In this document: one piece after another, positions 1 through 64,000 of the stretch
Position numbering within the stretch: position 1 is the stretch's first letter
Layout: each line of letters opens with the position of its first letter
Virus record (IMG/VR): IMGVR_UViG_3300050821_013430
Location: 1 to 64,000 of that record
Strand: one strand, 5' to 3'
Length of the DNA stretch: 64,000 nt
The notes under the pieces: generated by a model
Seen by the model: the letters and a program-made list of their open reading frames with translations, nothing else
Databases searched by the model: none
What the model was told of the DNA's origin: nothing
Program-made: the position numbers and the translations under genes

Positions 1-2066
1 ACATACTTAGAAAGACCGCCGAACACTTCGTAAGGCTTATTGCCTAACATTCCTACAAAGATAGTCCAAGCCTCTCCTTGTACTTTGACTTTCTTGATTT
101 CACAGAGTAGTTCTAGGAGTCGTTTGGGGGCGTGGGCTTGTTGAATTTCAACGGGCCGATCGCCCTCCTTGGGAGGAGTGTTACTAATAAGCACACCATC
201 CTTACTTCCTTCTACATAGACGGTAACGCCTTTCAGACCTTGCTTCCAAGCGTTTATGTAGATGTTGCCAACCACATCAGAAGTGGTACCTCGTGGTAAA
301 TTGATGGTAGAACTAATTGAGTGATCAATATATTGTTGTTCGGTGCTTTGAATTTCAATACGTTTCTTCCAATTGATTTCATCAGAGGTAACGAAATAAT
401 TTGGGAGTTTATCAGCATCCGTTAGCCCTTTGGTATCCAAATAATTCTGAACATTAGAATGGAATACCTTGAACTCTTGCCACTTATCTCCTACTACATC
501 AGTAAAATCAGTACGAGAAGCCTTATCATCGTGATTGATTTTCTTACGACGAGTATAAGCATTCCTGAATACCGGCTCAACCCCAGAGGATACATTGTAG
601 CGTGGAAAACTTCCTACCTTACTGAGAATAGAAATAGAGCCAGTAGGAGCTTGTGTTAGAATAGAAATGTTTCTTCTACCATACTGATCCATTTTGTCTT
701 TTATGGATTTAGGCAGTCGCTTGATGAAATCACACTTTTGCTCCTTCTCCTTATCGTAGAGCGGAAACGCACCCCGTTCTTTAGCCAGATCAATAGATGC
801 CTCATATGCCGTATTTCTCAATGTCTTGTAAATTTTATCAACCGTATCAATAGCCTGATCAGTGTCGTATCGAATGCATAATTGCGCCAAAGTATCTGCT
901 AGACCGTGAGTGCCCAATCCAGTTCTGCGACCATTATTTCCAGCATTCCATAGTTTGCCCCACAATTCTTTCTCAGAGGCAGTATCACAAGCGGCCTTGA
1001 TTTTACCAATCAATTCCAATTCAATATCAACAATATTGTCTGCCATTTGTTGGGCAAGCGTTACATCACTAGCAAACTTCTTGAAATCAAACTCAGCATT
1101 TTTACTGAAAGCCTCAATAACATAACCCGTAAGATTGACAGAGATCAACCGACAAGAATCATAAGCGGAAAGAGCTATTTCACTGCATGGATTTGTGGAA
1201 CAAGTTTTAAATTCTGGATAACAATGCGCTGGCAAATTATCCAGCATATTGTCCCACATAATCAAACCCGGATCAGCGGTCTTGGTAGCACTTTCAACAA
1301 TTACATTCCAAACTTCCCGAGCACTAACTTGTTTCCGAATCTTGGGTTCGCCTTCTAGTGGCCACCGTTGTTCGTATTTTTTATCAGCTTCTACCGCTTT
1401 GAGAAACTCGTTAGAAAGTTTGATCGAAATATTGGCGCCCGTTACCTTAGTAACATCGTGTTTCATCGTCGCAAACTGCACTACATCTGGGTGATGAACA
1501 TCCAATGTCACCATCAGGGCTCCTCTTCTTCCCTTTTGCCCTATCATCCTGGTGATATAGGAATATAGATCAGCAAAACTATATGCGCCTGATGTAGTAC
1601 GAGCGGCATTACTTACCTTAGTTCCTTCCGGACGAAGGGAAGAGATATCAATTCCGACACCACATCTTCGCTTGTAAAGTTGTGCCAAATCCAATGCAGA
1701 AAGTATGATGCCTTCGATACTGTCTTTCGGGCTCTCTACTACTACACAATTAGAGGCTGACATTATTTGATATGGATTGCCAATAGCGCTCATCGGAGAG
1801 CCTTGGGCTACAATCCGAGCAAAATGATCCATTGCATCACGATAGACACAAAATCTCTCAGCAGAATCAGCACCATATTTCTCACTATCTATCCTGGCAA
1901 ATTCTTTTGCCAATCGATCGTGCAACGCATCGGGCGTTGGTTCCATAATATTGTCATCCTCATTGCGCAAGGCATACTTATCCACAAACACTTTCGCTGC
2001 CAGCTCGTCGCCATTGAAATAAGTTGTTGATGCTTCCAGTGCTTGAAGGTAAGAGAATCCTGTCAT
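1..2066 (-). CDS. nrdJ: Class II (B12-dependent) ribonucleotide reductase, 3' end runs off the window
   Basis: Not in the ORF track. Read manually from ATG 2066 (MTGFSYLQALEAS...KYAL), open to position 1. Contains SNCVV, GVGIDISSLRP, GRRGALM, TNPCSEI, RRTGLGTHG, QAPTGSIS, SSGVEP and QQYIDHSISSTINLP. No intein or intron seen. Confidence 0.92.
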   Translation of the reverse strand, partial: MTGFSYLQALEASTTYFNGDELAAKVFVDKYALRNEDDNIMEPTPDALHDRLAKEFARIDSEKYGADSAERFCVYRDAMDHFARIVAQGSPMSAIGNPYQIMSASNCVVVESPKDSIEGIILSALDLAQLYKRRCGVGIDISSLRPEGTKVSNAARTTSGAYSFADLYSYITRMIGQKGRRGALMVTLDVHHPDVVQFATMKHDVTKVTGANISIKLSNEFLKAVEADKKYEQRWPLEGEPKIRKQVSAREVWNVIVESATKTADPGLIMWDNMLDNLPAHCYPEFKTCSTNPCSEIALSAYDSCRLISVNLTGYVIEAFSKNAEFDFKKFASDVTLAQQMADNIVDIELELIGKIKAACDTASEKELWGKLWNAGNNGRRTGLGTHGLADTLAQLCIRYDTDQAIDTVDKIYKTLRNTAYEASIDLAKERGAFPLYDKEKEQKCDFIKRLPKSIKDKMDQYGRRNISILTQAPTGSISILSKVGSFPRYNVSSGVEPVFRNAYTRRKKINHDDKASRTDFTDVVGDKWQEFKVFHSNVQNYLDTKGLTDADKLPNYFVTSDEINWKKRIEIQSTEQQYIDHSISSTINLPRGTTSDVVGNIYINAWKQGLKGVTVYVEGSKDGVLISNTPPKEGDRPVEIQQAHAPKRLLELLCEIKKVKVQGEAWTIFVGMLGNKPYEVFGGLSKY

Positions 2067-2111
2067 AATCATCCTTGATTAAGTCGTTGTGATCCGAGCG
2101 AGGGATCGGGT

Positions 2112-2741
2112 TTAGAGTTTTATAGTGCTTCGAAGAACATCCGAAGCGTCATGAATCAGCTTGATGCACTGACTCCTTGAAATATGAAGTTTCTTGCAGA
2201 TACGATTGATCGATGTTGGTTTATCACCATCAAAACCGTAGTAGAGAGTGATTACGTCTTGTTGTTCTGTTGTCAGAGTAGAAATAGCCGTTTGTACGAT
2301 ATGAGAAAGCTCAGACGCTTCTTGCTGCTTATCGGGGCACATCTTTTCTTCAATCATTACTGGCAATTCAGTTTCACGATGTGGAACCATTTCACGCGCA
2401 ACTTTAATTGGATAGCGAATAGCAGTATGAGCATTTGCCGCACGAGCAATTTTGGTATCAATATATTTGTGAGCCCAGTAAAACCAACTTCCCTTTTTTG
2501 GATCGTAGTTTCGCATCGCTCGCAATAATGATTCGTGTCCCTCCTGCACTAAGTCTTCGTAATTATTGAAGTTGCGATAGCGACTTGTTCTCATTGTAAT
2601 TAAGTATTTGAACTTGTCAATACAAATTAATTCGTGTTGCCTAAATGCTTCAATTGTTGATGAACTTTTATTTTCCTGAGAGATTTTTCTCAGTTCGATC
2701 AATTTGATCATCAGATCTTGCGCTTCTTGTTCGGTAATCAT
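2112..2741 (-). CDS. Phage sigma-70 family sigma factor
   Basis: Region 2 YEDLVQEGHESLLRAMRNYDPKKGSW; region 4 HTH LTTEQQDVITLYYG...SINRICKKLHISRSQC. Confidence 0.88.
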   Translation of the reverse strand: MITEQEAQDLMIKLIELRKISQENKSSSTIEAFRQHELICIDKFKYLITMRTSRYRNFNNYEDLVQEGHESLLRAMRNYDPKKGSWFYWAHKYIDTKIARAANAHTAIRYPIKVAREMVPHRETELPVMIEEKMCPDKQQEASELSHIVQTAISTLTTEQQDVITLYYGFDGDKPTSINRICKKLHISRSQCIKLIHDASDVLRSTIKL

Positions 2742-2795
2742 TCGGGCTCGCTATCAGTTCAGTAAAATAATGCTTCGTTATTGATATTCAGAGGA

Positions 2796-2930
2796 TCAAA
2801 CTTCTTCTGTTTCTTCTTCGAGCATCTCTATCACCGCTTCGATTGTTGAATTGATAATCTCTCGATCATCAACTGAGAGAAGAAAGCGCAAAATTTCGAT
2901 GGCTTGCCGAATGTTTGGAGAGGCGCTCAT
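2796..2930 (-). CDS. Small acidic hypothetical protein (44 aa, MSASPNIRQAIEILRFLL...EEETEEV)
   Basis: Below the ORF-track cutoff; ATGA overlap with the upstream gene stop; fills the gap. Confidence 0.6.
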   Translation of the reverse strand: MSASPNIRQAIEILRFLLSVDDREIINSTIEAVIEMLEEETEEV

Positions 2931-3133
2931 TTGTTAGTGCTACTATATCCGGAACTAGCCCATCCACCACCGCTTAATACAAAAGAAGTACCCCCGGCAA
3001 TCAGGCGCCGAGGCGGATCAGATTTGATGTTTTCTTCTTTACATTTTGGACATTCGGTAAGTACTTCGTGAATAGAATGGGTAGTTTCAAATTCGCCGTG
3101 TTTCTTCTCACATAGATAAACATAAACGGGCAT
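2927..3133 (-). CDS. FmdB-family zinc-ribbon protein
   Basis: MPVYVYLCEKKHGEFE...CPKC...RRLIAGGTSFVLSGGGWASSGY pattern. Confidence 0.8.
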   Translation of the reverse strand: MPVYVYLCEKKHGEFETTHSIHEVLTECPKCKEENIKSDPPRRLIAGGTSFVLSGGGWASSGYSSTNK

Positions 3134-3135
3134 TA

Positions 3136-4116
3136 TTATTTTTTCCTTTGATTTTTGTAGTGTGGAATATTATTCGTTTCGTCAAAATCATATTCCCATA
3201 CTGCCTCAACTTTGAAACCATTCTTCTTCAATAAACTTTCTCTCTTCAATGTTTTTGAGTAAAGAGATTCAAAACTTGTGTTGAGAGCATCATTGATATC
3301 TTTTCCTGCATAAACTTTTGGATTACCGTGCCAAAAATCTCCGTAAAATTCATAGACAGTATTTGTCTTTGGATCAAAACCATCAACAATAAATTTTTTC
3401 TTTCCTAATTTGATGATTACTGTTCTGTGAATATTATCATCTGGTAATCCAATAGCATCGAGCCATAATTTTTCTTTCTTGGATTTACCAACAATACATT
3501 TTGGACAACGCTGTTTATGATTGATATGATTTGCCGGAAGTTGTCTAAATATACCGTGCAGCGGACAAATAATGGATATTTTATCAAACATTCTTGTAAA
3601 TTCAACTAATGAATAATCATAAAAATTATTGTGTATTTTGTTGCCCATCGTTATAAAATAATCTAAATCTTTGCGGGCAGATTTTTTGCAACGGGGGCAT
3701 CCCTGCCCTCCGTTGATATGTTTATCAGGACGTTGCTCAAAATCGCCGTGTATTTTACAAGTGATCAGTATTGGCGCCTTAACACTAACAAACATTACGT
3801 TATCATATAGATAAGTTTCTCCGTGAATACTAACTGCTTTATCAATAAAACTTTGTGTATTATACATAAAACCGCTACAAATTTTACAACCTCTTTTATA
3901 AGACAAATGATCTTTGGGTGCAATAGTGAAATCACCGTGTTTAGGACACGTAAGAATAATCTCTGTCCAACTATTCACATAAACAACCTTAGAATAATCG
4001 AGAGTGTTTCCAAAAATAATACGAGATTTAGTAATAAATTCTTCTTGTGTTTGTTTTTCGGCACTACCTTCTCCTACGATCCATTTGGGTTTGGATTGCG
4101 TGATAGCGCTCTTCAC
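3136..4116 (-). CDS. Putative homing endonuclease: three Zn-binding repeats plus C-terminal Vsr/PD-(D/E)XK-like domain
   Basis: Three repeats of YxYxxV...IxCxxHGxFxxxPxxH...CxxC; C-terminal VDGFDPKTNTVYEFYGDFWHG. Confidence 0.75.
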   Translation of the reverse strand: MKSAITQSKPKWIVGEGSAEKQTQEEFITKSRIIFGNTLDYSKVVYVNSWTEIILTCPKHGDFTIAPKDHLSYKRGCKICSGFMYNTQSFIDKAVSIHGETYLYDNVMFVSVKAPILITCKIHGDFEQRPDKHINGGQGCPRCKKSARKDLDYFITMGNKIHNNFYDYSLVEFTRMFDKISIICPLHGIFRQLPANHINHKQRCPKCIVGKSKKEKLWLDAIGLPDDNIHRTVIIKLGKKKFIVDGFDPKTNTVYEFYGDFWHGNPKVYAGKDINDALNTSFESLYSKTLKRESLLKKNGFKVEAVWEYDFDETNNIPHYKNQRKK

Positions 4117-4369
4117 CTATAAGGGATGCGTAAGTATTAGCATCTTGAGCAGCCTCTTGTTTTATTTTTTGTGCATCTTCCTTGATCTTCGCAGTTAGTT
4201 CATTCCCCGTCAATACAACTTTTCCCTTGCCAGAACCACCACTAATCAAACGAATAATATCGCCTTTGGCATGGCACTGGGGGCATTCTTCGGGATCGGG
4301 AGCCTTGATTGACATCTCAACTTCCCATTCGTGCCCACATTCTTTCCTCAAAAATTCATAGGTTGGCAT
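4064..4369 (-). CDS. FmdB-family zinc-ribbon protein (second copy)
   Basis: MPTYEFLRKECGHEWE...CPQC...RLISGG. Confidence 0.75.
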   Translation of the reverse strand: MPTYEFLRKECGHEWEVEMSIKAPDPEECPQCHAKGDIIRLISGGSGKGKVVLTGNELTAKIKEDAQKIKQEAAQDANTYASLIGEERYHAIQTQMDRRRR

Positions 4370-4371
4370 AA

Positions 4372-4557
4372 CTATTCATCCTTCTCTAAAACTAATTTCT
4401 TATCTATTAAACGAAATTCTATATCAGCAGTCCAGTTTTTCTTTATGTCTTGCTTGTGGCGTTCATTTGTGATCTCAAATACCAGAAAAAGCCTACCAGT
4501 TTTTTCTTCTAACTCTACTCTCACCGCTTCGCCTACTATTTCTTCAGTAGATTTCAT
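4372..4557 (-). CDS. Hypothetical protein
   Basis: Translationally coupled to the DnaB stop; no motif recognised. Confidence 0.6.
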   Translation of the reverse strand: MKSTEEIVGEAVRVELEEKTGRLFLVFEITNERHKQDIKKNWTADIEFRLIDKKLVLEKDE

Positions 4558-5951
4558 AACTCTAACTCCTCCATCTCTCCTGAGATGTCATAAACGTCAC
4601 TTACTTCCGTAAAATCTGTAGAGGGGGAGTCGCTCGGAGAATCTAACAAGGTAGCACAAGCCAAATTCTTTAGCAAAGCTCCCTTAGTCTTAATGCCTTT
4701 GCGATTTTTGATAATATGCAGGAGTAGATTGGGATGCAACTCTTCATTCTGACGACTTTCAATTTGTATAACTGTCGTAGCGTGGGTCGCTATCGTGGCC
4801 GAACGAGCCAAACGAGCTAATCCAATATTTTCCGATGAATCTTTGGTAGGTGATTTGCGATTCAATTGCACTGCAGTAAATACTGGCAAATTGAATTTTC
4901 TTCCAATGGCGCGAGTTTCATAAGCAATAATGCCTTGCTTCAACCAATCGCTTTCTTCAACCGCTTGATTAGGCTTCATTATACCTAAATAATCGATAAA
5001 GACAGCATCTACATTATATGATACATCGCTAAGAATAGCCTCAATATCATTGGCAGAAGCATCGGGAATATCAACAATCTCAAACTGATAAGGATAGTTG
5101 CTTATGAAATCTAATGCTTGACGAATCTTGTTGGCCTCTTCCTTGCTAACTTGTGCATTCTCAATTTTACGAGAAGGCACTCCGGATAATCTACTGAGCA
5201 AACGATTGAAACAATCGTCATATGGCATTTCCAAAGAAAAATACAAAACATTTTTACCGGGAATGAAATTGTCTTTCATCTCGATTGTATTTTCTTGCAT
5301 CCAAACTTGGATACCCATATTATTGAGCAATAAACTCTTACCGAATCCGGATTCGCCAGCAATAATTACGAAATCTGCACTACCAATCCCGTTTGTCGCT
5401 TGATCTAAAAATGAATAACCAGTTTTGATTTTACTTTCAATAGTTGAATTAGTGCGACGAGCATTGAATTTGTCTCGAAAACTTGGGATGGCTTCTTTTA
5501 GAGTTCGGCGCTCAAAAGATTTGGCACGAGTAATTGAATCAACATTTTGACAAGTTCGTTGTACATCAGTAAATAATGTGGTGTCGTTGAGATCGGCAGT
5601 ATCCAATTTACTTTTCAGTGCGGACAATTGTCGTTCTACATACTTGGCTTTTAGTTTGTCCAAATCATATCGAAATTCTTTTTCGTCATATGATAGGGAT
5701 GAAATGGCACGCCAAACCTCATTGAGATATTCGATTTGAGCGCTATTACCAGACTTAGACATCTTGTCTGTCAGTACCCGTAATGTCGGTGGCTCTTTAT
5801 AGGTTTTGATATATCCAACTACAATATTGGCAAAATTCCAAACATCAGGTGAGAAAATTCGATGATCGCACTCATTGACAAAATCCAATGCGTGCTTCTT
5901 GCTGGAAGTAATGGCCTTGAGAACTGATAAATCTAATTGGTTATATTTCAT
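4554..5951 (-). CDS. dnaB: DnaB-like replicative helicase
   Basis: Walker A GESGFGKS, FSLEM, VFIDYL, VQLNR, IKNRKG. Confidence 0.9.
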   Translation of the reverse strand: MKYNQLDLSVLKAITSSKKHALDFVNECDHRIFSPDVWNFANIVVGYIKTYKEPPTLRVLTDKMSKSGNSAQIEYLNEVWRAISSLSYDEKEFRYDLDKLKAKYVERQLSALKSKLDTADLNDTTLFTDVQRTCQNVDSITRAKSFERRTLKEAIPSFRDKFNARRTNSTIESKIKTGYSFLDQATNGIGSADFVIIAGESGFGKSLLLNNMGIQVWMQENTIEMKDNFIPGKNVLYFSLEMPYDDCFNRLLSRLSGVPSRKIENAQVSKEEANKIRQALDFISNYPYQFEIVDIPDASANDIEAILSDVSYNVDAVFIDYLGIMKPNQAVEESDWLKQGIIAYETRAIGRKFNLPVFTAVQLNRKSPTKDSSENIGLARLARSATIATHATTVIQIESRQNEELHPNLLLHIIKNRKGIKTKGALLKNLACATLLDSPSDSPSTDFTEVSDVYDISGEMEELEL

Positions 5952-6685
5952 TTTGACTTTCTTATATCTTCACCAATGATTGGAAAGATTTCGAGATAAC
6001 CGCTCATCAGTGATTGAACACTTTCTTTTAGAGGCCCTGAAAACGATTCAATTACATTAGGACTATTACTTGCCATTAATGTAGGTAATTTGTTTTGACT
6101 TCGAGTACGAAAAATACTTTCTAATGTTCGAGCATATAAGTCAGCAGCAGTACTAGATGGCAAGAAACGAGGATCAAATTCATCGATCGTCAAGTAATCT
6201 ACCATAACCAATTCACGACGAGCAATAAATTTGTCATCAGACTGAACTAATACATTGACCGCATCAGAAAGCGTTGTATATAGCGCTGTAAAACCTTTCT
6301 GTACTGCTTTTTTAAGTACGCAGGTGAGAGTCATCGTTTTTCCTGTCCCGTGATTACCAGCAAAACATACCGAAGTGCCATTTAGATAAGTGGTTTTGAT
6401 ATCTTTAGTTAGTCCTTGATATTTTTCCATCAAACCCGGAAATCCCCTAAAATCTTTTTTCATTCGAAGCTCCCAATATTCGATAGGGATATTGCTTTCA
6501 TAATACCTATTATAGGCAATATGCTGCACGGAACATTTCTGACATAACCCATCAAAATTACCATCCAATGATAATTCTTTGAGAGAACATTCAGGACAGG
6601 TCTTGACTACTGAAAATAATTTCTCCTGCAGTTTTTTGATAGGTAAATTATTTAGTGCCGGGCTTCTTGAAAAAGTGTGATTCAT
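5948..6685 (-). CDS. DnaC/IstB-like AAA+ helicase loader
   Basis: N-terminal CxxC...CxxC, Walker A GNHGTGKT, Walker B LTIDEF, R...LPTLMASN; adjacent to DnaB. Confidence 0.82.
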   Translation of the reverse strand: MNHTFSRSPALNNLPIKKLQEKLFSVVKTCPECSLKELSLDGNFDGLCQKCSVQHIAYNRYYESNIPIEYWELRMKKDFRGFPGLMEKYQGLTKDIKTTYLNGTSVCFAGNHGTGKTMTLTCVLKKAVQKGFTALYTTLSDAVNVLVQSDDKFIARRELVMVDYLTIDEFDPRFLPSSTAADLYARTLESIFRTRSQNKLPTLMASNSPNVIESFSGPLKESVQSLMSGYLEIFPIIGEDIRKSK

Positions 6686-7058
6686 ATCTTACTGGCCTTA
6701 CTTCGGTGAGGGTATGCGATTTGAGTTTTTCGCCGATGATCTTTTTATCTTGCTGATCGAGTTCTTTTCTCAGATCAGCAAGTTTCTTTAGACGCAGACC
6801 ATCGCGACTAGGTTCTAAATAAGTTTCGTCAAAACTCTCTGCTAATTCTTCTTTTTCTTCTTCCAATTCTTCAATGGTAGGAGCAGTGGTAATTTTGATT
6901 AGCATTACATCTTCTAATGTCTTAGTGATAATCATCTTACCACTTCCATCTTCGAGAAGAAGAACGCTTTCTTTTTCTGACCAACTCTCTACAATACCAT
7001 CTACTTGAATAGAATTTCTAAGAACTACTTTGACCCTATCATCTTTTTTGATTAGCAT
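6648..7058 (-). CDS. Hypothetical protein with N-terminal Sm/Hfq-like barrel and C-terminal coiled coil
   Basis: RVKVVLRNSIQVDGIVESWSEKESVLL resembles the Hfq Sm1 strand pattern. Confidence 0.5.
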   Translation of the reverse strand: MLIKKDDRVKVVLRNSIQVDGIVESWSEKESVLLLEDGSGKMIITKTLEDVMLIKITTAPTIEELEEEKEELAESFDETYLEPSRDGLRLKKLADLRKELDQQDKKIIGEKLKSHTLTEVRPVRYESHFFKKPGTK

Positions 7059-7669
7059 TATACGATCCTTTTGAGTGCCGAACGATCAAGGCCCAATCTT
7101 TGGAGTGTTGAAATTATTCCCTCCCACTCAAATTGGCCAGCAAACACCTGATCAGCAAATGTTAGGTCGCCGTAAGTTTTTATGTTGCTATGTTGTGCAT
7201 AGGCAAGAACATCTAAATATTCGGCCGGTAAATTGACTGTGCGGCTCATATTTGAGTCCTTCTGAATTGGCTGCCCCAATAGAAAAATTCGTTTATACTC
7301 ATTGACATTTTCTTCTTTGGTGAGAAAAGAGATGGAAGTAAAGCGCCGTTTCAATTGAGACACTTTTGCCGCAAATACCCAATCAATGTATCCGATCAGG
7401 ATGGAAGGCTTAGAAGACAAAAGTTGGGCCAGTCGCTTTATTTGAAAAATCTCGAACGAAGTAGATGGATTAGGAGTATTGAATTTGAATTCGTATCTTA
7501 TATTATATTTACTACGATATTTACGACAAAAATAAGAGATCAAATGCACTGGCTTATATTGATCAATAGAAATTGAATCAATTTCTTGAAAATGATCAAA
7601 AAACTTTTTGTATTTTTCATTAGGAAGATCCGTTAGTTCTCCTCCAACATTTTCTTCTTTATTTTTCAC
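7058..7669 (-). CDS. Hypothetical protein in the replication block
   Basis: 203 aa ORF overlapping both neighbours. Confidence 0.65.
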   Translation of the reverse strand: MKNKEENVGGELTDLPNEKYKKFFDHFQEIDSISIDQYKPVHLISYFCRKYRSKYNIRYEFKFNTPNPSTSFEIFQIKRLAQLLSSKPSILIGYIDWVFAAKVSQLKRRFTSISFLTKEENVNEYKRIFLLGQPIQKDSNMSRTVNLPAEYLDVLAYAQHSNIKTYGDLTFADQVFAGQFEWEGIISTLQRLGLDRSALKRIV

Positions 7670-9135
7670 GGCATCTTACCTATCAACTTGAATCCTGGCT
7701 CGGATGTATATACTTCACATCTCTTTTTAGAGTGTTGTTTGAGGAACGGAGCGTTGTCCATAAAATCTACGACCGCGACGTGCTTCTTACCAGGATAGGC
7801 TCTTAAAATTCTACCTAATCTCTGGCGGGCTCGCAATGAACTCTTACCACTTCCTGCCAAAACTAATCCGGATAACATTGGCAAATCTAATCCAATATCA
7901 AAGATAGTGCTGGCAAAAATCACATCAATTTCCTTATTCACCAATTTCTCCTTGACGCTGGTTCGATTGTCGAGGTCATCCACACCCGACAACATATCGC
8001 ACCTGATCCCATCTGTCAACGCCGCGTCAAATAGTATCTTACCGTGCTTGATTTGCTTGAATAAAACTAAAACGGTGTATTTCTTAGCCACTAATTCTTT
8101 GACTTGCTCAACGATAATTCTATTTCTTACTTCGTTTTCTACAATATACTCTTTATACCAAGTTTGATATACACGCTGCAACTTCCTACCGAGAGGAGGC
8201 ACGGGCACAAACTTGATAATAGGCTGGGCCAATACATTTTTTTCTATCAACTCAGAAGCGGTGATATCAACCAACTGCTCACCTAAAATCCCGGAAATGA
8301 GGAGGTCGGTTCCGTCATCACGAAATGGCGTGCCACTAAATCCATAAATGTATTCAGGATTAATGACATCAAAAATGCCAGTGATAGTTTTGGTCGCAAC
8401 CACGTGGCTCTCATCAAAAATATGAACATTGGCAGCAGTCAGCATTTTGACAATTTTTTCACTTTGGCTCTCGTCAATTTTTTCATCGATGTTGTCTTCG
8501 CCCTCCATCACAATGCTTTTGGCATCGATTTTCAGGGCCCGGCCAACCGTCCAAATACTGGCAATGTTTATTCTCTCAATTTGACATACTCCATTACCAA
8601 TAAATCCAATGGGCTCATCGAAAAGAGAAGAGAATAGATCGTGAAACTGTTTCAATAAGTCCAAACCAATTACATAGATAATAGATGGCTTATTGATTTT
8701 AGCAATAATAGAAGCAATACATAGTGTCTTACCGGAACCAGTACAAGCCCTAATAATACCTTTTGGGTTATTAGAGGCTATTTCTACGATTTTGCTTTGA
8801 TAATCTCGTAATTGAATGCCCAAATCAGTCAATTTTGGAGTCAAATCTAATCGTATAGAATTTGGAGCCTGTTCAACTCTTTTGTCTTCTACCGTAAATT
8901 CAATACGATTTTTGGTCAAAAAGGCCTTAGTCTTTTCTAAAAGGCCAGAATAGAAAATACCTTTCTTGCTAAGAAGAAAGGTACGACCATCCCATCCATA
9001 TTGGTAGGCAGGCATATATTCTGCACCCGCAATCTTATAGGATAAGAAATTTCTAAGCGACTCAAAAACCGATTCATCCTGAGTAATGAGGCGACAGTAT
9101 TTATTGTCTAATACGACTAATTTGGTGTCGCTCAT
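7666..9135 (-). CDS. Superfamily 2 DExH helicase (UvsW-like)
   Basis: LRDYQ, CTGSGKT, DESH, SGTP, GLDLP, QRLGRILR. Confidence 0.9.
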   Translation of the reverse strand: MSDTKLVVLDNKYCRLITQDESVFESLRNFLSYKIAGAEYMPAYQYGWDGRTFLLSKKGIFYSGLLEKTKAFLTKNRIEFTVEDKRVEQAPNSIRLDLTPKLTDLGIQLRDYQSKIVEIASNNPKGIIRACTGSGKTLCIASIIAKINKPSIIYVIGLDLLKQFHDLFSSLFDEPIGFIGNGVCQIERINIASIWTVGRALKIDAKSIVMEGEDNIDEKIDESQSEKIVKMLTAANVHIFDESHVVATKTITGIFDVINPEYIYGFSGTPFRDDGTDLLISGILGEQLVDITASELIEKNVLAQPIIKFVPVPPLGRKLQRVYQTWYKEYIVENEVRNRIIVEQVKELVAKKYTVLVLFKQIKHGKILFDAALTDGIRCDMLSGVDDLDNRTSVKEKLVNKEIDVIFASTIFDIGLDLPMLSGLVLAGSGKSSLRARQRLGRILRAYPGKKHVAVVDFMDNAPFLKQHSKKRCEVYTSEPGFKLIGKMP

Positions 9136-9140
9136 TGATA

Positions 9141-9929
9141 TTAGCGAGAGAAAAGGTTCTTAAAAACCCCGGTAATTATACTAACAATAAAATTGACAAC
9201 ACCATTCGCGGGAGGATTGACCACGGGGGGAGGGACGGGAGCTGGGATAGGGTCTGGCGCCACAGGATCGGGCACAGGAGCGACTTCGGGAGGGGGTGCG
9301 GGGGTAGGCGCTACCATGGGGTCAGGGCCCCATAAACTCAAATCTGCGGCGACATCGGTATCTACGGCAACACCACCAGGTAGTTGTAATGCAGTTCCAC
9401 CCGCCGTTTGCCAAACTACATCAGTTGTCCAGGGAGCGGGAATGGCGGGAGAAGAGGTATAACTAGCAATCCATAATTTGCATTGAGCAGTAAAATCCGC
9501 AGACGTAAAAGCACAGGCTTTTAGGAAACTGGGATAAGAATAGATTAGCATTTGTCTGCCATCTAATTCGCTATATTTTGCTTGATAGCGATTACAGTAA
9601 TCTCGGACTTGTGCGGCAGTCATTCCACGGGCAACCCAGTCCTGAGGGTAGGGATACTCAATATCGCTTGAGGCTAATTCACCGCCTGCTAGAGAGTAGT
9701 GATATGCTGCTATTTGTTCGGGAATATCCCCAACGATCGGATAAAATACGTGATAAGCCATCACCTTGAGCCCAACAGCCTTGGCGCCAGCAACATTTTG
9801 AGTATAATTAGGATCGTGTTGATTTGAACCGATCCCGCATCTAATAACAACGAAGCTTATCCCCTGTTGCACGCACCAGTCCCAGGGAACTACGGATTGG
9901 ATACTACTGACGTCGATTCCTTTATACAT
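9141..9929 (-). CDS. GH25 muramidase (endolysin) with Pro-rich linker and amphipathic C-terminal helix
   Basis: GIDVS, FVVIR, DPNY..N..GA..VGL.V.AYH, DIE, LWIASY, WQ, VDTD. Confidence 0.85.
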   Translation of the reverse strand: MYKGIDVSSIQSVVPWDWCVQQGISFVVIRCGIGSNQHDPNYTQNVAGAKAVGLKVMAYHVFYPIVGDIPEQIAAYHYSLAGGELASSDIEYPYPQDWVARGMTAAQVRDYCNRYQAKYSELDGRQMLIYSYPSFLKACAFTSADFTAQCKLWIASYTSSPAIPAPWTTDVVWQTAGGTALQLPGGVAVDTDVAADLSLWGPDPMVAPTPAPPPEVAPVPDPVAPDPIPAPVPPPVVNPPANGVVNFIVSIITGVFKNLFSR

Positions 9930-9933
9930 CTAC

Positions 9934-10296
9934 TTATTCCTTTTCTTTTTCTATTTCCGGATGCACGATCACCTTGAAATCGGGATCGTTTTTCGCATCC
10001 TTGAAGACTTCGCGCCAAGTTTCCAAGTCTTGAGTCGTAGGTTTGGTAATACCCTCTAATGCCTTCTTGAAATCCTTCAATTCTTGCCTCTGTTTATCCA
10101 ACATTTTATTGGTCATTAATTCTCTGTTTTCTTCCGGAACAACCGAAGCGATGTCTTCCAATCGACTTAGTTTGATATCTACCGCTTCTACCAATAGTTT
10201 GAGAAATCCCTCAAACGAATTAGTATCCATCATCACCATTAGATGATTGAGATGCGGCAGTTGTTCCTGCATTTTGTAAAATGTTTTGTAATCCAT
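9934..10296 (-). CDS. Hypothetical helical protein
   Basis: 120 aa, coupled to the upstream ORF. Confidence 0.6.
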   Translation of the reverse strand: MDYKTFYKMQEQLPHLNHLMVMMDTNSFEGFLKLLVEAVDIKLSRLEDIASVVPEENRELMTNKMLDKQRQELKDFKKALEGITKPTTQDLETWREVFKDAKNDPDFKVIVHPEIEKEKE

Positions 10297-10481
10297 TAGA
10301 CTTCCTTGATGGCCGAAATTGATGCTATATCAATTATGGTTGATTTGGACATACGAGAAGTACAATTGAGAATTACAAAATCAGCCTCTTGAGTTTCTTT
10401 GAGAGTACCCTCAAACCAATGACCATTTATAAAAATATATATTTCTTTGCCGAAATATGTTGATAGTGTTGTGAAATTCAT
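10296..10481 (-). CDS. Small Sm/LSm-like beta-barrel protein
   Basis: LSTYFGKEIYIFINGHWFEGTL...DFVIL...IIDIASISAI. Confidence 0.6.
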   Translation of the reverse strand: MNFTTLSTYFGKEIYIFINGHWFEGTLKETQEADFVILNCTSRMSKSTIIDIASISAIKEV

Positions 10482-10693
10482 TTTGCTACCTCTTCTGCTG
10501 GTGCGTCATCTGCCATCCAAAATCCTACTACCTTGTCTGCATCTACATAGTGTTTGCAAGACTTCTTAGTACTGAGAACCAGGTGGTTTTCTCCGACACT
10601 GACCAGTTTGCCGGTTAGTGCGGCACTGCTGCCCATAACTTGCAAGTTGATTTCCTTACCTTTTAGATTACCGTGAAATAATGTTGTTTGCAT
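10478..10693 (-). CDS. Small Sm/LSm-like beta-barrel protein
   Basis: LKGKEINLQVMGSSAALTGKLVSVGENHLVL...HYVDADKVVGF. Confidence 0.6.
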   Translation of the reverse strand: MQTTLFHGNLKGKEINLQVMGSSAALTGKLVSVGENHLVLSTKKSCKHYVDADKVVGFWMADDAPAEEVAK

Positions 10694-10698
10694 TGTTA

Positions 10699-10932
10699 TT
10701 ATCCTTGTTTAGTTTCATTTAGTTCATAATGATCAATTTGCGATACTCTAATGGCGACCATTATTCCAGCACACCAATCAGCTTTCATCAAAATGGCAGG
10801 TGAGAAGCCACTATCTTCTGCCATACCTAACTCACCTATAACGGCTTCAACATCGCCAATTAGGCAGCTACCATCAAATGTATGAACTCTGAGATTCTTA
10901 CCTTCTAATCCATCGAAATCTTGCTTTTGCAT
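10699..10932 (-). CDS. Small Sm/LSm-like beta-barrel protein
   Basis: LEGKNLRVHTFDGSCLIGDVEAV...AILM...VAIRVSQIDHYE. Confidence 0.55.
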   Translation of the reverse strand: MQKQDFDGLEGKNLRVHTFDGSCLIGDVEAVIGELGMAEDSGFSPAILMKADWCAGIMVAIRVSQIDHYELNETKQG

Positions 10933-11809
10933 TTACTTTCTCCTGTCTTGTTATATGTCTTGTTATATGTCTTGTTCTATTTGAACCTTCAATAATATTA
11001 AGTTTAGCCGAATATGGCCGCAAATTTTCGAGGGCCCAACATTTCTTGAAATTTTCCTCTTTCATATTTTTATATGGTAAATCGGATTGAGGAATGATAT
11101 GATCTAATTGCCAAGTCCAAGTCGAGGAGTCATTATCATCCCAAGTTTTAGCATTATATCGACCGTGATTTTCCCAAGTCATCCAAAAGTTTTTGTCTTT
11201 CCATTGGCTTTCGATATGAAAAGCTAGACTATCAGGAGTCCAATCCACAAAATCAAGAAAAGAATAATTATTTTTGGAAGAGCCTATTTTGTTCAGAGCG
11301 GCATTCACCATTCTTGAAATATTTACCCTGATTTTATATACTGGATCGTTCTTTTTCTTTTCTCTTTGCCATTTATTATAAGATTGTGTAATTTTCTCTC
11401 TATTATCTTCCCTGTATTGTTTTTTATATCGTTTTGTTCGTTCTCTAATTTGTGGCTGCGCGCGATACTTCTTATCTTTTGCAAGAATTTCTTCTTTATT
11501 ATTACTATAATATGTGCGTTTTCTTATACTAATATAGTTATTGTTTTCTTTCCTATATTCTTTATTATATTGATCTATCGATTCCTTATTTTCAGCATAA
11601 TATTCTTTTTTCTGTGTAATAATATTTTCACTGTTATGAGCATAATAATTTCTATTCTTGGCCAAAATAGTTAATTTATTTTTCTTATAGAAGGCCTGTT
11701 GATTTAGTGCAAGACATTCTTTACATTGACCGGTTAGCCTCCCGGTATCAGATCGAATTCTAAATTCACTATTTTCTTTGGTCTCTTTACACTGAATACA
11801 TTGTTTCAC
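10898..11809 (-). CDS. Free-standing HNH homing endonuclease (family copy 1)
   Basis: CxxC...CxxC, basic helical Y/K/E repeats, WTWQLDHIIPQS...KCWALENLRPYSAKLN. Confidence 0.85.
   Translation of the reverse strand: MKQCIQCKETKENSEFRIRSDTGRLTGQCKECLALNQQAFYKKNKLTILAKNRNYYAHNSENIITQKKEYYAENKESIDQYNKEYRKENNNYISIRKRTYYSNNKEEILAKDKKYRAQPQIRERTKRYKKQYREDNREKITQSYNKWQREKKKNDPVYKIRVNISRMVNAALNKIGSSKNNYSFLDFVDWTPDSLAFHIESQWKDKNFWMTWENHGRYNAKTWDDNDSSTWTWQLDHIIPQSDLPYKNMKEENFKKCWALENLRPYSAKLNIIEGSNRTRHITRHITRQEKVNAKARFRWIRR
10944..10976. repeat. 12-bp tandem repeat (tgtcttgttata, about 2.75 copies) in the HNH gene tail
   Basis: Visible directly; encodes TRHITRHITR. Confidence 0.8.
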
Positions 11810-11811
11810 TG

Positions 11812-13173
11812 TTATTTTCTCCGATCTACTACCGTATTCTGTACAAGTTTTCCAAACTGACTAGACTTTTGGGAAATACGATCCTTTATTTTTTGAGCGG
11901 CGGAAACATTTTCTTCGGTACCAGTTTCTAATTTGAGATTTAGATTACGAGTCTCGTCCTTGATTTTGGATTTTTGCACTAGTTCGCGGGCATCCTTTTT
12001 CAATTGATCTATTCTATTATCAGGAAGCGATAGTCCCGAAAACATTGAATATACTTTCACTACATTTTCTGGAATATCAACTTCATAAATTCCCTTGAAC
12101 ACTCCCTTTGGGGATGAACATAAATCATTTACCATTGCCATTGCATAATTTACACTAGAACTTGGAATTTCTTTCCAAACTTTAGCATTAGCTACGATGA
12201 TCGCTCCTACATATTTGGCTTGTTTCAAATCGAAACCACTAGCTAAAAGATTATTATTTAGATTATCAATCACGGCTTTTGCAATTGACACTTCATCCTT
12301 ATAGTCTGGCACTGTTAGCTCACCATAAACACTTAGTCCCTCACCATCGCACAAAAGTCTGGCAAACTCAGTAGGGTCTAATCCTTTTACGCTAGAGGGC
12401 ATTGCCGAAAAAGTATTGAAAACATCTAGTGGCTCTACAATAGTTTTGTTGGCTACTTGGAAAAATTCCATTTGAGAAACGCCACTTAGAATTGTTTCTA
12501 ACTTAGCATTATCAACGACAATAAGATTAGCGATCTTTTTGTCTCGAGCCATTCCTGCAAGCTTTGATAATGTTTCTAATGCATTAGCTTTTGTTTGCGT
12601 ATCATCTGAGTCCATCGGAAGAACCGTCAAAACTACCAGTGGTTTATTGGTTTCAGTAAGAATATCTACTAGAGTTTCACAAGAACCGGCCCCACTTCCA
12701 CCACCGAGCGATAGACACAAAACATTGACCTGAGAACGAAGCAACTTATCATTGATCATTTGCGCAATATCTGAACGGAAAGTCTCTGCAGCGGCTTTAC
12801 CAAATTCTAAATCTTTTGCTGCGCCACCGAGCCCATATTCTAACAATAACTTATTAGAATCTGGCAAATCAAGAAATTTTAGGTCTTGATTGGCGGTATT
12901 GATTGCTATAGCATCATATCCTAATTTAGAAAAGGAAACAGCAAGTCTCCCACCGGCTTGACCGCTTCCCACTACACCTAAGTTTAGACTTCGCTCTTTC
13001 TTTGCTACAATTTTCGCTGACATTCTCTGCTCCATTTGTTTTGCTTGACTTTGGGCCTTTAAGGCCACTAATTTACCGGCATCGACCGACGCAGGTTCGG
13101 AAACCTCAACGGTAGAAATATCATCCACTACTTGCTCTGGTGTGATTTCTTCGGTAATTGATTTTGCTGTCAT
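11812..13173 (-). CDS. Tubulin/FtsZ-family GTPase (PhuZ/TubZ-like)
   Basis: GVVGSGQAGGR (T1), AINTA, GGAAKD, signature SLGGGSGAG, VVDN, T7-like GLDPTEF. Confidence 0.88.
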   Translation of the reverse strand: MTAKSITEEITPEQVVDDISTVEVSEPASVDAGKLVALKAQSQAKQMEQRMSAKIVAKKERSLNLGVVGSGQAGGRLAVSFSKLGYDAIAINTANQDLKFLDLPDSNKLLLEYGLGGAAKDLEFGKAAAETFRSDIAQMINDKLLRSQVNVLCLSLGGGSGAGSCETLVDILTETNKPLVVLTVLPMDSDDTQTKANALETLSKLAGMARDKKIANLIVVDNAKLETILSGVSQMEFFQVANKTIVEPLDVFNTFSAMPSSVKGLDPTEFARLLCDGEGLSVYGELTVPDYKDEVSIAKAVIDNLNNNLLASGFDLKQAKYVGAIIVANAKVWKEIPSSSVNYAMAMVNDLCSSPKGVFKGIYEVDIPENVVKVYSMFSGLSLPDNRIDQLKKDARELVQKSKIKDETRNLNLKLETGTEENVSAAQKIKDRISQKSSQFGKLVQNTVVDRRK

Positions 13174-13184
13174 TTGTTTTCCTT

Positions 13185-13192
13185 TATATCGG
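13185..13192 (-). promoter_or_regulatory. SSGATATA motif (CCGATATA) upstream of the tubulin gene
   Basis: Same motif recurs in 8 intergenic gaps. Confidence 0.55.
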
Positions 13193-13202
13193 TTGAATCA
13201 AT

Positions 13203-13231
13203 AGTGTAATAAATAATAATTAGAGTGTCAA
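13203..13231 (-). promoter_or_regulatory. Sigma70-type promoter TTGACA-N17-TACACT
   Basis: Perfect -35, 17-bp spacer and 4/6 -10, in the gap upstream of the tubulin gene. Confidence 0.7.
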
Positions 13232-13242
13232 GAGGCATCAAT

Positions 13243-14169
13243 TTATTGTAATGCCCATCTGTTAGTCTCATACCAGCCAACAGTCTTTTCCAGCCGTTCC
13301 TTGAATTTCAATTTAGGAGTCCAATCCAAAGATTTAAGTTTGCTCCCATCCATACTATATCTAAAACCAACATCTGATTTTTCGGTAAAAGAAATCAAAT
13401 GATGTCCACGTCCTAAAATATTGCAAATATGATTGGCAATTTCTAAATTGGAAAATTCTTGCCCTGCCGAAAGATTGTATACCTGCTCTGAATGCTCTTT
13501 TTCTAAGACGGTAAAGAGGGCGGAACAAATCTCGGAAGTATGTAGCCAATCTCGTAATTCTAATCCTTGATTGTACAGGGTAATCGTGGTTTCATCCAAA
13601 ATACTCTTGATGGTATGAGGAATGAAACAATAACTACCCTGCCGAGGGCCAAATCCTTTAGCCAGCCTTACTATAAGGTATGGTAGATTTTGACTTTTTC
13701 CAGCGGCTTGTACCAAAAGTTCGGCCGCTGCTTGAGAGGCCACGAATTTAGTGATGGGAATCAATAAGTCATTTTCTTTGGAAGGATGTGCGTTTTCATC
13801 CGAAAGGCTTCCATATACTTTGCCAGTAGAAAGGTGAATCAATCTTTTTGTTTTCCATCTGAGGCAAGCATCAATAACTTTTTGAGTTCCCAATGCGTTA
13901 GTTTCAATAGCATCTTGCCCCTTAGAAAAAGCTCCGTGAATAACAATATCTGGTCGCTCATATTCAAAAAGAACATCCAAAAAATGTTCATCTAAAACAT
14001 TACCAATATAAAACTGATAATTTTTACTGACATAAAGATTACTAAGTGCTAATGAATTTTTCACTCTATCTACCCCAATAAAAGAATATGGAAGTTTATA
14101 GTGAATAGCTTTTCTTATTAGATTCTCGCATATAAAACTACCAGAACCCGTGATCAAAACTTTCTGCAT
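13243..14169 (-). CDS. dTDP-glucose 4,6-dehydratase (RmlB)-like extended SDR with degenerate catalytic motifs
   Basis: KVLITG...PDIVIH...TNALGT...LST.KVYG...FGPRQ...FIP...RDWLH...YNL...RYSMD.SKL..L.W.P...L.KTV.WY..N backbone. Confidence 0.8.
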   Translation of the reverse strand: MQKVLITGSGSFICENLIRKAIHYKLPYSFIGVDRVKNSLALSNLYVSKNYQFYIGNVLDEHFLDVLFEYERPDIVIHGAFSKGQDAIETNALGTQKVIDACLRWKTKRLIHLSTGKVYGSLSDENAHPSKENDLLIPITKFVASQAAAELLVQAAGKSQNLPYLIVRLAKGFGPRQGSYCFIPHTIKSILDETTITLYNQGLELRDWLHTSEICSALFTVLEKEHSEQVYNLSAGQEFSNLEIANHICNILGRGHHLISFTEKSDVGFRYSMDGSKLKSLDWTPKLKFKERLEKTVGWYETNRWALQ

Positions 14170-15200
14170 TAGAATCCTACGCTGATATTAGCCCCTAACA
14201 TTACATTGCCGGATGGATCAATTTGAACTGATGGTCCAACATAGGTATTATTTACTAATCCTTTTGGTAATAGGGCTCCGATATTATAATTAGCGGGATT
14301 GACAATCAAAGATACATTGTGCGTATCAGTCTGATAACTTGCGCCTAATTGCAAAAATGACCAGGAAGGGTTTGGTTTCGACTGCCCATAACTCATAATA
14401 CCTAGAGTTCCGCCCGCATTGAAAGAACCCGTTAGTGGCAGAGAGCTTACGCCTAATCCTCCCCCTGCAGTCATAAAGAGGCGAGGATTCCAAAAACTGA
14501 ATGAAGCTTGGGGATATTGTTGTAAAGTTTTAGAATTAGTGATTTTGACATCATAGCTTTTATTGGCCACTTTAATACTAAACTTATTGTAAATGGTTTC
14601 TCGTTCCTGATCATCTACACCGACGGTAGTGGTGACATCGTATTCTCGTGGCTGAATAGTGTATTGCCACGGTTTCTCTTGCCAAGCTGAGAAGCCAACA
14701 CTACCAAAAGGTATCGTAGTGCCATCACTAAACTGCTCATTCAATTGTAATGTTTGCGTATTATGCAAAAATCCAAATGGGTCAGGACAAGGTAACTGCT
14801 GTCCATTACAAGTAACAGTTTGCGGGGGAGGCTGAGAGTTTGGCGGGGCGGGTGTACTCGATGAGGAAGGAACATTAGTAGCTATTTGACCAGTACTATT
14901 TACCGTGGCCTCGTTGATGGCAGTAAGCTGTGCTCCTAGTTTTTCCATATCAGATTGAATAGTCGATAAATCCAAACTATTTTGTTTGGCGAAAGCAGCC
15001 AAATCATCCTTAGTAGCCCATTGTGACGAAGAACGAACAATATTGTCTTGTAATTGCTGCATTCCAACCATTTGGGTTTGGATAGCCTCTTGTTGAACAG
15101 TTACTTGATGTTGTTGCCATAAGATCACACCGATAGCAATAGCCAGAGCTATGAGCCCCGTATATACTAAAACTTTGGTCAATGTTGGGGGTATAGTCAT
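14169..15200 (-). CDS. Membrane-anchored protein, spanin-like architecture
   Basis: N-terminal TM helix, Q-rich coiled coil, Pro linker, C-terminal amphipathic beta strands ending in Phe. Confidence 0.5.
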   Translation of the reverse strand: MTIPPTLTKVLVYTGLIALAIAIGVILWQQHQVTVQQEAIQTQMVGMQQLQDNIVRSSSQWATKDDLAAFAKQNSLDLSTIQSDMEKLGAQLTAINEATVNSTGQIATNVPSSSSTPAPPNSQPPPQTVTCNGQQLPCPDPFGFLHNTQTLQLNEQFSDGTTIPFGSVGFSAWQEKPWQYTIQPREYDVTTTVGVDDQERETIYNKFSIKVANKSYDVKITNSKTLQQYPQASFSFWNPRLFMTAGGGLGVSSLPLTGSFNAGGTLGIMSYGQSKPNPSWSFLQLGASYQTDTHNVSLIVNPANYNIGALLPKGLVNNTYVGPSVQIDPSGNVMLGANISVGF

Positions 15201-15253
15201 TTATTCTTTCCTATAATAATGAAAGTCATAATTTAATCATGGTTCTAAAACTG

Positions 15254-16018
15254 TCAATCATTTTTCTTTTGATGGCGAGTTCGTCTAATGCCATCTAAAA
15301 TATTTTGTTTTGCGCTCAGTGGGCGAAGATTTTCTAATGCCCAGCATTTCTTAAAATCTTCATCTTCCATTGTTTCGTAGTGAAATTCTGAATGAGGAAT
15401 AATATGATCTATTTGCCAAGTCCAAGTGGAAGGATCATTATCATCCCAGGTTTTAGCATTATATATCCCATGATTTTTAAAATGCATCCAAACGTTCTCA
15501 CCGATCATCTGAGATGCTAAATGATTTAAAAACTCCTGAATTGTATAATCAAGATATTGAATACACGATTCGCCCAATTTAGAGCCACCATTTCTTTTAA
15601 GACCGTAATTAATTGCACTTGACATCAAACATCTAAAAGCGTAAGCAGGATCGTTTTTCTTGCGATCTCTTTCATATTTATTTTTCTGTTCGCGAATAAA
15701 TTCTTTATTTTCCTCTTTATATTTTTTATTATAGATGCTTATAGTTTCTTTATTTTCTTTACGATATTCAGCATATGCTTCTTTATTTTCTTTTTTGTAT
15801 TTTTTCGCGTAAATTTTACGGTCTTCGCTATTTACTTGATAATAATCTTTACCATATTGCCTAATATTTTCTTTATGCTTTTCATAATATTTTTTGTTCT
15901 TGGAATCATGACAATTTTTACAATTGTTTCTATATTTATTTGTATCTTTTCTGAAATAAAATTCATCTAATGATTTATTTAATCCACAAATACAACATTT
16001 TTTAATATTTTCTTGCAT
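15254..16018 (-). CDS. Free-standing HNH homing endonuclease (family copy 2)
   Basis: Start moved to MQENIKKCCICG (ATG 16018) to avoid overlap; WTWQIDHIIPHS...KCWALENLRPLSAKQN. Confidence 0.85.
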   Translation of the reverse strand: MQENIKKCCICGLNKSLDEFYFRKDTNKYRNNCKNCHDSKNKKYYEKHKENIRQYGKDYYQVNSEDRKIYAKKYKKENKEAYAEYRKENKETISIYNKKYKEENKEFIREQKNKYERDRKKNDPAYAFRCLMSSAINYGLKRNGGSKLGESCIQYLDYTIQEFLNHLASQMIGENVWMHFKNHGIYNAKTWDDNDPSTWTWQIDHIIPHSEFHYETMEDEDFKKCWALENLRPLSAKQNILDGIRRTRHQKKND

Positions 16019-16031
16019 TGTATGCCCAAAA

Positions 16032-17153
16032 TTATTCAAACGGAATTTGATCAACAATTTTAGACCAATCATAATGGTCACAGATATTCATTCGTTGTTT
16101 TTCAAGTTCAGCATTCAATAATGAAAAATCTGAATAAGCCTTTCTAAGTTGTTCTATCGCACTTTCCATGTTAGGCATAAACCATTTAGTGCCTCTTTTT
16201 TGTTCCCAATACATACTGGTGGGTTCCGCCTCCACTTCATCACCTTCAATAAGTAATGAGTTATCGGTAGTAAGGAAATCTTTTTGACCGCCATAGTTGG
16301 GACATATATTAACTTTACCGGAAGCGAGACCCTCTAATCCCGGAATATAAAAACACTCTGTATGACTCATAGTAAATACTGCGTCAATACTTCGATATAG
16401 AACAGATATATCATCTATATAATTAGTTATTAACTTTACTTCGGCGTGTTTGGGAAACTGTTTATAAAACGAATTTAAATATTCATTTAAATCTATATCG
16501 AATGTTTGAACGGCTCTTTTAGGTCGTGCCTTTAAAAGTAAACAAACATCATCATCTATTGTAAATGCTTTTCCATAAGCAGTTAATAGTCCAGAAATAT
16601 TTTTTCTCTTATGATTTTGTGCGATATTAGATAGTATTTTAAATTTTTTTTTGGTGGGGAGACTGATAGTCGTGGCTTGTCCAAACTGAGCGCCATTAAT
16701 CCCATGTGAGAGTACTTGCATTTTATTTTTAGGAACACCAGAATTAGCAAATGTTTCCATAGATGATTCAGATGGTGGTAATAATGTATCGCAATATACG
16801 TGCTGTTGAGCAAATCCTGTTGGTAAAGCATTCACTCCGGCCCACTCGTATGACCAAATACCAAAACGATTTTTTTTACTGTGCGAAAGATATCGAGAAA
16901 AATTTTTCATGCAGGTATAACTAATACACGCGTCATAATTAGGGCCCGGCTGATTTCCATACATTTTCCCACTTGGATTACCATCACTATATCCAATTAA
17001 ATATGGCATTAAATCTCGTGGTAAATGATCTATGCCATCGGTAGAGTATAACTTTACATCATGTTGTTTTTTAAGTAGGGCGCGGGCCATTTCTCTACCG
17101 ATCACTCCCCAACTATGATTGGCTCCTAAAAATTGTCTAATTAATATTTTCAT
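16032..17153 (-). CDS. GT-B glycosyltransferase (GT4-like)
   Basis: HKRKNI, SHTECFYIPGLEGLASG (Ex7E), NYGGQKDF, YDW at the C-terminus. Confidence 0.82.
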   Translation of the reverse strand: MKILIRQFLGANHSWGVIGREMARALLKKQHDVKLYSTDGIDHLPRDLMPYLIGYSDGNPSGKMYGNQPGPNYDACISYTCMKNFSRYLSHSKKNRFGIWSYEWAGVNALPTGFAQQHVYCDTLLPPSESSMETFANSGVPKNKMQVLSHGINGAQFGQATTISLPTKKKFKILSNIAQNHKRKNISGLLTAYGKAFTIDDDVCLLLKARPKRAVQTFDIDLNEYLNSFYKQFPKHAEVKLITNYIDDISVLYRSIDAVFTMSHTECFYIPGLEGLASGKVNICPNYGGQKDFLTTDNSLLIEGDEVEAEPTSMYWEQKRGTKWFMPNMESAIEQLRKAYSDFSLLNAELEKQRMNICDHYDWSKIVDQIPFE

Positions 17154-17162
17154 GATATTAAC

Positions 17163-20100
17163 TTAACCAGCATTAATCGCTGGTGCAAGCCCAAGTAAAT
17201 TGCTTATCTGTAATTGATCCACAAACAGCGGTGTATTCTTAAATCCTGATTTTTTCAAATAAACTATGATTTCGACCTTGGTTGAAAGTGAAAGAATAGT
17301 TGGGTCTGTATATATGTATGCGAAGTCCAAACGCAAAATACCTGTATTTGGATCAATGTAGCACCCCCAACGATCATCGGCAAGAATGCCCTGATAACCA
17401 TCAATACTGACACCATTTAAATTGGGTGAGAGTGCTTGCAAACTAACCGCAAATTTGACACGCCCCAATTCTAAATCGAGGGGCTGTACAAAACTACAGT
17501 CAGAATATCTCACTGCCGGATAGCCGAGACGAGTTATTCCCGTTCCATTATGATCTGATACAAATGTATCGAATATATTTACATTGACTTCTTGACCAAG
17601 AAAAGTATTAGGTATTTCGAGTGTGATAACCTGTGTCTCAAAATCGACAGCATAATTTGATCCATCTGGATTAACAATTTCTCCACCGTTTCCGATAATC
17701 AAATTATTGGGAACATAAACATCGATGCGCCCTGGATCAAAATCCGCAGGAATGGGATATGTTTCGCACTGATTTCCTACCAATGAACAATTATTGATTA
17801 CAAATCCGGTTGGAGTTGTGAAAACTGTTGGAACATATCTCGCATCACCACTTACTACAATGCGGGAAGCGTCCCAAGTAAGTTCTTTGATAATATTGAA
17901 TGCGACTGGATGATCCAAGAAATCGTGATTTTCGAGAGTACCGCCAGTGTATCCATCGAGAGTAAAAATATCTGGTAATGTATGAAGTGTAGTGGCTCTA
18001 TTTCCCGCTTCATTAAGAAAATCATCTGTTCTATCTGGAATTGAATTGGGTATATCTTTATATAGAAAAGGCTCTACTGTTAATGCAATAACATTGAATC
18101 GGGTCCCAATTCTATTTTCCGGAGAAGAAACGGGCGGAAAAGGCGGAGAACGATTTACATAACTTTGTAATAAGTAGCCATCATTTGAATCGACAATAAA
18201 GTCAGCATCAATATCGGCTCTCAGAATTTGACCCATTGTGGAAGCGTTAAGATAAAGTTTTCTAATATCAATGATATGATTACTAGTAATATCTAATGCT
18301 TGAATGAAGAAAGAGCCATTATTTTGTTGGTCTGGTGAGCTAAAAATTACCAAATTGAGATTAGTGAGGTTGGTAACGGTACTAAAATCAATAAACAAAC
18401 TTTCGAAAGAAGCCAATGAGCCATCATTGGGATTAACGGTTAGAATGCCATCAAAACCTGATGCGATTACGTTTGTAGTATTAGGATCGACTAATTGAAA
18501 TGATAAACCAGAATCATTAGTGAATGCATTTACATAAGCATTATAACCATTGATGACGGTAGTATTAATACCATTAGTAGTAATTTGAGAGTTTAGCGGT
18601 GGAGAAGAATTGAGATTAAAGCCAATCAAATTATTGAGAGCTACTACATCATTTTCATCAACAATGCCATCATTATTAACATCGCCATACATCATTGAAC
18701 AAAGAGTTGCGCTTGAGATTCTATAAAATACTGAGGAATCGGAAGCGTCCGGGACAATTTGGGCTCCGGCAAAAGCCCCATTGACAAAATCAGTTACCAG
18801 TGCCAAAACACTGGGATCATAGCGATAACCATCCGTCACATCATCAATAATTTTGATAAAGATTTGATTCTTGAAAAAAGTCCAAGCGTGCAAAGCAGAA
18901 GAAATAGTAGAAGTAGCAATATTATACGATTTGACATTTCCATCTTCGATTATACCAATTGAAAGTGGTTCGGTTGTCGTTTGAAGACTGGAAAAATCAA
19001 GTGGATTTAATAATTGTACAGAAGGGATAAACTCTTGACGAGAATTAATAAGATTACCGGTTCTTTGATCTTGCACCGGCACACTTTGCTGTAGAGTAGC
19101 GGAAAGGACGCTTGTAAAAACATCATTACCAAAAAATGAAACAGCATTAAGAGCAAAATCAGATTGGGCGCCAGTTATTGGGTCAGGGGCAGTTTTAGGA
19201 ATGATTATTCCTTGACCGGTATCATAAGCTTGTCCATCAGAAACTTTGGCTGCATCCGTCCAAACCTGAAACCATAGATTACTTTCTAGAATATCTACCC
19301 AACTAGTACCAGTAAAAGTGGTAACCCATGAATTACTAATTAAAGTTGCGCCAGTGCTAATTAGAATATCACACTGATTAGCTGCGCCAGATCGTTTGAC
19401 TGTAGCCGCATAATAACCACCAGGTTTAATGGCGCTACCATTAGCTATTTGAGTATTGCTAAAAATAAAATCAATGGGCTGAGGGTTACCATCCAACAAA
19501 ATCCCAGCTTGTTGTAATGTATTATAGTTAAAACTAATTTGAGCTAATGGAATATTAGAAGGAGGAAAATTGATAGCTAAATTAGGAACTATGTCAGTAG
19601 GACATTGTATTGCTGATTGTAATGGATAAATACTAATTACCAAATCACCTTGCCAAACTAAATTAGTACTCTGGCCAGGAGCGGTGTTTTGCACCGAAAG
19701 TAGAAGAGTTAATTTTTGGATATTATTAGTGGTGGCTAAAAATTTCTCTCCAATTTGAGTAGTAACATCGTTAGCGGCAATAACAAGATTTTCCTTAATC
19801 GCTGTAAAGATATTAAGGCTATCAGTATTGTAGAGGGGGAGTGAGGCCGCTAAGAAAGTTCCTAAAGTACTACCGTTGGCTACGAAAAAATCTCTGAAAA
19901 ATAAATTAGGTTGCAGGGCCTGCGAAACCATAATAGGATCTCTGGACAAAGAAACCGGAAGTGCTTCTTTGATAACGACTCGTCCACCTAAATTAAGAGA
20001 TTGGGTAGCGGAACCAACAAAATCATTGAATAAAATAAGCAAAATGCTAGTATAATGTTTAGAAGAAATTTGAGTATCATTTTGATCAAAAACAAAAGTA

Positions 20101-20456
20101 TCAAATTGTAAGTTACTTTGGAAGTCTAATCCAATAATGGCTATTTTAACTGTTCGTCTCCCGGCCGCAAGTGAGCCGGTTAATTGAATTGAAAGCTGAG
20201 CACCGAGATTAGAATCGATTGGTTGATTTTGGGCCGATACGGCAACACCATCCAAAAGTCCCGTAGTCAGAGAGGAGTCAAAAATAACATTTTGGCTTAG
20301 AGAATTAGGCAGAATACCAGAGCCAATTTGGTTATTGATAAGGCTACTTTGCCAAGCATTATTAAAATTTTGCTCAGTAGTCAGATCATCATCTGTCACC
20401 TGTTCGGAGTCGAACCAAACATTTTGAATTGTGGTAACTGGGCTGCGCTTAGTCAT
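17163..20456 (-). CDS. Large virion/baseplate-associated protein with dockerin-like Ca-binding repeats
   Basis: Beta-rich N/T/S composition; YGDVNNDGIVDENDV and RADIDADFIVDSNDG; follows baseplate genes. Confidence 0.65.
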   Translation of the reverse strand: MTKRSPVTTIQNVWFDSEQVTDDDLTTEQNFNNAWQSSLINNQIGSGILPNSLSQNVIFDSSLTTGLLDGVAVSAQNQPIDSNLGAQLSIQLTGSLAAGRRTVKIAIIGLDFQSNLQFDTFVFDQNDTQISSKHYTSILLILFNDFVGSATQSLNLGGRVVIKEALPVSLSRDPIMVSQALQPNLFFRDFFVANGSTLGTFLAASLPLYNTDSLNIFTAIKENLVIAANDVTTQIGEKFLATTNNIQKLTLLLSVQNTAPGQSTNLVWQGDLVISIYPLQSAIQCPTDIVPNLAINFPPSNIPLAQISFNYNTLQQAGILLDGNPQPIDFIFSNTQIANGSAIKPGGYYAATVKRSGAANQCDILISTGATLISNSWVTTFTGTSWVDILESNLWFQVWTDAAKVSDGQAYDTGQGIIIPKTAPDPITGAQSDFALNAVSFFGNDVFTSVLSATLQQSVPVQDQRTGNLINSRQEFIPSVQLLNPLDFSSLQTTTEPLSIGIIEDGNVKSYNIATSTISSALHAWTFFKNQIFIKIIDDVTDGYRYDPSVLALVTDFVNGAFAGAQIVPDASDSSVFYRISSATLCSMMYGDVNNDGIVDENDVVALNNLIGFNLNSSPPLNSQITTNGINTTVINGYNAYVNAFTNDSGLSFQLVDPNTTNVIASGFDGILTVNPNDGSLASFESLFIDFSTVTNLTNLNLVIFSSPDQQNNGSFFIQALDITSNHIIDIRKLYLNASTMGQILRADIDADFIVDSNDGYLLQSYVNRSPPFPPVSSPENRIGTRFNVIALTVEPFLYKDIPNSIPDRTDDFLNEAGNRATTLHTLPDIFTLDGYTGGTLENHDFLDHPVAFNIIKELTWDASRIVVSGDARYVPTVFTTPTGFVINNCSLVGNQCETYPIPADFDPGRIDVYVPNNLIIGNGGEIVNPDGSNYAVDFETQVITLEIPNTFLGQEVNVNIFDTFVSDHNGTGITRLGYPAVRYSDCSFVQPLDLELGRVKFAVSLQALSPNLNGVSIDGYQGILADDRWGCYIDPNTGILRLDFAYIYTDPTILSLSTKVEIIVYLKKSGFKNTPLFVDQLQISNLLGLAPAINAG

Positions 20457-20501
20457 TGATATCCTTATTACTATGCCTTATTTTTGCTTGTGCCATTATT
20501 T

Positions 20502-23500
20502 TCATCTTGTATAGGTTATGAAAGCGCTCGAATTGGCTGGTTTCAGGATTTCTACCAAGGCCTCAAGTACATTTTGTGCTTGTGGATTCTCAAGTAATAT
20601 ATCGAATGAATCGAACACATCGATTGTAAAATCAAATGATCCATTTTTTAATAGAACAGCAAAGTCTTGGTTTAGAGTAACTAAGGTATTGAAATCTAAC
20701 AATAAAGTAGTGTAAAGGTCTTGGGTAACCGGGAATACTACATTCAAATTACTATTGTAATTGACATCAATTGATTCTCCAAACGGAATAAATAGGGGTC
20801 TAGCGATATCGCTAATCCTAAAATTATCAATCAATGCAAACGCAGGATTTTGTCCGTTGAATTGGCTTCCTAAGTATAACTCATTGAAAGTATCCTTAAA
20901 GTTTATTTCAGCAGCAATACCGCCAATTCCAAGAGTTGTGGCCCCAGCGATGTGGGGGTCTCCAAAAAGTAATCCACTACCGAGGGTTAAGTTGCCTCGT
21001 TCATACCCATCTATGAAAAGCCGAATTTCATCATTAGTAGTACCGCTATTGAAACTATAGGTGGCCTTGACTCGATGCCAAGTGCCCTGAGACCAGAAAG
21101 TCTGACCGCGTAATTTATATTCAATTCCACTAGCCATTACACTAAAATTGACATAGCCAAATGGGTCTTTATAAATGGAAATCCTATCACCTTGTAGTCC
21201 ACTAGGAATATAACTAACTATTACTGGCATATTTTGGGACGGTAGTCTTTTCTTGAGTCTGATAACCTGTCGATTAAGGGCTTTGTTGGCCGCACTTGTT
21301 GGTTTATAGATAACTACTACCGGCAAACTGGCCTGTGGTAATGTAACATCTAGGAAGATGGTATGACCATCCGTTCCGATTGCGCCTTTGTTGAAATAAT
21401 TAGTACCACTTGGGTCTCCAATGATTTTAACTGATATTACTTGTAAAATAGATTGAGAAACAATAACGGTATTAGTATTGAGGCTGGTTGTATTTTCTGA
21501 AATGGCACCAGAAGTATCAAATCCTACACTTCCACCATCAAAATAATCAATTGATTGATCGCCGTGTTGCAATTTAACACTTAATACTCGTCCAACATCT
21601 CCGACTACTTGTACAGCAGTATCATTAATGCTAACTACATTTTCAATAGTAATGCCGCTAGCATCAAAATAATATCGATAGTTAGGATCATTTCCAGTAT
21701 CGAAAATTGGATTGACCCAAAATTCAATAGTCCCTTGTTGTTTAGTATTCAATATCCCGGCATTGTCAATTACTAATGGTTTATCAGTAATATAAACACT
21801 CTGATTAAAATTACTATTGACACTAAATCCAGCCTGCACAAACCCAGTGTTCTGACTAATTACATAATATCTCGCATCATTAGTAAATGGAAAAGTATCA
21901 AAAGTGGTTAGCATTACTGTATTAATGTCATCTTTCAATGGTTTTAATGAATTGAAATCCTTAGTGATAGATTCCTGAGAACTCGGAATTGTTTCTCCGA
22001 CACGGGTATCAGTTAGTTTGATAGAACTGCTCTTTAGAGCGTCAATTAGCCCATCAAATACATTATTACTATTGAAATCAGTACCTAAGAAAGCGTCCTT
22101 GTTAATGGGATCAAGTTTTACGGAAAGGTAAGTATAATAATCAAAATCATAGCGACCCCTGGCTAATGGGTAAGGTTGTCCTGGCGTCAATGCTTGTTCA
22201 AAGAAAAAGAATCCGCTTTGGAAACCACTACGAAAATCACTAGCATTCAATATTTGATAAAATCCACTACTGAACGCTGCCAGCGGGGTGGCTAGTGTTA
22301 GACTATGGTGATCGGCTGAAACTCCAGTAATTTGATAAGTGCCCGCTACCGCAAGCGGTGTTGAGATAACCAAATAATTATTGATATCTGGGGAACTGAA
22401 AAAACTATTTGGGTCAGTAACCACGTTTGTTCCGGAACCGATTAGAGTAGTGCCAGCATCAATTTGATAACTGTACTTAATAGTAGGATAATCGGCATTA
22501 CTATTTTCTGGTACGGTAATAGAAAACTCTTCTTCGACAAACAGAGTCATAAAGGCTTTGGATGTATTATTAGCCATACCACTAACTATTATCGAATTGA
22601 TTCCGGCATATTTATTAACACTATTTTGTGTGCCAAGAGAAGTAAAAGTGATTGTTTCGCTGGAAGGATTTCCGTTGATAGTTACAGAAACTGGTGTGGA
22701 GAAGTTTATATTGTTAGTGCTATTGATTGTAACAGATAAGGTTCGTCCATTGATTGATGTAGATGGTTGATCCGTAGTCAAAGCATTAGAGGTAAAATTA
22801 TTAAGTATCAAAGTAGAATTAGATGAATTGATAATTGTGATGGGAAGGATTTCGTGAAATACATTTACACCCGCTAAGGCTACTGGGATTGGTAAATGAG
22901 TGGCGATAACAGTGCTTCCGCCACTAACGGTTCCGCCGGTACTCATAGTGCCAGTTCCACCAGTACAGCCAGTAAAAATATTGGAAGTAAGACCAGTGTA
23001 AGATACTAATTGAAATCCTTTGTTAGTAAAAACATAAAGTGAGCCAGATGTTGGGAATCCGGCAGTAGATACAACATGGATAGTGGCTTGTGGCAATGTT
23101 TGTCCGTTAGAGCCAACATCAATGGTAGTATCGCCACCCCATTGATAATAGGGTTGTCTTATTCTTCGATGATTGATCCCAAGAGTAATTATATGGATCA
23201 GATCATTGGTATGAGCGTTGTTTGTAATAGTAAGAATATTATTGAAGTTAGCGTCTTTAGTCAAAGTGTAAGACGGATTAACTGCTCGCAGTCCGGGGAT
23301 TTCGACCGGGGTATTGGGATAGACATGGAAAACTGCGTTATTCAATGTTAGGGAAACGGCACTATCCAAAGTCAATGTGTTACCAGAGACTGCCAAGATA
23401 TTGTAATGTGATTGTAAAGTGGGATTTCCATCAATTCGCAGCAAATAACCAGGCACTATGCCGTGAGCAGTAAAATTTATAGAGGCCGAGGATACGGTAG

Positions 23501-26500
23501 CGCTTCCACTTATAGTATTGAGATCGCTTCCATTTAGAGTGGCGCTTATCGTAGAAATCGCAAAATTAGGAAATATATCGATTTCGGTTTGAACAATAAA
23601 AGAAGTTGGATTAACTGAAAATTTACCATTAGTAATAGAAGAAGGCATTGCAGTATTAAGAATAAGGGTTTGTCCCAATACTGTCAAAACCGTATAACCA
23701 CCAGGCGCAAAGCCAGGCTCATTGATAAAAATTGTTGCAGGGGCAACAACACCATATTGATCAAAATTGATGGAAGAAGAAACGCTAGCGGAGCCTGCCG
23801 TGGTAACTAAATCAGTAGAAGATACAACACCATTGGTAATGACTCCGGCAATTTCTTCCGGATCAACAGTACGGAAAAGTTCATGAGGATAAGGCCCAAT
23901 TCTACTACCATACTTTATGATATTGGGTACCTCAAATCCGTCAATGAAAAGATGCAATTCATCTCTTCCATTTTTGGAGTTTAGAATCCAAGACGCGGCG
24001 ACGTGATGGAGATCGTTTATTCTCCATTTAGAAACATCGGCACTGACCGAATAGGCCCGACCGCCATTGTCATACACTCTAAAATTGAAATATCCACTAG
24101 GATCTTTATAAAGGGATAATCGATTTTTATTTTTGTCGATTCCAAAATCTAATAGATAATGATCGAAATCTGCTAGAAAAGTCGCAGCAACATCTAATGG
24201 GACAGGGCCCCTGAAAACAAAAGTAGCCGTACTAATGCCTGATGTGATTTGCAAATCCACAGGTTGTGGTGAAACCACCGATCTTACATCATAAAATTTA
24301 CCATCAGTAGTGATTTTGATATTGTAAATAGTAGAATAACCATCGCTATATCCGTCAGAATAACCATCTACCACTTCTAAATACCAACGATTGAATAATC
24401 CGCTGGCATCGGGCGCATAATAAAGATAAACTCCATCTTTATTTAGATTTGGCAATCCTTGAACTTCTTGTCTTTTATTGGTGGTGAAAGAATTAGAGAT
24501 ATTATATTGGGGATGGTTTTCTGCTGCACCTAGAAAAATCTGATCGGATGGAATTGGAAGTCCATCTTTGGTAATAGTAACAGTCAAATCAGCGTCATTA
24601 TCTAACCCATTCCAATGAGGAGAAACCCAAGTTTGGAAGCTGCCTTGTTCAATTCTCAAATTAGAAGAAGCCGGGAAAGTAATTGTTTGTCCCAACGTAT
24701 CAACTAATACGCCATTACCAAATTTGGCCGGGAGAAGCTGTAAAATGCCGGTAGTTTCGATGGCTCTTGGATTTAACAAACTAGATCCTAAAGACCAATT
24801 TTGGAAAATAGATTCAGTGATCTGCGGCTTGACATGCGAAATTTGTTCTACCAAATTAGTCATCGCTGTTACTGTTGGGCCCTGCAAGAAAGAAGAGAGG
24901 GCCGCACTAAGCGCATCTCGGTATCGCTCTCTGGGTAAATTGATATCCACACTAGTGAGAGCTGGTACATTGATAAGAGAGCCAAAATTATTGATTAGAG
25001 CATTTCGTAATGCGCCAACTTTATAGGTAACATAGTAGACATCATTAGTAGAAACCGTTTCAGATTGTCGAAAATCAATTACATTATCGCCATATTCATA
25101 ACTGATTTCAATTTCATCTGCTAAATAAGTATAATCGATAAAAAGGTCTCCCTTGTTGTAATCTACAATTGCTCTAGAAAGAGCATTGATGGATAAAGTA
25201 TAATTTACCGCCACGGCATCACCAGTTTGTGGTGCATTGGCGCCAGAAAGAATTAATCTTACTCCGTTGCCTAAAACGATAGTACCAGGAATGCTCCAAA
25301 GATTAGCGCTATCTGAAAGACGAACAACATTAACAGTTAGCGTAACATTAGGAGAAAGATATGGTAAATTAAGATTAGTTTGGACATAGTGATTAGTTCC
25401 ATCAAATTCGACCGTGGTATATTGTTGTAAATTGACCGGAGCCAGAGTAATAGTTTGTCCAGAAAAAGTAGCCCCTGATACAAAATTGAAAGGAGTTGTA
25501 CTATTTTTTAGATCATCAAACTCAAAAATGCCACGGATAAAATTGATAGCGTTTGATACTCCTGGAACAAATACTGCCCCCGTGGTGAAAACACCAATTT
25601 GTTGATTAAAAATTTCATAAGGAGCACCAATATTACCGTTGAGAAGAGTTTCATCAGAGGGATCTAAACTTGTTGGTAAGATAAAACCATCTCCAAAATC
25701 AACAAATGTAAAATGCTTATTTTTTGGATTTAATAAACTAATACGGTAGTAGATATCATCAACACTAATAAGATGAGGATTTTGTGGCACGATATTACTA
25801 TTTTTATAACTAATCGTTCCAATGCTAAGGCTTTGACCTATACTAACTGCCACGTAAACAACACCATTTAAATAATCTATTTGATACAGGCCAATTTTGC
25901 TTAGACGCGCGACATTGAGAGTTTCAGTTTCATTTTCATCAAACCATATTTCATTTTGGAAAATATTGGAATTGGAAAAATTTACAGTGCTATTAAGGGA
26001 AAATCCGATACCATCGGCGGTGGCATTTGTTAAACTATTGTTGCTGAGAAAAATCTTGAAAATAGATAGTCCGCCCGTATTAGTTAAAGTTTGATTAACA
26101 AAGAGTAATTCATTTAAAACATCCTGAAAAGAAACTCTTTCTCCCGTTAATTGAGTAATGTTAGGGGGAGTATTATAAGTAAAATAAACAGTATTTTCGT
26201 TCCATCGTAATAGATTATATACTTCTCCGGATGTCTGATTGAAAATTCTAAATACATCAGTGACGGGGCCATTGAGTGTCATAAGTGCGTTTAGTGCTAC
26301 TAATCTATTTTCTATACTTTCAGATAAAGATTCTAAATGCACTTCAGCGCGATAATCAGTACCGGGTATTAAAACTTGTTCATAGTTAAAAGTGATTGTA
26401 GCTGAATTGTTTAGCAAGTTACCAGTCGGAATTGGTGCCACATCATTCGGGGTGGGGTCATAAGCGTAATCTAAATTATTTTGATAAGTAAAAAGATAAT

Positions 26501-27833
26501 TATAGGTGGCCAAGGGTGGGGTAGGGCCTGTCCCATCATTAGTAAAATCTGCACCATAGACGTAAACAGTGCCGGTAGCATAATCTACTGAATATTCTCC
26601 TGGTCGGGCGGGTAATGCTGCCAAATTGAACGTAACCTCATAAAGAAAGGCTGGATGAGGGATAGATGGATTTGGCGCATTCGGATTAGTAAGAATTAAT
26701 CCACCCAATGTTTCTACATTACTATTACTATCTACAACGGGAGCGTGTTGTAAATTAAAAATATTTTCGATTGGAGGCATAGCCTCACGAGCCGATGTCA
26801 ATACATTTGTTATTACTACATTGTCTGAATTGATGACTCTCCCCAAATCTTTATATTGATAAGAAACAATAATCTGAAAAATATTGTTGAGTGAAAAGGC
26901 AGAATCATTTAGAATACTTTGACTCAAACCAAATTGATTGTCCTGAAGTAAAAGATAGGTAAATCCAAATTCTTGGTCATACAAAGAATTTAGTAATTGA
27001 TATCCGTGGATATCAATAGGATAGGTATATGGCAATCGACCATCAGTATAGGTAAAGATAACGCTTTCTAAAATAATAACTGGGCTATTGGAAACGGTAA
27101 GTACAAAGTTGTCTATATTGAAAGTGTCTGTAGTATTACTAGATGAAAGAGAAAGAATGTCAGTGGCAGATGCTGCTAACAGCGAGACTGGATTGTCTGG
27201 AAAACTAGTAAAAGAAACTGAAATGGTTGAATTAGCGCCAGTCGGATTGATTCCGACCCGATCAATTTCGTAGGCCCCCTCTTCTACCAAACGATCGAAA
27301 GGGCCTGGGCCTCTAATTTTTCTTTCATCCACCACGGTGAAAGAAAGATAATTTTCATTTTTGCTCTGTCGAATGTCGTAAAGGGCTCTAGCCATATTGA
27401 CAGCATACGATTGGAGCAATTTATAGACAAATGAACTACTATCATGGATACCATCATAAACTTGATCTCGTAAATAATTGATTAGAAAATTCAGGACAGG
27501 ATTATCGGAATCTGCTGGGCCCAATATCAATATGACATTTGTTACTCCGTCTTCTACAAGAAGAGCGTCGCCATTTAAAGATCGAAAAAAAGAACTCGGA
27601 GTGGATGCGAAAGTAATAAAATAAGCGGCTTGCGTAGTCAGCGGCTGAGTGGTAATAGTTAGAGTATTGCCGGATACTGATGTGATCAATACTTGTGGAT
27701 TAGGAACAATATCTAAATTTGAAACGATCGATACATTAGTAGTGTTGATCGTAGGAGCAATGTTCTCCGTAAAAGTAGCAGTAATAGTTGTACTATCTAT
27801 TACGCTAACAGATAAAACTCGAAGAGCGCCCAT
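20502..27833 (-). CDS. Very large baseplate wedge/tail protein with LamG (concanavalin A-like) domains
   Basis: 2443 aa; QGSFQTWV / QGTIEFWV, HHVAASW / WHRVKATY, LFIDG, IDNFRISD; directly after baseplate J. Confidence 0.7.
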   Translation of the reverse strand: MGALRVLSVSVIDSTTITATFTENIAPTINTTNVSIVSNLDIVPNPQVLITSVSGNTLTITTQPLTTQAAYFITFASTPSSFFRSLNGDALLVEDGVTNVILILGPADSDNPVLNFLINYLRDQVYDGIHDSSSFVYKLLQSYAVNMARALYDIRQSKNENYLSFTVVDERKIRGPGPFDRLVEEGAYEIDRVGINPTGANSTISVSFTSFPDNPVSLLAASATDILSLSSSNTTDTFNIDNFVLTVSNSPVIILESVIFTYTDGRLPYTYPIDIHGYQLLNSLYDQEFGFTYLLLQDNQFGLSQSILNDSAFSLNNIFQIIVSYQYKDLGRVINSDNVVITNVLTSAREAMPPIENIFNLQHAPVVDSNSNVETLGGLILTNPNAPNPSIPHPAFLYEVTFNLAALPARPGEYSVDYATGTVYVYGADFTNDGTGPTPPLATYNYLFTYQNNLDYAYDPTPNDVAPIPTGNLLNNSATITFNYEQVLIPGTDYRAEVHLESLSESIENRLVALNALMTLNGPVTDVFRIFNQTSGEVYNLLRWNENTVYFTYNTPPNITQLTGERVSFQDVLNELLFVNQTLTNTGGLSIFKIFLSNNSLTNATADGIGFSLNSTVNFSNSNIFQNEIWFDENETETLNVARLSKIGLYQIDYLNGVVYVAVSIGQSLSIGTISYKNSNIVPQNPHLISVDDIYYRISLLNPKNKHFTFVDFGDGFILPTSLDPSDETLLNGNIGAPYEIFNQQIGVFTTGAVFVPGVSNAINFIRGIFEFDDLKNSTTPFNFVSGATFSGQTITLAPVNLQQYTTVEFDGTNHYVQTNLNLPYLSPNVTLTVNVVRLSDSANLWSIPGTIVLGNGVRLILSGANAPQTGDAVAVNYTLSINALSRAIVDYNKGDLFIDYTYLADEIEISYEYGDNVIDFRQSETVSTNDVYYVTYKVGALRNALINNFGSLINVPALTSVDINLPRERYRDALSAALSSFLQGPTVTAMTNLVEQISHVKPQITESIFQNWSLGSSLLNPRAIETTGILQLLPAKFGNGVLVDTLGQTITFPASSNLRIEQGSFQTWVSPHWNGLDNDADLTVTITKDGLPIPSDQIFLGAAENHPQYNISNSFTTNKRQEVQGLPNLNKDGVYLYYAPDASGLFNRWYLEVVDGYSDGYSDGYSTIYNIKITTDGKFYDVRSVVSPQPVDLQITSGISTATFVFRGPVPLDVAATFLADFDHYLLDFGIDKNKNRLSLYKDPSGYFNFRVYDNGGRAYSVSADVSKWRINDLHHVAASWILNSKNGRDELHLFIDGFEVPNIIKYGSRIGPYPHELFRTVDPEEIAGVITNGVVSSTDLVTTAGSASVSSSINFDQYGVVAPATIFINEPGFAPGGYTVLTVLGQTLILNTAMPSSITNGKFSVNPTSFIVQTEIDIFPNFAISTISATLNGSDLNTISGSATVSSASINFTAHGIVPGYLLRIDGNPTLQSHYNILAVSGNTLTLDSAVSLTLNNAVFHVYPNTPVEIPGLRAVNPSYTLTKDANFNNILTITNNAHTNDLIHIITLGINHRRIRQPYYQWGGDTTIDVGSNGQTLPQATIHVVSTAGFPTSGSLYVFTNKGFQLVSYTGLTSNIFTGCTGGTGTMSTGGTVSGGSTVIATHLPIPVALAGVNVFHEILPITIINSSNSTLILNNFTSNALTTDQPSTSINGRTLSVTINSTNNINFSTPVSVTINGNPSSETITFTSLGTQNSVNKYAGINSIIVSGMANNTSKAFMTLFVEEEFSITVPENSNADYPTIKYSYQIDAGTTLIGSGTNVVTDPNSFFSSPDINNYLVISTPLAVAGTYQITGVSADHHSLTLATPLAAFSSGFYQILNASDFRSGFQSGFFFFEQALTPGQPYPLARGRYDFDYYTYLSVKLDPINKDAFLGTDFNSNNVFDGLIDALKSSSIKLTDTRVGETIPSSQESITKDFNSLKPLKDDINTVMLTTFDTFPFTNDARYYVISQNTGFVQAGFSVNSNFNQSVYITDKPLVIDNAGILNTKQQGTIEFWVNPIFDTGNDPNYRYYFDASGITIENVVSINDTAVQVVGDVGRVLSVKLQHGDQSIDYFDGGSVGFDTSGAISENTTSLNTNTVIVSQSILQVISVKIIGDPSGTNYFNKGAIGTDGHTIFLDVTLPQASLPVVVIYKPTSAANKALNRQVIRLKKRLPSQNMPVIVSYIPSGLQGDRISIYKDPFGYVNFSVMASGIEYKLRGQTFWSQGTWHRVKATYSFNSGTTNDEIRLFIDGYERGNLTLGSGLLFGDPHIAGATTLGIGGIAAEINFKDTFNELYLGSQFNGQNPAFALIDNFRISDIARPLFIPFGESIDVNYNSNLNVVFPVTQDLYTTLLLDFNTLVTLNQDFAVLLKNGSFDFTIDVFDSFDILLENPQAQNVLEALVEILKPANSSAFITYTR

Positions 27834-30800
27834 TAGATTGAAACCTGATTGATAATAATATTATTTGCAACAAAGTATTGATCATTATGGGCTTGCAAAC
27901 TCAATACCTGACCAGGAGAACCATCCAAATTGAATGTTTCAATTCGTGCAGCATTTACTCCGGCTACTGAAAATGCCTTATTAATCAAATTAGAGGCATC
28001 CAAAGTAGTTCCAAGAGAAGTGGCATTAATAGAAGAAATTAGTGTAGATTTAACATTTTGTAATACTAAGTTTGGAACAACATTTGGTTGATTTGACACA
28101 ACAATATCCATGGTGAGATCAATCAAAAGTTCTTTGGCCTCTCTAACTAAAACATCGGCATTGATTGGTCTGCTAGTTTCAATATTGAATGTAGTGGCCG
28201 AAATCAATTGATTATAGTTATACGAAATAGTAATTCTCTCATTGGTTTTTGGAGCAGTATAATCGTAATTAATAGTATACCTTGAACCAGTAATTGGCTG
28301 ATTGAAATTAGCTAATGTGATCTTGGCTGACTGAGAGGAGGTAAATCCGCTAGAAATATAAAACTTGTCGATAAGAGCAAATTGTTTATTGGTATAAAGT
28401 GTTCCATTACGAGTAAAAGTTAGGCTTTCAGTATCTCCAAAAGTAGAATAATAGAAGGTAATGCGAAGACGGTCTCCGATCTTTATTTCATTAGTGCCAA
28501 TATTGTTGATAGTATTTGGCAGAATAAAATCAATCGGACCTAGATTTGGTTTTCTAACAAATTCGGAATCAAAAAAGGTAGTGTCTTGCAAAGCAGATAA
28601 TGCCGTGTCATAAATTACTTCCGTTGTCAATACTTCACTACTAGTAATGGTTGGTGTAGTAACCTTTTCTAATTTTGCTATTTTGATTAGTTTGACATTT
28701 AATGGCACTGTGCTTGCATTTCCCAAATTCAATACTTGTGAAAACGCTCCCAAAGTTGTTTGCTGTAATCCAGTAGCGGTGGCGGTAAAAACAATGTCGG
28801 TTGCTTTAGTAATAGTAGTGCCAATAAAAGAAAGAACGCCCGAATTATTTACTTGATCATTAACATTAACTGCTACGCGGGTGGGCGTACTTCTCAAATT
28901 GGATGGAACATAGTAGAACACAATTACTTCATCCAAATGAGACGCATTGGTAGTTACAGGGAAACTCAATTTATTATTGACTGTATCAATGGTTCCCGCA
29001 TCTGACCATAATTCTTTTCCATCAAGAATCCTAATAACACTAACTTGTCTAGAGCTAATTTCTGCAAAATAATTTCCAATAACAAGTTCATCAGTTTGAG
29101 AATTGAAAGACAAGATATCATAAGTGTTTATATTATTGGGAAAGATCGAGGAAGAAATAGTAATTTTTTTAGAAGTGATATCTAATAGCTGCCCACTGCT
29201 ATTAAAAATATTACCAAACTGAACAGTAGGACTACCGAACAGAGCGGTTGAGGGTGGAGAATTTGGAATAATATAACCATCTACTCCTGAAGCGATAACA
29301 ATATCTGTGTGGGGCTCAAAAATGGTAAAACTGACGTAACCATCTGCCACGAAATCATGAATATCTACCGAAAAATTAATGAGATCAGATTGTAGAGAGC
29401 CCAAATCTCTTTCGATTATTCTATCAGAAAAAGTAAAAGGTTGAAAGCGATTAGTATCATCTGCAAAATAACAAATAAGTACTCGATCTCCGGCACTAGG
29501 AGTATTATAGCCAGTAAAAATCAATTGATAATTAGTAGTTGTGTTGTTGATGGCAATACTACCAGCATTACCAGAATTCCATAATTCAGCGTTATCAGAT
29601 AAACGAATTACTGAAATTACTTGTGACGCTAAAAGCGAAGTATTGGTGCTGGATAAATTGAGTTCTACATACAATTGGTTACTAAGGTTCTTCTGGACAG
29701 GTTGAAAATCCCGTCGCATGGTGTTATCTAAATTTGTATTATTAAAACCAATAGCACTATTAAGTAAATAACCATTAGCCACACGACTAGATGGAAGAGA
29801 TGTGATGCCGGGAGCGAAGAAATTCTGTACATTGGCAATATAAGTAACACTAAGTAGAAGATTGTTAGCGGTGGTGGTGATATTGGATACTGGAATAGTA
29901 ATTTGATTATTTGCTATACTACCAACAGAATTTGTAATATTGAAAGTATCTATTGTATTCCAAAGAATAGTCGCCTTGTCACCTGGTTGGGCCTGCGTAT
30001 CAGTTGGAAGAATTATGGTAGAAGTAAATTCAATTTCGATACCCACTACAATAGTAGAATTGATGAATGTTCCATTATTTTGGGCAGTACTATAAACTTC
30101 GGTTGTAGTATTTTTTAGATAAACATGATCCACGGTATTAGGAGCTACTATCAAATTGGTGACAACTATTGATTGACGTCCAGCATAAATACCAGAAACT
30201 ACTGTTACTACAATTCCATCAATTTCATTGTAAAGGCTGGCAGTAATGACCGAGGAAATTGGATGTTTGGCTACCCCAGTAAATAAAGTGTTACTTCCAT
30301 TACGAGTAAAATTGATTTTTTCTTCTCTTACTAAATTAGAAAAACTCCAATCAGCACTATCAGTAACTACCCGGGGGTTATTGGTATATAATCTGCCATC
30401 ATAATCGGCATATTGATCGTAAGTAATTACCCAATTATAATCTACTTGCAAAATATCATTGAAAGCGGGAAAAGTATTGCCAGAAATCTGAATAACACCA
30501 GAAGTGTTTATGGTACCCGTTCCATTGAAATTTTGGCTAGTAACTGTATAACGTTCTCCGGTAGTAGCATTAAAGACGCGCGTTACGTTGGTTGCGGGAG
30601 TATGCAATAGTTGTATTAGTGATCTATTAGAAGGCAGTACTGTACTATTTTCATTGGTGATAGAAATATTTTGTTGTATTTGCGGTATTTCAATTACGCC
30701 AGGGAAAGTGGTAGCATCCTGCCCGTTGAATTGTCCTTTAATAAGATCTTCTGAAAAATTAATTTGATTACTAATCCAAGCAAAAGTATCAAATCCCCAA

Positions 30801-31939
30801 GGACTTCCGCCATAAAGACCAGTGTCTTTAATTAACTTATAGTTGCCCGATACTCGTCCAAACTCATCGGTACTCATAGTGGTAAAATTAGAACCACTAA
30901 GAGAGCCGGTCACTTGTAAGATAGCATCCACAGGCTGGGCTGGCAGCGTACCTGCCGCGATATCAGCTACGCGCTTCTGAGTGATAGTTTTATTGGTATC
31001 TCCTGGAATTTGACCCAACACAACATTATTAGCAGCATTAGTTGGATCATTTCTATTGCTCTTATCCTGATAGATATAACTATCAGAATGTTGAACCAAA
31101 TTGGTTCCTAAAATTACCACATCTACTTTCCCACCAGTACCATCTGAAACAATAGTTTGATTTCCTTGATTATCAGTAGTTACCACACTTCCGTCTCTAG
31201 TCATAAGGGGGTCGCCAGGGCCCACAACATAAGCATCCTCTACTCCGGTAGTGGCAAGAGCGGTGTTTTTATAACCAAGTGCGGTACCTACACTGGAACC
31301 ACTGAAAACAGACAAAATTCTATTTCGGAATGTGGCATCATCTTCTTGATCAGTGCCACCTAAAAAGGCTGTCACGTTAGTAACGTTGGACACACCAACA
31401 ATACTAGTTCGATTAATTGAATACTGACCAATATTACCAATAGTCCCACTGGTAGTTGCTTGTACAGAAACTTCAACGGCATATTGATCTGTAATTCCAA
31501 CAAAAGCAAAATTGGCTGAATATTTAGTTGCAATAGAGCGATAAAAATTAGTTTGCGCAGGGTTGACTGCAATACCAGTTAGAACAGCAAAAGATACCCC
31601 ATTGTTAGCAATTACTACATCTCCCTTATTAACATTCGTTACACCAACAATAGAACTAAAAGTTAATATAGCGATTCCGGCAGATGGTGTTGCAGTTTTT
31701 CGAGAAAGACCAAAATTACGAGCTAGTTTGTCTAAATCACTACCAACCACAAGGCGAAGAGATTGTTGAGTGGAAACTTTAGAGAGTTCATCGTAAAGTA
31801 GAGCGATTTGATTGGCAGGGGCATCGATAGCAAGATCACGAGCGACAGCGCCAGGTTTTGTGTCGAGATTGGGCTGGTTTAACCGAAAATAGTCGATTAG
31901 ACTAAGAATGATCTCGTTAGAAGATCGTATAGTCACCAT
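27833..31939 (-). CDS. Baseplate J / gp6-like wedge protein with large insertions
   Basis: DLDKLARNFGLSRK...A...GTIGN...GGTDQEDDATFRNRI...GGKVDVVI. Confidence 0.85.
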   Translation of the reverse strand: MVTIRSSNEIILSLIDYFRLNQPNLDTKPGAVARDLAIDAPANQIALLYDELSKVSTQQSLRLVVGSDLDKLARNFGLSRKTATPSAGIAILTFSSIVGVTNVNKGDVVIANNGVSFAVLTGIAVNPAQTNFYRSIATKYSANFAFVGITDQYAVEVSVQATTSGTIGNIGQYSINRTSIVGVSNVTNVTAFLGGTDQEDDATFRNRILSVFSGSSVGTALGYKNTALATTGVEDAYVVGPGDPLMTRDGSVVTTDNQGNQTIVSDGTGGKVDVVILGTNLVQHSDSYIYQDKSNRNDPTNAANNVVLGQIPGDTNKTITQKRVADIAAGTLPAQPVDAILQVTGSLSGSNFTTMSTDEFGRVSGNYKLIKDTGLYGGSPWGFDTFAWISNQINFSEDLIKGQFNGQDATTFPGVIEIPQIQQNISITNENSTVLPSNRSLIQLLHTPATNVTRVFNATTGERYTVTSQNFNGTGTINTSGVIQISGNTFPAFNDILQVDYNWVITYDQYADYDGRLYTNNPRVVTDSADWSFSNLVREEKINFTRNGSNTLFTGVAKHPISSVITASLYNEIDGIVVTVVSGIYAGRQSIVVTNLIVAPNTVDHVYLKNTTTEVYSTAQNNGTFINSTIVVGIEIEFTSTIILPTDTQAQPGDKATILWNTIDTFNITNSVGSIANNQITIPVSNITTTANNLLLSVTYIANVQNFFAPGITSLPSSRVANGYLLNSAIGFNNTNLDNTMRRDFQPVQKNLSNQLYVELNLSSTNTSLLASQVISVIRLSDNAELWNSGNAGSIAINNTTTNYQLIFTGYNTPSAGDRVLICYFADDTNRFQPFTFSDRIIERDLGSLQSDLINFSVDIHDFVADGYVSFTIFEPHTDIVIASGVDGYIIPNSPPSTALFGSPTVQFGNIFNSSGQLLDITSKKITISSSIFPNNINTYDILSFNSQTDELVIGNYFAEISSRQVSVIRILDGKELWSDAGTIDTVNNKLSFPVTTNASHLDEVIVFYYVPSNLRSTPTRVAVNVNDQVNNSGVLSFIGTTITKATDIVFTATATGLQQTTLGAFSQVLNLGNASTVPLNVKLIKIAKLEKVTTPTITSSEVLTTEVIYDTALSALQDTTFFDSEFVRKPNLGPIDFILPNTINNIGTNEIKIGDRLRITFYYSTFGDTESLTFTRNGTLYTNKQFALIDKFYISSGFTSSQSAKITLANFNQPITGSRYTINYDYTAPKTNERITISYNYNQLISATTFNIETSRPINADVLVREAKELLIDLTMDIVVSNQPNVVPNLVLQNVKSTLISSINATSLGTTLDASNLINKAFSVAGVNAARIETFNLDGSPGQVLSLQAHNDQYFVANNIIINQVSI

Positions 31940-31940
31940 A

Positions 31941-32066
31941 TTATACCGCCTTCTTTATTTTATGTCGGATTCGATAAACACCATCTCTTGTATTTTGTTT
32001 GGCGCTTAGAGGGCGCCCGCTATATTTTTCTTTTTTTAACTTACAGTTTTTACAAATAATCAACAT
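31941..32066 (-). pseudogene. Internally deleted, in-frame miniature of the HNH endonuclease family (41 aa)
   Basis: MLIICKNCKLKKEKYSG|RPLSAKQNTRDGVYRIRHKIKKAV* matches both ends of the 44054..44746 protein. Confidence 0.85.
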
Positions 32067-32092
32067 ATCGCTACTATCCCTTATTCCAATAA

Positions 32093-32100
32093 TATATCCG
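32093..32100 (-). promoter_or_regulatory. SSGATATA motif (CGGATATA)
   Basis: Recurrent intergenic motif. Confidence 0.55.
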
Positions 32101-32104
32101 ACAT

Positions 32105-32536
32105 TTATAGACTATTGAACCCAAATTGAATTGTTATGGGTTTTAGGCCCTTACTCGTTACTTTGATACTAACCTGTAATAGGCGAGGATCACTGGTATT
32201 TCTTACTACATCGATGCTTAAAATTGAGCTTATTTGTTCATCGGGCGTTAGCTTCTGAAAACTTTTGAGCTGCTTGATCTGCAAAGTCCGTAAATTTTCA
32301 ATAGCGTTTTGTAATTGAGTTTGTGCTACTTGTAAAATAATACTGGTAGATAAGGGGGATCCAATTAAAGAACGAGAGATAAAAGAGCCGTACCAAGGCT
32401 GTAATGGATTTCCACCTACAGGCGTCAGGCAAATTTTTAGAATATCCTGAACTAACTTGTTGCTATCTTGTACAATAGCTAGTTCTCCATTTTGGATGAC
32501 CAGATCTCCATTAAATAGTTGTAAATCAAACGACAT
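32105..32536 (-). CDS. gp25-like baseplate wedge protein
   Basis: LVQDILKICLTPVGGNPLQPWYGS; immediately upstream of baseplate J. Confidence 0.8.
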   Translation of the reverse strand: MSFDLQLFNGDLVIQNGELAIVQDSNKLVQDILKICLTPVGGNPLQPWYGSFISRSLIGSPLSTSIILQVAQTQLQNAIENLRTLQIKQLKSFQKLTPDEQISSILSIDVVRNTSDPRLLQVSIKVTSKGLKPITIQFGFNSL

Positions 32537-32605
32537 TCGTCCTTCCTCTTAGGAATGCGTGAATATTGAGGGGGTCTAACCTCATAATTTCACTAATGAA
32601 TTTGA

Positions 32606-34300
32606 TCATGTAGAAACTCGACCTAATTGTAGTCGATCTTCTAAGAACTTGTCCATAATGCTATAAATTTCTTTGATGCGATCTTCGAAGGTAGTTAGAG
32701 ACTTAGTAATAGAGAATCCGGCCCCTCCAATTCTAGACTGAACAGAAGGATCATTGAAGGCCGAATTAGTTCTAAGTCGAGCGAATGCCTTTTCATCTAG
32801 TAACCCCACTAGAGCATTGACGTCCATTGACCAGAGAGCGGTATAAATAGCAATAATATCACAAAGTCCTAATCCACTAAATTCTCCCATAATGATTTCA
32901 ATGGTCTGGAGGGCAGTATTGGCTTGATCAGTAAGATTAGTGCGATCTTGCTGTAGTTTATCTAAATTATCTTGTCGCTTATTACCAAAACCAGAAGTTG
33001 TATTTTCATCGGGTACTGGTTGAGCGGAGGCAAAATCAAAAGCAAAATTTCCTAAATCAACACTAGTAACACCTGATGTTTGATTGGTAATTTGATCTAT
33101 CGCTGCTTGAGATTGAAGTTTTAGAATGGAGGCCTCGACCGGGCCATTTAGTGGATCAGATGGGTTGATTGAGGCGGTTGAACTACCGAACTCAGGCCCA
33201 CCTGCATTAGGAATTGGAATCCATTGAAGTGTGCCAATAGAAGGAACCGATAGAGACCCAATTTGTTGCATTGATTCTACCAACCGATCGATCATAGAGC
33301 GTAATAGGTTTAAGTATTTCAACAAAATTTCTTGTCCTATGGTAGTAGTATTATTAGCATATATTTTGGCCAACAAATCTGGATCGACTGAAGTATTAAT
33401 GGATTTGATATAGTTTTGTGCATTTTGGAAAGTTTGACTCAAATCATCTTGATTAGGAGGAAGTGTTAGTCGAACACGACATACATATTCTAAGAGTGGG
33501 CGAAAAAGATATTCATCATCTCTAAGTTTTGTTTTAGACTTATCTGTGGTGAATGGCACGCATACCAAACCGGTATCTGGACTTACCGTTATATCAATTC
33601 GAGGATCAACCATCAATGGCTTAATAAAATGAGAACGTTGTTGTAGAAATTGTCCCCTTTGAATAGTAGAATCTATTGTATCTCCGTTAGAATCTTTGTA
33701 ATCACTAAAATCAGCAGTGTTAGCGATATTACGTTGTTCAACGGCATATTTTTGATTATTGGGATCTTGATCGAAGGGATCGGTGGAGCCCGTATCCACG
33801 AAAAAATTGAATTTGCGAGGTGTTTGGCTGGACAGTGCGGTAACACTAGAAGTAATATCAGGCACTGAGAATATTTGTCGTATATCTTGAATATATCTTT
33901 CTCTAGCATCCATAAGAGGGTATAGACCGGCTGCGCTGATGGCGATGCCTTGCTTATTGAGCTGGGGAGTGGTAGAATTAGCGGTCCCACTAAAAGCTTC
34001 TAAATCATATCCAGGATTATAGAATTGTGTTCCGTCAGAGGCTACCACTGGTAGCCCAATCAACCTATAGAAAGCGTGGCAACGACTTTCCTGTGGATTT
34101 GGGTCAATACTAATAAAATTATTAGAATTGATAGTAACTACTGATTGTGCTTTTGGATTGTTTATAACGCTAACATGGCTTCTAATTTGATCAATCTGTT
34201 GAATAAAACTGGTGTAGATCTGCTGAATATCAACATCATAATTTTGATTATCAGTAAAATCATTAGAATTGTCGGTAGTGGAGATATCAATTTTAGTCAT
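32606..34300 (-). CDS. Hypothetical virion protein
   Basis: 564 aa within the baseplate operon. Confidence 0.6.
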   Translation of the reverse strand: MTKIDISTTDNSNDFTDNQNYDVDIQQIYTSFIQQIDQIRSHVSVINNPKAQSVVTINSNNFISIDPNPQESRCHAFYRLIGLPVVASDGTQFYNPGYDLEAFSGTANSTTPQLNKQGIAISAAGLYPLMDARERYIQDIRQIFSVPDITSSVTALSSQTPRKFNFFVDTGSTDPFDQDPNNQKYAVEQRNIANTADFSDYKDSNGDTIDSTIQRGQFLQQRSHFIKPLMVDPRIDITVSPDTGLVCVPFTTDKSKTKLRDDEYLFRPLLEYVCRVRLTLPPNQDDLSQTFQNAQNYIKSINTSVDPDLLAKIYANNTTTIGQEILLKYLNLLRSMIDRLVESMQQIGSLSVPSIGTLQWIPIPNAGGPEFGSSTASINPSDPLNGPVEASILKLQSQAAIDQITNQTSGVTSVDLGNFAFDFASAQPVPDENTTSGFGNKRQDNLDKLQQDRTNLTDQANTALQTIEIIMGEFSGLGLCDIIAIYTALWSMDVNALVGLLDEKAFARLRTNSAFNDPSVQSRIGGAGFSITKSLTTFEDRIKEIYSIMDKFLEDRLQLGRVST

Positions 34301-34303
34301 TGA

Positions 34304-36451
34304 TTACTCACTTTCTCTAGCCACATCACCGGCATCTCGTTCCGGCTTGCCGCGGTCATCGCCTTCTGGTGTTCCAACTACCGACGGAATTGGTGAATAG
34401 ATGAATGTATATTTTAGTTGTTGAGTCGTCACCGTGGGTGTCTGAGTCAAATCTGTTGGTACTGATACACTAACAAACTGCTGACCTTCATATTGCATTT
34501 CAATAGTTCCAGAGCCCGATGTAGTAGAGGTAATATTGGCATCAAAGAACTGAACGCCATCATAAATAAACTGACTGATTTCTCCAAAGGTAATTTGTGG
34601 CGTGATATTGAGCGCCAAAGCTGCCGCTACATCAGTAGCCATATTGGCGGTTAGCGGGAGTCCGTTTCTATCATTGAGAGAAACTTGAACCAAAATCGAT
34701 TCAGTAGTAAATTGTGTATTAGGGGTGATTGTAAAAGTACTTTGACTAGGATCGAAACCCAAATTGACGAGCGATTGTAGTGATGCTGCTGCGCCACTTC
34801 TCAAAGTATTTAGACAAGCGGTGGTAGTGGCTTGAAAATCTGCTACACCTTGATTGCTAACATTGCTTTGTAGAGCAGTGATCGCGGTTGCCAAGCAAGC
34901 CTGCGCACCTGCGAAACTAGGGATACCATTTACAATATTGACCAAAGCTGCTGGATTGGTTGTTCCGAATACAGTATTAATGAAAGTTTTATCGAAATTG
35001 ATTGCGGGTACGCATCCCAAAGTAATCAATGCTTTACTCAATAGAACGGTGTGATTGATATGCAAAGTGTATTCAACATTGGTGAAATTAGCACCATCGG
35101 TTGGATTGAGTGGGGGACTGAACAACAATCCGATATTATCGCCTAGGTGAATAAATGATTCTAATGTTCCCTGAGAACCACCAAGCATAACGGGCGTCGT
35201 ACCATCATCTTCAAAAACTAACCCACCTACTAATTCCAAAACTCCGTTAGTGATATTGGTTGTGCTGTTATCGAAATTATTGAGATTGGTGGTCGGTGCA
35301 AACTGTACTATGCAGCCATTGATTCTGATAAATCTGGCGCCCAATGGATCGGAACGGCCCCAAGGCGTGGCTGGGTTATAGAAAATTCGTAAATCGATAG
35401 TATATGGAACCTGAGAGATGGGGGTTGATGCAGTATAGTTAGCATCGGTGGGGAAAAAGACAGCACTGGTTCCGGCTGGCAAATCAAAAGCCTGTGTAAT
35501 ATTGATGAAAGCATTCTGAATAGAGGCCATTGCATCATAGAACTGCCAACTTTCTGGACGAGTGCTGCCCAATAATTTTCCGAATTGGGGTGGTAAATCT
35601 GGGATGAGTGCAACTAAATTGGCGTCAATAGCGACTTTGTTGTAGTATTGGAAAGTGCCACTACCGGTGATGGTAGTATTATTTCGAATGAAGGAGGGGC
35701 AAACATCCGGCGTGCAGCACTGCTCAGGGTTACCATTGCTGCTACTGCATGGGGGGATACTAAAGATAAGGGCTAGAATTTTCTTGATAACATCAATAAT
35801 GATTTCAAATAAGGCAAGTAGAACGAAAAGGTTTTGAAAGGCACATAGAATGAGTCCTATTTTGTTGATAGCGGCAAGAATAGAAGGGGCATCTGCCATT
35901 CCCGCGGCGCGCTCGATGACTTGAATATTTTTCAAGATCAATTCAATGAGAGTAAGAAGCTGAGCAAGAATGTATTCAATAAGTGCAAGTAAAAGAAGAA
36001 GAAGCGAAATGATCATTACTATCATCGCAAAATATGGAAATAAACTTAGAAATTCAGGAAGGCAAACGCGAAAAAGCCGCTCCATCGCACGGATTAGCTT
36101 GAAGGGATTGGGAATTGCGCATAGAATTTCGATGATGCAAATAATCATATCCAAAATAGGAAGAATAAACTTATAGGACATCAAAAACGGTAAAAAGAAA
36201 TCCATCAACTTGAGTATCTGATCGAGGACGCTTCTACCATATGAAGCGGGGAGAACTCCTTTTAGAGTGCCAGAAGGAAGAATAAGTTGAAGAGCATTAA
36301 AGAGGCCCAGCAAGTCCTCAGGCATACCCGCCGGAAACGGAATATTGAATGAGGGTAGTGCCGGAGTAAAAGGCAAACCAAAGCCTGGAATAGGATTCGC
36401 CGGAAGCGGCGGGATATTGGTTTGAATTGCACTAGGATTACAGGGGGACAT
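34304..36451 (-). CDS. Baseplate-region protein with a long hydrophobic helical N-terminal region
   Basis: FAMIVMIISLLLLLLALIEYILAQLLTLIELIL and further hydrophobic helices; Cys-rich; located between spike and gp25. Confidence 0.6.
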   Translation of the reverse strand: MSPCNPSAIQTNIPPLPANPIPGFGLPFTPALPSFNIPFPAGMPEDLLGLFNALQLILPSGTLKGVLPASYGRSVLDQILKLMDFFLPFLMSYKFILPILDMIICIIEILCAIPNPFKLIRAMERLFRVCLPEFLSLFPYFAMIVMIISLLLLLLALIEYILAQLLTLIELILKNIQVIERAAGMADAPSILAAINKIGLILCAFQNLFVLLALFEIIIDVIKKILALIFSIPPCSSSNGNPEQCCTPDVCPSFIRNNTTITGSGTFQYYNKVAIDANLVALIPDLPPQFGKLLGSTRPESWQFYDAMASIQNAFINITQAFDLPAGTSAVFFPTDANYTASTPISQVPYTIDLRIFYNPATPWGRSDPLGARFIRINGCIVQFAPTTNLNNFDNSTTNITNGVLELVGGLVFEDDGTTPVMLGGSQGTLESFIHLGDNIGLLFSPPLNPTDGANFTNVEYTLHINHTVLLSKALITLGCVPAINFDKTFINTVFGTTNPAALVNIVNGIPSFAGAQACLATAITALQSNVSNQGVADFQATTTACLNTLRSGAAASLQSLVNLGFDPSQSTFTITPNTQFTTESILVQVSLNDRNGLPLTANMATDVAAALALNITPQITFGEISQFIYDGVQFFDANITSTTSGSGTIEMQYEGQQFVSVSVPTDLTQTPTVTTQQLKYTFIYSPIPSVVGTPEGDDRGKPERDAGDVARESE

Positions 36452-36458
36452 TATGCTA

Positions 36459-36899
36459 CTATTTTCTTCCCAATTGATGTATTTTCATTACTATCGCACC
36501 CCTCGGGGCTGTCAAACGCGATGACCACCGTTGATTGATAGCGACATGACCTTTTGCATCCCGTTTATTACGCCTCTTACGACAATTATTATTGGCCTTG
36601 CATAATGAATTCTCATAGTAAAACCATACTATTCGGAGTTTTGGCACCAATTGTTTCAAATGTTTTACTACCACTCTACGACGAGCAGACCATCCACACC
36701 ATAAATCACCTACATAAACATCAAATCCATTTTTGAGTGCTATGGCCACCTTTTTTCGTCGATCAATGCCAGATTGGCCCCTATCACTTAGTCCTTCATC
36801 AAAAAATTTAGCCACTGGATGAGACTTTTGCATTGTGTTTAGAAACCAAGATTTACCCGAGCCGCATAGACCAATAACGATTGTGAGAGTTCCGACCAT
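36459..36899 (-). CDS. Small basic P-loop kinase-like protein
   Basis: LTIVIGLCGSGKS Walker A; Arg/Lys rich. Confidence 0.6.
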   Translation of the reverse strand: MVGTLTIVIGLCGSGKSWFLNTMQKSHPVAKFFDEGLSDRGQSGIDRRKKVAIALKNGFDVYVGDLWCGWSARRRVVVKHLKQLVPKLRIVWFYYENSLCKANNNCRKRRNKRDAKGHVAINQRWSSRLTAPRGAIVMKIHQLGRK

Positions 36900-36908
36900 A
36901 TCTTACTC

Positions 36909-36916
36909 TATATCCG
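36909..36916 (-). promoter_or_regulatory. SSGATATA motif (CGGATATA), 9 nt before ATG
   Basis: Recurrent intergenic motif. Confidence 0.55.
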
Positions 36917-36920
36917 ATCT

Positions 36921-37274
36921 TTATTCTTGACCCGGTACTTTGGGTTCATTTCCCCCAATTTTGCCAGACACTTTTAAGGCTTCTTCCAGTTCCTCTATAA
37001 CCCGTGATTTCAGAAGTTTGACTGCCTGATCCACTTTCTGAATATCTACCTTAGTCAAATCGTGGTAACTGATCACTTCGACAGCCATTTTCCACATATT
37101 TTGATACAAGGTTTGATCTAGTTCTTTCTGGGTGTAGGTCATCCCAGCGTTTTCTTCGAATACAGGTCCCAGAGCAGAAAGCACTACATCCGCTAATTTA
37201 GTTTGTTTTAGTTCCTTGGCTTCTTCGGCCTGAGCCAATAGTCTTTTATATGTTTGTTGTCCTAGTTTTCTCAT
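36921..37274 (-). CDS. Hypothetical protein
   Basis: 117 aa with a good GGAG Shine-Dalgarno. Confidence 0.65.
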   Translation of the reverse strand: MRKLGQQTYKRLLAQAEEAKELKQTKLADVVLSALGPVFEENAGMTYTQKELDQTLYQNMWKMAVEVISYHDLTKVDIQKVDQAVKLLKSRVIEELEEALKVSGKIGGNEPKVPGQE

Positions 37275-37284
37275 ATCATTCTCC

Positions 37285-39249
37285 TTATATAGTTCCAGCG
37301 GTCGGTAATTTATTTACCCATCTGTTTTGTATAAATACATTGTCTCCCGTAATATTGATATCTCCCGTAGCACTAAAATTCATTTCTCTCGCCTGAACTG
37401 CCACTCTATTTGGTGTAGAAACGATTACACCGTCATTACTAATTCTTACCATTGTCATAGTAAAGCCATCGTGTAATACCCTAATATCTATATTTCCACC
37501 CCTAAATGCATTATTGACACTTTGGAATCGACTATCATTGCTAACCGTTGTTCCACCGATTTGTAAAATTAAATCGCCATCCATACTGATGGCAGCACTA
37601 ACATTGTTTAGGTCTCTACCGAAATTGGCAACCATTCCACCAGCCGTGTCTAACCATAATGATTGTCGATCAATTGTATTAGCGCCAACATTAAGGGAAA
37701 GAAACCCGTCTAAATTGATGGTACCGCTGCGACCACCGGCATTAGCATTATCACCGGAAACATTGATAGTACTATTGACTAAATTATTTATGAGAGGAAT
37801 TGATGAAAGATCAAAGTTAGGGAAGTAAAGGGATTGTTGAAAAAGAGAAAAATTAGCAGATTGCAAAGTATAACAAGTATCGGTAATCGAGTGAAAAGTA
37901 GTACCGTATTGAATATGCTGTCCGGTAAGACGATCAATTGGGGTCGCAGCAGAACCGCCATCCAAAACCGATATCTCTCCAGTTCCGAAAGCATCTAAGT
38001 AGATATCCAAGTTATCATTATTTTTGATTAATTTGTTTGGATTGCTATTATCATCCGTTCCAAATGTAGAATAATTTTCATATCTGGTCAATAGTGAAAT
38101 GTTTCCAGTTTCAGAAGAAGCTGGAATATTGATCTTGAATTGCCCTTCTTTATCGACATCAAAAAAGAATCGGCTGCGGGTGCGGGCATAATCAGCAGAA
38201 GAGTTGATATCTGGTAATTGAAGCTGTCCGTTAGATCCGGTCAAATCTTTTCGAGCATTTATCTCAAAATGATAGGCGATACTTTTTCTTTCCAAAGTTT
38301 TGATTTGATCGAAAATTTTATCTTTAGTAGTATTACCTTGTGAAGTTTTCAGAGTAAGATTATTTTGTCCAATTGGAATGGCAGACCTATTAAGATCTAG
38401 AACATTTCCAAATATATCCACTACTGTACCCGACACCTTCTCCATTAGAAAATTAGGAGATACTAAAGAAAGACTGAGAGTATCAGAACGAGAGGCGCGG
38501 CGGTTAGGAAGAATATATGTGGGAGCCATTTGTCCCGTATTAGCATAGATATTGGCCTCAGTAATATCATCTGAGACATTACTACTATAGGCAAATTCAT
38601 ATACCATTTCCCGATGTTCTACGAAGGGAGGATTTTTACTGGTGCTGCGAGAAGCAAAATTAGTTCCCATAGAGGGATCCAGTCCTACCGGAAATAAATT
38701 AGAATCGTACATATCATCAGTAAGCTTCATCGAATCTGGATAATTAGTATTAGGGGCCAAATCTCTTTTTACAACGCCATTTACAAATCTGGAAGATTCC
38801 GTAAAAGAATAGATATTACTAAAATTGGTAGTATATTTATTAAGAATATGACTACTACTTGTGTCCAAATGGATATTTTGATTATCAGATCCTATAAAAA
38901 TGTCAGGATCACTCAGAGACATTTTAGTAGTATCAGTGGCTTGAACTAATATCTCACCATCCACCAAATCAGGAATTTGAGATATATTACTAACCCTAAA
39001 TGATACGAAATACCAACTACCGCCCTCGCCTTGTCCAATAATAATTGGGGTGCCTGCTTGTACTTTGCCACCAATAAAGGCACCAGAAACTGAATAAAAA
39101 GAAAAAGGAATTTGGACTCTCCTTTTTTTGTCTTGTGGAATAGTTTGGGCAGACATATCCAATTCAGCTTCAATAAATCCTCTTTGAGGGTTGTGACTAA
39201 CTACTTTGGCTAATCGAAGTAGCCCTACTGGTTGAACATTACTGGTCAT
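37285..39249 (-). CDS. Central spike protein (gp5/VgrG-like)
   Basis: N-terminal OB-fold-like segment (LAKVVSHNPQRGFIEA), C-terminal beta-strand repeats (ATGDINITGDNVFI); follows the hub gene. Confidence 0.6.
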   Translation of the reverse strand: MTSNVQPVGLLRLAKVVSHNPQRGFIEAELDMSAQTIPQDKKRRVQIPFSFYSVSGAFIGGKVQAGTPIIIGQGEGGSWYFVSFRVSNISQIPDLVDGEILVQATDTTKMSLSDPDIFIGSDNQNIHLDTSSSHILNKYTTNFSNIYSFTESSRFVNGVVKRDLAPNTNYPDSMKLTDDMYDSNLFPVGLDPSMGTNFASRSTSKNPPFVEHREMVYEFAYSSNVSDDITEANIYANTGQMAPTYILPNRRASRSDTLSLSLVSPNFLMEKVSGTVVDIFGNVLDLNRSAIPIGQNNLTLKTSQGNTTKDKIFDQIKTLERKSIAYHFEINARKDLTGSNGQLQLPDINSSADYARTRSRFFFDVDKEGQFKINIPASSETGNISLLTRYENYSTFGTDDNSNPNKLIKNNDNLDIYLDAFGTGEISVLDGGSAATPIDRLTGQHIQYGTTFHSITDTCYTLQSANFSLFQQSLYFPNFDLSSIPLINNLVNSTINVSGDNANAGGRSGTINLDGFLSLNVGANTIDRQSLWLDTAGGMVANFGRDLNNVSAAISMDGDLILQIGGTTVSNDSRFQSVNNAFRGGNIDIRVLHDGFTMTMVRISNDGVIVSTPNRVAVQAREMNFSATGDINITGDNVFIQNRWVNKLPTAGTI

Positions 39250-42200
39250 TGTGGTATTGGATTAGTGTTAGAAAAATAAACTGTGCAGTCTATAATATAT
39301 CGATAAAGAGAATCAGAAACATCGGTATTAATAGCATCAGTACTACTACTTGTGAGATTGGCTTGATTTCTAGCTAAATCCCAAGCCTTCTGACTAGGGC
39401 TTCTAAAATTATTGGCATTACCAAGATTTACCGCTACCACACTAACTGCGTTAGATGGCAGTGATTTGGTAGTGCTGCCACCTAAAGTGGGATTAGTGGG
39501 CGAAAAGCCGGTACCAGTTAGTTTTTGTTGTAGAGAATTTGCTGCTGATTGTAATGTTTCATCAACGGCGCCACCATTATAGAAGATGCGAAGCTCAACG
39601 GTAGGGCTTACATTAGAGCCTGGTAAATTGAGAGAGCCTACCGCATAAGAAGCGACATATTGTACATTTGAGAACACTGTATTATTGAGAGTAGCGTTGC
39701 TACCGCTGAAAAGTTGGTCATCAATTGAACTAAAACCAGAAGAATCTGGATTGATAGCAAAAGCCCCAATGTTAGATTCATTAAAATTACTCTGATGGCG
39801 ATAGGTAACATAGTTAGATTGGTCTCGATTATTATAGAGTAATTTACCAATGATGTCAGTTGGGGTTGGAATATATTCACCTGGATTATGACCATAACTT
39901 AATTCTAATGTGGTGGTGAATGTGCCACCAAAATTGAACTGATGTGAGACGCTATGTACGTAAAATAATATATCTAAATCTTCAATATATACGACCTCGC
40001 CTGGCTGCATATATTCATTTCCTGCTATAGCAACTCTACCGTGAAAAATGTTTCGGCGGGCGCGGGATAGTAATGATGCAGCATACGGGGCGCACTGAGA
40101 TTGGGGATTAGAAAGGAATGGAACTGGAATTGCATGCCTATTTTGCACTCCATAAATTCTCCAAAGATCATAATCGATCGCAGCGCCGGTAACTAAAGCA
40201 TTTCCGCCTTCTGCGAAAGCATTGAGGTCAGATGGTAATAATCCATTGTTAATGTAGGGATCTAATAATCCTTGAACTTCGATATAAGTAAATTCCGGCT
40301 TTTGCTCCAAAATATTCATTGAAATAATTTGATAGTTATGAATTACATATCTAGAACCAGAGCCCGGGCCTAAATCATCATAAGATTCATCTTCAATCAT
40401 ATTCTCGAATATTTCAGGAATATTACTGTTACCATAGAGATCCGGAAGCAAAAGTTTATTGGCTACCGTTTTGTCATTTGGATCATTGAGGGCTATTGCT
40501 TCCTGTGCATTTTTAATAGCAACGCTGAGATTTTTTAACGCTTTTTGTCTATTAGAAACCTGAGTTGCCATATCATTAGTTACTTTAATTATATCTACCT
40601 GACTTTTGGCAGAAGTTAATAAGGTAAGATTTCCCTGCGCGTCTTGTTGTAGGAAATTATCAAGTGTCACTGGCTGGCCGGTTTTACTACTTATGATCTT
40701 TTTCAGCGAATTTATTCTATCAATGCTGATAGTAAGAGACGGAGCCTCTATCAGTGATACCGCTAATTGGGCCCTAACTGCACTATTGAAAAGATTGGTG
40801 TTGGTAGAAAGTTGATTACTAAGATTAGCGGTGAAAGTTTGATCAATAGAACTAAATTTTAGGTCTGGATTTGTTTCTTTGTCAAATTGTGAGAAATCAG
40901 AAATACTACCACCTGTATCTCCGACAACCGGATCGCTAATAAAAGTAAAATTACCGTTAGCACCTAATCCAATAGCATTATTGGTATTTAATGCCGATTG
41001 AACTGAAATGTCATCGTTATATCCAATTAATGCTCCATCTAGTCTTATCTGGTTTTCCACTATTTCTACTTGATTTCTAAGACTAGTAATTTGGTCTACG
41101 AATAAGTCTTCAATAAATTGAGGAAATAGTTGTATTCCGGATTGCTGTCTAAGTTGTATCATCCGATAGAAAACTGAACTTGGCATTCTATTATATTGCT
41201 CTGGTCTAATTCTGATGTGACCCTGAGTATCGCAAAAAACTTCCAAATTCAATAATTGAGCTACCGTTCCAATTTGTTGTTTAACGGTAGTAAATTCGCT
41301 CTTAAACAAACTCAAATTATCTGATAGAGATTTGCCGAAAGCGATGATATCATAATCCTTATCATAAGAATCATCTACGATAAGTAAATTTTTATCTTGA
41401 TTGGATCGGACTGCCCAGGACATTCTTCGAGTTAGAAAATTGACTTTCTTTCTTAGAAGCGCTCTATTCCCGGGCTGAGTAATATCAGCATTGCTAGTGG
41501 AATTATTTAGAAACTCACCACTATCATATGAAACATCATTTCCTACTACTGTTAGCGGAATTGCTGACGAACCCAAAGAACCGGTGATATTACCTGAGAT
41601 ATTGCCTAATTGAGTTTGTAAGGTCTGAATCTGATTTTGTAAATTTTGGCTCTCATCGGGGCCAGCTTTGGCCATCAAATTTTGAGTGTCCTGAATTTGT
41701 TGTAATAAACTATCCACCTGAGAATTGATCTGACCAATAAAAATGGATTGCTGAGCCATTGCTTGAAAAGTTTGTTCTGGTACCACCAATTTCTTGAACG
41801 GAATAAAATCTCCCCATAATAAATTATTCTTTTGTAAGTTAGAAGTAATTCCTAAATAGAAAGAGAATGATGAATCTCGATTATTTTGGGGGTCTCGTTG
41901 AATATTATCTAACTCCGCTACTGCCTTAAAATAAGTGGCATAATTGTACGGTAGGCCAGTAATAAGTAGAGACAAGACGTTCATAATATCTTGCCCAGCA
42001 AACGGTTCGGATGTAATAGCGGGCGTTCTTACGGTATTAGGGTCGTTAGCATTAAACGAATCGCCAAACTGAACGAAAATACCAATACCCTGTTTCCATT
42101 TATAGACTAAACCATCTGGTAAATACATAATATTCCGCGTACCACCACGACTATCTATTTCTACCGCCTGTACCAAATTATCAGTCGAGGCTAATTGACC

Positions 42201-44054
42201 GGCCAATCTACCACTTTTGTGCTTGATGATATTTTCTTCCAAAATGGCTTGATTTTCTGGAAGAAGCGGGGGAGCGTTGCCCTTGAAGTTATCGGAGACT
42301 GTATCGAATTTAGTCTGAAACGGGGTTAGCGGATCAAATAGGGGGCCATTGAAAGTATCTACGGCTGGTTTGAGATTGACTACACCCATCTCTAAATAGC
42401 CCATATTATCAGTGCCTTGTACCTCCAATACATATTTGCCATTAGACCAATTACTTTGAGATTGACTTACTAATCCACCAAAAACATGTATCCCTTCTTT
42501 TTCTGTAACGAAAAGATTTCGTAATAGTGTCCATAATTGATCAGGACAATCAACGCCAACATATATAGATTTTTCAATCTGTGTATTCAGATCCCCGGAT
42601 GGATTGAAAAGTGTATTGAATTGGTTTTTCAGATCAAAAACGGTGTTATTGAGATTTTGTAAATAGCCAAGGCCAGTTAGCATATTTTGCAGCCCGCCTA
42701 TTACCTTATTATCTAATCTAGATTTGGAGTTCATGTAAACATTGACTTGATCCAAGGGTTGGGCGATGAATTTGCCACCGTAATGAAACCTCAACATTTT
42801 TCGAGCATGTCGAGTAATATTGGAAAACTGATTGAAATTAGCCTGAGAACTATTCATCAAAGTCATCTGATCAAAGATAGACTTGATTGCGGCAGTAAAA
42901 AGAGTCAGTTCAGAAGGGCTCAGTCCTTGATCTTCTACGGCAGGGGCACCCTGCAAACTATCAGGGCTAACATTGACTCCGTTGCTAGAAGAAAATGGAT
43001 CAGAGAACGGATTGAAAGTGAAATTGAGCTCTACTCCTAAGGCATCAATAATGGCGCGCACTTTTTTACCAAGTAAGGTATTAGGACTAATAGAAAATTC
43101 AATAGCACTAGCACCACGTGCTACTCGTGCTTGATTTAGTTGATTGATGTTATCGGCTACTACATTGTTGATATCGTTTTGTCCTTGTACAAAGGCCGGA
43201 CTGGTAAAGAAAATATTGTTGGCATCACTTAGAGCCTGCTCAATGTCATAGTTAGTGATACGGGTAATTTTATATGGGTCTTCAATTGAAAAATTGAAAG
43301 TACCACCGGAGCCACCCATAGAATCGATATGAATACTAGTACTTATATTAGTGATATTGGTCAATTCAATAACACCAGTGCCATATGCCATATCAGTCCT
43401 AAATAATGGATTGACATCAGTTAGCCAGGTGGTGTAAGGGGTATCATGAGAAAAGGCTTGCACCGTACGAATTTTGTCAATGACTCCACTAAGTTGGGAA
43501 AAGGCTTGTAGAAAACCACCCGGATCGTCAGACTGTGGACTAAAATTACTAGTCAGATCACTGAAAGAATCGGCAGCATCATCCACTAAATTGATGATCA
43601 ACGGCATTAGATGGTAGTCTAATCTTCCGGTGGTAGTACTAACTCGTTCGATTTTAGCCAATTTTTCTAGAGCTGCGATTTGACGACATTTATTGAGGAA
43701 GAGAAATTTGGATGCGCGATAATAGAGTTTCTCATCCTGATCCATATACTCGCTGCGAAAATTTTCCGCCAGTGTGGAAAACGCACGTTTTTTAAGTAAA
43801 ACAGTCATATCTGGTTCTTGCCATAACATCTCATATGGCTCAGGATCAACATTGAATTGATCAAATCTGATATAGCCTTGTTCTAGGTATCTTCGTTCCG
43901 CTGACTGATCAATTTTACTGGCAAAATCACCAAGAGCGCCTAGTTTTTTGACCTGACCATTCTCGACAATATCGAGGGTATTCATTTGATTTTCACCAAT
44001 TCCAAATTGTTCTTGGATTTGATTGGAAAGACCGGTCAAAAAATCGTTAGACAT
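39246..44054 (-). CDS. Baseplate hub protein (gp27/gpD-like) with large insertions
   Basis: LEVFCDTQGHIRIRP and GRVAIAGNEYMQPGEVVYI...FYVHSVSHQF..GGTFTTTLELSYG. Confidence 0.72.
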   Translation of the reverse strand: MSNDFLTGLSNQIQEQFGIGENQMNTLDIVENGQVKKLGALGDFASKIDQSAERRYLEQGYIRFDQFNVDPEPYEMLWQEPDMTVLLKKRAFSTLAENFRSEYMDQDEKLYYRASKFLFLNKCRQIAALEKLAKIERVSTTTGRLDYHLMPLIINLVDDAADSFSDLTSNFSPQSDDPGGFLQAFSQLSGVIDKIRTVQAFSHDTPYTTWLTDVNPLFRTDMAYGTGVIELTNITNISTSIHIDSMGGSGGTFNFSIEDPYKITRITNYDIEQALSDANNIFFTSPAFVQGQNDINNVVADNINQLNQARVARGASAIEFSISPNTLLGKKVRAIIDALGVELNFTFNPFSDPFSSSNGVNVSPDSLQGAPAVEDQGLSPSELTLFTAAIKSIFDQMTLMNSSQANFNQFSNITRHARKMLRFHYGGKFIAQPLDQVNVYMNSKSRLDNKVIGGLQNMLTGLGYLQNLNNTVFDLKNQFNTLFNPSGDLNTQIEKSIYVGVDCPDQLWTLLRNLFVTEKEGIHVFGGLVSQSQSNWSNGKYVLEVQGTDNMGYLEMGVVNLKPAVDTFNGPLFDPLTPFQTKFDTVSDNFKGNAPPLLPENQAILEENIIKHKSGRLAGQLASTDNLVQAVEIDSRGGTRNIMYLPDGLVYKWKQGIGIFVQFGDSFNANDPNTVRTPAITSEPFAGQDIMNVLSLLITGLPYNYATYFKAVAELDNIQRDPQNNRDSSFSFYLGITSNLQKNNLLWGDFIPFKKLVVPEQTFQAMAQQSIFIGQINSQVDSLLQQIQDTQNLMAKAGPDESQNLQNQIQTLQTQLGNISGNITGSLGSSAIPLTVVGNDVSYDSGEFLNNSTSNADITQPGNRALLRKKVNFLTRRMSWAVRSNQDKNLLIVDDSYDKDYDIIAFGKSLSDNLSLFKSEFTTVKQQIGTVAQLLNLEVFCDTQGHIRIRPEQYNRMPSSVFYRMIQLRQQSGIQLFPQFIEDLFVDQITSLRNQVEIVENQIRLDGALIGYNDDISVQSALNTNNAIGLGANGNFTFISDPVVGDTGGSISDFSQFDKETNPDLKFSSIDQTFTANLSNQLSTNTNLFNSAVRAQLAVSLIEAPSLTISIDRINSLKKIISSKTGQPVTLDNFLQQDAQGNLTLLTSAKSQVDIIKVTNDMATQVSNRQKALKNLSVAIKNAQEAIALNDPNDKTVANKLLLPDLYGNSNIPEIFENMIEDESYDDLGPGSGSRYVIHNYQIISMNILEQKPEFTYIEVQGLLDPYINNGLLPSDLNAFAEGGNALVTGAAIDYDLWRIYGVQNRHAIPVPFLSNPQSQCAPYAASLLSRARRNIFHGRVAIAGNEYMQPGEVVYIEDLDILFYVHSVSHQFNFGGTFTTTLELSYGHNPGEYIPTPTDIIGKLLYNNRDQSNYVTYRHQSNFNESNIGAFAINPDSSGFSSIDDQLFSGSNATLNNTVFSNVQYVASYAVGSLNLPGSNVSPTVELRIFYNGGAVDETLQSAANSLQQKLTGTGFSPTNPTLGGSTTKSLPSNAVSVVAVNLGNANNFRSPSQKAWDLARNQANLTSSSTDAINTDVSDSLYRYIIDCTVYFSNTNPIPQ

Positions 44055-44746
44055 TAGGTAGCCTTCTTTCGATGACGTGTTCGTCTAACACCATCCAGTA
44101 AATTTTGTTTGGCACTCAGTGGTCGAAGATTTTCGAGTGCCCAACATTTCTTGAAATTTTCATCTTCCATAGAAGTATAAGGAAGATCGGATTGTGGAGT
44201 AATATGATCGATCTGCCAAGTCCAAGTAGCGGGATCGTTGTCGTCCCACGTTTTGACATTGTATGGGCCACGATTTCCCCAATTCATCCAAGCATTATGG
44301 CCAACCCATTGACTCTCAATATGAGCCATAACTTCTGATATAGGATTAGGAAGGTAAGTTTTGACCGATTTCCCTTTTTTGGAAGAACCGGCCCTTTTGA
44401 GATCAGCAGATACGCGCCTAGAAATATCCTGCCTCATAGCAAAAGAAGGATCCTTAGACCTTCTTTTCTTTTCTGTTTCTCTCCGTGAAACCCTAATGGT
44501 CTCTATATTCTGATTGTAGTATGCTTTCTTAGCCTCTTTGGTACGTTCATAATAGTTTTTCGCGGAGGCCTTGATGCGTTCTTTATTTGTTTCACGATAC
44601 GTTTTGAAGTATTCATGTCTAACTTCGCTAATAGATTCTTTATGTTCGTTTCGATATTCTATAAGATATGAGAGCCTGCACTCACGACACTGGCATCCGT
44701 GGTATTTCTCTTTCTCCAATCCGCAATCTTTACAAATGATCAACAT
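44054..44746 (-). CDS. Free-standing HNH homing endonuclease (family copy 3)
   Basis: CKDC...CREC; WTWQIDHITPQS...KCWALENLRPLSAKQN. Confidence 0.85.
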   Translation of the reverse strand: MLIICKDCGLEKEKYHGCQCRECRLSYLIEYRNEHKESISEVRHEYFKTYRETNKERIKASAKNYYERTKEAKKAYYNQNIETIRVSRRETEKKRRSKDPSFAMRQDISRRVSADLKRAGSSKKGKSVKTYLPNPISEVMAHIESQWVGHNAWMNWGNRGPYNVKTWDDNDPATWTWQIDHITPQSDLPYTSMEDENFKKCWALENLRPLSAKQNLLDGVRRTRHRKKAT

Positions 44747-44754
44747 GCTTTACC

Positions 44755-44762
44755 TATATCCC
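44755..44762 (-). promoter_or_regulatory. SSGATATA motif (GGGATATA), 8 nt before ATG
   Basis: Recurrent intergenic motif. Confidence 0.5.
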
Positions 44763-44801
44763 GTTCGCCCTAAATTTACGCCAGATCATATTCATTGATT
44801 T

Positions 44802-45749
44802 TTAGAACTGATTATTGTTCAATTTAGCGAAAGTGAGTGGGATTCCGCCAGCCACATCGTTATTGGAGGGGCCGGAAATAGCAGACCTCTGAAAAGCGAA
44901 ACTATTGGTGCGATATCCGCGACGCTGTGACGCAGTAAATTGAATGTCGTACTCAAAAAGACTGAAATGATCTGAACTTTCGGTCCAACTCATCGACTCG
45001 AACCACCCCCTGTACACCCAACCTGAGTAATACATCTCTACCGCAAATGCTAATGATGCTAAACTAGGTATATTTCTGGGGGCCAGAGAATTTAGTTGAT
45101 TAGTCCCAAATATTCCTTGAGCAATTCCCGACCCCAGTAATCCACCTATATCCCCTCCAATACTACTTCCACCAGCACCAAACGCTCCTCCGATTACATT
45201 ACCAGCGGCACTACCAATAGAATTACCAATTCCAGTGACCAACTGATTGGCTGCGCCAATTGCGGCATTATTGGCCGCAAGGGATAAGCCTACCGCGTCA
45301 AAAGCGTATTGTTCGGCTCGATAAATTTCATAAAGGACGTTGATGCCTTCGATGCCAGAACTACCGGTAGTACCCCTTATGCTAATGTTGGTAAGTTCCT
45401 CACCCCAATACTGGGCGACGAACCCGCCCTTAGTGCGCTCTTTGCTGATGATCTTCTTATTGGAGATAACCAAGTTATTCGGATTGACATACATCTTAAT
45501 CACTCCAAACTCGGGTATAAAAAAGCTGATTAGGTTTCTCTGACGCTCTGCCAACAGACCATATTGTTGATGGCTAGATGGTAAGCCATCGCCATCCGCT
45601 AGTGGTACACCTGGCACAGTAAAACCATTGTTAGTATCGTCATTGCCATTATTAGGATTGGCTAATGAATTAACGCCAGTATTTAGCCCGGTTACTGCGC
45701 TATTGATGCCATTGATTGCATTTGAGAGTGTTTGGTCGATTCCTGCCAT
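44802..45749 (-). CDS. Tail tube initiator / baseplate tube-like protein
   Basis: MYVNPNNL...ERTKGG...YWGEELTNISIRGTTG...YRGWFESMSWTE; between tape measure and hub. Confidence 0.6.
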   Translation of the reverse strand: MAGIDQTLSNAINGINSAVTGLNTGVNSLANPNNGNDDTNNGFTVPGVPLADGDGLPSSHQQYGLLAERQRNLISFFIPEFGVIKMYVNPNNLVISNKKIISKERTKGGFVAQYWGEELTNISIRGTTGSSGIEGINVLYEIYRAEQYAFDAVGLSLAANNAAIGAANQLVTGIGNSIGSAAGNVIGGAFGAGGSSIGGDIGGLLGSGIAQGIFGTNQLNSLAPRNIPSLASLAFAVEMYYSGWVYRGWFESMSWTESSDHFSLFEYDIQFTASQRRGYRTNSFAFQRSAISGPSNNDVAGGIPLTFAKLNNNQF

Positions 45750-45763
45750 TAGTTATCCTTAGT

Positions 45764-47863
45764 TTAGTATCCTGGTTCGTTCGAGGGAATAGGTGCGATT
45801 GCGTGAACTTGCGCATCTTGTAAAGTGCCTTGATTACCTTTGATTACTAGTGTTCCGGTTAGTTGCATCTTTCTGGGTTGTTGAGGCGGGGCGGTATGAT
45901 GACCAGCTGGGGCGGGGCCTCCGGGATTCGGTCTAGCTAAAGACGCTTGCACTTGATCTCGAATGGTGCCTGGTGGCATTTGACGAGGCATCGTTCCGCG
46001 CTGAGGCATCATTGGTTCGCTGGTAAAAAGTTGCTTGAAAGTATCTGGCATACCCTTAGCAACACCTAATAACTGAGGTATATCTTGACCCAAAGACTGT
46101 AATAAGGCCTGCCAATTGCCAGGAGACCGTTCTGCTTCGGAAGCGAATATTCTGCCTGTTGCCCCTCTTTCTGCTTGTCTTCCTTCTGAACGCATCCTAT
46201 TCATCAAATCTGTGGCTGCAGGATTCTGCACCTCTCCGGCCCCGCCGAGCATACCTCGTGCGGTACGAGCAGTCGCAATTCCTCCCATCATCTTCCCCCA
46301 CTCAGTGTTAGCAACGATTTGATTGAGGGCGGTGAGAGAACGTGATTGAATATCCGCTCCCTTTTCAGTAGTCTTAGCGAGAAGGGAAGCGGCATCTTTT
46401 TCTTGCAGTTTTCCTCCCGGTTTGGCTAAAGCGGCGATGATATCAGTGGCCTGTGCTTCACTCATGCCTTTTCCAATCCCGAATACTCCGCTGGTTATCA
46501 TTTGACGTTCACGAGTGAATTGGGCTGCCGATGCCTGACTCTGCGTAGCTTGCTGTAGAGTAGTAATTTGTCCGCCCATTTGTTGAGTCATAAGTTGGCG
46601 AACCTTATCAAAGACCTCGCCTGATTTTCCGGTTTTCAACATCTGTTCGATTTGTGCCGCTCCCATTAGACCACCAGGGCCACCAGTTCGAGAAGAAATC
46701 AAAGCCTCCTGTGCAGTACTAAGATGAGCCAATTGCCCCTGCAAATCGCCCGCAAGCTCAGCCGCGGTCTTCATACTCACTCCGCCATCGCGAAGGCCTT
46801 GAAAGAGTTTGGCAAAATTCTCTGCAGCACCGTCAGCATTGTCGCCTAAGAACTTGAATTGGCTGGATACATCTTCCATATAACTAACTGCATCTGACAT
46901 TCCAACGCCTAATTCTTGGCTTAATTCAGCGGTTCTAGCGATATATTCATTGGCCTGTTGTCCGCTCAAACCATAATTGGCCTGTGCCACTGACAATTGT
47001 TGCATCACTTGATCCAAGGTTTGCCCAGTACCAGCTGCTAACTTGCTGACGTCACTAAAAGCATGAGTCTGATCTATAACGTTTTGGGTAGCATCACCTA
47101 CCGTGCGTAAATTGCCTGGTATCCTAGCCCATTGATTGTAATAATTGACTACATCTTCAGCTGACATTCCGGTAGTTTTACTTACACCTTGCAAAAGTTC
47201 AGTTTGAGTCTCTAACATTGAATCGAGATTACGTAAGTGAGGACCTGCGGCCTCTATCACTTGACCAAAAGAACCGCCTGCAGCTGCTGCTTGTAGGAAT
47301 CCCATCTGCAATTTGATGGCACTATCTGCGCCAGCAGCAAAACGATCAACTAACCCACCCATTATTTCTTTGGCTTTGTCTAGCCCAAATTGACCCGCCA
47401 CTTTTCCCAGATCGATTCCAAACATCTTGGTAAGAGCGCCTATCATAGGATCAGCAATAGTAGTAATGCCACTGATGCTAGATTTGAGGGACGTCAATTG
47501 ATTATTGAAAGTGCTAACGCCCCTAACATCACCAAACCCATCAAATGCTTTGGAAGCGCCGAAAGCGGCCACAGTCAATACACCAATAGCGTTAGCGGCC
47601 TGAGGGCTCTGAACAGTAATATCCGATAGATTAGATTTCAGTTTGTCGAGGGCCTTATTCGCCTCTTCTTCAATGATCTTATCTACATTCTTGAACTTAT
47701 CACCTAATCTTTGTAATGCGTCTTTTGCGGACGTGATTCCTTGATTAGCAAGTTCTTGTAGTTTCTGCTTATACTTTTCGATGCTAGCAGACGACTCATC
47801 CAGAATCTTTTGTTGAGATTCTATCTGCTGTGTAAGACCACTGATGTCGACGGTATCGGCCAC
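45764..47863 (-). CDS. Tape measure protein
   Basis: Ala/Gly/Gln-rich helical protein directly after the frameshifted chaperone pair. Confidence 0.7.
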   Translation of the reverse strand: MADTVDISGLTQQIESQQKILDESSASIEKYKQKLQELANQGITSAKDALQRLGDKFKNVDKIIEEEANKALDKLKSNLSDITVQSPQAANAIGVLTVAAFGASKAFDGFGDVRGVSTFNNQLTSLKSSISGITTIADPMIGALTKMFGIDLGKVAGQFGLDKAKEIMGGLVDRFAAGADSAIKLQMGFLQAAAAGGSFGQVIEAAGPHLRNLDSMLETQTELLQGVSKTTGMSAEDVVNYYNQWARIPGNLRTVGDATQNVIDQTHAFSDVSKLAAGTGQTLDQVMQQLSVAQANYGLSGQQANEYIARTAELSQELGVGMSDAVSYMEDVSSQFKFLGDNADGAAENFAKLFQGLRDGGVSMKTAAELAGDLQGQLAHLSTAQEALISSRTGGPGGLMGAAQIEQMLKTGKSGEVFDKVRQLMTQQMGGQITTLQQATQSQASAAQFTRERQMITSGVFGIGKGMSEAQATDIIAALAKPGGKLQEKDAASLLAKTTEKGADIQSRSLTALNQIVANTEWGKMMGGIATARTARGMLGGAGEVQNPAATDLMNRMRSEGRQAERGATGRIFASEAERSPGNWQALLQSLGQDIPQLLGVAKGMPDTFKQLFTSEPMMPQRGTMPRQMPPGTIRDQVQASLARPNPGGPAPAGHHTAPPQQPRKMQLTGTLVIKGNQGTLQDAQVHAIAPIPSNEPGY

Positions 47864-47866
47864 TTA

Positions 47867-48217
47867 TTACTCCTTGAGGTGTTTCTTCCGCTTCTTACGC
47901 ACTGGCTCTGGACTTGCGTTCTTATCTTGCTGCACAAACTCCCATGACTTCTCAAATTCCTTGTCCGAAGACGCATACTGATTACTTCCTTCTCCGGTTA
48001 GTTGTTTGACTGCTTCCGGATTCCAGAAGGATCCTATTAGATATGCAGTATTTTTAGCCAGTTCTGCTTCGTCTAATTGATCGGCCCACCAGTTATGAAA
48101 CATCCAAACCTTCATAATTGGATCTAAATCCTCTAACATTTGACTGTCGGGAGCCTGGCTAAACATTTCGCATAGGTGCCAATGGAAACGTTGTTCCGGC
48201 TCGTTGGCTATTTTTTT
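47867..48217 (-). CDS. Tail assembly chaperone, C-terminal (GT-type) part reached by -1 frameshift
   Basis: The -1 frame is open from the slippery site through IANEPEQRFHWHLCE into MFSQAPDS. Confidence 0.75.
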   Translation of the reverse strand, partial: KKIANEPEQRFHWHLCEMFSQAPDSQMLEDLDPIMKVWMFHNWWADQLDEAELAKNTAYLIGSFWNPEAVKQLTGEGSNQYASSDKEFEKSWEFVQQDKNASPEPVRKKRKKHLKE

Positions 48218-48879
48218 AGGTCTTCCCCTAACTGAGCCGCGTCTTCAGGCGTCTTGATGGCGTACTTTTGATTGATTTCTGCGGCTAATAGTTGATATTC
48301 CGCATAAAGTCGCGCTAAAATGGCTTCATCTTGATCCTCGACAAAATTCAATGCTGCATCTAAAGATGGGGTTCCCAGAAACAAATCCAAGTCAGTATCG
48401 GCTACCCGACATAAGGAACGAGCCAGGGTCTGTCTCCGGAGCTCAAAAGATAGCTCAACCGTACCATCAAAAGGGGCTACAGCCAAGAAAATCTCTCGTA
48501 ATTCTCGACCTTTGAGAGATCGGAGCACGAATCGAACATCGTCAATTTCTACCTCTCGGGTCAATCGGCCTAGCCCAGTCAAAACTTCGATTCTGGTTCG
48601 AGCGGTATCTCCCAGTTTTTCTTTTCCAGAGAATTTGGCTTTTCTAGCATCAGAGATGGATTTCTCGATCTCGTCCAGACTCATTTCCTTTACGGCCGTA
48701 CGAGCCTTCATTGCCTCCTGGGCGCTGTTTGAGAGCGGGGGTAGGCCTCTAGCCCTGAGGCGCTCGTTGGCTTGTTCTAGGTCAAATTCGGAAGGTCCAG
48801 AGGCATCTGGTACTTCTAGCTCTTTCATAGGCTGGGAAGTAAAGGTGCGATTAGAGATGGTGCTTTTGATACTTGACAT
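48208..48879 (-). CDS. Tail assembly chaperone (G-type)
   Basis: Between tube and tape measure; FVLRSLKGRE; ends in a slippery sequence. Confidence 0.75.
   Translation of the reverse strand: MSSIKSTISNRTFTSQPMKELEVPDASGPSEFDLEQANERLRARGLPPLSNSAQEAMKARTAVKEMSLDEIEKSISDARKAKFSGKEKLGDTARTRIEVLTGLGRLTREVEIDDVRFVLRSLKGRELREIFLAVAPFDGTVELSFELRRQTLARSLCRVADTDLDLFLGTPSLDAALNFVEDQDEAILARLYAEYQLLAAEINQKYAIKTPEDAAQLGEDLKK
48211..48217 (-). other. Programmed -1 ribosomal frameshift heptamer A AAA AAA
   Basis: GAC CTA AAA AAA TAG; a -1 shift joins the two chaperone ORFs in frame. Confidence 0.8.
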
Positions 48880-48911
48880 AATATACTCCTGAGAAAGTTT
48901 CTATGAGAGTA

Positions 48912-48919
48912 TATATCCG
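48912..48919 (-). promoter_or_regulatory. SSGATATA motif (CGGATATA)
   Basis: Recurrent intergenic motif. Confidence 0.55.
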
Positions 48920-48925
48920 AGAGTT

Positions 48926-49963
48926 TTAGAGGCTTGCTTCAATTGTCTGGGGAATAGTGTGCCTGACTTGCCTAGCACCTTCCGAGATGTTTTGTTTGGC
49001 ATTTAGAGGCCGCAAGTTTTCTAATGCCCAGCATTTCTGAAACGCTTCATCCGCCATTGAGGCATAAATAAACTCACTATGAGGAACAATATGGTCTATG
49101 TGCCACTTCCAGGTGGCAGAATCGTTATCATCCCAAGTGTTTTTCCTATAATGCCCCCAATTATCCCAGGTCATCCACGGCTCGAACTGTTTTTCGAGAT
49201 GATCTTTGAGTTCGTGCATCGTATAGGGTAAGTAATCATTGATAGAATGGTTTCTGACGCTCGTTGCATCTCTAAGTCCCCTATGAATGGCTTTAGAAAC
49301 AACTTTCCTGAGTTTGCGAATGCGTTTGAGATTTTCTTCATCAACGTGGGGGATTATATTGTGTTTGACGCAGTAATCTTGAACATTGGATTTGTGTATG
49401 CCAATAAGCCTGCCAATCTGTGCAGAGTTCCAGCCCCGCCATTTTAGATCACGTATTTGTTGCCCAATTTCTTCGGTAATTTTGCCGGAACAATTGGAAT
49501 TTGAGCTTTTGAGGCCGTGTTGCTTGCAAAAATTCCTGATAGTCGCTTCACCCAAGCCAGTAATTTCAGCGATTTTTGCTCGCCCATATCCTTGGGCCAC
49601 TAGGTCAATGATTTGATGTTTTAGTTCCAAAGCGAGGCGCGTTTCTATTAGCCTACCATCAACGAAAATCCCTTTTCGCTTACAAAAACGAGCAACTGAG
49701 GATTCAGCAAGATCAAACAATATGGCTATTTCGGCCGTGCCCGTTTTTTGAGCATATAGACTAATTATTTTGTCGCCCATTTCTGGAGTGATTTTGACGT
49801 TTCTCTTGATCCCATATTTGGCGAATATCTTACTGACCGATTTGATATTGATGAGAATAGCATCAGCTATCTTGTCTATTGATAGACCCTGCGAGCGTAA
49901 GGCTAAAACCTTGTCTTCAATTTCTTTGGTTAGAGTGGTTCTACGGCGCTTTTGTTGTTCCAT
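48926..49963 (-). CDS. Free-standing HNH homing endonuclease with four HTH repeats (family copy 4)
   Basis: Repeated I..L...G.....IA...G HTH units; WKWHIDHIVPHS...KCWALENLRPLNAKQN. Confidence 0.85.
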   Translation of the reverse strand: MEQQKRRRTTLTKEIEDKVLALRSQGLSIDKIADAILINIKSVSKIFAKYGIKRNVKITPEMGDKIISLYAQKTGTAEIAILFDLAESSVARFCKRKGIFVDGRLIETRLALELKHQIIDLVAQGYGRAKIAEITGLGEATIRNFCKQHGLKSSNSNCSGKITEEIGQQIRDLKWRGWNSAQIGRLIGIHKSNVQDYCVKHNIIPHVDEENLKRIRKLRKVVSKAIHRGLRDATSVRNHSINDYLPYTMHELKDHLEKQFEPWMTWDNWGHYRKNTWDDNDSATWKWHIDHIVPHSEFIYASMADEAFQKCWALENLRPLNAKQNISEGARQVRHTIPQTIEASL

Positions 49964-49972
49964 ACAGCACTC

Positions 49973-49980
49973 TATATCGG
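49973..49980 (-). promoter_or_regulatory. SSGATATA motif (CCGATATA), 9 nt before ATG
   Basis: Recurrent intergenic motif. Confidence 0.55.
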
Positions 49981-50026
49981 ACGCTACAGAAGTTTTGCAC
50001 TTTTCTGACCAAGGGCATCAAAAAGA

Positions 50027-50665
50027 TTAGTATGGGAGTACGGCAGCGAGTAGGCCTGGCACGTCCAGTGCTCCCCTTCGACCACCTACGTCCGCACTCT
50101 GCTCGATATCACTGGTCGGGCTCTGTATTGCCAGCGGAATATTGAGAGTTCCACCTGTTGAACCGGGACCATTGGAAAGGGTTGTAAAGATGTCTTCTGC
50201 TTCCCATTGCATACGGTCAGTGATGATCCAATCAGTAGCCTGATATCCATAACTGATTTCTCTAATCCATACGTTTTTGATGGTAGTAATTAGAGCGTTA
50301 TTGCCATTACCATTCCAAACGTCAATGATTACAATATCGAAAGGGTACCGTTGAGACTTAGCGTGCAGGAAACTGCGTGAAAAGGCTTCAGAAATCCGCA
50401 TCCGCTCGAAACGAATACGCTCGCAGGTGCCACGGACATTAGTAGAACGAACAGGAACAGAATCAATGTGACCATCTGTTCCCACTTCATCAATCATTCT
50501 AATTTCACGATCCTCAGTAATTTCCATACGTTGGACTGCACCGACCGCATTAGGCCCAACCTTGATGATAATATTGGTAGAAATGGCAGTCGAAGTAAGG
50601 TTGCTCCCATTACTATTGAGTAACTGACTTCCGGTGTTCGAAGCAAATTGTTGGGGAATAGCCAT
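50027..50665 (-). CDS. Tail tube protein
   Basis: IIIKVGPNAVGAVQRM...IDEVGTDG...ERIRF...PFDIVIID...TTIKNVWI; follows the sheath gene. Confidence 0.75.
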   Translation of the reverse strand: MAIPQQFASNTGSQLLNSNGSNLTSTAISTNIIIKVGPNAVGAVQRMEITEDREIRMIDEVGTDGHIDSVPVRSTNVRGTCERIRFERMRISEAFSRSFLHAKSQRYPFDIVIIDVWNGNGNNALITTIKNVWIREISYGYQATDWIITDRMQWEAEDIFTTLSNGPGSTGGTLNIPLAIQSPTSDIEQSADVGGRRGALDVPGLLAAVLPY

Positions 50666-50698
50666 CTAGTGAATCCTTTGTAGTAGTCCTACATACTA

Positions 50699-50706
50699 TA
50701 TATCAG
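50699..50706 (-). promoter_or_regulatory. GATATA motif variant (CTGATATA) upstream of the tube gene
   Basis: Recurrent intergenic motif. Confidence 0.45.
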
Positions 50707-50720
50707 GATATTACCGGCTC

Positions 50721-51650
50721 TTACTTATTTCTTGGCTTTCGTTTCTTGCTTTGATGTCGGATTAGTTTGACACCATCTGAATGATTTTGCTTGGAATTGA
50801 GCGGCCTAAGATTTTCCAGGGCCCAGCACTTTCGGAAATTTTCGTCCTCCATTGAAGCATAGGGCAGATCAGTTTGTGGAATGATATGATCGATTTGCCA
50901 AGTCCAAGTGGTTTGATCTGCGTCTTTCCAAGTTTTTCGATGGTAGGCTCCATAAGTGTTCCACGTCATCCAAGACTCAAACTGACCTTCTAAATGGACT
51001 TTTAGTTCTTCTATAGTATAGCCGAGAAAATCGAGACAACTTCGACCTTCTTTCGTGACATTGAAGCCTTTCAGCATTTTCCAGATACTGTATGAAATGC
51101 TTTTACGAAGGACAAAACAAGGATCGGTTTGGCGAAGTTCTTTGGCTCGTTTGTTCCCTTTCTCTTTGTTGAGAAGGTATTCACAGTCTTTACAAACCGT
51201 TTCAAAGGAGACCCGATCACCTTTTACCCTCTTCCTAAAATCAGAGATTGGCTTGGTGATCTGGCAGATTTTGCAGCAGTGCTCGGTTTTGAGGTGGGCG
51301 ATGCGAGGCGGGGTTCTACTACGGGTATCGATTCCAAACTCATCGCGAATGGCATTGACACAATGTCGTGTAATCACAAGCTCTTTGGCAATCTTGCGCG
51401 AGCCCATTCCCTGATCAAACATTTCCTTTACTCGCTGTTTGATATTATAGGACACAACGTTCTCGACTCCTGCTCGATACCACTTTCCGTCACCATATCG
51501 AGGAACAGCCTCATTATCCGATAAAACAAGAACGACGGTTCTTTCACTCATATTGAAGCGTTTGGCTAGATTTTCAACCTCAGTCCCCGCTGTGTAGAGC
51601 ATAATGATTTCCGCTTCTATTTCGGGAGTACGCTTCGTTTTGGCAGTCAT
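50721..51650 (-). CDS. Free-standing HNH homing endonuclease with two HTHs and a Zn finger (family copy 5)
   Basis: HTH units, CCKIC...CKDC, WTWQIDHIIPQT...KCWALENLRPLNSKQN. Confidence 0.85.
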   Translation of the reverse strand: MTAKTKRTPEIEAEIIMLYTAGTEVENLAKRFNMSERTVVLVLSDNEAVPRYGDGKWYRAGVENVVSYNIKQRVKEMFDQGMGSRKIAKELVITRHCVNAIRDEFGIDTRSRTPPRIAHLKTEHCCKICQITKPISDFRKRVKGDRVSFETVCKDCEYLLNKEKGNKRAKELRQTDPCFVLRKSISYSIWKMLKGFNVTKEGRSCLDFLGYTIEELKVHLEGQFESWMTWNTYGAYHRKTWKDADQTTWTWQIDHIIPQTDLPYASMEDENFRKCWALENLRPLNSKQNHSDGVKLIRHQSKKRKPRNK

Positions 51651-51656
51651 AAAGAG

Positions 51657-51685
51657 AACCTAATCACCAGAGGAGTGATTGTCAA
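51657..51685 (-). promoter_or_regulatory. Sigma70-type promoter TTGACA-N17-TAGGTT, 6 nt before the HNH start codon
   Basis: Perfect -35 and 17-bp spacer; short inverted repeat AATCAC...GTGATT spans the spacer; no SD. Confidence 0.5.
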
Positions 51686-51709
51686 TATGCCCTAGTTGAG
51701 TTACGTGGA

Positions 51710-54520
51710 TTATAGCAATCCAATGCTAATTGTCACATAAATGAAATCGATCGGAAATACGGGGGCTACACGCACACTGATATCGATCTGCGTTGGATCC
51801 ACCGAATCCTGCTCAATCAGTAAATCTTTCCACTGCGTGAGCCATCCTTGTGAGATAAAGCTATTGAGTAATCCGTTAGCCCTGGCACTCAAATCTGCAA
51901 CGATAGTATCAGTTTGAGGTAAGCCTATGAAAGCAGCCATTCCGGAACGCATAGATTTAGCAATACGATCTCGAATAAAGACGATTGAAATTTCTTCCTC
52001 TTCGACGAATCCACTTTGTGTAGTTGTAATGCCCCAAACTACTCTACCACCACCAGTTACTGGTTGTAGCACCGTTACACCTGCTTGCGCTAGCTGCGCC
52101 AGCGTCAATGGAGAGTACATCTTATTGCTAAGGATAGTAAAGCCTGACAAAACCTTATTGGTTAGTGGCATTGCAATGTTATTATTACCAGAGCAATAGC
52201 CAGCCGCGGCCGCTGCAAGGAAGTATCCGCTTACTATAACGTTAGATGTTCCTGCTTGAACTACGATTTGGTCGGGGAAGAAGTATACGGCTCGGAAAGT
52301 TTCTCCATAAGAATTGGAAACTGAATAATTAGCCAAATCTTCCGTATCACCATCCAAAATTTCTGCAACCGTATTGCCATGGATACCTTCTAGCACTCCT
52401 AGGCTTTCTACCGCTGCTAACGAGGTTCCAATTAGATTACTTGGAGTCAAACCATTGATAGCGCCAATGAAAGTCACGCGTTCCAACTTGTTAGCGATAT
52501 TACTCATTGTTATGCAGTGAGTAACGGTGTTTTGGAAAATGACCGAAATAGTCTGTAGTGGTAGGGGTACAATGATATCTACATCTACCTTTTCCAATGC
52601 TGCCAAAGCGTTGATCCACCCGGCATCATAAAACGATGCATCACGGGCGTCCACGATGGTAACACGAAGACCAAATCCATTAGGAACAATATTCTTATTG
52701 ACTACAATGTATTCGCTGACATTGAGCGGATCAATTATCTCGTAACGAACATCAGTTTCAGTGATGAAAACTCTCTCAATAGTGAGAGTATTGGTGCCAG
52801 AGTTGTAGGCTGTAATAGCATATGCGCCGTTGTTAGTGCCTACTGGTTGACCAGCAATTTTCAATTGTAAGCCAAGCAGACCGGCTCCCCCTACAGTTCC
52901 AAAATTGATGACAGAGCTGGTAAAACTACCGATGCCATCTTGAAGGCCATCATCTGTTAGCGTGCCATCAGTACCAGAGCTACCAGTTATTGGCGCCCCA
53001 GTGAGAGGATTTATCAACTCGAAGGTGATTCCAGATCCGCTGGTGAAGCTGGTAAAACCATTAGTACTAAACTGTAATTGACCATTGACTACTGAATTGA
53101 TGGTAAAATAAGGGTGAGTACTACTATGAGTGGCATTTTCACTAATGTTAGAGGTATTCTGAGCATCGATGATTAGAAGGATTTTACCGATGTAAGAAGA
53201 ATCAAACACGATAGAAGAACCAAAAACACCTTGCAATCTGCTAAGTCCAGGCGTAATATACCCGTCAAATCCAGTTGCATCAGTAGCAAATTCTTGAATT
53301 ACGCTATAAGAGAAGGAGTTACCGGCAGGAGCCTGAGTGTTATCACCGACAAATGCACAGAGGGTGGGCTGGCCAGCCAATCCTAACTCATAGTATGGAA
53401 ACTGATTAGGAAGTACTTGTGTTTCTACACTAGTCGTATTATTCTGAATGAAGAAGTGGATCTGAGAATTGGGATCGGGAACCACGCCTAACGGAAGTGG
53501 GAAAATAAAGTCATCAATATTAGCGCAGCCCGCCTCTAACGTAGCTACCATATTATCAGTTAGCTGATAGGATGTTCTGCGGGGAAGGCCTGGCATTGTT
53601 TGTACGCACATAATGCCGGGAGTATTGTTGGCAAAAGCCAATTGACAGCCCAATGAAAGAGCATTAGAAGTGCTGGCAAGGCCGAAATTCTTGGCCACAT
53701 CATTCATGCTCTGTAAAAATATTGGAGCATTGATATTTCCAACTGGAATGTAATTAGCCGTGAGAGTATCATTATGCGTTAGTACACCAGAACTAACTTC
53801 GATGGTAAACGAGTCGCCTTGTCTAAACGGTACGCCGTTGGTCTCTTGAATAGAGAAAGAAAGAACGCCATTGTTGATTACTACGTTGTCAGCTGTCCAG
53901 AGGATAGTATTTCCGTTAGCATCCAATTTGTTGCCTGAAACGGTACCAAACGCTACGAAACTGGCGGTTCCAGCAATTGGATTATTCATATTATCACGTT
54001 GCACGCTGATGCACTTGATAATCCAAGTTTCGTTGGGGGCGTCTACGTCAATGAGAGATAAGTTATTGATGACTCCTACGCCTACATTTGAGGCGCCGGG
54101 GGTCCAAAAAGTACCACCCTGATCTACGAGATGGGCTGCCTGAAGTAGAATATGACCATTAGAAGGATCTACCATATAGTCATAAACATTACTAAATGTA
54201 GTAGTTGGAGTTATAGATCCTTCTAAGCCTTGAAGCAAAATACCATCACGAAAAACTTGAGTTCGATTTGAAATGATAGGAGCTGTCGAGAGCGCGAAGT
54301 GTCTCCCGTCTTGACCCGTTGTAGTAGTGTAGGTGGGGTCTAAGCCATCTTTGCCGTTGCCGAGAGCTGCCGTGACTACAATTTCTGGTTTCAGGCCTTC
54401 GCCTAAAATAGCAGCTATGCGAATTCCGCCGGGAACCGAAACTCCAGTAGAAAGAGTCTGCACATTTGTGAACACCCCCGGCGTAATCAGGCCACCGGTG
54501 CCAGGAATATTACCAGCCAT
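51710..54520 (-). CDS. Tail sheath protein with insertion domains
   Basis: N-terminal TPGVFT; C-terminal LAQAGVTVL...RVVWGITT...EISIVFIRDRI...PVFPIDFIYVTI. Confidence 0.9.
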   Translation of the reverse strand: MAGNIPGTGGLITPGVFTNVQTLSTGVSVPGGIRIAAILGEGLKPEIVVTAALGNGKDGLDPTYTTTTGQDGRHFALSTAPIISNRTQVFRDGILLQGLEGSITPTTTFSNVYDYMVDPSNGHILLQAAHLVDQGGTFWTPGASNVGVGVINNLSLIDVDAPNETWIIKCISVQRDNMNNPIAGTASFVAFGTVSGNKLDANGNTILWTADNVVINNGVLSFSIQETNGVPFRQGDSFTIEVSSGVLTHNDTLTANYIPVGNINAPIFLQSMNDVAKNFGLASTSNALSLGCQLAFANNTPGIMCVQTMPGLPRRTSYQLTDNMVATLEAGCANIDDFIFPLPLGVVPDPNSQIHFFIQNNTTSVETQVLPNQFPYYELGLAGQPTLCAFVGDNTQAPAGNSFSYSVIQEFATDATGFDGYITPGLSRLQGVFGSSIVFDSSYIGKILLIIDAQNTSNISENATHSSTHPYFTINSVVNGQLQFSTNGFTSFTSGSGITFELINPLTGAPITGSSGTDGTLTDDGLQDGIGSFTSSVINFGTVGGAGLLGLQLKIAGQPVGTNNGAYAITAYNSGTNTLTIERVFITETDVRYEIIDPLNVSEYIVVNKNIVPNGFGLRVTIVDARDASFYDAGWINALAALEKVDVDIIVPLPLQTISVIFQNTVTHCITMSNIANKLERVTFIGAINGLTPSNLIGTSLAAVESLGVLEGIHGNTVAEILDGDTEDLANYSVSNSYGETFRAVYFFPDQIVVQAGTSNVIVSGYFLAAAAAGYCSGNNNIAMPLTNKVLSGFTILSNKMYSPLTLAQLAQAGVTVLQPVTGGGRVVWGITTTQSGFVEEEEISIVFIRDRIAKSMRSGMAAFIGLPQTDTIVADLSARANGLLNSFISQGWLTQWKDLLIEQDSVDPTQIDISVRVAPVFPIDFIYVTISIGLL

Positions 54521-54562
54521 ATTTATTTCCTTTGAGTTTCATAGTCATCGCTAAAATGCGGG

Positions 54563-54570
54563 TATATCCC
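54563..54570 (-). promoter_or_regulatory. SSGATATA motif (GGGATATA) upstream of the sheath gene
   Basis: Recurrent intergenic motif. Confidence 0.5.
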
Positions 54571-54604
54571 CATACGATTTTATGCAGGAATTGATTATTC
54601 CTTG

Positions 54605-54658
54605 TTTTCTTTTAGTATGCCTTGTCTTATAGATATCACCTAAAATGCTCAGTTTAGC
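54605..54658 (-). pseudogene. Possible C-terminal remnant of an HNH family gene
   Basis: AKLSILGDIYKTRHTKRK resembles AKQNILDGIRRTRHQKK. Confidence 0.4.
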
Positions 54659-54660
54659 CT

Positions 54661-55476
54661 CTATGGTGTTGGGGGAGTAAATTCGTACTGTTTGGCCATA
54701 ATGTCTAAGAATTGAATATTGCTGTTTATGGTCAGATTTTTGGCTACTGGGGCAAGCGGATTATGCAAATCAACAAATTCAATAGAAAAATTGATAACAT
54801 CTAGAATATTTGCTATTGGTATTGCCCGCCTCCACTCAGAACGGATATCTATGGTGATAGTTTGTCGAAAGAGCTTATCATTACGATCATCTATTTCCGA
54901 AGGAGATCCCACTACAAGGGGCTTACAAATTACCCCGGCTTTTTGCAAGCTCTTGAAGGCAATATCAGTTAAACAAATACTAACCAAGTCGATCAAATCA
55001 TCACGAGAACGAAGAGAGCGGGTCATAATATCAATAGAAAGGGCCCCTTCCCAGGCACCTGCAAAAATGAAACTGACGGGATTACGGAAAGAAACAGTAT
55101 TGCCATAACCATCAATAAAGGTGCGAAAATCCCATTGAACGGCTCCTTCTTCCCGATTGATAGAGGTAGGTACATATCGTGACCCAGCATTTTTGATCAA
55201 AATGGCAGGATAGAAAATAGAATCGAAACGATAGTTTTCTCCAATGAATAAGCGAGTTGTAACATCGTCATGCAGTCCGGCATCTATTGGAAGATCAGTG
55301 TGGTCTGGCGTATTAGGGAAACCAAAATGATCCTTAGAATAGTGATAATAACTATCACGCTTGAAAAAATTTCGGAGAGTAGCAATGACTATTTCTTTGG
55401 GGTACATTATCATTGAATTTTGTACCACATTATGGATCGAGTAGAGATCGCTCTTGAATACGTTGTTAGTGGCCAT
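54661..55476 (-). CDS. Neck / tail completion protein
   Basis: YPAILIK...SIDIMTRSLRSRDDLIDLV; directly upstream of the sheath gene. Confidence 0.6.
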   Translation of the reverse strand: MATNNVFKSDLYSIHNVVQNSMIMYPKEIVIATLRNFFKRDSYYHYSKDHFGFPNTPDHTDLPIDAGLHDDVTTRLFIGENYRFDSIFYPAILIKNAGSRYVPTSINREEGAVQWDFRTFIDGYGNTVSFRNPVSFIFAGAWEGALSIDIMTRSLRSRDDLIDLVSICLTDIAFKSLQKAGVICKPLVVGSPSEIDDRNDKLFRQTITIDIRSEWRRAIPIANILDVINFSIEFVDLHNPLAPVAKNLTINSNIQFLDIMAKQYEFTPPTP

Positions 55477-55479
55477 CGG

Positions 55480-58400
55480 TTACCATCTATATTGAATAAC
55501 TAATGGTGAAAGTGCCCAAGTTACTGTTGACCCACCAGTATTTACATAGTTCATATCTACGGAAGCCGCAATACGGAAATTGTTGCCTGTTATAAAAGAA
55601 TTTGATGGAAGGCCTGCAGTTATATCGCAATACTGCGTAGCGCTATTAATGGTAGCAGGGGTTACTACTTGATATCCGGCGCCCGCGCTTGCGGCTGTAT
55701 AAGTAATCGTAGTATATTGTAGTGAGGTCCTATTACTGATATCAGAACCGGCGACGATATTATTTTTGACGTCAGCGATACCATTACTGCCCGGCGCTCC
55801 GGATGCGGTTGGATAGTAAGAGTTTAGTGTAAGAGTAATTTGATTATTATTCTGAGAAGACGTTGTGTCCAAACTTCCTATACTGGCTAGCCAAATACCA
55901 AGTTTAGCATCAGTAATTTTGACACCTGATGGTAAAATATCATCCAGAGAAATAGTAAATGAAAAATCTTTATTTCCACTATCTGCTGCGGTGCTAGTTA
56001 TCAAAGTATAATTAGCATTACTAAATTGAGCACCAAAGAATCCAGGAGTTACTCTTTCGACTTGGAAAGTTGCAGAACCAGTGAAGGGGGCAAAAAATGC
56101 CACGGCATTTTGATAGGCCGGACCATTTGGATTAGAACTAATAGCAGTCGCACTTGGAGTGACATAATGAGCATAATCGAGCAATGAAATAGCGGCATAT
56201 CCAGTTTGATTGATATTAGAGTTAGCAACTACAAATAGTGATATATTAGTGATCAAATTAGTATGTAGAGGATTACTGTCTAATGTAGGCTGATCAAAAA
56301 AGTTATTTACGATGGTATGTTGAGAGATAGCAAAAGTGCCAGCACCACTTACATTGTCACCTCCATCAACATAACTACTCCAAGTAGTAGCTCCACGATA
56401 TAGTTTATTACCACTAACAATGGAATTGTTATTGGCTAACGCAATGCCGGTAGGAGAGCCGGGAGAGAATAGAGCGGGAGCCACTCCACTGATGATATTG
56501 TCAGTGATAGTAGCATTTTGACCAGCAAAAATACCGGTGTCGTAACTATATGTAGTAACAGAAGATGTAGGAGGAGATGTAGTAGATTCTTCTCCGGTAT
56601 TGATATGATTTCCAGTAATTAGTACATCGGTAAAATAACTAGCATTGACGTTACCGCCAGTACTCATCGACCCGCCACCAGTAGAAATCAAACTGCATCC
56701 AGTAAAAGAAGTGCTAGTGGTTCCAGAATATGTCACAATTTGGATTCCAGCACTAGTAGTCACGAAGATAGTACCAGAGGTAGGAAAGCCTATAGTGGAA
56801 GCAACATTGATAATAGATTGGGGTAAGAATTGTCCATTAGAAGGTGCAGCAATAGTAGTGAAAATAGCAGTAGGATTGAAGACATGGATCGCGCTATTAT
56901 CCGATGGGCTAGACCCACCATTGAAACTTCTGCGCCAGCTGAAATCAAAGGCGTTTAGGATATTGCTCTTGAAAATTGAGGTGGCTTTATGATCCTTGAT
57001 ATTAGATGAAGCAACTGCAATTGGCATTCTAATCCAAGAGCAAGTATTCTCACTAACAATGATGGCGCCAGAAGTCAAAGAAATTGGAGAACCAGCGGCC
57101 CATTCAGTACCAGTAGAATCGGTAGCCGTAATATATTGGCAAGTATTACCAACGATTCTAAGACTAAAATACTTATCGTATGGTTTTCCAAGATCGGTAT
57201 TGAAAGTGTTTGATGGGGTATCTGCCCTTACCATCGCACTAATTGTTCCGCATTCATTTTTTTCAATCACGCAATTAACGGTCGCTAACATTTCCGAAAG
57301 AGGAGCCGAGGGGGATGGGGGAGCCGTGATAGCAATCATTTGATTCTTATCGCAAATATTCCCACTGATAGTACAATCAACCAATCGCACAGCGGCCGTA
57401 CTGGTGTTACCCGAATTGAGTTTACAAGTGAAAGCGATAGCCGCTCGAATATCGTCCTCAGCGACAAGAGTAGAGAAGGTATTGTTGGAGATATTGACGT
57501 TTTGGAGAATATTACCCGCCGAAGCAAACTCAAAACTAATGAAAGGAAAACGAGCAATCGGATGAGCAAGCGTTGTAACCGTATAAACAAAGTTACAGTT
57601 TGTAATTGAGATATTACGATTGCTGAGATAACCATCAGCTCCGACATTGCTATATATGCAGGCCTTGTTACTATTGATTAGATTAGAGTAAGAAAAGGAA
57701 CCATCGAGAGATGCGTCATATCCGTCATTGAAGGTGATCCCATCAAAATGAACGTTACTTCCAATAATGAACCCGACGGAAGAACTAATATCAAAAATAC
57801 CACCATCACCCTTAAAATAGACAGGGGCAAAGAAATCCAAAGGTACTACGTTGGTAATTGGAAAATGTCCTTTGACCAGAACAGTATTAGAGATAGAGTT
57901 TGCGGTAGTGTTATTGTTAGATACAAATTGAGTTAGTTGTTGGAGCCAGGTAGTAAGAGAGGCAAACGAGCGAAAGCTAGCATTAGCTCCAAGAACAAAA
58001 GGATCAGTTAGACCACCATACCCGTTATAGATGAAGCGGCGGGCGTCCAATGAAGCGGCGGAAACGCTTGCCACCCCGCCAGAAACTGAAGTGTAGCCAT
58101 CTAGCACCGCAATAGGTACCAAATCCTTTTGATTGAGAACTAGATCAGAAAAGTAAGTACCGCGAAGTTGATAGGTATTACTACTAACTGGCTCAATAGC
58201 CCAAAACATTCTAGTGTTGTCTAGAGGAGAATAAGAGGCAGCAAAAGCACCATTGGGATCAAAATCGGTAGATGCGATAGTAACCAATTCACCGCTATCA
58301 CTGACACATAAAAACCAGGTTATATTGGGGACAGTTGTGCTACCACCACCGACTTCTAAATAAACAGCCTCATACACTGCTGGGATAGCCGCTACACTAT

Positions 58401-61272
58401 TATCCAACTGAATAACTTTTCCATTAACAATAGCAGTCCCGCCATTGACAAAAACGTTGTTATTAGCGATAGATACTACATCAAATCCACGAATAACACC
58501 ATTTTCACTCAATAGTTTGGTTGGCGTAGCAATGTAATCGAGAGCGGAGGTAGATAGATCTTTTTCACTGGTATTACCGAATTGCCTCTGATCAATAATG
58601 TATCGAATACGTTTATTTAGATCGTTGACCTGACAGGTGCCTACCAGTAATACTTCGTCGTCTAGGGATAGTGTCGGGAATAACTGAACATCTATGTTTT
58701 GTCCGGCAAAAGTAGGAACATTATCTTTTGGCTCAAAAATAAAATCGATGAAATCAATGTTAGTTTCATCGTAGAACCTGACAGGAATACCGAGTTTGCC
58801 TACGGTGGTAGGCCCAGCATTGGAAGCGGTAGAACCATCCCATCTACGAAGATTACCAGTAAAGATACCAGTAATACTATTGTACGAAGTGATTACTAAA
58901 TTGATTTTTCTAACTGAACCAAATGTATATCCGCGAAGTTTTGGTGATATCTTGTAAAGATTTACAAATTTGATAGCGCTATCAGAATACAACGTGGTAC
59001 TATTGATAGCAATATTGGATCCGGTGATATTGGCCCGACCTCGCTCTTGTGTGAAAGAGTTTCCATTTTGATCAACATATACTTCCATATGTCGGGCAAA
59101 ACCAGTGACTGAGGTATTATCGGAGAGATTTTCTTTGTTGAATCCGACCGAACCAGCATTATAGTACAAACGAACTATTGTACCATTTGGGGCAGAAACG
59201 AAAGGAGATATTCCAGTACTATGAATAGCATCAAAAACAGTAATGGTAGTATATCCCGTATAACCATCACAATTGCAGTTATTAAACTCTACATCGGTGA
59301 TAATAAAACGACCAAAATCAACAATGCTACCGCCTTGCCCAGTTTCTTGTTGTACTACGATAGTATTACCAATTTGTAGGCTAGAATTACTTAGATTGAA
59401 AAGGACTTTATATGTCTTGAAGACGTTGATCCCGGGAACTATCGTTTGATTTGTAATAGTAGCTGGCCAGTAACCATCCCCATAACCATCAATAAGTTGA
59501 TTTGGCTCTAAATTGAAAGAATCTCTCTCCACCCCATTGACATAAAAATTCTTTCGTTTAAGTGGTGGCCAAATAAAAGTTGGTAACTGAGATGCAGTTG
59601 GAATTGCATAAGAGGCGGAGAAAGGCGGACTTGCTACACCAGAACCATTGAGCCCCAATCCTAGAGCATCTTTTGGCGTAAAGACGTCAATTACGTTATT
59701 AGGAAATAGGGTGGCGCTACCACTCGGATCGTAATTGCCACTAGAAGTTACTGCCCCAGCAATAATTGAAAAACTTACATTGTTATAGTGGTCTGCCAAC
59801 ATAAGACCAAATTGACCAAAATAATTATAGGCAATAAAACGATAATTATATCCCTGTATGCGGAAAGCATTATTAATGTTCTGAACAATTGTGTCTAATG
59901 TATAGAGGCCGGGAGAAATCCCCTTTTCACCAGTGATATCAATAGCTGGCAAACTAATAACACCATCGTTTGGATTACCGGTCGGATACAATTGTAAATA
60001 CAAATTGTAATGTTTAGAATCAACTTGATCCGGGACGAAATCAGTTCCGATTACTTGCGCGCCTCGCGCGCTACCGAGAATCAAGGACGGATAAAGATTT
60101 GCGCTAGGATTCCAGGCAGGTGCCAAAGCTAATACACCAGTTTTATCAGTGTTGAATAGGGGTCGATTGACACTAGCAATCGCGGTGGTCGTGGCTAAAA
60201 GATTTTTTCCGTCAATTCTAACTAGAAATGTACCGATCCCGCCGCTAGAAATATATTTCGTTTCACGAATTATGAATGGAAGAACAACACTTCCATAATT
60301 AACCGTAAGAATATCACCAATTCTGATTTGAGCAAATTGTGAATCAAATACATAACCATCATCAGATAATGGGGTAAATCTTACTACATCATCGCCATCA
60401 GTAATGTTATCGACCGGAGTACTGCTACCCCCATCTAAAAGGAAAGTCGTAGCAGTGGTCGGAGGAACAATCAATTGTCCATGCGTTGCATCATTGAAAG
60501 AAGTGGCACGAGCAGTTCTCGGAATACCATTAGCATATAATGTCTGAATCCTAGTACCAAGTAATAGAATACCTGAACTGTCCAAAAAGTCCGCAAGTAA
60601 TTGAACATCTGTCGTAGTCTGAGGGATATAATTGAAAGTCGATACATTAAGATTGATGCCGGAAGCAACGTGAGCATAATTGATTGGTGGGATAGTGCCA
60701 AAGATAGTTCCATCATCTTTTTCATGAGTATTTAGATCGGTATTGATATCGGAAAGTAGAGTGTAAGCATTAGTATTATTTCGCGGCAATCCATACTTGT
60801 TGAGCAAGAAAGGAGTATTCACCATAATAGCACTTAGATCATGAAAATAACCGGTGCCATCGATATGCGGCTCTATTTTGATTCCAGTATCGGCCACAAA
60901 ACTTAAAACTGTTCCCAAATCCAAACTGAAATTGGAAATCATATTAAACAAATCAGCCGTACGATGATCGAGCGTAAGTTTGGATTCTAAGATACCGGCA
61001 GTAGGAGAAATTTGACTATTAGTAATTGGTAAAGAAACTAATCCTGCTGCGGCAATAGCGGATGGTAAAAGATTTCCTGCCGGATCAAGAGAAATACCAA
61101 GGCGAGCAGCTAGTGAGTTGGCCGTTCCGGCAATATTAGTTCCTAATGCGTCTTCGATAGCGAAAATAGCATCTCGGCATTGATCTATTGCCTGGCCTCC
61201 CAGCTCAGTAATAGCGTCATCAACTCGAATGATTGAAATATCATCATCTAAATTTTGGGGGTAATTGCTCAT
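55480..61272 (-). CDS. Large virion fibre protein with beta-helix region
   Basis: 1930 aa; N-terminal YPQNLDD...AIFAIE; repeated ISNN/ISGN/IVGN/ITGN/ITDN beta-helix rungs. Confidence 0.7.
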   Translation of the reverse strand: MSNYPQNLDDDISIIRVDDAITELGGQAIDQCRDAIFAIEDALGTNIAGTANSLAARLGISLDPAGNLLPSAIAAAGLVSLPITNSQISPTAGILESKLTLDHRTADLFNMISNFSLDLGTVLSFVADTGIKIEPHIDGTGYFHDLSAIMVNTPFLLNKYGLPRNNTNAYTLLSDINTDLNTHEKDDGTIFGTIPPINYAHVASGINLNVSTFNYIPQTTTDVQLLADFLDSSGILLLGTRIQTLYANGIPRTARATSFNDATHGQLIVPPTTATTFLLDGGSSTPVDNITDGDDVVRFTPLSDDGYVFDSQFAQIRIGDILTVNYGSVVLPFIIRETKYISSGGIGTFLVRIDGKNLLATTTAIASVNRPLFNTDKTGVLALAPAWNPSANLYPSLILGSARGAQVIGTDFVPDQVDSKHYNLYLQLYPTGNPNDGVISLPAIDITGEKGISPGLYTLDTIVQNINNAFRIQGYNYRFIAYNYFGQFGLMLADHYNNVSFSIIAGAVTSSGNYDPSGSATLFPNNVIDVFTPKDALGLGLNGSGVASPPFSASYAIPTASQLPTFIWPPLKRKNFYVNGVERDSFNLEPNQLIDGYGDGYWPATITNQTIVPGINVFKTYKVLFNLSNSSLQIGNTIVVQQETGQGGSIVDFGRFIITDVEFNNCNCDGYTGYTTITVFDAIHSTGISPFVSAPNGTIVRLYYNAGSVGFNKENLSDNTSVTGFARHMEVYVDQNGNSFTQERGRANITGSNIAINSTTLYSDSAIKFVNLYKISPKLRGYTFGSVRKINLVITSYNSITGIFTGNLRRWDGSTASNAGPTTVGKLGIPVRFYDETNIDFIDFIFEPKDNVPTFAGQNIDVQLFPTLSLDDEVLLVGTCQVNDLNKRIRYIIDQRQFGNTSEKDLSTSALDYIATPTKLLSENGVIRGFDVVSIANNNVFVNGGTAIVNGKVIQLDNSVAAIPAVYEAVYLEVGGGSTTVPNITWFLCVSDSGELVTIASTDFDPNGAFAASYSPLDNTRMFWAIEPVSSNTYQLRGTYFSDLVLNQKDLVPIAVLDGYTSVSGGVASVSAASLDARRFIYNGYGGLTDPFVLGANASFRSFASLTTWLQQLTQFVSNNNTTANSISNTVLVKGHFPITNVVPLDFFAPVYFKGDGGIFDISSSVGFIIGSNVHFDGITFNDGYDASLDGSFSYSNLINSNKACIYSNVGADGYLSNRNISITNCNFVYTVTTLAHPIARFPFISFEFASAGNILQNVNISNNTFSTLVAEDDIRAAIAFTCKLNSGNTSTAAVRLVDCTISGNICDKNQMIAITAPPSPSAPLSEMLATVNCVIEKNECGTISAMVRADTPSNTFNTDLGKPYDKYFSLRIVGNTCQYITATDSTGTEWAAGSPISLTSGAIIVSENTCSWIRMPIAVASSNIKDHKATSIFKSNILNAFDFSWRRSFNGGSSPSDNSAIHVFNPTAIFTTIAAPSNGQFLPQSIINVASTIGFPTSGTIFVTTSAGIQIVTYSGTTSTSFTGCSLISTGGGSMSTGGNVNASYFTDVLITGNHINTGEESTTSPPTSSVTTYSYDTGIFAGQNATITDNIISGVAPALFSPGSPTGIALANNNSIVSGNKLYRGATTWSSYVDGGDNVSGAGTFAISQHTIVNNFFDQPTLDSNPLHTNLITNISLFVVANSNINQTGYAAISLLDYAHYVTPSATAISSNPNGPAYQNAVAFFAPFTGSATFQVERVTPGFFGAQFSNANYTLITSTAADSGNKDFSFTISLDDILPSGVKITDAKLGIWLASIGSLDTTSSQNNNQITLTLNSYYPTASGAPGSNGIADVKNNIVAGSDISNRTSLQYTTITYTAASAGAGYQVVTPATINSATQYCDITAGLPSNSFITGNNFRIAASVDMNYVNTGGSTVTWALSPLVIQYRW

Positions 61273-61321
61273 GTGTTATCCACCAAAATGCCATAATATT
61301 CGGGGTGGAACGAATCTCGTA

Positions 61322-61747
61322 TTATTGGCCACGAGGAGGCAGATTAGTTGGAATTGTATCGTCAGTAGAAGTGGTGGTGCCTGTCGGAGGTGATGGGGGT
61401 ATAGGGATGCCCAATGAGGATACAAGTGCTTGTATAGAAGAGCCGAGTGTTCCTTTGATAACACTAAAAATGAGACCTGAGAGAAGCCCAGCTACGGCAC
61501 CAAAGAGAATATGGTCCAAATTGCTTGTCAAACCTGTGGAATATGGATAGGCCTTGAGAAGACGTGCCATTGTACCACCAATCAAAATAGGTGCAACTGG
61601 AAGAACAAGTGTATTCCAAAGTCTAGATGATTGAAGTTGAATGAAGAAGTATTGTAAAATAGTACGGAGAATGAATACTATCGTCATAACGCCAAGACTG
61701 AAAAGTATAAACTGCCAAGTGATAAATGACCAAAGATCGGGTCCCAT
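61322..61747 (-). CDS. Holin-like protein with three TM segments
   Basis: Three hydrophobic helices, LVLPVAPILIG and FGAVAGLLSGLIFSVIK, Pro/Thr-rich tail. Confidence 0.55.
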   Translation of the reverse strand: MGPDLWSFITWQFILFSLGVMTIVFILRTILQYFFIQLQSSRLWNTLVLPVAPILIGGTMARLLKAYPYSTGLTSNLDHILFGAVAGLLSGLIFSVIKGTLGSSIQALVSSLGIPIPPSPPTGTTTSTDDTIPTNLPPRGQ

Positions 61748-61828
61748 TAATTATCTACTTTCTTAGCACGATAAATTTCTTTCATACGAATAATGCTAAC
61801 TTAGCCATACCACTGTCAAAAGTCAGGC

Positions 61829-62629
61829 CTACGCAACCCAAAAAATGGCAATCAATCCGCCACCAGAATTACCACCGGAACCTCCATTTCCAGGAGTTGA
61901 GCTACCATTTCCACCCGCCCCACCCCCACCCGCTCCTGCCCCGTAATTACTAACACTTGACGCACTTTGTCCGTTTGATCCGGTACCGCCACTACTAATC
62001 CCACCGTTGCCACCAACGCCACCGTTACCAATAACAAATGGGCAATTACTTCCACCCGCTCCAGCACCAGGGAGGCCATCATTAATCCCTCCATTAAAAT
62101 TGCCTGAACTTCCACCAGCTCCACCTCCATTAGGGAATCCGCCTCCCACAGTATGTGTAACAACGCTTCCTCCCGCTCCAAAAGAAAAGGGAGCGCTACT
62201 GCCTATTTGGAACGGATAAGTTGCTCCGCCAAAATTATCAGCAGTGCCAATTCCTGCCTGTCCTCCTTGACCGCCGTTGAATACAAAAGGATGACCTAGG
62301 GTTAGAGAAAAAGAAGAAAGATGACCATTAAAACCATCTGTTGCGGCGGTTGAAGTGCTAAAAATACCGCCAGATCCACCAACGGCTGGTGCGGCCACAG
62401 TGTAACTATAAGATACGCCTGGTGTTACATTGATATAAACCCAACTTCCAGTCGCCCCACCACCCCCACTTCCACCACTTTTACTACCGCTACCTAAACC
62501 ACCACCAGCCGCACCGCCTCCTCCGGCTCCACCGGATCCAATTCCGAAAATCCAAACTTGAGTCACACCCGCTGGTGCTGTCCAGCTTGCTGTTCCTGGC
62601 GTTGTAAATTGTACTGATACTAAAACCAT
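61829..62629 (-). CDS. Glycine-rich tail fibre-associated protein
   Basis: FTTPGTASWTAPAGVTQVWI...GGAGGGG pattern ending GGLIAIFW. Confidence 0.75.
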   Translation of the reverse strand: MVLVSVQFTTPGTASWTAPAGVTQVWIFGIGSGGAGGGGAAGGGLGSGSKSGGSGGGGATGSWVYINVTPGVSYSYTVAAPAVGGSGGIFSTSTAATDGFNGHLSSFSLTLGHPFVFNGGQGGQAGIGTADNFGGATYPFQIGSSAPFSFGAGGSVVTHTVGGGFPNGGGAGGSSGNFNGGINDGLPGAGAGGSNCPFVIGNGGVGGNGGISSGGTGSNGQSASSVSNYGAGAGGGGAGGNGSSTPGNGGSGGNSGGGLIAIFWVA

Positions 62630-64000
62630 TTATATACTCCACCATCCGGTACTACCGTCTGAAATGAGTCTAACTGTTTGATAATCAGCAGATAACACAT
62701 AATCAGTTGGTAAGCCCTCTATATTATTGGTGCCAAATCTATGAACGGTAATAGGATTAGTTGCGGCATTACCAGAAATATCCTTGATGGTAATTACACG
62801 ACCTCTTGTACTCACGGCTGGCAAATTTACTTGATAGGGGGCCGATGCATTGACTAAAACCACCACATCCAAAGTGATGGAATAAGGAGAGCCGGTAGAA
62901 ACTATATTAGTGGCACTGTTGGCAAAATAAAGGGGCCCTAAAATACTAACATTAGCAATATCTACACCTGATGAACTTACATTGTTTGGTACCTGATTGA
63001 CATTGAAAGTGCCAGTCATATCGTTATTACCATAAACAATACAATTAGTATTATTGATCAAAGTAGAAGTGCTAGGACTGGTTTGCCAAACTATGATATT
63101 TATAGAGGTTGGGGTACCGCCAGAACTACTTACAGAAAGGATATTATTGTTGGAAATTACAATATTAGCTTTTGGTCCAGTAATAGAAGGAACTGTATTA
63201 GGAAATGACGCAATAACAGGTCCGGTTAGTAATACACTATTATCTACAAAATTAGTATAAAAATAATTTTCAGTAGCATTTATATTACAAACATTGAGTT
63301 GAAACGGCGCTGCTACGGCCGAAGTACCGTAACCATTTGCTGAATTACCATAACATCTAATTTTATTTTTGTTGCAATAAAAATAGTCAGCATTACCACC
63401 ACCGGCTTGAAAAATAATTGGAATGGTGAAACCATCAAAAGACGAATTACGAATAAATAATCCGGTACCAGTAGTAAAATTTATACTATCAGTGCCAATA
63501 GCGGCGCCAGTATTAGAAGAGGGTTTTCCGGCAGTATAAACCACTTTTCCTAAAAATCTAACTCCATCACAAACTAAATTGGAACTCTGATCTTGCACTA
63601 CCAATGGAAAAGATACTGATGTATTTCGTGGTACTAAATAAGACGTATCGCCCAAAAATTTTGGCTCTATAAAATTATCAGCAATAGTAAGGTTTAGAAA
63701 TACCGTATCTTTGGAAAAAATGAATAATGAGTCAGATCCGCCACCAGCAATAATTCCATTATCGCCTACTCTACTAGAATCAGATGAAATAGAAAACATC
63801 GGGGCGTTAGAGGAAGTTTGATTGATTAGTTTGGTGCCAAACCCTTCTCCCATCAATATAATGCCTGGGGGTACATTAACAGTATTAGAAATGGAATAAG
63901 TACCAGCTTTGATAAAAACAATACCACCATCTCTAACACGATGATAACTAGGATTAGATGGATTAGTAAAGAGATCATTGAGTACCGGATCTAACGGAGG
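62630..64000 (-). CDS. Tailspike/fibre protein with pectate-lyase-like beta helix, 5' end outside the window
   Basis: Frame is open to 64000 (GGIVFIKAGTYSISNTVNVPPGIILMGEG); C-terminal VNLPA...ITIKDISGNAATNPIT...DGSTGW domain. Confidence 0.75.
   Translation of the reverse strand, partial: PPLDPVLNDLFTNPSNPSYHRVRDGGIVFIKAGTYSISNTVNVPPGIILMGEGFGTKLINQTSSNAPMFSISSDSSRVGDNGIIAGGGSDSLFIFSKDTVFLNLTIADNFIEPKFLGDTSYLVPRNTSVSFPLVVQDQSSNLVCDGVRFLGKVVYTAGKPSSNTGAAIGTDSINFTTGTGLFIRNSSFDGFTIPIIFQAGGGNADYFYCNKNKIRCYGNSANGYGTSAVAAPFQLNVCNINATENYFYTNFVDNSVLLTGPVIASFPNTVPSITGPKANIVISNNNILSVSSSGGTPTSINIIVWQTSPSTSTLINNTNCIVYGNNDMTGTFNVNQVPNNVSSSGVDIANVSILGPLYFANSATNIVSTGSPYSITLDVVVLVNASAPYQVNLPAVSTRGRVITIKDISGNAATNPITVHRFGTNNIEGLPTDYVLSADYQTVRLISDGSTGWWSI

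What the first reader, a model, noticed from the sequence alone, without database searches (positions are those of the whole stretch)
10296..10932. Three tandem divergent Sm/LSm-like miniproteins
Seen: three closely spaced 61-77 aa ORFs share the pattern helix-GK-x-(I/L)-x-(I/L/V)...G-x-(L/V)...hydrophobic strand...(I/V)xxxx(I/V). This is the strand order of Sm/Hfq barrels, yet the three are very different from one another. They lack the Hfq YKHA and Sm RG RNA-binding signatures. Inference: a phage-encoded heteromeric Sm-like ring for RNA chaperoning, host Hfq interference or a protein scaffold. Bacteria normally use homo-oligomeric Hfq, so a heteromeric ring would be unusual.
Basis: inference. 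Interest (0 to 1): 0.7.

Follow-up and report, generated by a model that had tools for sequence, protein, structure and literature searches.

The report
Small Sm-fold proteins beside megaphage tubulin
Three tiny neighbouring genes in a 473-kb soil phage are real and at least two encode Hfq/Sm-shaped barrels of the uncharacterised DUF6897 family, but related phages carry one, two or three of them, so a fixed three-part ring is unlikely.

Summary
Three co-directional minus-strand ORFs lie at the stated coordinates: A 10296-10481, B 10478-10693 and C 10699-10932. Each has a Shine-Dalgarno site, gene-like codon usage and the shared GK-x-(I/L)-x-(I/L/V) pattern. None has significant pairwise BLASTP similarity to another.

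- **B** is a Pfam DUF6897 member (28.1 bits, cut-off 23.9). Its AlphaFold2 model (pLDDT 87.8) is a helix plus five strands and superposes on Hfq at 1.2 Å over 54 residues (Z 8.8). It is under strong purifying selection (dN/dS 0.08).
- **A** is a fast-evolving, divergent paralogue of the same family.
- **C** has no relative in three protein searches. Only an ESM Atlas model (pTM 0.60) suggests an Sm-like barrel.

The trio is not conserved. Relatives have B alone, B+A, B plus a second B-type copy plus A, or B plus a DUF2158 miniprotein. A B3A3 complex prediction gave no answer (score 0.00). B sits directly after a TubZ-like tubulin gene in six related lineages, but in another phage clade it sits beside unrelated genes. 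The family is mostly acidic and lacks the Hfq and Sm RNA-binding motifs.

Verdict: new members of a known kind. The Sm fold is supported; the heteromeric ring and an RNA-chaperone role are not shown.

The parts
10478..10693 (-). B, 71 aa: the conserved core. A DUF6897-family Sm-fold miniprotein with an acidic C-terminal tail.
   Evidence: Pfam PF21838 28.1 bits against a cut-off of 23.9. 37 representative relatives in 1.84 billion proteins, 20 of 38 aligned members hitting DUF6897. AF2 pLDDT 87.8, H3-6 then five strands. Hfq rmsd 1.2-1.4 Å over 54 aa, VIA Z 8.8. dN/dS 0.08 against L001.
10296..10481 (-). A, 61 aa: a divergent, fast-evolving paralogue of the B family. Its ATG overlaps the stop of B (ATGA).
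   Evidence: DUF6897 E 0.0049 at 17 bits, below the cut-off. MM0924_fam E 0.0054. hhalign A3 vs A2 E 2.2e-4 over 53 columns. tblastn to P0012 in L012, 34% identity, E 2.9e-4. Groups with P0035/P0038 in the family tree. dN/dS 0.64. Orthologues only in L001 and the P0002 contig.
10699..10932 (-). C, 77 aa, net charge -7: a gene without relatives that may encode an Sm-like barrel with an insertion between strands 2 and 3.
   Evidence: Only itself found among 5.8 billion proteins. No Pfam hit. Atlas model pTM 0.60 with LSM/Hfq/ROF/DUF3247/RimP_C neighbours at TM 0.63-0.75. AF2 single-sequence pLDDT 52.8. N-terminal 19-28 residues weakly like B. Codon-usage score 0.34, best of six frames.
9934..10296 (-). 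120-aa protein with no Pfam or PHROG family hit. Its start overlaps the stop of A (TAATG). It is conserved downstream of B/A in relatives.
   Evidence: Homologues in L001 (68% identity) and L002-4 (47%). No Pfam or PHROG family. dN/dS 0.12. A 224-nt metatranscriptome contig spans 10099-10322 across the A/120-aa junction.
10898..11809 (-). 303-aa HNH-type endonuclease gene inserted between the tubulin gene and C. Its last 35 nt overlap the start of C.
   Evidence: phrog_2340 'endonuclease' E 1.2e-11. Absent at this position in L001, L002, L006 and the P0002 contig. A 206-nt stretch (10986-11191) recurs at 76% identity at 15291-15496.
11812..13173 (-). 453-aa TubZ-like tubulin gene, the conserved upstream neighbour of B.
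   Evidence: PF00091 Tubulin 46.9 bits and PF22453 TubZ-like_C 26.4 bits. A tubulin homologue is followed directly by a B-family gene in L002-4, L006, L012 and the P0002 contig. In L001 it is followed, after a 108-aa ORF, by two B-family genes.

Best explanation
**What it is.** The region is a short run of small beta-barrel (Sm-fold) miniprotein genes in the early/replication part of a 473-kb soil megaphage. It lies in a variable slot between a TubZ-like tubulin gene and a UvsW-type helicase gene.

- **B** is the conserved, strongly constrained member. It belongs to a branch of Pfam DUF6897 whose members I found only on phage-like contigs. The branch has an N-terminal helix, five strands, conserved glycine-rich 1-2 and T-R-W-S-x-K 3-4 loops, an S-F-W strand 5 and an acidic D-K-P tail.
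- **A** is a diverged paralogue that some lineages have and others lack.
- **C** is a lineage-specific addition, probably of similar fold. Other lineages fill the same slot with a second B copy, a DUF2158 miniprotein, or nothing.

**How it most likely works (inferred).**
- C, B, A and the following 120-aa gene are expressed from one transcript. B to A to the 120-aa gene are translationally coupled through overlapping stop and start codons.
- Each barrel acts as a separate binding module, not as a fixed subunit of a three-part ring.
- B probably self-associates by the usual Sm strand-4/strand-5 edge pairing. It probably binds a conserved phage or nucleic-acid ligand through its conserved loop face.

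**Shown and not shown.** The genes, the fold of B, the family links and the variable gene content are shown. The oligomeric state, the ligand and the function are inferred.
For: - **Genes are real:** Shine-Dalgarno sites and overlapping stops and starts; codon usage; third-position-biased substitutions and dN/dS 0.08 for B.
- **Fold of B:** (Pfam; AF2 pLDDT 87.8; Hfq/Sm/LSm neighbours, Z up to 8.8, rmsd 1.2 Å over 54 residues; Atlas neighbours DUF6897/DUF2642).
- **A in the same family:**
- **Family size and motifs:**
- **Variable content of the slot:**
  - L001: tubulin, 108 aa, a B-type paralogue, 70 aa, B, A, 100 aa.
  - L002-4: tubulin, DUF2158, B, 93 aa, with no A or C.
  - P0002 contig: tubulin, B, A.
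  - L006 and L012: tubulin, then B only.
  - L005: a tubulin of 52% identity with no B at all.
- **C has no relatives:**
- **No further paralogues in the genome:**
Against: - No oligomeric state or ligand was established. The only complex job (B3A3) returned 'no answer'.
- The fold of C is supported only by a medium-confidence ESM model, and my AF2 model failed.
- The tight coupling of B to A to the 120-aa gene would also fit a stoichiometric complex among those three.
- The shared GK-x-h-x-h motif in all three ORFs shows relatedness or a shared fold. It does not show independence of function.
- Co-transcription is inferred from spacing. The single metatranscriptome contig may derive from DNA.
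Confidence: 0.6

Rival explanations
1. One reading: A, B and C assemble into one heteromeric Sm-like ring that chaperones RNA or interferes with host Hfq.
For: All three share the N-terminal GK-x-h-x-h...G-x-h pattern. They are adjacent and tightly spaced. B has an Hfq-like fold. Hetero-rings of this kind exist: Lsm2-8 and Lsm1-7 are among the structural neighbours, and MnxE3F3 is a bacterial case (PMC5622069).
Against: C has no relatives. A is missing in L002-4, L006 and L012, and the number of barrels varies from 1 to 3 between close relatives. B3A3 scored 0.00, which the tool reports as uninformative. A, C and most family members are acidic. The YKHA and RG motifs are absent, and there is no hit to the Hfq or LSM Pfam models at E <= 10.
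Confidence: 0.07
2. B, possibly with A and the 120-aa protein, is a dedicated partner of the phage TubZ-like tubulin: an adaptor, nucleator or regulator. This would parallel the way TubR and TubY serve TubZ on plasmids and in Clostridium phage c-st (from my own knowledge of those systems).
For: A B-family gene lies directly downstream of the tubulin gene, on the same strand, in six lineages whose tubulins are 61-78% identical to the window's. The junction is 0-3 nt in L002-4, L006 and the P0002 contig. B is as constrained as the tubulin (dN/dS 0.08 for both).
Against: B-family genes in another phage clade sit in a different conserved context, with no tubulin gene in the stretches fetched: TopoI, S21, 204 aa, 216-301 aa, B, MT-A70, HNH (L007-L011). 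L005 has the tubulin but no B. Adjacency within one clade may be inherited synteny only. No interaction test was run.
Confidence: 0.12
3. The miniproteins are independent host-takeover or counter-defence factors in a hypervariable accessory slot. Each small barrel targets a different host protein, and tandem duplication and rapid divergence are driven by conflict with the host.
For: The slot turns over quickly: C, a B paralogue, DUF2158 or nothing at one position, with HNH and GIY-YIG/NUMOD3 endonuclease insertions nearby. A evolves fast (dN/dS 0.64; 22 non-synonymous against 7 synonymous codon changes). C has no relatives. Small acidic proteins are common among phage inhibitors (my own knowledge).
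Against: B is strongly conserved and widespread among these phages, which is unlike a fast arms-race gene. I did not scan the three against PADLOC, which in any case holds defence-system proteins, not phage counter-defence proteins. The host is unknown.
Confidence: 0.18

Closest known systems
Pfam DUF6897 (PF21838) / NCBIfam MM0924 family
   Same: B scores above the Pfam gathering threshold, and 20 of 38 family members hit it. A hits it below threshold. Length is similar (about 60-70 aa) and the Atlas neighbours have Sm-like models.
   Different: The branch found here has its own conserved T-R-W-S-x-K and S-F-W-C-x-E-D-K-P motifs and an acidic tail. Its members were found only on phage-like contigs. 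B scores 25.1 bits against NCBIfam MM0924_fam, cut-off 45. No paper in the searched library mentions DUF6897, so no function can be transferred.
Hfq (bacterial and archaeal homo-hexameric RNA chaperone)
   Same: Same fold: an N-terminal helix plus five bent strands. Rmsd 1.2-1.4 Å over 54 residues, Z 8.8 to M. jannaschii Hfq.
   Different: 10-15% identity. No hit to the Hfq Pfam model. No YKHA motif. Neutral to acidic proteins. Ring formation and RNA binding are not shown.
Eukaryotic and archaeal Sm/LSm rings (e.g. Lsm2-8, Lsm1-7, SmAP)
   Same: Structural neighbours at Z 7.7-8.2. Several different paralogues are encoded together, as in the eukaryotic hetero-heptamers.
   Different: No LSM Pfam hit and no Sm2 RG motif. 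The paralogue set is not conserved between close relatives. Hetero-assembly is not supported.
MnxE/MnxF of the Bacillus Mnx manganese oxidase (E3F3 alternating hexamer)
   Same: Small barrel subunits; chain 9bxa_E is a Foldseek neighbour of B (TM 0.60). Two adjacent, dissimilar small genes form a hetero-hexamer (PMC5622069).
   Different: No sequence relation was detected. Mnx subunits bind copper and dock onto a multicopper oxidase, and there is no such enzyme here. B3A3 was not predicted.
T4 GoF / MotB.1 / Frd.2 LSm-like fold family (Kim et al. [quoted passage not shown]
   Same: Several LSm-like early proteins with mutually unrecognisable sequences in one large phage. AlphaFold3 likewise gave no confident homomultimers for the T4 proteins.
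   Different: The T4 proteins are about twice as long, with C-terminal domains, and their nearest neighbours are FeoA-type SH3 domains. A and B hit no PHROG family at E <= 10, so no membership is shown.
DUF2642 / GerQ spore-coat Sm-like proteins
   Same: The GerQ filament entry 8zra_A is a top Foldseek neighbour. 2 of 38 family members hit DUF2642, and Atlas feature neighbours carry it.
   Different: GerQ carries the barrel as one domain of a longer coat protein that forms filaments. The context here is a phage, with no link to sporulation.

Membership tests
Pfam DUF6897 (PF21838) | Whole-protein HMM score at or above the gathering score (23.9 bits) | tested here: met
   B: 28.1 bits, E 1.7e-6, covering profile positions 9-57 of 58. 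This holds for B only.
Pfam DUF6897 (PF21838) | The same threshold applied to A and C | tested here: not met
   A: 17.0 bits, E 0.0049. C: no hit at E <= 10. A is linked to the family indirectly. C is not.
NCBIfam MM0924 family (NF041655) | Score at or above the curated cut-off (45 bits) | tested here: not met
   B 25.1 bits, A 16.3 bits, C none.
Sm/LSm fold (structural class) | N-terminal helix followed by a strongly bent five-stranded antiparallel sheet that superposes on solved Sm/Hfq chains | tested here: met
   B: H3-6, E14-19, E25-33, E37-41, E48-51, E55-60 at pLDDT 87.8. Nearly all of the top 50 VIA matches are Hfq/Sm/LSm/SmAP, Z 7.7-8.8.
Sm/LSm fold (structural class) | The same fold for C | tested here: inconclusive
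   The Atlas ESM model (pTM 0.60, pLDDT 0.70) has LSM/Hfq/ROF/DUF3247 neighbours at TM 0.63-0.75. AF2 single-sequence pLDDT was 52.8.
Sm/LSm fold (structural class) | The same fold for A | not tested
The fold is inferred from homology to B's family. In the complex run, chain A had pLDDT 71-72.
Hfq (PF17209) | HMM match to the Hfq family | tested here: not met
   No Hfq hit for A, B or C at E <= 10.
Hfq (PF17209) | Sm2 motif Y-K-H-A lining the proximal uridine pocket | tested here: not met
   Absent from all three translations. B has K47-H48-Y49 in strand 4, which is a different motif.
Hfq / Sm rings | Assembly into a closed hexameric or heptameric ring | tested here: inconclusive
   B3A3 prediction: ipSAE 0.00, ipTM* 0.09-0.13, verdict 'no answer'.
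Eukaryotic/archaeal Sm-LSm (PF01423) | HMM match, and the Sm2 (I/L)-R-G motif | tested here: not met
   No LSM hit. No RG dipeptide in A, B or C.
RNA chaperone function (works like Hfq) | Binds RNA | not testable with these tools
   Indirect evidence only. Net charges are A -2, B 0, C -7, and the family is mostly acidic. No Rfam RNA is found in the window.
T4 GoF/MotB.1/Frd.2 LSm-like family | Sequence-profile membership in a phage protein family | tested here: not met
   A and B hit no PHROG at E <= 10. C has only a weak hit to phrog_6992 (function unknown) at E 0.015. Which PHROGs hold the T4 proteins was not checked.

The most novel reading that the evidence does not exclude
B, with A where present and possibly lineage-specific extras such as C, forms a phage-encoded hetero-oligomeric Sm-like ring in the manner of MnxE3F3. 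This ring works with the megaphage's TubZ-like tubulin, for example as the adaptor linking filaments to phage DNA or RNA. That would explain why the B gene sits directly after the tubulin gene in six lineages and is coupled to the next genes through overlapping stop and start codons.
Probability: 0.07. Interest if true: 0.65.

Novelty: new member of a known kind. Interest (0 to 1): 0.3.

Why it matters
Sm-fold miniproteins look like a recurring but uncharacterised item in large phage genomes. T4 has three (PMC12152347), and this soil megaphage has at least two. The B branch is conserved and strongly constrained across uncultivated huge phages, so it probably does something important. Its repeated position just after a phage tubulin gene gives a concrete, testable lead for a tubulin accessory factor.

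As a report on the original claim, the main value is corrective. The fold call was right. The three-part ring is not supported by comparative genomics, and no evidence points to RNA chaperoning.

Tried and rejected
- **Direct pairwise comparison of A, B and C.** Nothing significant by BLASTP or with shallow profiles. Only the 38-sequence profile linked A to B.
- **PDB sequence search with the B profile.** Only chance hits to protein G, E about 1.
- **GenBank phages.** No match by blastn for the region or by tblastn for B, C or the tubulin.
- **IMG/VR and metagenome pattern scans.**
  - The IMG/VR scans with the B alignments found no relatives.
  - The full family alignment was too diverse to give a search pattern.
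  - The JGI metagenome scan found one locus, L009.
- **Own-genome search with the Pfam model.** It reported 0 matches even for B, so I searched for paralogues with phmmer and hmmsearch on six-frame ORFs instead. None were found.
- **AF2 on C without an alignment.** pLDDT 52.8, discarded and not used for fold search.
- **Complex prediction B3A3.** No answer. I do not count it for or against.
- **Literature.** No paper in the searched library mentions DUF6897, and one irrelevant paper mentions DUF2642.
- **Rfam on the whole window.** Nothing.
- **Promoter and terminator scan.** No terminator-like site within the cluster. One terminator-like site lies inside the tubulin ORF. The promoter-like hits are not informative.
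- **PHROG search of neighbours of B in the second gene context.** No functional clue apart from endonucleases.
- **Rejected: C is a spurious ORF.** Its codon usage, Shine-Dalgarno site and spacing argue that it is a gene.
- **Rejected: the trio is an obligate unit.** See the gene-content comparison across relatives.
Full report
**Where the window lies.** The window is the first 64 kb of a 472,749-bp virus record. It has 45% G+C. The stretch 9900-13200 is held whole by one soil metagenome run and in part by another. Neither this stretch nor its tubulin has any relative among 50,697 GenBank phage records. It is therefore an uncultivated huge phage.

**The genes.**
- Read on the coding strand, C starts 8 nt after AGGAG and ends 5 nt before the ATG of B.
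- The TGA of B overlaps the ATG of A (ATGA). The TAA of A overlaps the ATG of the next gene, a 120-aa protein at 9934-10296 (TAATG).
- A codon-usage log-odds score trained on the genome's 127 long ORFs is highest in the annotated frame for all three (A 0.19, B 0.25, C 0.34). All three fall within the range of genuine genes (5th percentile 0.03, median 0.22).
- Compared with the orthologue in L001, B changes mostly at third codon positions (26 of 42 differences). Its dN/dS is 0.08, the same as the neighbouring tubulin.
- A is much less constrained (dN/dS 0.64).
- One 224-nt contig from a soil metatranscriptome matches 10099-10322 exactly, across the junction of A and the 120-aa gene. DNA carry-over cannot be excluded.

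**The shared pattern.**
- All three carry G-K-x-(I/L)-x-(I/L/V), followed 8-10 residues later by G-x-(L/V).
- A slightly loosened regex hits six times in the six-frame translation of the whole genome (2.35 expected from shuffles). Three of the six hits are these adjacent ORFs.
- The pattern was derived from these sequences, so this is supportive and not an independent test.
- Pairwise BLASTP sees nothing except B against C at E 0.044.

**What B is.**
- B hits Pfam DUF6897 above its gathering score (28.1 against 23.9 bits). It hits NCBIfam MM0924_fam below that model's cut-off.
- A word-indexed search found only three close relatives.
- An exhaustive profile search of 1.84 billion representatives found 37 at E <= 1e-3. 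Nearly all are 61-75 aa.
- The 38-row alignment (A3) shows:
  - a nearly invariant Gly in strand 2 and Ser in the 3-4 loop;
  - a glycine-rich 1-2 loop;
  - a T-R-W-S-x-K-Q-Y-F segment and an S-F-W-C strand;
  - a D/E-D-K-P acidic tail.
- Twenty of the 38 hit DUF6897 and two hit DUF2642.
- AlphaFold2 on this alignment gives pLDDT 87.8, with a short helix and five strands.
- Foldseek against the PDB returns Hfq chains at rmsd 1.2-1.4 Å over 54 residues. It also returns GerQ filaments, Lsm2-8, a chain of the Mnx complex and RimP.
- VIA-align gives Z 8.8 to M. jannaschii Hfq, and a top-50 list made almost wholly of Hfq/Sm/LSm/SmAP chains.
- The E-values are modest, as expected for a 60-residue barrel. 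Z near 8 is only just above what the tool's notes call common. The uniformity of the hits and the near-complete coverage still make the Sm-type small barrel a safe call.
- Viral and AlphaFold-DB neighbours are nearly all uncharacterised.

**What A is.**
- A and its orthologue P0006 hit DUF6897 at E 0.004-0.005. A hits MM0924_fam at E 0.005.
- Atlas feature neighbours are DUF6897 clusters.
- The deep B-family profile aligns to the A profile over 53 columns at E 2.2e-4.
- tblastn of A hits B-family member P0012 directly (34% identity, E 2.9e-4).
- In a maximum-likelihood tree the A group joins P0035/P0038 inside the family with support 96/89. The tree has few columns and many unresolved forks.
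- A is therefore a divergent paralogue of B.

**What C is.**
- C found only itself among 5.8 billion proteins. It has no match in GenBank phages, no Pfam hit and only a weak PHROG hit.
- Profiles align only its first 19-28 residues to B (E 0.02-0.03).
- The ESM Atlas holds a model of it (pTM 0.60, pLDDT 0.70). That model's neighbours are LSM-domain, Hfq, ROF, DUF3247 and RimP C-terminal barrels at TM 0.63-0.75.
- My own single-sequence AF2 model was too poor to use (pLDDT 52.8).
- An Sm-like barrel with an insertion after strand 2 is plausible but not established.

**Comparative gene content.** This is the main argument against a fixed three-part ring. I fetched loci around B relatives and around the tubulin.
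- L001 (a 286-kb contig; tubulin 78% identical): tubulin, 108 aa, a 69-aa B-type paralogue (about 40% identical to B), a 70-aa ORF, B, A, then the homologue of the 120-aa protein.
- L002-L004 (tubulin 71-74% identical): tubulin, a 64-aa DUF2158 protein, B, then the homologue of the 120-aa protein. There is no A and no C.
- The P0002 contig: tubulin, B, A.
- L006 (63%) and L012 (62%): tubulin followed by B only.
- L005 (52%): tubulin followed directly by the helicase gene, with no B.

Close relatives therefore carry one to three barrels, and the slot occupied by C holds different proteins or nothing. In the window, a 303-aa HNH-type endonuclease gene (phrog_2340) has been inserted between the tubulin gene and C.

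A second clade of phage-like contigs carries B-family genes in a different conserved context: topoisomerase I, ribosomal protein S21, two unknown genes, B, an MT-A70 methylase, then HNH. The tubulin link is therefore not universal.

**Ring formation.** It scored ipSAE 0.00 (ipTM* 0.09-0.13). The tool's verdict is 'no answer', so I count it neither way.

**RNA chaperone?**
- None of the three has the Hfq YKHA or Sm RG motifs, and none hits the Hfq or LSM models.
- Net charges are 0 (B), -2 (A) and -7 (C). Most family members have pI 4.4-6.
- This does not exclude RNA binding by a local basic patch; the conserved R/K-W-S-x-K loop is a candidate. It does argue against a general Hfq-like chaperone, above all for C.

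**Comparison with what is known.**
- B is a member of Pfam DUF6897, a family not mentioned in any paper of the searched library. A is a divergent relative.
- The situation most resembles T4. There, three early proteins with unrecognisable mutual similarity share an LSm-like N-terminal fold, and AlphaFold3 likewise gave no confident multimers (PMC12152347).
- That paper also cites an Sm-like crystal structure of putative cyanophage origin.
- A bacterial hetero-hexamer of small barrel subunits already exists in MnxE3F3 (PMC5622069).

**Verdict.**
- The fold inference is right for B and, by homology, for A. It is plausible for C.
- The heteromeric three-part ring is not supported and is made unlikely by gene-content variation.
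- The function is unknown.
- My best-supported reading is separate small Sm-fold binding modules. B is the conserved one and sits in a variable slot downstream of the phage tubulin gene.

Noticed in passing
window 6648-7058 (-): A 136-aa ORF between the 203-aa gene and the DnaC-like and DnaB genes. Its first ~57 residues show the same alternating-hydrophobic, G-containing small-barrel pattern, followed by an acidic tail. Orthologues lie in L006 (43% identity) and L005 (29%). There is no profile link to the B family and no PHROG hit. It may be a fourth small barrel in the replication module.
   Followed up: partly
window 10898-11809 (-) and 15254-16081 (-): The 303-aa ORF is an HNH-type endonuclease (phrog_2340, E 1.2e-11). 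It is absent at this spot in relatives. A 206-nt stretch (10986-11191) recurs at 76% identity at 15291-15496, inside the 275-aa ORF, so there seem to be two related mobile endonuclease genes. L002-4 carry a GIY-YIG/NUMOD3 endonuclease nearby instead.
   Followed up: partly
window 11812-13173 (-): A TubZ-like tubulin (Tubulin GTPase plus TubZ-like_C domains) in a 473-kb soil phage. It has no tblastn match in 50,697 GenBank phage records. Relatives of 52-78% identity occur only on metagenomic contigs.
   Followed up: partly
window 10296-10481 (-) vs L001 4216-4392: A has an oddly low synonymous divergence (dS 0.39), while all neighbouring genes have dS 1.2-2.1 in the same genome pair. Possible causes are recent exchange of this segment, a nucleotide-level constraint, or noise from only 59 codons.
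   Followed up: no
window 9141-9929 (-): A GH25 lysozyme-family gene with a proline-rich linker and a hydrophobic C-terminal segment. Its orientation relative to the flanking genes is inverted in L001 and L006, another sign that this stretch rearranges.
   Followed up: no
window 9934-10296 (-): The 120-aa protein whose start overlaps the stop of A gives a sub-threshold NCBIfam hit to PRK04017.1-1 'hypothetical protein' (25.1 bits, cut-off 120, E 1.1e-5). It has no other family hit.
   Followed up: no
G000:C1 273673-274047 (-) and 315725-316585 (-), outside the window: Two further ORFs in the genome match the loosened GK-x-h-x-h...G-x-h regex. They might contain Sm-like domains or be chance hits. 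phmmer and the B-family HMM did not pick them up.
   Followed up: no
L002 3804-3998, L003 493-687, L004 438-632: In these relatives the slot between the tubulin gene and B holds a 64-aa DUF2158 (PF09926) miniprotein (E 1.2e-7). This is a different small-protein family at the position of C.
   Followed up: partly
window 17163-61272 (-): A run of very large minus-strand ORFs (1097, 2443, 1368, 1602, 936 and 1930 aa). I did not examine them.
   Followed up: no

What the first reader, a model, noticed from the sequence alone, without database searches (positions are those of the whole stretch)
11812..13173. Tubulin-family GTPase with long terminal extensions and two candidate promoters
Seen: intact T1, T4 (GGGSGAG) and T7-like loops, about 60 aa of N-terminal extension and about 70 aa of charged C-terminal tail. 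It is preceded by both TTGACA-N17-TACACT and the GATATA motif. Established: PhuZ spindles are best known in nucleus-forming phages, and TubZ in partition systems. This window instead shows a sigma factor and bacterial-type DnaB/DnaC, with no recognisable chimallin, TubR or centromere repeats. Inference: a phage cytoskeleton in a different lineage, expressed in two phases.
Basis: partly seen in the sequence, partly recalled or inferred. Interest (0 to 1): 0.6.

Follow-up and report, generated by a model that had tools for sequence, protein, structure and literature searches.

The report
TubZ-like tubulin of chimallin-less megaphages
The gene is an intact tubulin/FtsZ-type GTPase, closest in fold to plasmid TubZ and not to the phage-nucleus tubulin PhuZ; it is a highly conserved gene of a widespread group of 430-500 kb phages that have neither a phage-nucleus shell protein nor their own multisubunit RNA polymerase, so it points to an unstudied kind of phage cytoskeleton.

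Summary
Observation confirmed. Window 11812-13173 (-) encodes a 453-aa tubulin/FtsZ-superfamily protein with intact T1, T4 (GGGSGAG) and T7 (LD266-x-x-E269) loops. It has an N-terminal extension of about 61 aa and a 69-aa basic tail. Both upstream motifs are present.

The fold is TubZ-type: TubZ Z 40.8, CetZ 37, FtsZ 30-33, and PhuZ is not among the top 50 entries. In a tree the protein sits in its own clade, apart from PhuZ.

The window lies in a 472,749-bp myovirus genome with one tubulin gene. Profile searches found no chimallin, multisubunit RNAP, integrase, ParA or FtsA-like gene. Five complete relatives (433-481 kb) also lack chimallin and RNAP.

More than 1,100 orthologue clusters of about 452 aa exist. 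Gene order is conserved (epimerase, tubulin, lysin, UvsW, DnaC-like, DnaB). The tubulin is the most conserved gene of the block, and its last 28 residues are as conserved as the GTPase core.

Most likely it is a GTP-driven filament that organises the infected cell through a partner docked on the tail. That function is inferred. "Two-phase expression" is untested, and only the GATATA motif recurs widely among orthologues.

I rate it a new variant of a known kind, interest about 0.6.

The parts
11812..13173 (-). Complete ORF of the 453-aa tubulin/FtsZ-superfamily GTPase (P0001), stop codon included
12991..13173 (-). N-terminal extension, residues 1-61. Residues 1-31 are acidic (net -7) and modelled without regular structure at low confidence (pLDDT 55-58), with a conserved E..(V)DD motif. 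Residues 32-54 form a basic helix.
   Evidence: AF2 model. Mean conservation over 63 distinct orthologues is 0.51 for residues 1-31 and 0.74 for 32-60. Many positions are invariant in the close clade.
12409..12990 (-). GTPase domain, residues 62-255. T1 GSGQAGG is at 12949-12969, T4 GGGSGAG at 12685-12705, and T6 VDNAKL covers residues 220-225.
   Evidence: Pfam PF00091; motif alignment; invariant G71, G74, G158, G159 and D221 in 64 family members
12364..12387 (-). T7 loop, residues 263-270 (KGLDPTEF). D266 and E269 correspond to FtsZ D209 and D212.
   Evidence: D266 in 53/53 rows, D/E at 269 in 52/53
12022..12408 (-). TubZ-type C-terminal (activation) domain, residues 256-384
   Evidence: PF22453; structural alignment to TubZ covering model residues 49/52 to 405/419
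11815..12021 (-). C-terminal tail, residues 385-453, net +6. It has a long helix (385-413), a linker, and then the conserved terminal peptide 426-453 (nt 11815-11898) ending FGK...VDRRK.
   Evidence: the last 28 residues are as conserved as the GTPase core (0.83 against 0.82)
13203..13231 (-). Sigma-70-like site TTGACA-N17-TACACT, 58 nt upstream of the ATG
   Evidence: It is one of only 13 such sites within 100 nt upstream of 717 ORFs in the genome, against 4.2 expected. It was not found in the 80 IMG/VR orthologue loci.
13185..13190 (-). GATATA motif at -17, followed by the Shine-Dalgarno-like AAGGA (13180-13184)
   Evidence: GATATA lies upstream of the orthologue in 49 of 80 loci
13243..14169 (-). 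Upstream neighbour, an NAD-dependent sugar epimerase/dehydratase. It sits immediately upstream of the tubulin in 78 of 81 related loci.
10898..11809 (-). HNH/endonuclease-VII-like ORF inserted directly downstream of the tubulin. It is absent from the closest relative and is context, not part of the system.

Best explanation
The gene encodes a functional tubulin/FtsZ-superfamily GTPase of TubZ-like architecture. It defines its own virus-only family and is a conserved, strongly constrained gene of a lineage of 430-500 kb tailed phages (myoviruses). These phages lack chimallin and a phage multisubunit RNA polymerase.

Shown:
- The fold, the intact nucleotide-binding and T7 catalytic residues, the family distribution, the gene order and the conservation pattern.

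Inferred:
- With GTP it assembles head-to-tail into filaments in the infected cell.
- The conserved basic C-terminal peptide sits behind a more variable helix and linker, the same layout as the FtsZ and TubZ tails. It docks the filament onto a partner or cargo.
- The N-terminal helix and acidic motif modulate assembly or a second contact.
- The gene has its own promoter-like elements and lies at the head of the replication module (UvsW, DnaC-like, DnaB, sigma factor, RNR). It shares the proximal GATATA motif with dnaB. So it is probably made together with the replication proteins.
- Its role is then to organise space in the infected cell: positioning the replicating 470-kb genome or the assembly sites of very large capsids, without a protein shell.
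For: Identity and fold:
- Pfam Tubulin plus TubZ-like_C.
- AF2 model with pLDDT 85.4 and pTM 0.77.
- Foldseek: TubZ-Bt E 1e-25, CetZ2 3e-23.
- VIA: TubZ-Bc Z 40.8 (345 aa, rmsd 2.4), TubZ-Bt 39.7, CetZ2 37.2, c-st TubZ 33.2, FtsZ 30-33.

Catalytic machinery: T1, T4 and T7 are intact.

Family:
- 1,138 clusters at 90% identity were detected. The 120 best listed are 446-462 aa, 65-78% identical over 99-100% of the length, on contigs up to 496 kb.
- 1,174 clusters at 50% identity reach E <= 1e-3.
- The ESM Atlas clusters are 87-100% viral.
- No close copy was found in one genome for each of 185,579 bacterial and archaeal species.

Constraint:
- Median identity is 65.6%, against 34-58% for every neighbour, DnaB (45%) included.
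- The terminal 28 aa are as conserved as the core.
- Several family members carry inteins inside the T4 loop.

Context:
- There is a single tubulin gene.
- No chimallin or multisubunit RNAP, with working positive controls.
- No integrase, ParA or FtsA-like gene.
- A tail sheath gene is present.
- Conserved order: epimerase, tubulin, lysin, UvsW, DnaC-like, DnaB.
- GATATA lies at -17 both here and before dnaB.
Against: - There is no direct evidence of polymerisation. The homodimer modelling job gave no verdict.
- No partner for the tail was identified, and the host is unknown.
- No transcript data were available.
- Gene order in phages is inherited, so lying next to the replication module is weak evidence of function.
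- Chimallin absence rests on sequence profiles and one tblastn. A structurally analogous shell protein is not excluded.
- IMG/VR flags three of the five relatives examined as 'provirus'. If that is real, it would favour a partition role.
Confidence: 0.5

Rival explanations
1. It is a TubZ-type partition motor. During a carrier or pseudolysogenic state the huge genome is kept as an extrachromosomal replicon and pushed apart by treadmilling filaments. An unrecognised DNA-binding adaptor binds the basic C-terminal tail, as TubR does.
For: The closest solved structures are plasmid TubZ/RepX. The flexible basic tail resembles the TubR-binding tail of TubZ (established knowledge: Ni et al. 2010). 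Clostridium phage c-st uses TubZ in this way (Oliva et al. 2012, cited). Three relatives are flagged 'provirus' by IMG/VR.
Against: Genuine tubZ loci have a small gene directly upstream (L092, L093). Here the upstream gene is an epimerase in 78 of 81 loci. No iteron array lies near the gene. No integrase or ParA was found. No copies occur in the bacterial or archaeal genomes searched, so no resident prophage or plasmid copies were seen. One relative has direct terminal repeats, like a virion genome.
Confidence: 0.15
2. It manipulates the host. The phage tubulin co-assembles with host FtsZ or competes with it, or uses its conserved C-terminal peptide to capture FtsZ-binding proteins. This blocks division or reshapes the cell so that very large virions can be made.
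For: It has the FtsZ-like layout of core, variable linker and conserved terminal peptide. One distant family member is fused to a PilM/FtsA-like actin-fold domain (P0228). CetZ, a cell-shape tubulin, is the second-closest structure.
Against: The tail has no clear match to the FtsZ C-terminal motif. TIGR00065 FtsZ scores 50.5 bits against a cut-off of 295, and there is no FtsZ_C domain. The host is unknown. P0228 is only about 30% identical, and its genomic context was not examined.
Confidence: 0.15
3. It is a scaffold for sugar or envelope enzymes. The filament positions phage glycosyltransferases, nucleotide-sugar enzymes or the lysin, much as FtsZ and MreB organise wall synthesis.
For: An epimerase lies immediately upstream in 78 of 81 loci, and glycosyltransferases lie further upstream. 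A lysin (GH25, Amidase_2 or CHAP) lies nearby even in distant members. One member is a GT1-tubulin fusion of 812 aa (P0143).
Against: There is only a single fusion, which could be a lost stop codon between neighbouring genes. Conserved gene order may simply be inherited. The lysin is missing from that position in many loci (found in 30 of 81).
Confidence: 0.1
4. It is a PhuZ-like spindle that centres a replication compartment built from a shell protein unrelated in sequence to chimallin.
For: The genome is very large. There is a weak partial match to the PhuZ family phrog_4733 (E 4e-9, residues 127-214). Many large ORFs have unknown function.
Against: No chimallin was found by two profiles and tblastn. 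There is no multisubunit RNAP, which accompanies the phage nucleus in all Chimalliviridae (Prichard et al., PMC10299810). Instead the phage carries a sigma factor, which implies use of host RNAP in the cytoplasm. The tail is basic, not the acidic PhuZ tail. It lies outside the PhuZ clade.
Confidence: 0.1

Closest known systems
TubZ / RepX of Bacillus plasmids (pBtoxis, pXO1; PDB 2XKA, 3M89, 4EI7)
   Same: It gives the best sequence and structure matches: phmmer E 1.4e-12 and Z 40.8 and 39.7 over 345-361 residues, including the long C-terminal helix. The T6 'DNAKL' is shared with RepX. Both have a T7 D-x-x-D/E and a flexible basic C-terminal tail.
   Different: Identity is only 20-22%. There is no tubR gene and no tubC iterons. 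It lies on a 473-kb tailed-phage genome rather than a plasmid. It has a conserved 61-aa N-terminal extension. Its tree position relative to TubZ is unresolved.
PhuZ of nucleus-forming jumbo phages (phiKZ gp039, 201phi2-1 gp59, Goslar)
   Same: Both are phage-encoded tubulins in very large myovirus genomes. There is a weak partial hit to phrog_4733.
   Different: The sequence E-value to PhuZ structures is 0.14-0.18. PhuZ-type models reach only about 1e-13 in BFVD and are not among the top 50 PDB entries. PhuZ forms a separate, long-branched clade. There is no PF22334 domain. The tail is basic rather than acidic. No chimallin or multisubunit RNAP partners exist. tblastn against 50,697 phage records finds nothing at E <= 1, whereas phiKZ PhuZ finds 194 records.
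CetZ (archaeal cell-shape tubulins; PDB 4B45, 4B46, 3ZID)
   Same: It is the second-closest group by sequence (E 1.3e-10) and by structure (Z 35-37). It is also the nearest cellular cluster in the ESM Atlas.
   Different: CetZ is archaeal and chromosomal. No CetZ_C domain was reported. CetZ could not be placed in the tree because no referenced sequence was available.
TubZ of Clostridium phage c-st and the FtsZ/tubulin-like protein of Bacillus phage G
   Same: Both are non-PhuZ tubulins of phages. Phage G is a 498-kb phage without a described nucleus.
   Different: In the tree they group with PhuZ and a Pontibacillus plasmid protein, not with the megaphage clade. They are 358-376 aa and lack the extensions. 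tblastn shows no detectable similarity.

Membership tests
Tubulin/FtsZ superfamily | GTPase domain with the G-box/T4 signature GGG(T/S)G(T/S)G and the T1 loop | tested here: met
   PF00091 scores 46.9 bits against a cut-off of 33. T1 GSGQAGG and T4 GGGSGAG align with FtsZ, TubZ and PhuZ.
Tubulin/FtsZ superfamily | T7 loop with acidic residues that complete the active site of the next subunit | tested here: met
   LD266-P-T-E269 aligns with FtsZ D209/D212. D266 is present in 53/53 rows and D/E at 269 in 52/53.
Tubulin/FtsZ superfamily | GTP-dependent polymerisation into protofilaments | not testable with these tools
   The homodimer modelling job returned no verdict. A biochemical assay is needed.
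TubZ (type III partition, TubZRC) | TubZ-type fold: C-terminal domain plus a long C-terminal helix and a flexible tail | tested here: met
   PF22453 scores 26.4 bits against a cut-off of 26. Z is 40.8 and 39.7 to TubZ, covering model residues 49/52 to 405/419.
TubZ (type III partition, TubZRC) | An adjacent tubR gene (small DNA-binding adaptor) in the same operon | tested here: not met
   The upstream gene is an epimerase in 78 of 81 loci. Downstream lie a lysin, small ORFs or an HNH gene. Genuine tubZ loci L092 and L093 have a small ORF of about 110 aa directly upstream. None of the small neighbouring ORFs matches a PHROG family.
TubZ (type III partition, TubZRC) | tubC centromere: an array of short iterons next to the operon | tested here: not met
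   The intergenic region is only 69 nt. The only tandem array nearby (12 bp x 3, 10944-10980) lies inside the HNH ORF.
TubZ (type III partition, TubZRC) | Membership of the TubZ/RepX clade in a phylogeny | tested here: inconclusive
   In the quick ML tree TubZ-Bc and the RepX-like protein lie near the megaphage clade, but through nodes with 29-38% support.
PhuZ (Chimalliviridae spindle tubulin) | Membership of the PhuZ clade and the PhuZ C-terminal domain (PF22334) | tested here: not met
   PhuZ is monophyletic (SH-aLRT 100) and separate from the megaphage clade (SH-aLRT 90). PF22334 matches phiKZ PhuZ but not this protein.
PhuZ (Chimalliviridae spindle tubulin) | Co-occurrence with chimallin and the phage multisubunit RNA polymerases | tested here: not met
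   phrog_4795, PF25677, phrog_3015 and phrog_3295 give no hit in G000 or in five complete relatives. phiKZ is found at 1.8e-232, 1.5e-252 and 1.8e-127.
PhuZ (Chimalliviridae spindle tubulin) | An acidic C-terminal tail that inserts into the neighbouring subunit | tested here: not met
   The tail 385-453 has net charge +6 and ends in DRRK. The definition of the feature comes from Kraemer et al. 2012 (established knowledge).
FtsZ | Equivalog-level match and the FtsZ_C domain | tested here: not met
   TIGR00065 scores 50.5 bits against a cut-off of 295.2. PF12327 is not reported.
CetZ | CetZ_C domain and an archaeal chromosomal context | tested here: not met
   PF21011 was not reported at E <= 1. 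The gene lies in a tailed-phage genome.

The most novel reading that the evidence does not exclude
This family may be the filament of a previously unrecognised kind of phage cytoskeleton. It would be a TubZ-like polymer that organises replication and assembly of roughly half-megabase genomes in the open cytoplasm, with no chimallin shell. It would couple to cargo or to host division or membrane proteins through a conserved basic C-terminal peptide and an N-terminal module. It belongs to a large virus-only radiation of tubulins (hundreds of clusters) that is as diverse as, and separate from, PhuZ.
Probability: 0.35. Interest if true: 0.78.

Novelty: new variant of a known kind. Interest (0 to 1): 0.6.

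Why it matters
Phage tubulins are currently understood through two models: PhuZ spindles that centre the chimallin nucleus, and TubZ partition of plasmid-like prophages. Here a third tubulin family is abundant and strongly conserved. [quoted passage not shown]

If it polymerises, it shows that cytoskeletal organisation of infection is not tied to the phage nucleus. It would also give a handle on how half-megabase genomes and very large capsids are handled inside a bacterium. The conserved terminal peptides are ready-made baits for finding the partner.

The family also adds a deep, virus-only branch to the tubulin/FtsZ/TubZ/CetZ radiation. The held literature contains no description of it; databases only auto-label it 'cell division GTPase FtsZ'.

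Tried and rejected
- Homodimer modelling with complex prediction scored 0.00, with no verdict. It is not evidence either way.
- megablast and tblastn of the gene against 50,697 phage records found nothing, even at E = 1. tblastn with B. cereus TubZ against phages also found nothing.
- The search for related loci with the broad alignment A1 failed because no block was conserved enough. With the single protein it found one locus. The close alignment A2 worked.
- A genome-contig scan with A2 found no cellular or prophage copy.
- A second scan with the RNR found only short or MAG contigs (Legionellales, Chitinophagales). I take these as possibly mis-binned phage DNA, so the host stays unresolved.
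- The careful IQ-TREE search did not finish in two runs of about 290 s each. Only the quick tree with SH-aLRT support is reported, and no AU test was run.
- CetZ, archaeal FtsZ, BtubA/B and eukaryotic tubulins could not be put into the tree because no referenced sequences were available. Their relation rests on PDB sequence and structure scores only.
- The idea that the tail is a membrane-targeting amphipathic helix was dropped. The hydrophobic moment is 0.4-0.6 with negative mean hydrophobicity, which is unremarkable.
- The near-identity of the promoter region in L104 was first read as constraint. I rejected that reading because the whole segment is 98-100% identical.
- PHROG and Pfam scans of the conserved unknown neighbours (orf343, orf203, orf136 and the small ORFs) gave nothing.
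Full report
**1. What is at the coordinates**

The ORF at window 11812..13173 on the minus strand encodes 453 aa (P0001). It matches Pfam Tubulin (PF00091, E 5e-12, above the curated cut-off) and TubZ-like_C (PF22453, just above its cut-off). It matches the PhuZ family phrog_4733 only weakly and partially (E 4e-9, residues 127-214). NCBIfam's FtsZ equivalog scores 50.5 bits against a cut-off of 295.

I aligned the protein with E. coli FtsZ, plasmid TubZ/RepX-like proteins, phage c-st TubZ, the phage G tubulin-like protein and five PhuZ proteins. The alignment shows:
- T1 is GSGQAGG (residues 69-75).
- T4 is GGGSGAG (157-163).
- T6 is VDNAKL (220-225), shared with RepX.
- T7 is KGLD266-P-T-E269-F, aligned with FtsZ NVD209-F-A-D212. 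D266 is invariant in all 53 rows, and position 269 is acidic in 52.

The core begins at about residue 62, so the N-terminal extension is about 61 aa. The tail after the C-terminal domain is 69 aa with net charge +6. The one refinement is that the DNAKL segment is T6 and the T7 loop lies 45 residues further on.

**2. The upstream motifs**

TTGACA-N17-TACACT lies at 13231..13203. It is the only match in the window, against 0.01 expected. GATATA lies at 13190..13185, 17 nt before the ATG, followed by AAGGA.

Across the whole genome, GATATA is the most enriched hexamer upstream of ORFs (53 observed, 10.4 expected). It peaks sharply at -14 to -17 (17 occurrences against about 0.8 expected), and dnaB (4554..5951) also carries it at -17. 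Full sigma-70-like sites are rare: 13 lie within 100 nt upstream of 717 ORFs, against 4.2 expected, and the tubulin gene has one of them.

Among 80 IMG/VR orthologue loci, 49 have GATATA upstream of the tubulin. It is typically GTGATATAAT overlapping the stop codon of the epimerase gene, at -24 to -42. None of the 80 has the TTGACA-N17-TACACT type. The nearest subclade (L104, L105, L106) has the longer intergenic region with sigma-70-like sites. However, L104 is 98-100% identical in DNA over that whole segment, so this agreement is recent ancestry and not constraint.

Both motifs are therefore real and non-random, and the gene seems to have its own promoter in most lineages.

**3. Structure and relatives**

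An AlphaFold2 model built on 64 homologues has pLDDT 85.4 and pTM 0.77. Residues 1-31 have no regular structure and low confidence (pLDDT 55-58). There is a helix at 32-54, the tubulin body at 65-384, a long helix at 385-413 and two short terminal helices.

| Comparison | TubZ (Bacillus) | CetZ | c-st TubZ | FtsZ | PhuZ |
|---|---|---|---|---|---|
| Foldseek vs PDB | E 1e-25 (Bt), 9e-24 (Bc) | 3e-23 | not in the listed rows | about 1e-21 | not in the listed rows |
| VIA-align | Z 40.8 (4EI7, 345 aa, rmsd 2.4), 39.7 (2XKA) | Z 35-37 | Z 33 | Z 30-33 | no entry in the top 50 |
| Sequence vs PDB | RepX 1.4e-12; TubZ-Bt 1e-7 | 1.3e-10 | 3e-5 | 2e-7 | 0.14-0.18 |

I built a quick maximum-likelihood tree (53 rows, 405 columns, LG+C20). 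The ~450-aa megaphage proteins form one clade (SH-aLRT 90). PhuZ forms another (100, on a stem of about 3.9 substitutions per site), which joins c-st TubZ and the phage G and Pontibacillus proteins. Classical TubZ/RepX lie near the megaphage clade, but through unsupported nodes. The careful search did not finish, and CetZ could not be included. The protein does not nest in PhuZ.

**4. The genome**

The window is the first 64 kb of a 472,749-bp IMG/VR virus record, which CheckV estimates as 100% complete. Coding density under the standard code is 93%. Findings:
- One tubulin gene.
- A tail sheath gene.
- A sigma factor, DnaB, a DnaC/IstB-like ATPase, a UvsW-like helicase, RNR and a GH25 lysin.
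- No chimallin, by tblastn with phiKZ gp054 or by the profiles phrog_4795 and PF25677.
- No multisubunit RNAP, by phrog_3015 and phrog_3295. These same profiles find the phiKZ genes at 1e-127 to 1e-252 and also hit cellular RNAPs.
- The same absences in five complete relatives of 433-481 kb, one of which has direct terminal repeats.
- No tyrosine integrase, ParA/CbiA or FtsA-type protein.

**5. The family**

The word-indexed search found 1,138 clusters. The best 120 are 65-78% identical over 99-100% of the length, are 446-462 aa long, and lie on contigs up to 496 kb. The exhaustive search found 1,174 clusters at 50% identity with E <= 1e-3, and 153 with E <= 1e-30.

ESM Atlas neighbours are several clusters of 50-219 members that are 87-100% viral. 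The nearest cellular cluster is archaeal CetZ. BFVD holds a 66%-identical 'uncultured Caudovirales phage' protein. No close copy occurs in the representative genomes of 185,579 prokaryotic species or in 50,697 deposited phage genomes. Only weak matches to Firmicutes plasmid TubZ-like genes occur in PLSDB.

Gene order is conserved. The epimerase lies immediately upstream in 78 of 81 loci. A UvsW-like helicase lies downstream in 69, then the DnaC-like gene (56) and DnaB (51), and a membrane-anchored 343-aa protein lies upstream in 62. The tubulin is the most conserved gene of the block, at 65.6% median identity against 34-58% for its neighbours.

Within 63 distinct orthologues the conservation pattern is:

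| Region | Residues | Mean conservation |
|---|---|---|
| Acidic N-terminus | 1-31 | 0.51 |
| N-terminal helix | 32-60 | 0.74 |
| GTPase core | 61-255 | 0.82 |
| Helix after the C-terminal domain | 385-413 | 0.67 |
| Terminal peptide | 426-453 | 0.83 |

The terminal peptide is thus as conserved as the GTPase core. This layout of core, variable spacer and conserved terminal peptide is the one that FtsZ and TubZ use to dock partners (established knowledge).

Some longer family members carry inteins inserted inside the T4 signature. One is fused to a GT1 glycosyltransferase, one to a PilM/FtsA-like domain and one to a Cds6 NTF2-like domain.

**6. Interpretation**

Shown: an intact tubulin of TubZ-like fold, viral in distribution and strongly constrained. 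It lies in a lineage of roughly half-megabase myoviruses that have no chimallin and no phage RNAP.

Inferred: it assembles with GTP and uses its conserved termini to engage a partner, organising replication or assembly in the cytoplasm. It is probably co-expressed with the replication module. I put about 0.5 on this general mechanism. The rivals are:
- Partition in a carrier state (0.15). The fold and basic tail favour it. The missing tubR, tubC, integrase and ParA, and the absence from cellular genomes, count against it.
- Host division or shape manipulation (0.15).
- A scaffold for glycan or envelope enzymes (0.10). The epimerase, glycosyltransferase and lysin linkage and one fusion suggest it.
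- A PhuZ-like spindle around an unrecognised shell (0.10).

**7. Novelty**

Tubulins in phages are known. Al-Shayeb et al. (PMC7162821) mention 'tubulin homologues (PhuZ)' in huge phages, and phage G has a CetZ-like tubulin (PMC12484599). Iyer et al. (PMC7824862) speak of two FtsZ/tubulin representatives in jumbo phages.

I found no description in the held literature of this clade, of its separation from PhuZ, of its conserved extensions, or of its occurrence without chimallin. I classify it as a new variant of a known kind.

**8. Limits**

- The host is unknown.
- There is no expression or polymerisation evidence.
- Chimallin absence is judged by sequence only.
- The tree is a quick search without CetZ.
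- Three relatives are flagged 'provirus' by IMG/VR, which I could not evaluate.

Noticed in passing
window 10700-12984, compared with L104 (1963-6010): There is a mosaic tract. The window and its closest relative L104 are 98-100% identical in DNA from 15212 down to about 12984, which covers orf343, the epimerase, the promoter region and the first ~63 codons (the N-extension). Identity then drops to 60-83% through the tubulin core and tail. The HNH ORF and a 77-aa ORF are absent from L104. Identity returns to 98.8% at 10694..10046. The breakpoint falls at the boundary between the N-extension and the core, next to a homing-endonuclease-like gene, which suggests co-conversion or a modular swap of the tubulin core.
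   Followed up: partly
window 10898-11809 and 15254-16081 (both - strand): These are two paralogous HNH/endonuclease-VII-like ORFs (phrog_2340, phrog_1035) with near-identical C-terminal motifs. Both are absent from the closest relative L104. Each sits beside a gene that is divergent from L104 (the tubulin core, and the glycosyltransferase at 16032-17153). More endonuclease-like ORFs lie at 3136-4116, 48926-49963 and 50721-51650.
   Followed up: partly
whole genome G000; in the window, for example 4554-5951, 36459-36899, 44054-44746 and 48926-49963: About 19 ORFs have (C/G)GGATATA only 10-18 nt before the start codon, often with no Shine-Dalgarno sequence in between. If GATATA is a -10-like element, these mRNAs would be leaderless or nearly so. 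In the major sister clade the motif reads TGATATAAT, which looks like an extended -10.
   Followed up: partly
family members P0166, P0169, P0177, P0184, P0206, P0216, P0257 (metagenomic): Several carry inteins with LAGLIDADG homing endonucleases inside the tubulin gene. In five of them the insertion is exactly within the T4 signature (GGGG|C...). In relatives of the window phage the neighbouring epimerase and UvsW genes also carry inteins.
   Followed up: partly
P0143 (locus L091 5001-7439), P0228, P0251: Three domain fusions occur in the family: GT1 glycosyltransferase with tubulin (812 aa, in the same gene order as the window), tubulin with a PilM/FtsA-like actin-fold domain (818 aa), and tubulin with a Cds6 NTF2-like domain (752 aa).
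   Followed up: partly
window 10296-10932 (- strand): Three tandem small ORFs (61, 71 and 77 aa) lie downstream of the tubulin/HNH pair. The first two are conserved in the nearest relatives, and the 71-aa homologue in L104 gives a weak DUF6897 hit. By eye they look like small beta-barrel (Sm-like) proteins. There is no PHROG match.
   Followed up: no
window 10944-10980: A 12-bp tandem repeat (TGTCTTGTTATA, 3 copies) lies inside the 3' end of the HNH ORF and encodes a TRHI repeat. It is not a centromere-like array.
   Followed up: yes
window 3-2072 (- strand), contig start: The RNR large-subunit gene runs off the start of the record, so the linear record is probably a permuted or cut circle. 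Its nearest relatives in genome collections lie on short or MAG contigs labelled Legionellales and Chitinophagales, which may be mis-binned phage DNA.
   Followed up: no
window 9141-9929 (- strand): The GH25 lysin has a long proline-rich C-terminal region and a hydrophobic end. In other lineages the lysin at this position is replaced by Amidase_2 or CHAP enzymes.
   Followed up: no

What the first reader, a model, noticed from the sequence alone, without database searches (positions are those of the whole stretch)
13243..14169. RmlB-like dehydratase with all catalytic motifs replaced but an intact reading frame
Seen, compared with canonical dTDP-glucose 4,6-dehydratase: the NAD-binding TGGAGFIG is TGSGSFIC, STDEVYG is STGKVYG, and the catalytic YxxxK (YSASK) is FVASQ. 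The rest of the 308-aa scaffold is conserved and uninterrupted. Inference: a retained pseudoenzyme, perhaps a nucleotide-sugar binder, a partner of the glycosyltransferase, or a dominant-negative subunit that poisons host RmlB dimers and alters surface polysaccharide.
Basis: partly seen in the sequence, partly recalled or inferred. Interest (0 to 1): 0.65.

Follow-up and report, generated by a model that had tools for sequence, protein, structure and literature searches.

The report
Dead RmlB-like enzyme kept by huge phage
A soil huge phage carries a sugar-dehydratase look-alike that has lost its catalytic and cofactor-binding residues but is still kept by selection, so it probably has a non-catalytic job that is not yet known.

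Summary
Window 13243-14169(-) is an open 308-aa ORF with an RmlB fold (AF2 pLDDT 95; TM 0.94 to PDB 6bi4). It reads TGSGSFIC, STGKVYG and FVASQ where RmlB has the glycine motif, the Asp/Glu acid-base pair and YxxxK. About 8 residues of the NAD loop are also deleted.

The host is a 472.7-kb soil virus record. The gene lies between a tail-fibre/glycosyltransferase cassette and a TubZ-like tubulin gene. An RmlB-like gene sits upstream of tubulin in 74 of 75 related huge-phage loci. About two thirds of these copies are catalytically intact.

This copy belongs to a five-member clade that lost the catalytic residues stepwise. The clade is still under purifying selection: ML omega about 0.05, omega=1 rejected, all ORFs open. 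Constraint has moved off the catalytic core and stays on the N-terminus and the C-terminal domain.

An intact paralogue sits at 76 kb in the same genome.

"Retained pseudoenzyme" is well supported. What the protein does is not shown. My best guess is a non-catalytic nucleotide(-sugar)-binding or scaffold partner of neighbouring gene products. Poisoning of host RmlB is disfavoured.

The parts
13243..14169 (-). RmlB-like extended-SDR pseudoenzyme gene, 308 aa
   Evidence: ORF. Pfam PF01370 3.5e-34. Best PDB sequence match 2hun, 2.4e-40. AF2 pLDDT 95.3, pTM 0.92. Foldseek top hit RmlB 6bi4, TM 0.94.
14128..14151 (-). Degenerate glycine motif TGSGSFIC (residues 7-14)
   Evidence: The intact family consensus is TGSGGFIFSN, so this copy carries G11S and F14C.
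13912..13938 (-). HGAF plus a shortened beta4-alpha4 loop (residues 78-86). About 8-9 residues of the ESxVDxS NAD-binding loop are deleted.
   Evidence: Alignments. Loop length is 12 here against 20 in intact members.
13810..13830 (-). STGKVYG (residues 114-120). The Thr133 equivalent is kept, the Asp134 equivalent is Gly, and the Glu135 equivalent is Lys.
   Evidence: Residue roles come from PMC9415975 and PMC8987622.
13732..13746 (-). FVASQ in place of YxxxK (residues 142-146)
13645..13662 (-). AKGFGP in place of SNNYGP (residues 170-175). The Asn196 equivalent is lost. Phe173 is fixed in all five clade members.
   Evidence: PMC9415975.
13246..13659 (-). C-terminal (substrate-binding) domain, residues 171-308. 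It is as conserved within the clade as in intact relatives and keeps R206, N232, R270 and Y271.
14169..15200 (-). p343: 343-aa protein with an N-terminal hydrophobic helix, a long helix and a beta-rich C-terminal part. Its TAA stop overlaps the ATG of the RmlB-like gene (TAATG).
   Evidence: No Pfam, PHROG or fold match. Syntenic.
11812..13173 (-). TubZ/PhuZ-like tubulin gene, 70 nt downstream of the RmlB-like gene
   Evidence: Pfam Tubulin 5.1e-12 and TubZ-like_C. PHROG PhuZ. The pairing is conserved.
16032..17153 (-). GT4/GT1-type glycosyltransferase of the cassette
   Evidence: PHROG 2170, 4e-23. Weak Pfam hits. Syntenic.
17163..20456 (-). 1097-aa protein of the conserved cassette; likely a tail fibre or surface protein
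   Evidence: Synteny. A faint Dockerin_1 hit in the ortholog. It lies after the baseplate wedge gene. The fibre role is inferred from position only.
20502..27833 (-). 2443-aa Laminin_G_3-domain protein; first gene of the conserved cassette
   Evidence: Pfam PF13385, 4e-13. Synteny.
15254..16081 (-). 275-aa ORF inserted between GT4 and p343; paralogue of 10898-11809. It carries an HNH-like motif as read by eye and is absent from the syntenic loci.
   Evidence: No Pfam hit. Other contigs of the same sample match parts of it.
10898..11809 (-). 303-aa paralogous ORF inserted just downstream of the tubulin gene

Best explanation
The gene encodes a catalytically dead descendant of a phage nucleotide-sugar 4,6-dehydratase, kept as a protein for a non-catalytic role.

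SHOWN
- It has the RmlB fold.
- It is the positional ortholog of an RmlB-like gene that sits between a tail-fibre/glycosyltransferase cassette and a TubZ-like tubulin gene in a lineage of huge phages (about 0.1-0.48 Mb contigs).
- Most orthologs keep the [ST]DE...Yx3K signature.
- In a five-member clade that includes this phage, the Glu became Lys and the NAD loop shortened first. Then the Asp was lost. Then Tyr and Lys were lost at least twice independently.
- The clade is under purifying selection. Constraint has been lifted from residues 76-170 (cofactor loop, catalytic strand, YxxxK helix) and kept on residues 1-30 and the C-terminal domain.
- The same genome has an intact paralogue at 75978-76940.

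INFERRED
- The protein cannot oxidise or dehydrate sugars and probably no longer holds NAD.
- It most likely acts through its preserved C-terminal nucleotide-diphosphate-binding domain. It would be a non-catalytic nucleotide(-sugar)-binding or scaffold partner of products of the same gene block: GT4, p343, or possibly the tubulin.

Confidence is about 0.85-0.9 for 'dead enzyme retained under selection' and about 0.35 for the binder/scaffold mechanism. The overall figure below is a blend of the two.
For: - Motifs and fold.
- None of the nucleotide-sugar SDR signatures in PMC8987622 Table 1 is matched. Residue roles are in PMC9415975.
- Synteny GT4-p343-RmlB-like-tubulin holds in all five clade members, in the sister group, and in intact orthologs.
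- Tree: the clade has 100% support, and P0002, which keeps Y and K, is nested inside it.
- Selection: ML omega is 0.053, against 0.034-0.037 for intact orthologs. 2dlnL is 547 against omega=1 and 269 against omega=0.5. Neutral simulation leaves 291 codons open in 0.8% of runs at d=0.1 and in none at d>=0.2.
- The only population variant seen is synonymous.
- The conservation profile is inverted relative to intact orthologs.
- 48 of 90 family-invariant columns are kept, including D34, D60, R206, N232 and R270. New clade-wide residues appear: Y173F, V211T, D213E, E117K.
- Intact paralogue.
- Degenerate copies tend to lack the GT2 genes of the cassette (Fisher p=0.0018).
Against: - No binding or activity data exist.
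- dS is saturated, so absolute omega values are unreliable. A pairwise estimate from 4-fold sites allows omega up to 0.3-0.6.
- Keeping 3 of 4 nucleotide-contact equivalents is only weakly better than chance, because 48 of 90 conserved columns are kept overall. The Asn196 equivalent is lost.
- The clade has only five members.
- The GT2 association is not corrected for phylogeny.
- The AF2 model rests on an alignment dominated by intact enzymes, so it says nothing about ligand binding.
Confidence: 0.6

Rival explanations
1. The tubulin-adjacent RmlB-like proteins moonlight as partners or regulators of the phage TubZ-like tubulin. They may couple filament behaviour to nucleotide-sugar or redox state. 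The dead copies would keep only this second role.
For: - An RmlB-like gene lies upstream of tubulin on the same strand in 74 of 75 evaluable tubulin loci and in 72 of 80 RmlB-like loci, even where the GT, p343 and p1097 genes are not detected.
- 31 of 86 unique adjacent copies are degenerate, yet the gene is essentially never missing.
- RmlB-like distances correlate best with tubulin distances (Spearman 0.81).
- No terminator-like site lies between the two genes.
- Precedents exist of sugar or redox enzymes and enzyme homologs controlling FtsZ: UgtP, OpgH, KidO, GdhZ (PMC7794046).
Against: - Adjacency may simply mark a conserved boundary between the tail and replication modules.
- Most copies look like working enzymes.
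- Few residues are specific to the tubulin-adjacent type.
- There is no physical evidence of any kind.
Confidence: 0.12
2. It is a non-catalytic subunit that pairs with one of the phage's own intact SDR paralogues, like the inactive subunits of heteromeric SDRs.
For: - The genome has four other PF01370 genes, including an intact RmlB-like paralogue.
- Inactive SDR partner subunits are documented: PhBS-beta and BbsCD (PMC13418739).
Against: - The helices that form the RmlB dimer interface (assignment from my own knowledge of RmlB structures) fall in residues 96-113 and 147-170. Within the clade these are only 0.41-0.47 identical, against 0.74-0.81 in intact sets. Three members also carry a 4-residue deletion there.
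- The paralogues are encoded more than 60 kb away.
Confidence: 0.12
3. It is still an enzyme that uses non-canonical residues, for example Thr115 and Lys117 in the manner of PglF-type dehydratases, or it catalyses a different reaction.
For: - TDK...Mx3K enzymes work without the Tyr (PMC8987622).
- Thr115 and a Lys at the Glu position are present.
- Clade member P0002 keeps Y, K and Gly11.
Against: - The Asp is Gly and the triad Lys is Gln.
- The NAD loop is deleted, and HGAA has become HGAF.
- The former catalytic region is the least conserved part of the protein within the clade.
Confidence: 0.07
4. It is a decaying relic with no function, left over after the cassette lost its GT2 partners.
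For: - Loss of catalytic residues goes with absence of GT2 genes.
- Branches in the clade are long, with a stem of 0.82.
- It is only 53% identical to its counterpart in L004, while the flanking genes are 79-91% identical.
Against: - Five diverged lineages all keep open frames of 296-312 aa.
- omega=1 is rejected, and the neutral simulation gives P<0.01 even at d=0.1.
- New clade-specific invariant residues have appeared.
Confidence: 0.05
5. It is a dominant-negative subunit that poisons host RmlB dimers.
For: - The RmlB fold is retained.
- The phage has no RmlA or RmlC of its own, so host nucleotide-sugar pools matter to it.
Against: - It arose in place from a phage enzyme inside a phage cassette.
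- The interface helices are poorly conserved.
- Sister phages carry active versions at the same position.
- The host is unknown.
Confidence: 0.04

Closest known systems
dTDP-glucose 4,6-dehydratase (RmlB/RfbB; e.g. PDB 2hun, 6bi4, 1g1a/1keu)
   Same: Same two-domain extended-SDR fold (TM 0.91-0.94). 25-32% identity over the full length. The Thr133, Arg231 and Asn266 equivalents are kept.
   Different: The Asp134, Glu135, Tyr and Lys equivalents are Gly, Lys, Phe and Gln. The Asn196 equivalent is lost. The NAD loop is shortened by about 8 residues.
Tubulin-adjacent RmlB-like proteins of related huge phages (e.g. P0044 on a 467-kb contig; the sister group P0007/P0017/P0021)
   Same: 42-54% identity, the same gene position, and the same family signature around the glycine motif and the C-terminus.
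   Different: Most keep STDEVYG, YSASK and the full loop. The sister group has SDDK plus YxxxK and a partly shortened loop, an intermediate state.
Intact paralogue in the same genome (G000 75978-76940, minus strand)
   Same: 39% identity and the same family.
   Different: All motifs are intact. It sits in a sugar-modification cluster with a Gfo/Idh/MocA protein, a C-methyltransferase, a cupin and two more SDRs. It is not next to the tubulin gene.
Inactive SDR subunits and atypical SDRs (PhBS-beta, BbsCD subunit; NmrA-type proteins, the last from my own knowledge)
   Same: An SDR fold kept after loss of catalytic-tetrad or cofactor residues, used for structural or regulatory roles (PMC13418739).
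   Different: Those belong to classical or NmrA-type SDR families in cells. This one derives from an extended nucleotide-sugar SDR in a phage. No NmrA-family Pfam hit was found, and no partner is known.
Metabolic proteins that regulate FtsZ (UgtP, OpgH, KidO, GdhZ)
   Same: Sugar-nucleotide-binding or NAD(H)-binding enzymes or enzyme homologs acting on a tubulin-family protein (PMC7794046). Here an enzyme homolog is encoded beside a tubulin homolog.
   Different: They have unrelated folds. No interaction has been shown here. This is an analogy only.

Membership tests
Extended SDR / NAD-dependent epimerase-dehydratase superfamily (PF01370) | Sequence match above the curated cut-off, and a two-domain Rossmann plus substrate-domain fold | tested here: met
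   118.7 bits against a cut-off of 20.9. AF2 model TM 0.94 to RmlB 6bi4.
dTDP/UDP-glucose 4,6-dehydratase (RmlB) | [ST]DE acid/base motif on the catalytic strand | tested here: not met
   The motif reads T-G-K (STGKVYG). Signature from PMC8987622 Table 1.
dTDP/UDP-glucose 4,6-dehydratase (RmlB) | Yx3K catalytic dyad | tested here: not met
   FVASQ.
dTDP/UDP-glucose 4,6-dehydratase (RmlB) | Tightly bound NAD+: the glycine motif, the HxAA-ESxVDxS loop, and Asp residues contacting adenosine | tested here: inconclusive
   D34 and D60 are kept. Against binding: G11S, A81F, D57N, the triad Lys lost, and about 8 loop residues deleted. Binding itself was not measurable.
dTDP/UDP-glucose 4,6-dehydratase (RmlB) | Conversion of dTDP-glucose to dTDP-4-keto-6-deoxyglucose | not testable with these tools
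   Needs an enzyme assay.
Other nucleotide-sugar SDRs (GalE [ST]..Yx3K; CDP-Glc or UDP-GlcNAc dehydratases [ST]DK..Yx3K; GMD [ST]SE..Yx3K; PglF TDK..Mx3K) | One of the catalytic signatures listed in PMC8987622 Table 1 | tested here: not met
   TGK...Fx3Q fits none of them. Some relatives (STDKVYG plus YxxxK) do fit the DK type.
Pseudoenzyme (catalytically inactive homolog that is retained) | Clear homology to an enzyme family, with the essential catalytic residues missing | tested here: met
Pseudoenzyme (catalytically inactive homolog that is retained) | Maintained by purifying selection rather than decaying | tested here: met
   omega 0.053. omega=1 rejected (2dlnL 547). Five open orthologs in conserved synteny. 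Neutral simulation. Caveat: dS is saturated.
Pseudoenzyme (catalytically inactive homolog that is retained) | Demonstrated lack of activity | not testable with these tools
   Needs biochemistry.
NmrA-like / atypical SDR regulators | Sequence membership in the NmrA-type family | tested here: not met
   No NmrA-family hit among the Pfam matches. The resemblance is functional analogy only.

The most novel reading that the evidence does not exclude
In this lineage of huge phages, the RmlB-like protein encoded directly upstream of the TubZ-like tubulin has a second, non-catalytic function tied to the phage cytoskeleton. It would be a metabolite-sensing partner or regulator of the tubulin, analogous to UgtP, OpgH and KidO acting on FtsZ. 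This would explain why the gene is practically never lost although its catalytic residues have died independently many times. The window's protein would be a pure 'moonlighting-only' form.
Probability: 0.12. Interest if true: 0.8.

Novelty: new variant of a known kind. Interest (0 to 1): 0.5.

Why it matters
Pseudoenzymes are well documented in cells but rarely in phages. I found no RmlB-derived one in my searches; these did not cover the literature exhaustively.

This case comes with a natural series: intact, intermediate and dead orthologs at one conserved genomic position. That makes it a good system for studying how an enzyme fold is repurposed.

It also exposes an unreported, near-obligate gene pair (RmlB-like plus tubulin) in uncultured huge phages. 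If the pairing is functional, it would link sugar-nucleotide metabolism to a phage cytoskeleton.

For annotation, such genes are currently labelled 'dTDP-glucose 4,6-dehydratase'. About a third of the tubulin-adjacent copies lack at least one of the canonical features scored (the Asp/Glu pair, Tyr/Lys, or the full-length loop), although the few Asp-Lys variants may still be active.

Tried and rejected
- **Complex prediction, tubulin plus RmlB-like:** score 0.00, verdict 'no answer'. Pairs with GT4, p343, the intact paralogue, or a homodimer could not be tried.
- **Phage collection:** the megablast of the region and the tblastn of the tubulin found nothing. The tblastn of the protein found only relatives of 31% identity or less. 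No cultured relative is available.
- **Pairwise dN/dS:** NG86 and YN00 failed because dS is saturated. I replaced them with 4-fold-site counts and ML codon models.
- **Whole-record searches:** the records behind L004, L005, L008 and L009 are not held. I could not ask whether other clade members also carry an intact paralogue.
- **Clade profile search:** no further clade members were found.
- **p343:** no Pfam or PHROG family. The Atlas gave only viral hypothetical clusters and low-TM beta-barrel look-alikes. The AF2 model (pLDDT 78) has no PDB match.
- **Promoter and terminator scan:** counts were not above the shuffled expectation. I used it only to note that no terminator-like site lies between the two genes.
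- **Reads:** contigs only and no RNA run, so there is no expression evidence and almost no population variation.
- **Tubulin single-protein locus search:** it found one locus. I repeated it with a profile.
- **The search of protein representatives:** not used, because the claim does not rest on absence of relatives.

Full report
**1. Observation**

One search lists an ATG ORF at 13243-14169 on the minus strand, 308 aa. It contains TGSGSFIC (residues 7-14), STGKVYG (114-120) and FVASQ (142-146); positions are.

Pfam assigns it to the NAD-dependent epimerase/dehydratase family (PF01370, 3.5e-34). The best solved relatives are dTDP-glucose 4,6-dehydratases (2hun 2.4e-40, 6bi4 5.8e-40). The printed alignments place the three strings opposite TGGMGFIG, STDEVYG and YSATK. 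They also show a gap of about 8 residues where RmlB has AAESHVDRS.

An AlphaFold2 model built on 107 family sequences is confident (pLDDT 95.3, pTM 0.92). It superposes on RmlB structures with TM 0.91-0.94.

Published residue roles are as follows:
- Thr133, Asp134, Glu135, Asn196, Arg231 and Asn266 contact dTDP-glucose, and Glu135 removes the C5 proton (PMC9415975).
- The signatures of all known nucleotide-sugar SDRs are [ST]DE, [ST]DK or [ST]SE with Yx3K, plain [ST]..Yx3K, or TDK..Mx3K (PMC8987622 Table 1).

The window protein reads T-G-K ... F-x3-Q and fits none of them.
- The Thr is kept.
- Part of the unusual glycine motif is ancestral to the family.
- The scaffold carries a loop deletion and further replaced motifs: SNNYGP to AKGFGP, and DRxGHD to EKSDVG.

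**2. Genome and surroundings**

The window is the first 64 kb of a 472,749-bp virus record. Near-identical DNA occurs in soil metagenomes from at least two studies.

Every ORF of 180 aa or more in the window is on the minus strand. Upstream in reading direction lie a tail sheath gene (51710-54520) and a baseplate wedge gene (27833-31939). After them come:
- a 2443-aa Laminin_G_3 protein;
- a 1097-aa protein;
- a GT4/GT1 glycosyltransferase;
- a 343-aa protein of unknown fold, whose TAA stop overlaps the ATG of the RmlB-like gene;
- the RmlB-like gene itself;
- 70 nt later, a TubZ/PhuZ-like tubulin gene.

No terminator-like site separates the last two genes.

Two paralogous ORFs (15254-16081 and 10898-11809) interrupt this order. 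They are absent from the syntenic loci of relatives.

The genome has four further PF01370 genes and no RmlA or RmlC. One of them, at 75978-76940, is a 39%-identical paralogue with every motif intact: TGSAGFIFSN, HGAAESFVDDS, STDEIYG and YSASK. It sits in a cluster with a Gfo/Idh/MocA protein, a C-methyltransferase, a cupin and two other SDRs.

**3. The family**

A word-based search of 5.8 billion proteins found 120 relatives at 32-52% identity. Many are on contigs of 0.1-0.47 Mb, and where a source named them it was as dTDP-glucose 4,6-dehydratase.

Their consensus is TGSGGFIFSN ... HGAAESxVDxS ... STDEVYG ... YSASK. In my alignment:
- 66 of 117 keep Asp-Glu and Tyr-Lys;
- 29 have lost Asp or Glu only;
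- 21 have lost both the Asp/Glu pair and Tyr or Lys.

One further protein keeps Asp-Glu but lacks Tyr.

On a maximum-likelihood tree these states are scattered. Well-supported branches force at least six origins of the Tyr/Lys-less state.

Some 'Asp-Lys' variants (STDKVYG plus YxxxK) match the signature of CDP-glucose and UDP-GlcNAc dehydratases and may well be active.

**4. A conserved position next to tubulin**

Contigs encoding clade members and other relatives all show the order: large Laminin_G_3 protein, roughly 1100-aa protein, GT4, sometimes GT2 genes, p343-like protein, RmlB-like, tubulin. A GH25 lysozyme (absent from one of the loci), a helicase and DnaB follow.

- Among 80 IMG/VR loci found with a family profile, 72 have the tubulin gene downstream.
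- One further locus ends at the contig edge.
- Five of the remaining seven are second loci that resemble the intact 76-kb paralogue, and all five are intact.
- Starting instead from a tubulin profile, 74 of 75 evaluable loci have an RmlB-like gene upstream on the same strand.

Among 86 unique tubulin-adjacent proteins, 55 are fully intact and 31 are degenerate in at least one feature. Loss of catalytic residues goes with loop shortening.

Degenerate copies tend to lack the GT2 genes of the cassette: 3 of 18 have them, against 16 of 24 intact copies. Fisher p is 0.0018, not corrected for phylogeny.

**5. The clade of the window protein**

The protein groups with P0002, P0005, P0039 and P0092 (100% support, stem length 0.82). 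This clade is sister to P0007/P0017/P0021.

The order of events follows by parsimony:
1. The eight-member group already has Lys at the Glu position and a shortened loop.
2. The five-member clade further lost the Asp and more of the loop.
3. Tyr and Lys were then lost separately in the window lineage and in the P0092/P0005/P0039 lineage. This follows because P0002, nested between them, keeps YVASK and Gly11.

A profile search with the five sequences found no further members (509-546 bits for the five, 331 for the next hit).

**6. Is it retained?**

All five genes are open (296-312 aa) and in the same context.

- Pairwise dS is saturated.
- At 4-fold sites of identical residues, the window/L004 pair has d=1.40 in this gene. 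The values are 0.69-0.70 in p343 and p1097 and 1.03 in tubulin.
- This explains the odd fact that the flanks are 79-91% identical while this gene is 53% identical. The region is mosaic, and the flanks were exchanged more recently. It also bounds omega at roughly 0.3-0.6 for that pair.
- A codon model on the five genes gives omega 0.053. Intact orthologs give 0.034-0.037, tubulin 0.025-0.036 and p343 0.054-0.086.
- Fixing omega at 1 or 0.5 costs 2dlnL of 547 and 269.
- Simulated neutral change leaves 291 codons open in 0.8% of runs at 0.1 substitutions per site, and never at 0.2 or more.
- The one variant seen in other samples is synonymous: F219 TTT to TTC.

Decay without function is therefore very unlikely, although absolute omega values are soft.

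**7. Where the constraint sits**

In intact orthologs, residues 76-170 are the most conserved part (0.74-0.84 pairwise identity). This stretch holds the cofactor loop, helix 4, the catalytic strand and the YxxxK helix. In the clade it is the least conserved part (0.30-0.47).

Residues 1-30 and 211-308 are about as conserved as in intact sets: 0.58-0.67 against 0.59-0.75.

Of 90 columns that are at least 90% conserved in intact members, 48 are kept in at least four of the five clade members. These include D34 and D60 (adenosine contacts) and R206, N232, R270 and Y271 (equivalents of the pyrophosphate and ribose contacts).

Thirty columns are lost. They include G11, A81, the loop, D116, E117, Y142, K146, N171, N172, K181, H267 and D268.

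Several positions have a new clade-wide residue: Y173F, V211T and D213E in all five, and E117K and N172L in four.

This pattern fits a protein that has given up catalysis, and probably the nicotinamide half of the cofactor site, but still needs its C-terminal domain.

**8. Mechanism**

The shown part ends there. The rest is inference.

My preferred reading is a non-catalytic nucleotide(-sugar)-binding or scaffold protein that works with products of the same gene block.
- The GT4 gene is the only neighbour whose divergence tracks the RmlB-like gene specifically: Spearman 0.70, against about 0.42 for GT4 versus the other genes.
- p343 is translationally coupled to the RmlB-like gene.
- Tubulin is the most faithful neighbour (Spearman 0.81).

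The rivals are listed separately with probabilities.

The tubulin idea is the most novel. It rests on the near-obligate pairing, on repeated catalytic death without gene loss, and on precedents of metabolic proteins regulating FtsZ (PMC7794046). A complex prediction gave no answer.

A pairing with the phage's intact paralogues has precedent in heteromeric SDRs (PMC13418739). It is weakened by the poor conservation of the interface helices. The same fact, together with the in-place origin of the gene, argues against poisoning of host RmlB.

**9. Novelty and score**

Jumbo phages are known to carry one to four epimerase/dehydratase paralogues with glycosyltransferases (PMC7824862). SDR pseudoenzymes are also known. 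An RmlB-derived phage pseudoenzyme, with a graded series of orthologs at a fixed position beside a tubulin gene, did not turn up in my literature searches.

I rate it a new variant of a known kind, interest about 0.5. The family-wide RmlB-like/tubulin pairing is the more surprising by-product.

Noticed in passing
window 11812-14169, and loci L011-L170: The gene pair 'RmlB-like then TubZ-like tubulin' is near-obligate in this lineage of uncultured huge phages. It holds in 74 of 75 tubulin loci and 72 of 80 RmlB-like loci, with gaps of 9-2046 nt. It holds even where the upstream cassette genes are not detected.
   Followed up: partly
proteins P0002-P0120; loci L004-L170: About a third of the tubulin-adjacent RmlB-like copies (31 of 86 unique) have lost Asp/Glu, Tyr/Lys and/or part of the NAD loop. 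This happened in several independent lineages. Variants reading STDKVYG plus YxxxK match the CDP-glucose/UDP-GlcNAc dehydratase signature and may be active enzymes with another substrate.
   Followed up: partly
L083:8720-10699 (same contig as L128): One ortholog is a 660-662-aa ORF. The epimerase domain is split after HGAAES by an insert of about 340 aa that ends in HN followed by Thr. The insert has a sub-threshold Intein_splicing hit (E 1.5e-5). It looks like an intein in the NAD-loop of an RmlB-like gene.
   Followed up: partly
window 10898-11809 and 15254-16081, minus strand: Two paralogous ORFs (303 and 275 aa) are rich in Cys near the N-terminus and Lys/Asn-rich in the middle. They share a C-terminal motif WTWQ-DHIIP...NLRP-SAK-N that looks HNH-like by eye. 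They are inserted into the conserved cassette and are absent from the syntenic loci. Other contigs of the same soil sample match parts of one of them. They are probably homing-endonuclease-type mobile genes, but there is no Pfam hit.
   Followed up: partly
window 14169-15200, minus strand: p343 is conserved across the lineage and 90% identical in L004. The AF2 model shows a long N-terminal helix with a hydrophobic start, a Ser/Pro-rich linker, and a beta-rich C-terminal part ending in Phe. It has no family and no significant fold match. Only weak, unreliable resemblance to outer-membrane beta-barrels was seen.
   Followed up: partly
window 11812-20456 compared with L004: The divergence is mosaic. 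The 1097-aa protein and p343 are 90-91% identical (4-fold-site d about 0.7). Tubulin is 79% identical (d 1.0). The RmlB-like protein is 53% identical and GT4 38% (d about 1.4). This suggests recombination breakpoints at gene borders inside the cassette.
   Followed up: partly
genome G000 74.5-82.9 kb (L002, L003, L095), outside the window: A second sugar-modification cluster holds the intact RmlB-like paralogue, a Gfo/Idh/MocA oxidoreductase, a C-methyltransferase that appears split over two ORFs, a cupin and two more SDRs. In its midst lies a fusion of a response-regulator receiver domain with a dual-specificity phosphatase domain (L002:2427-3338).
   Followed up: no
window 1-64000: All 34 ORFs of 180 aa or more are on the minus strand, and no tRNA gene was found. 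The window runs from a tail module (sheath, baseplate wedge, several proteins of 1300-2400 aa) into a replication module (tubulin, then the helicase and DnaB seen in relatives).
   Followed up: no
L008:20613-20936 (470-kb relative): The precomputed annotation of a related huge phage shows a ribonucleotide reductase large subunit with a LAGLIDADG_3 hit. This suggests an intein or homing endonuclease there too.
   Followed up: no
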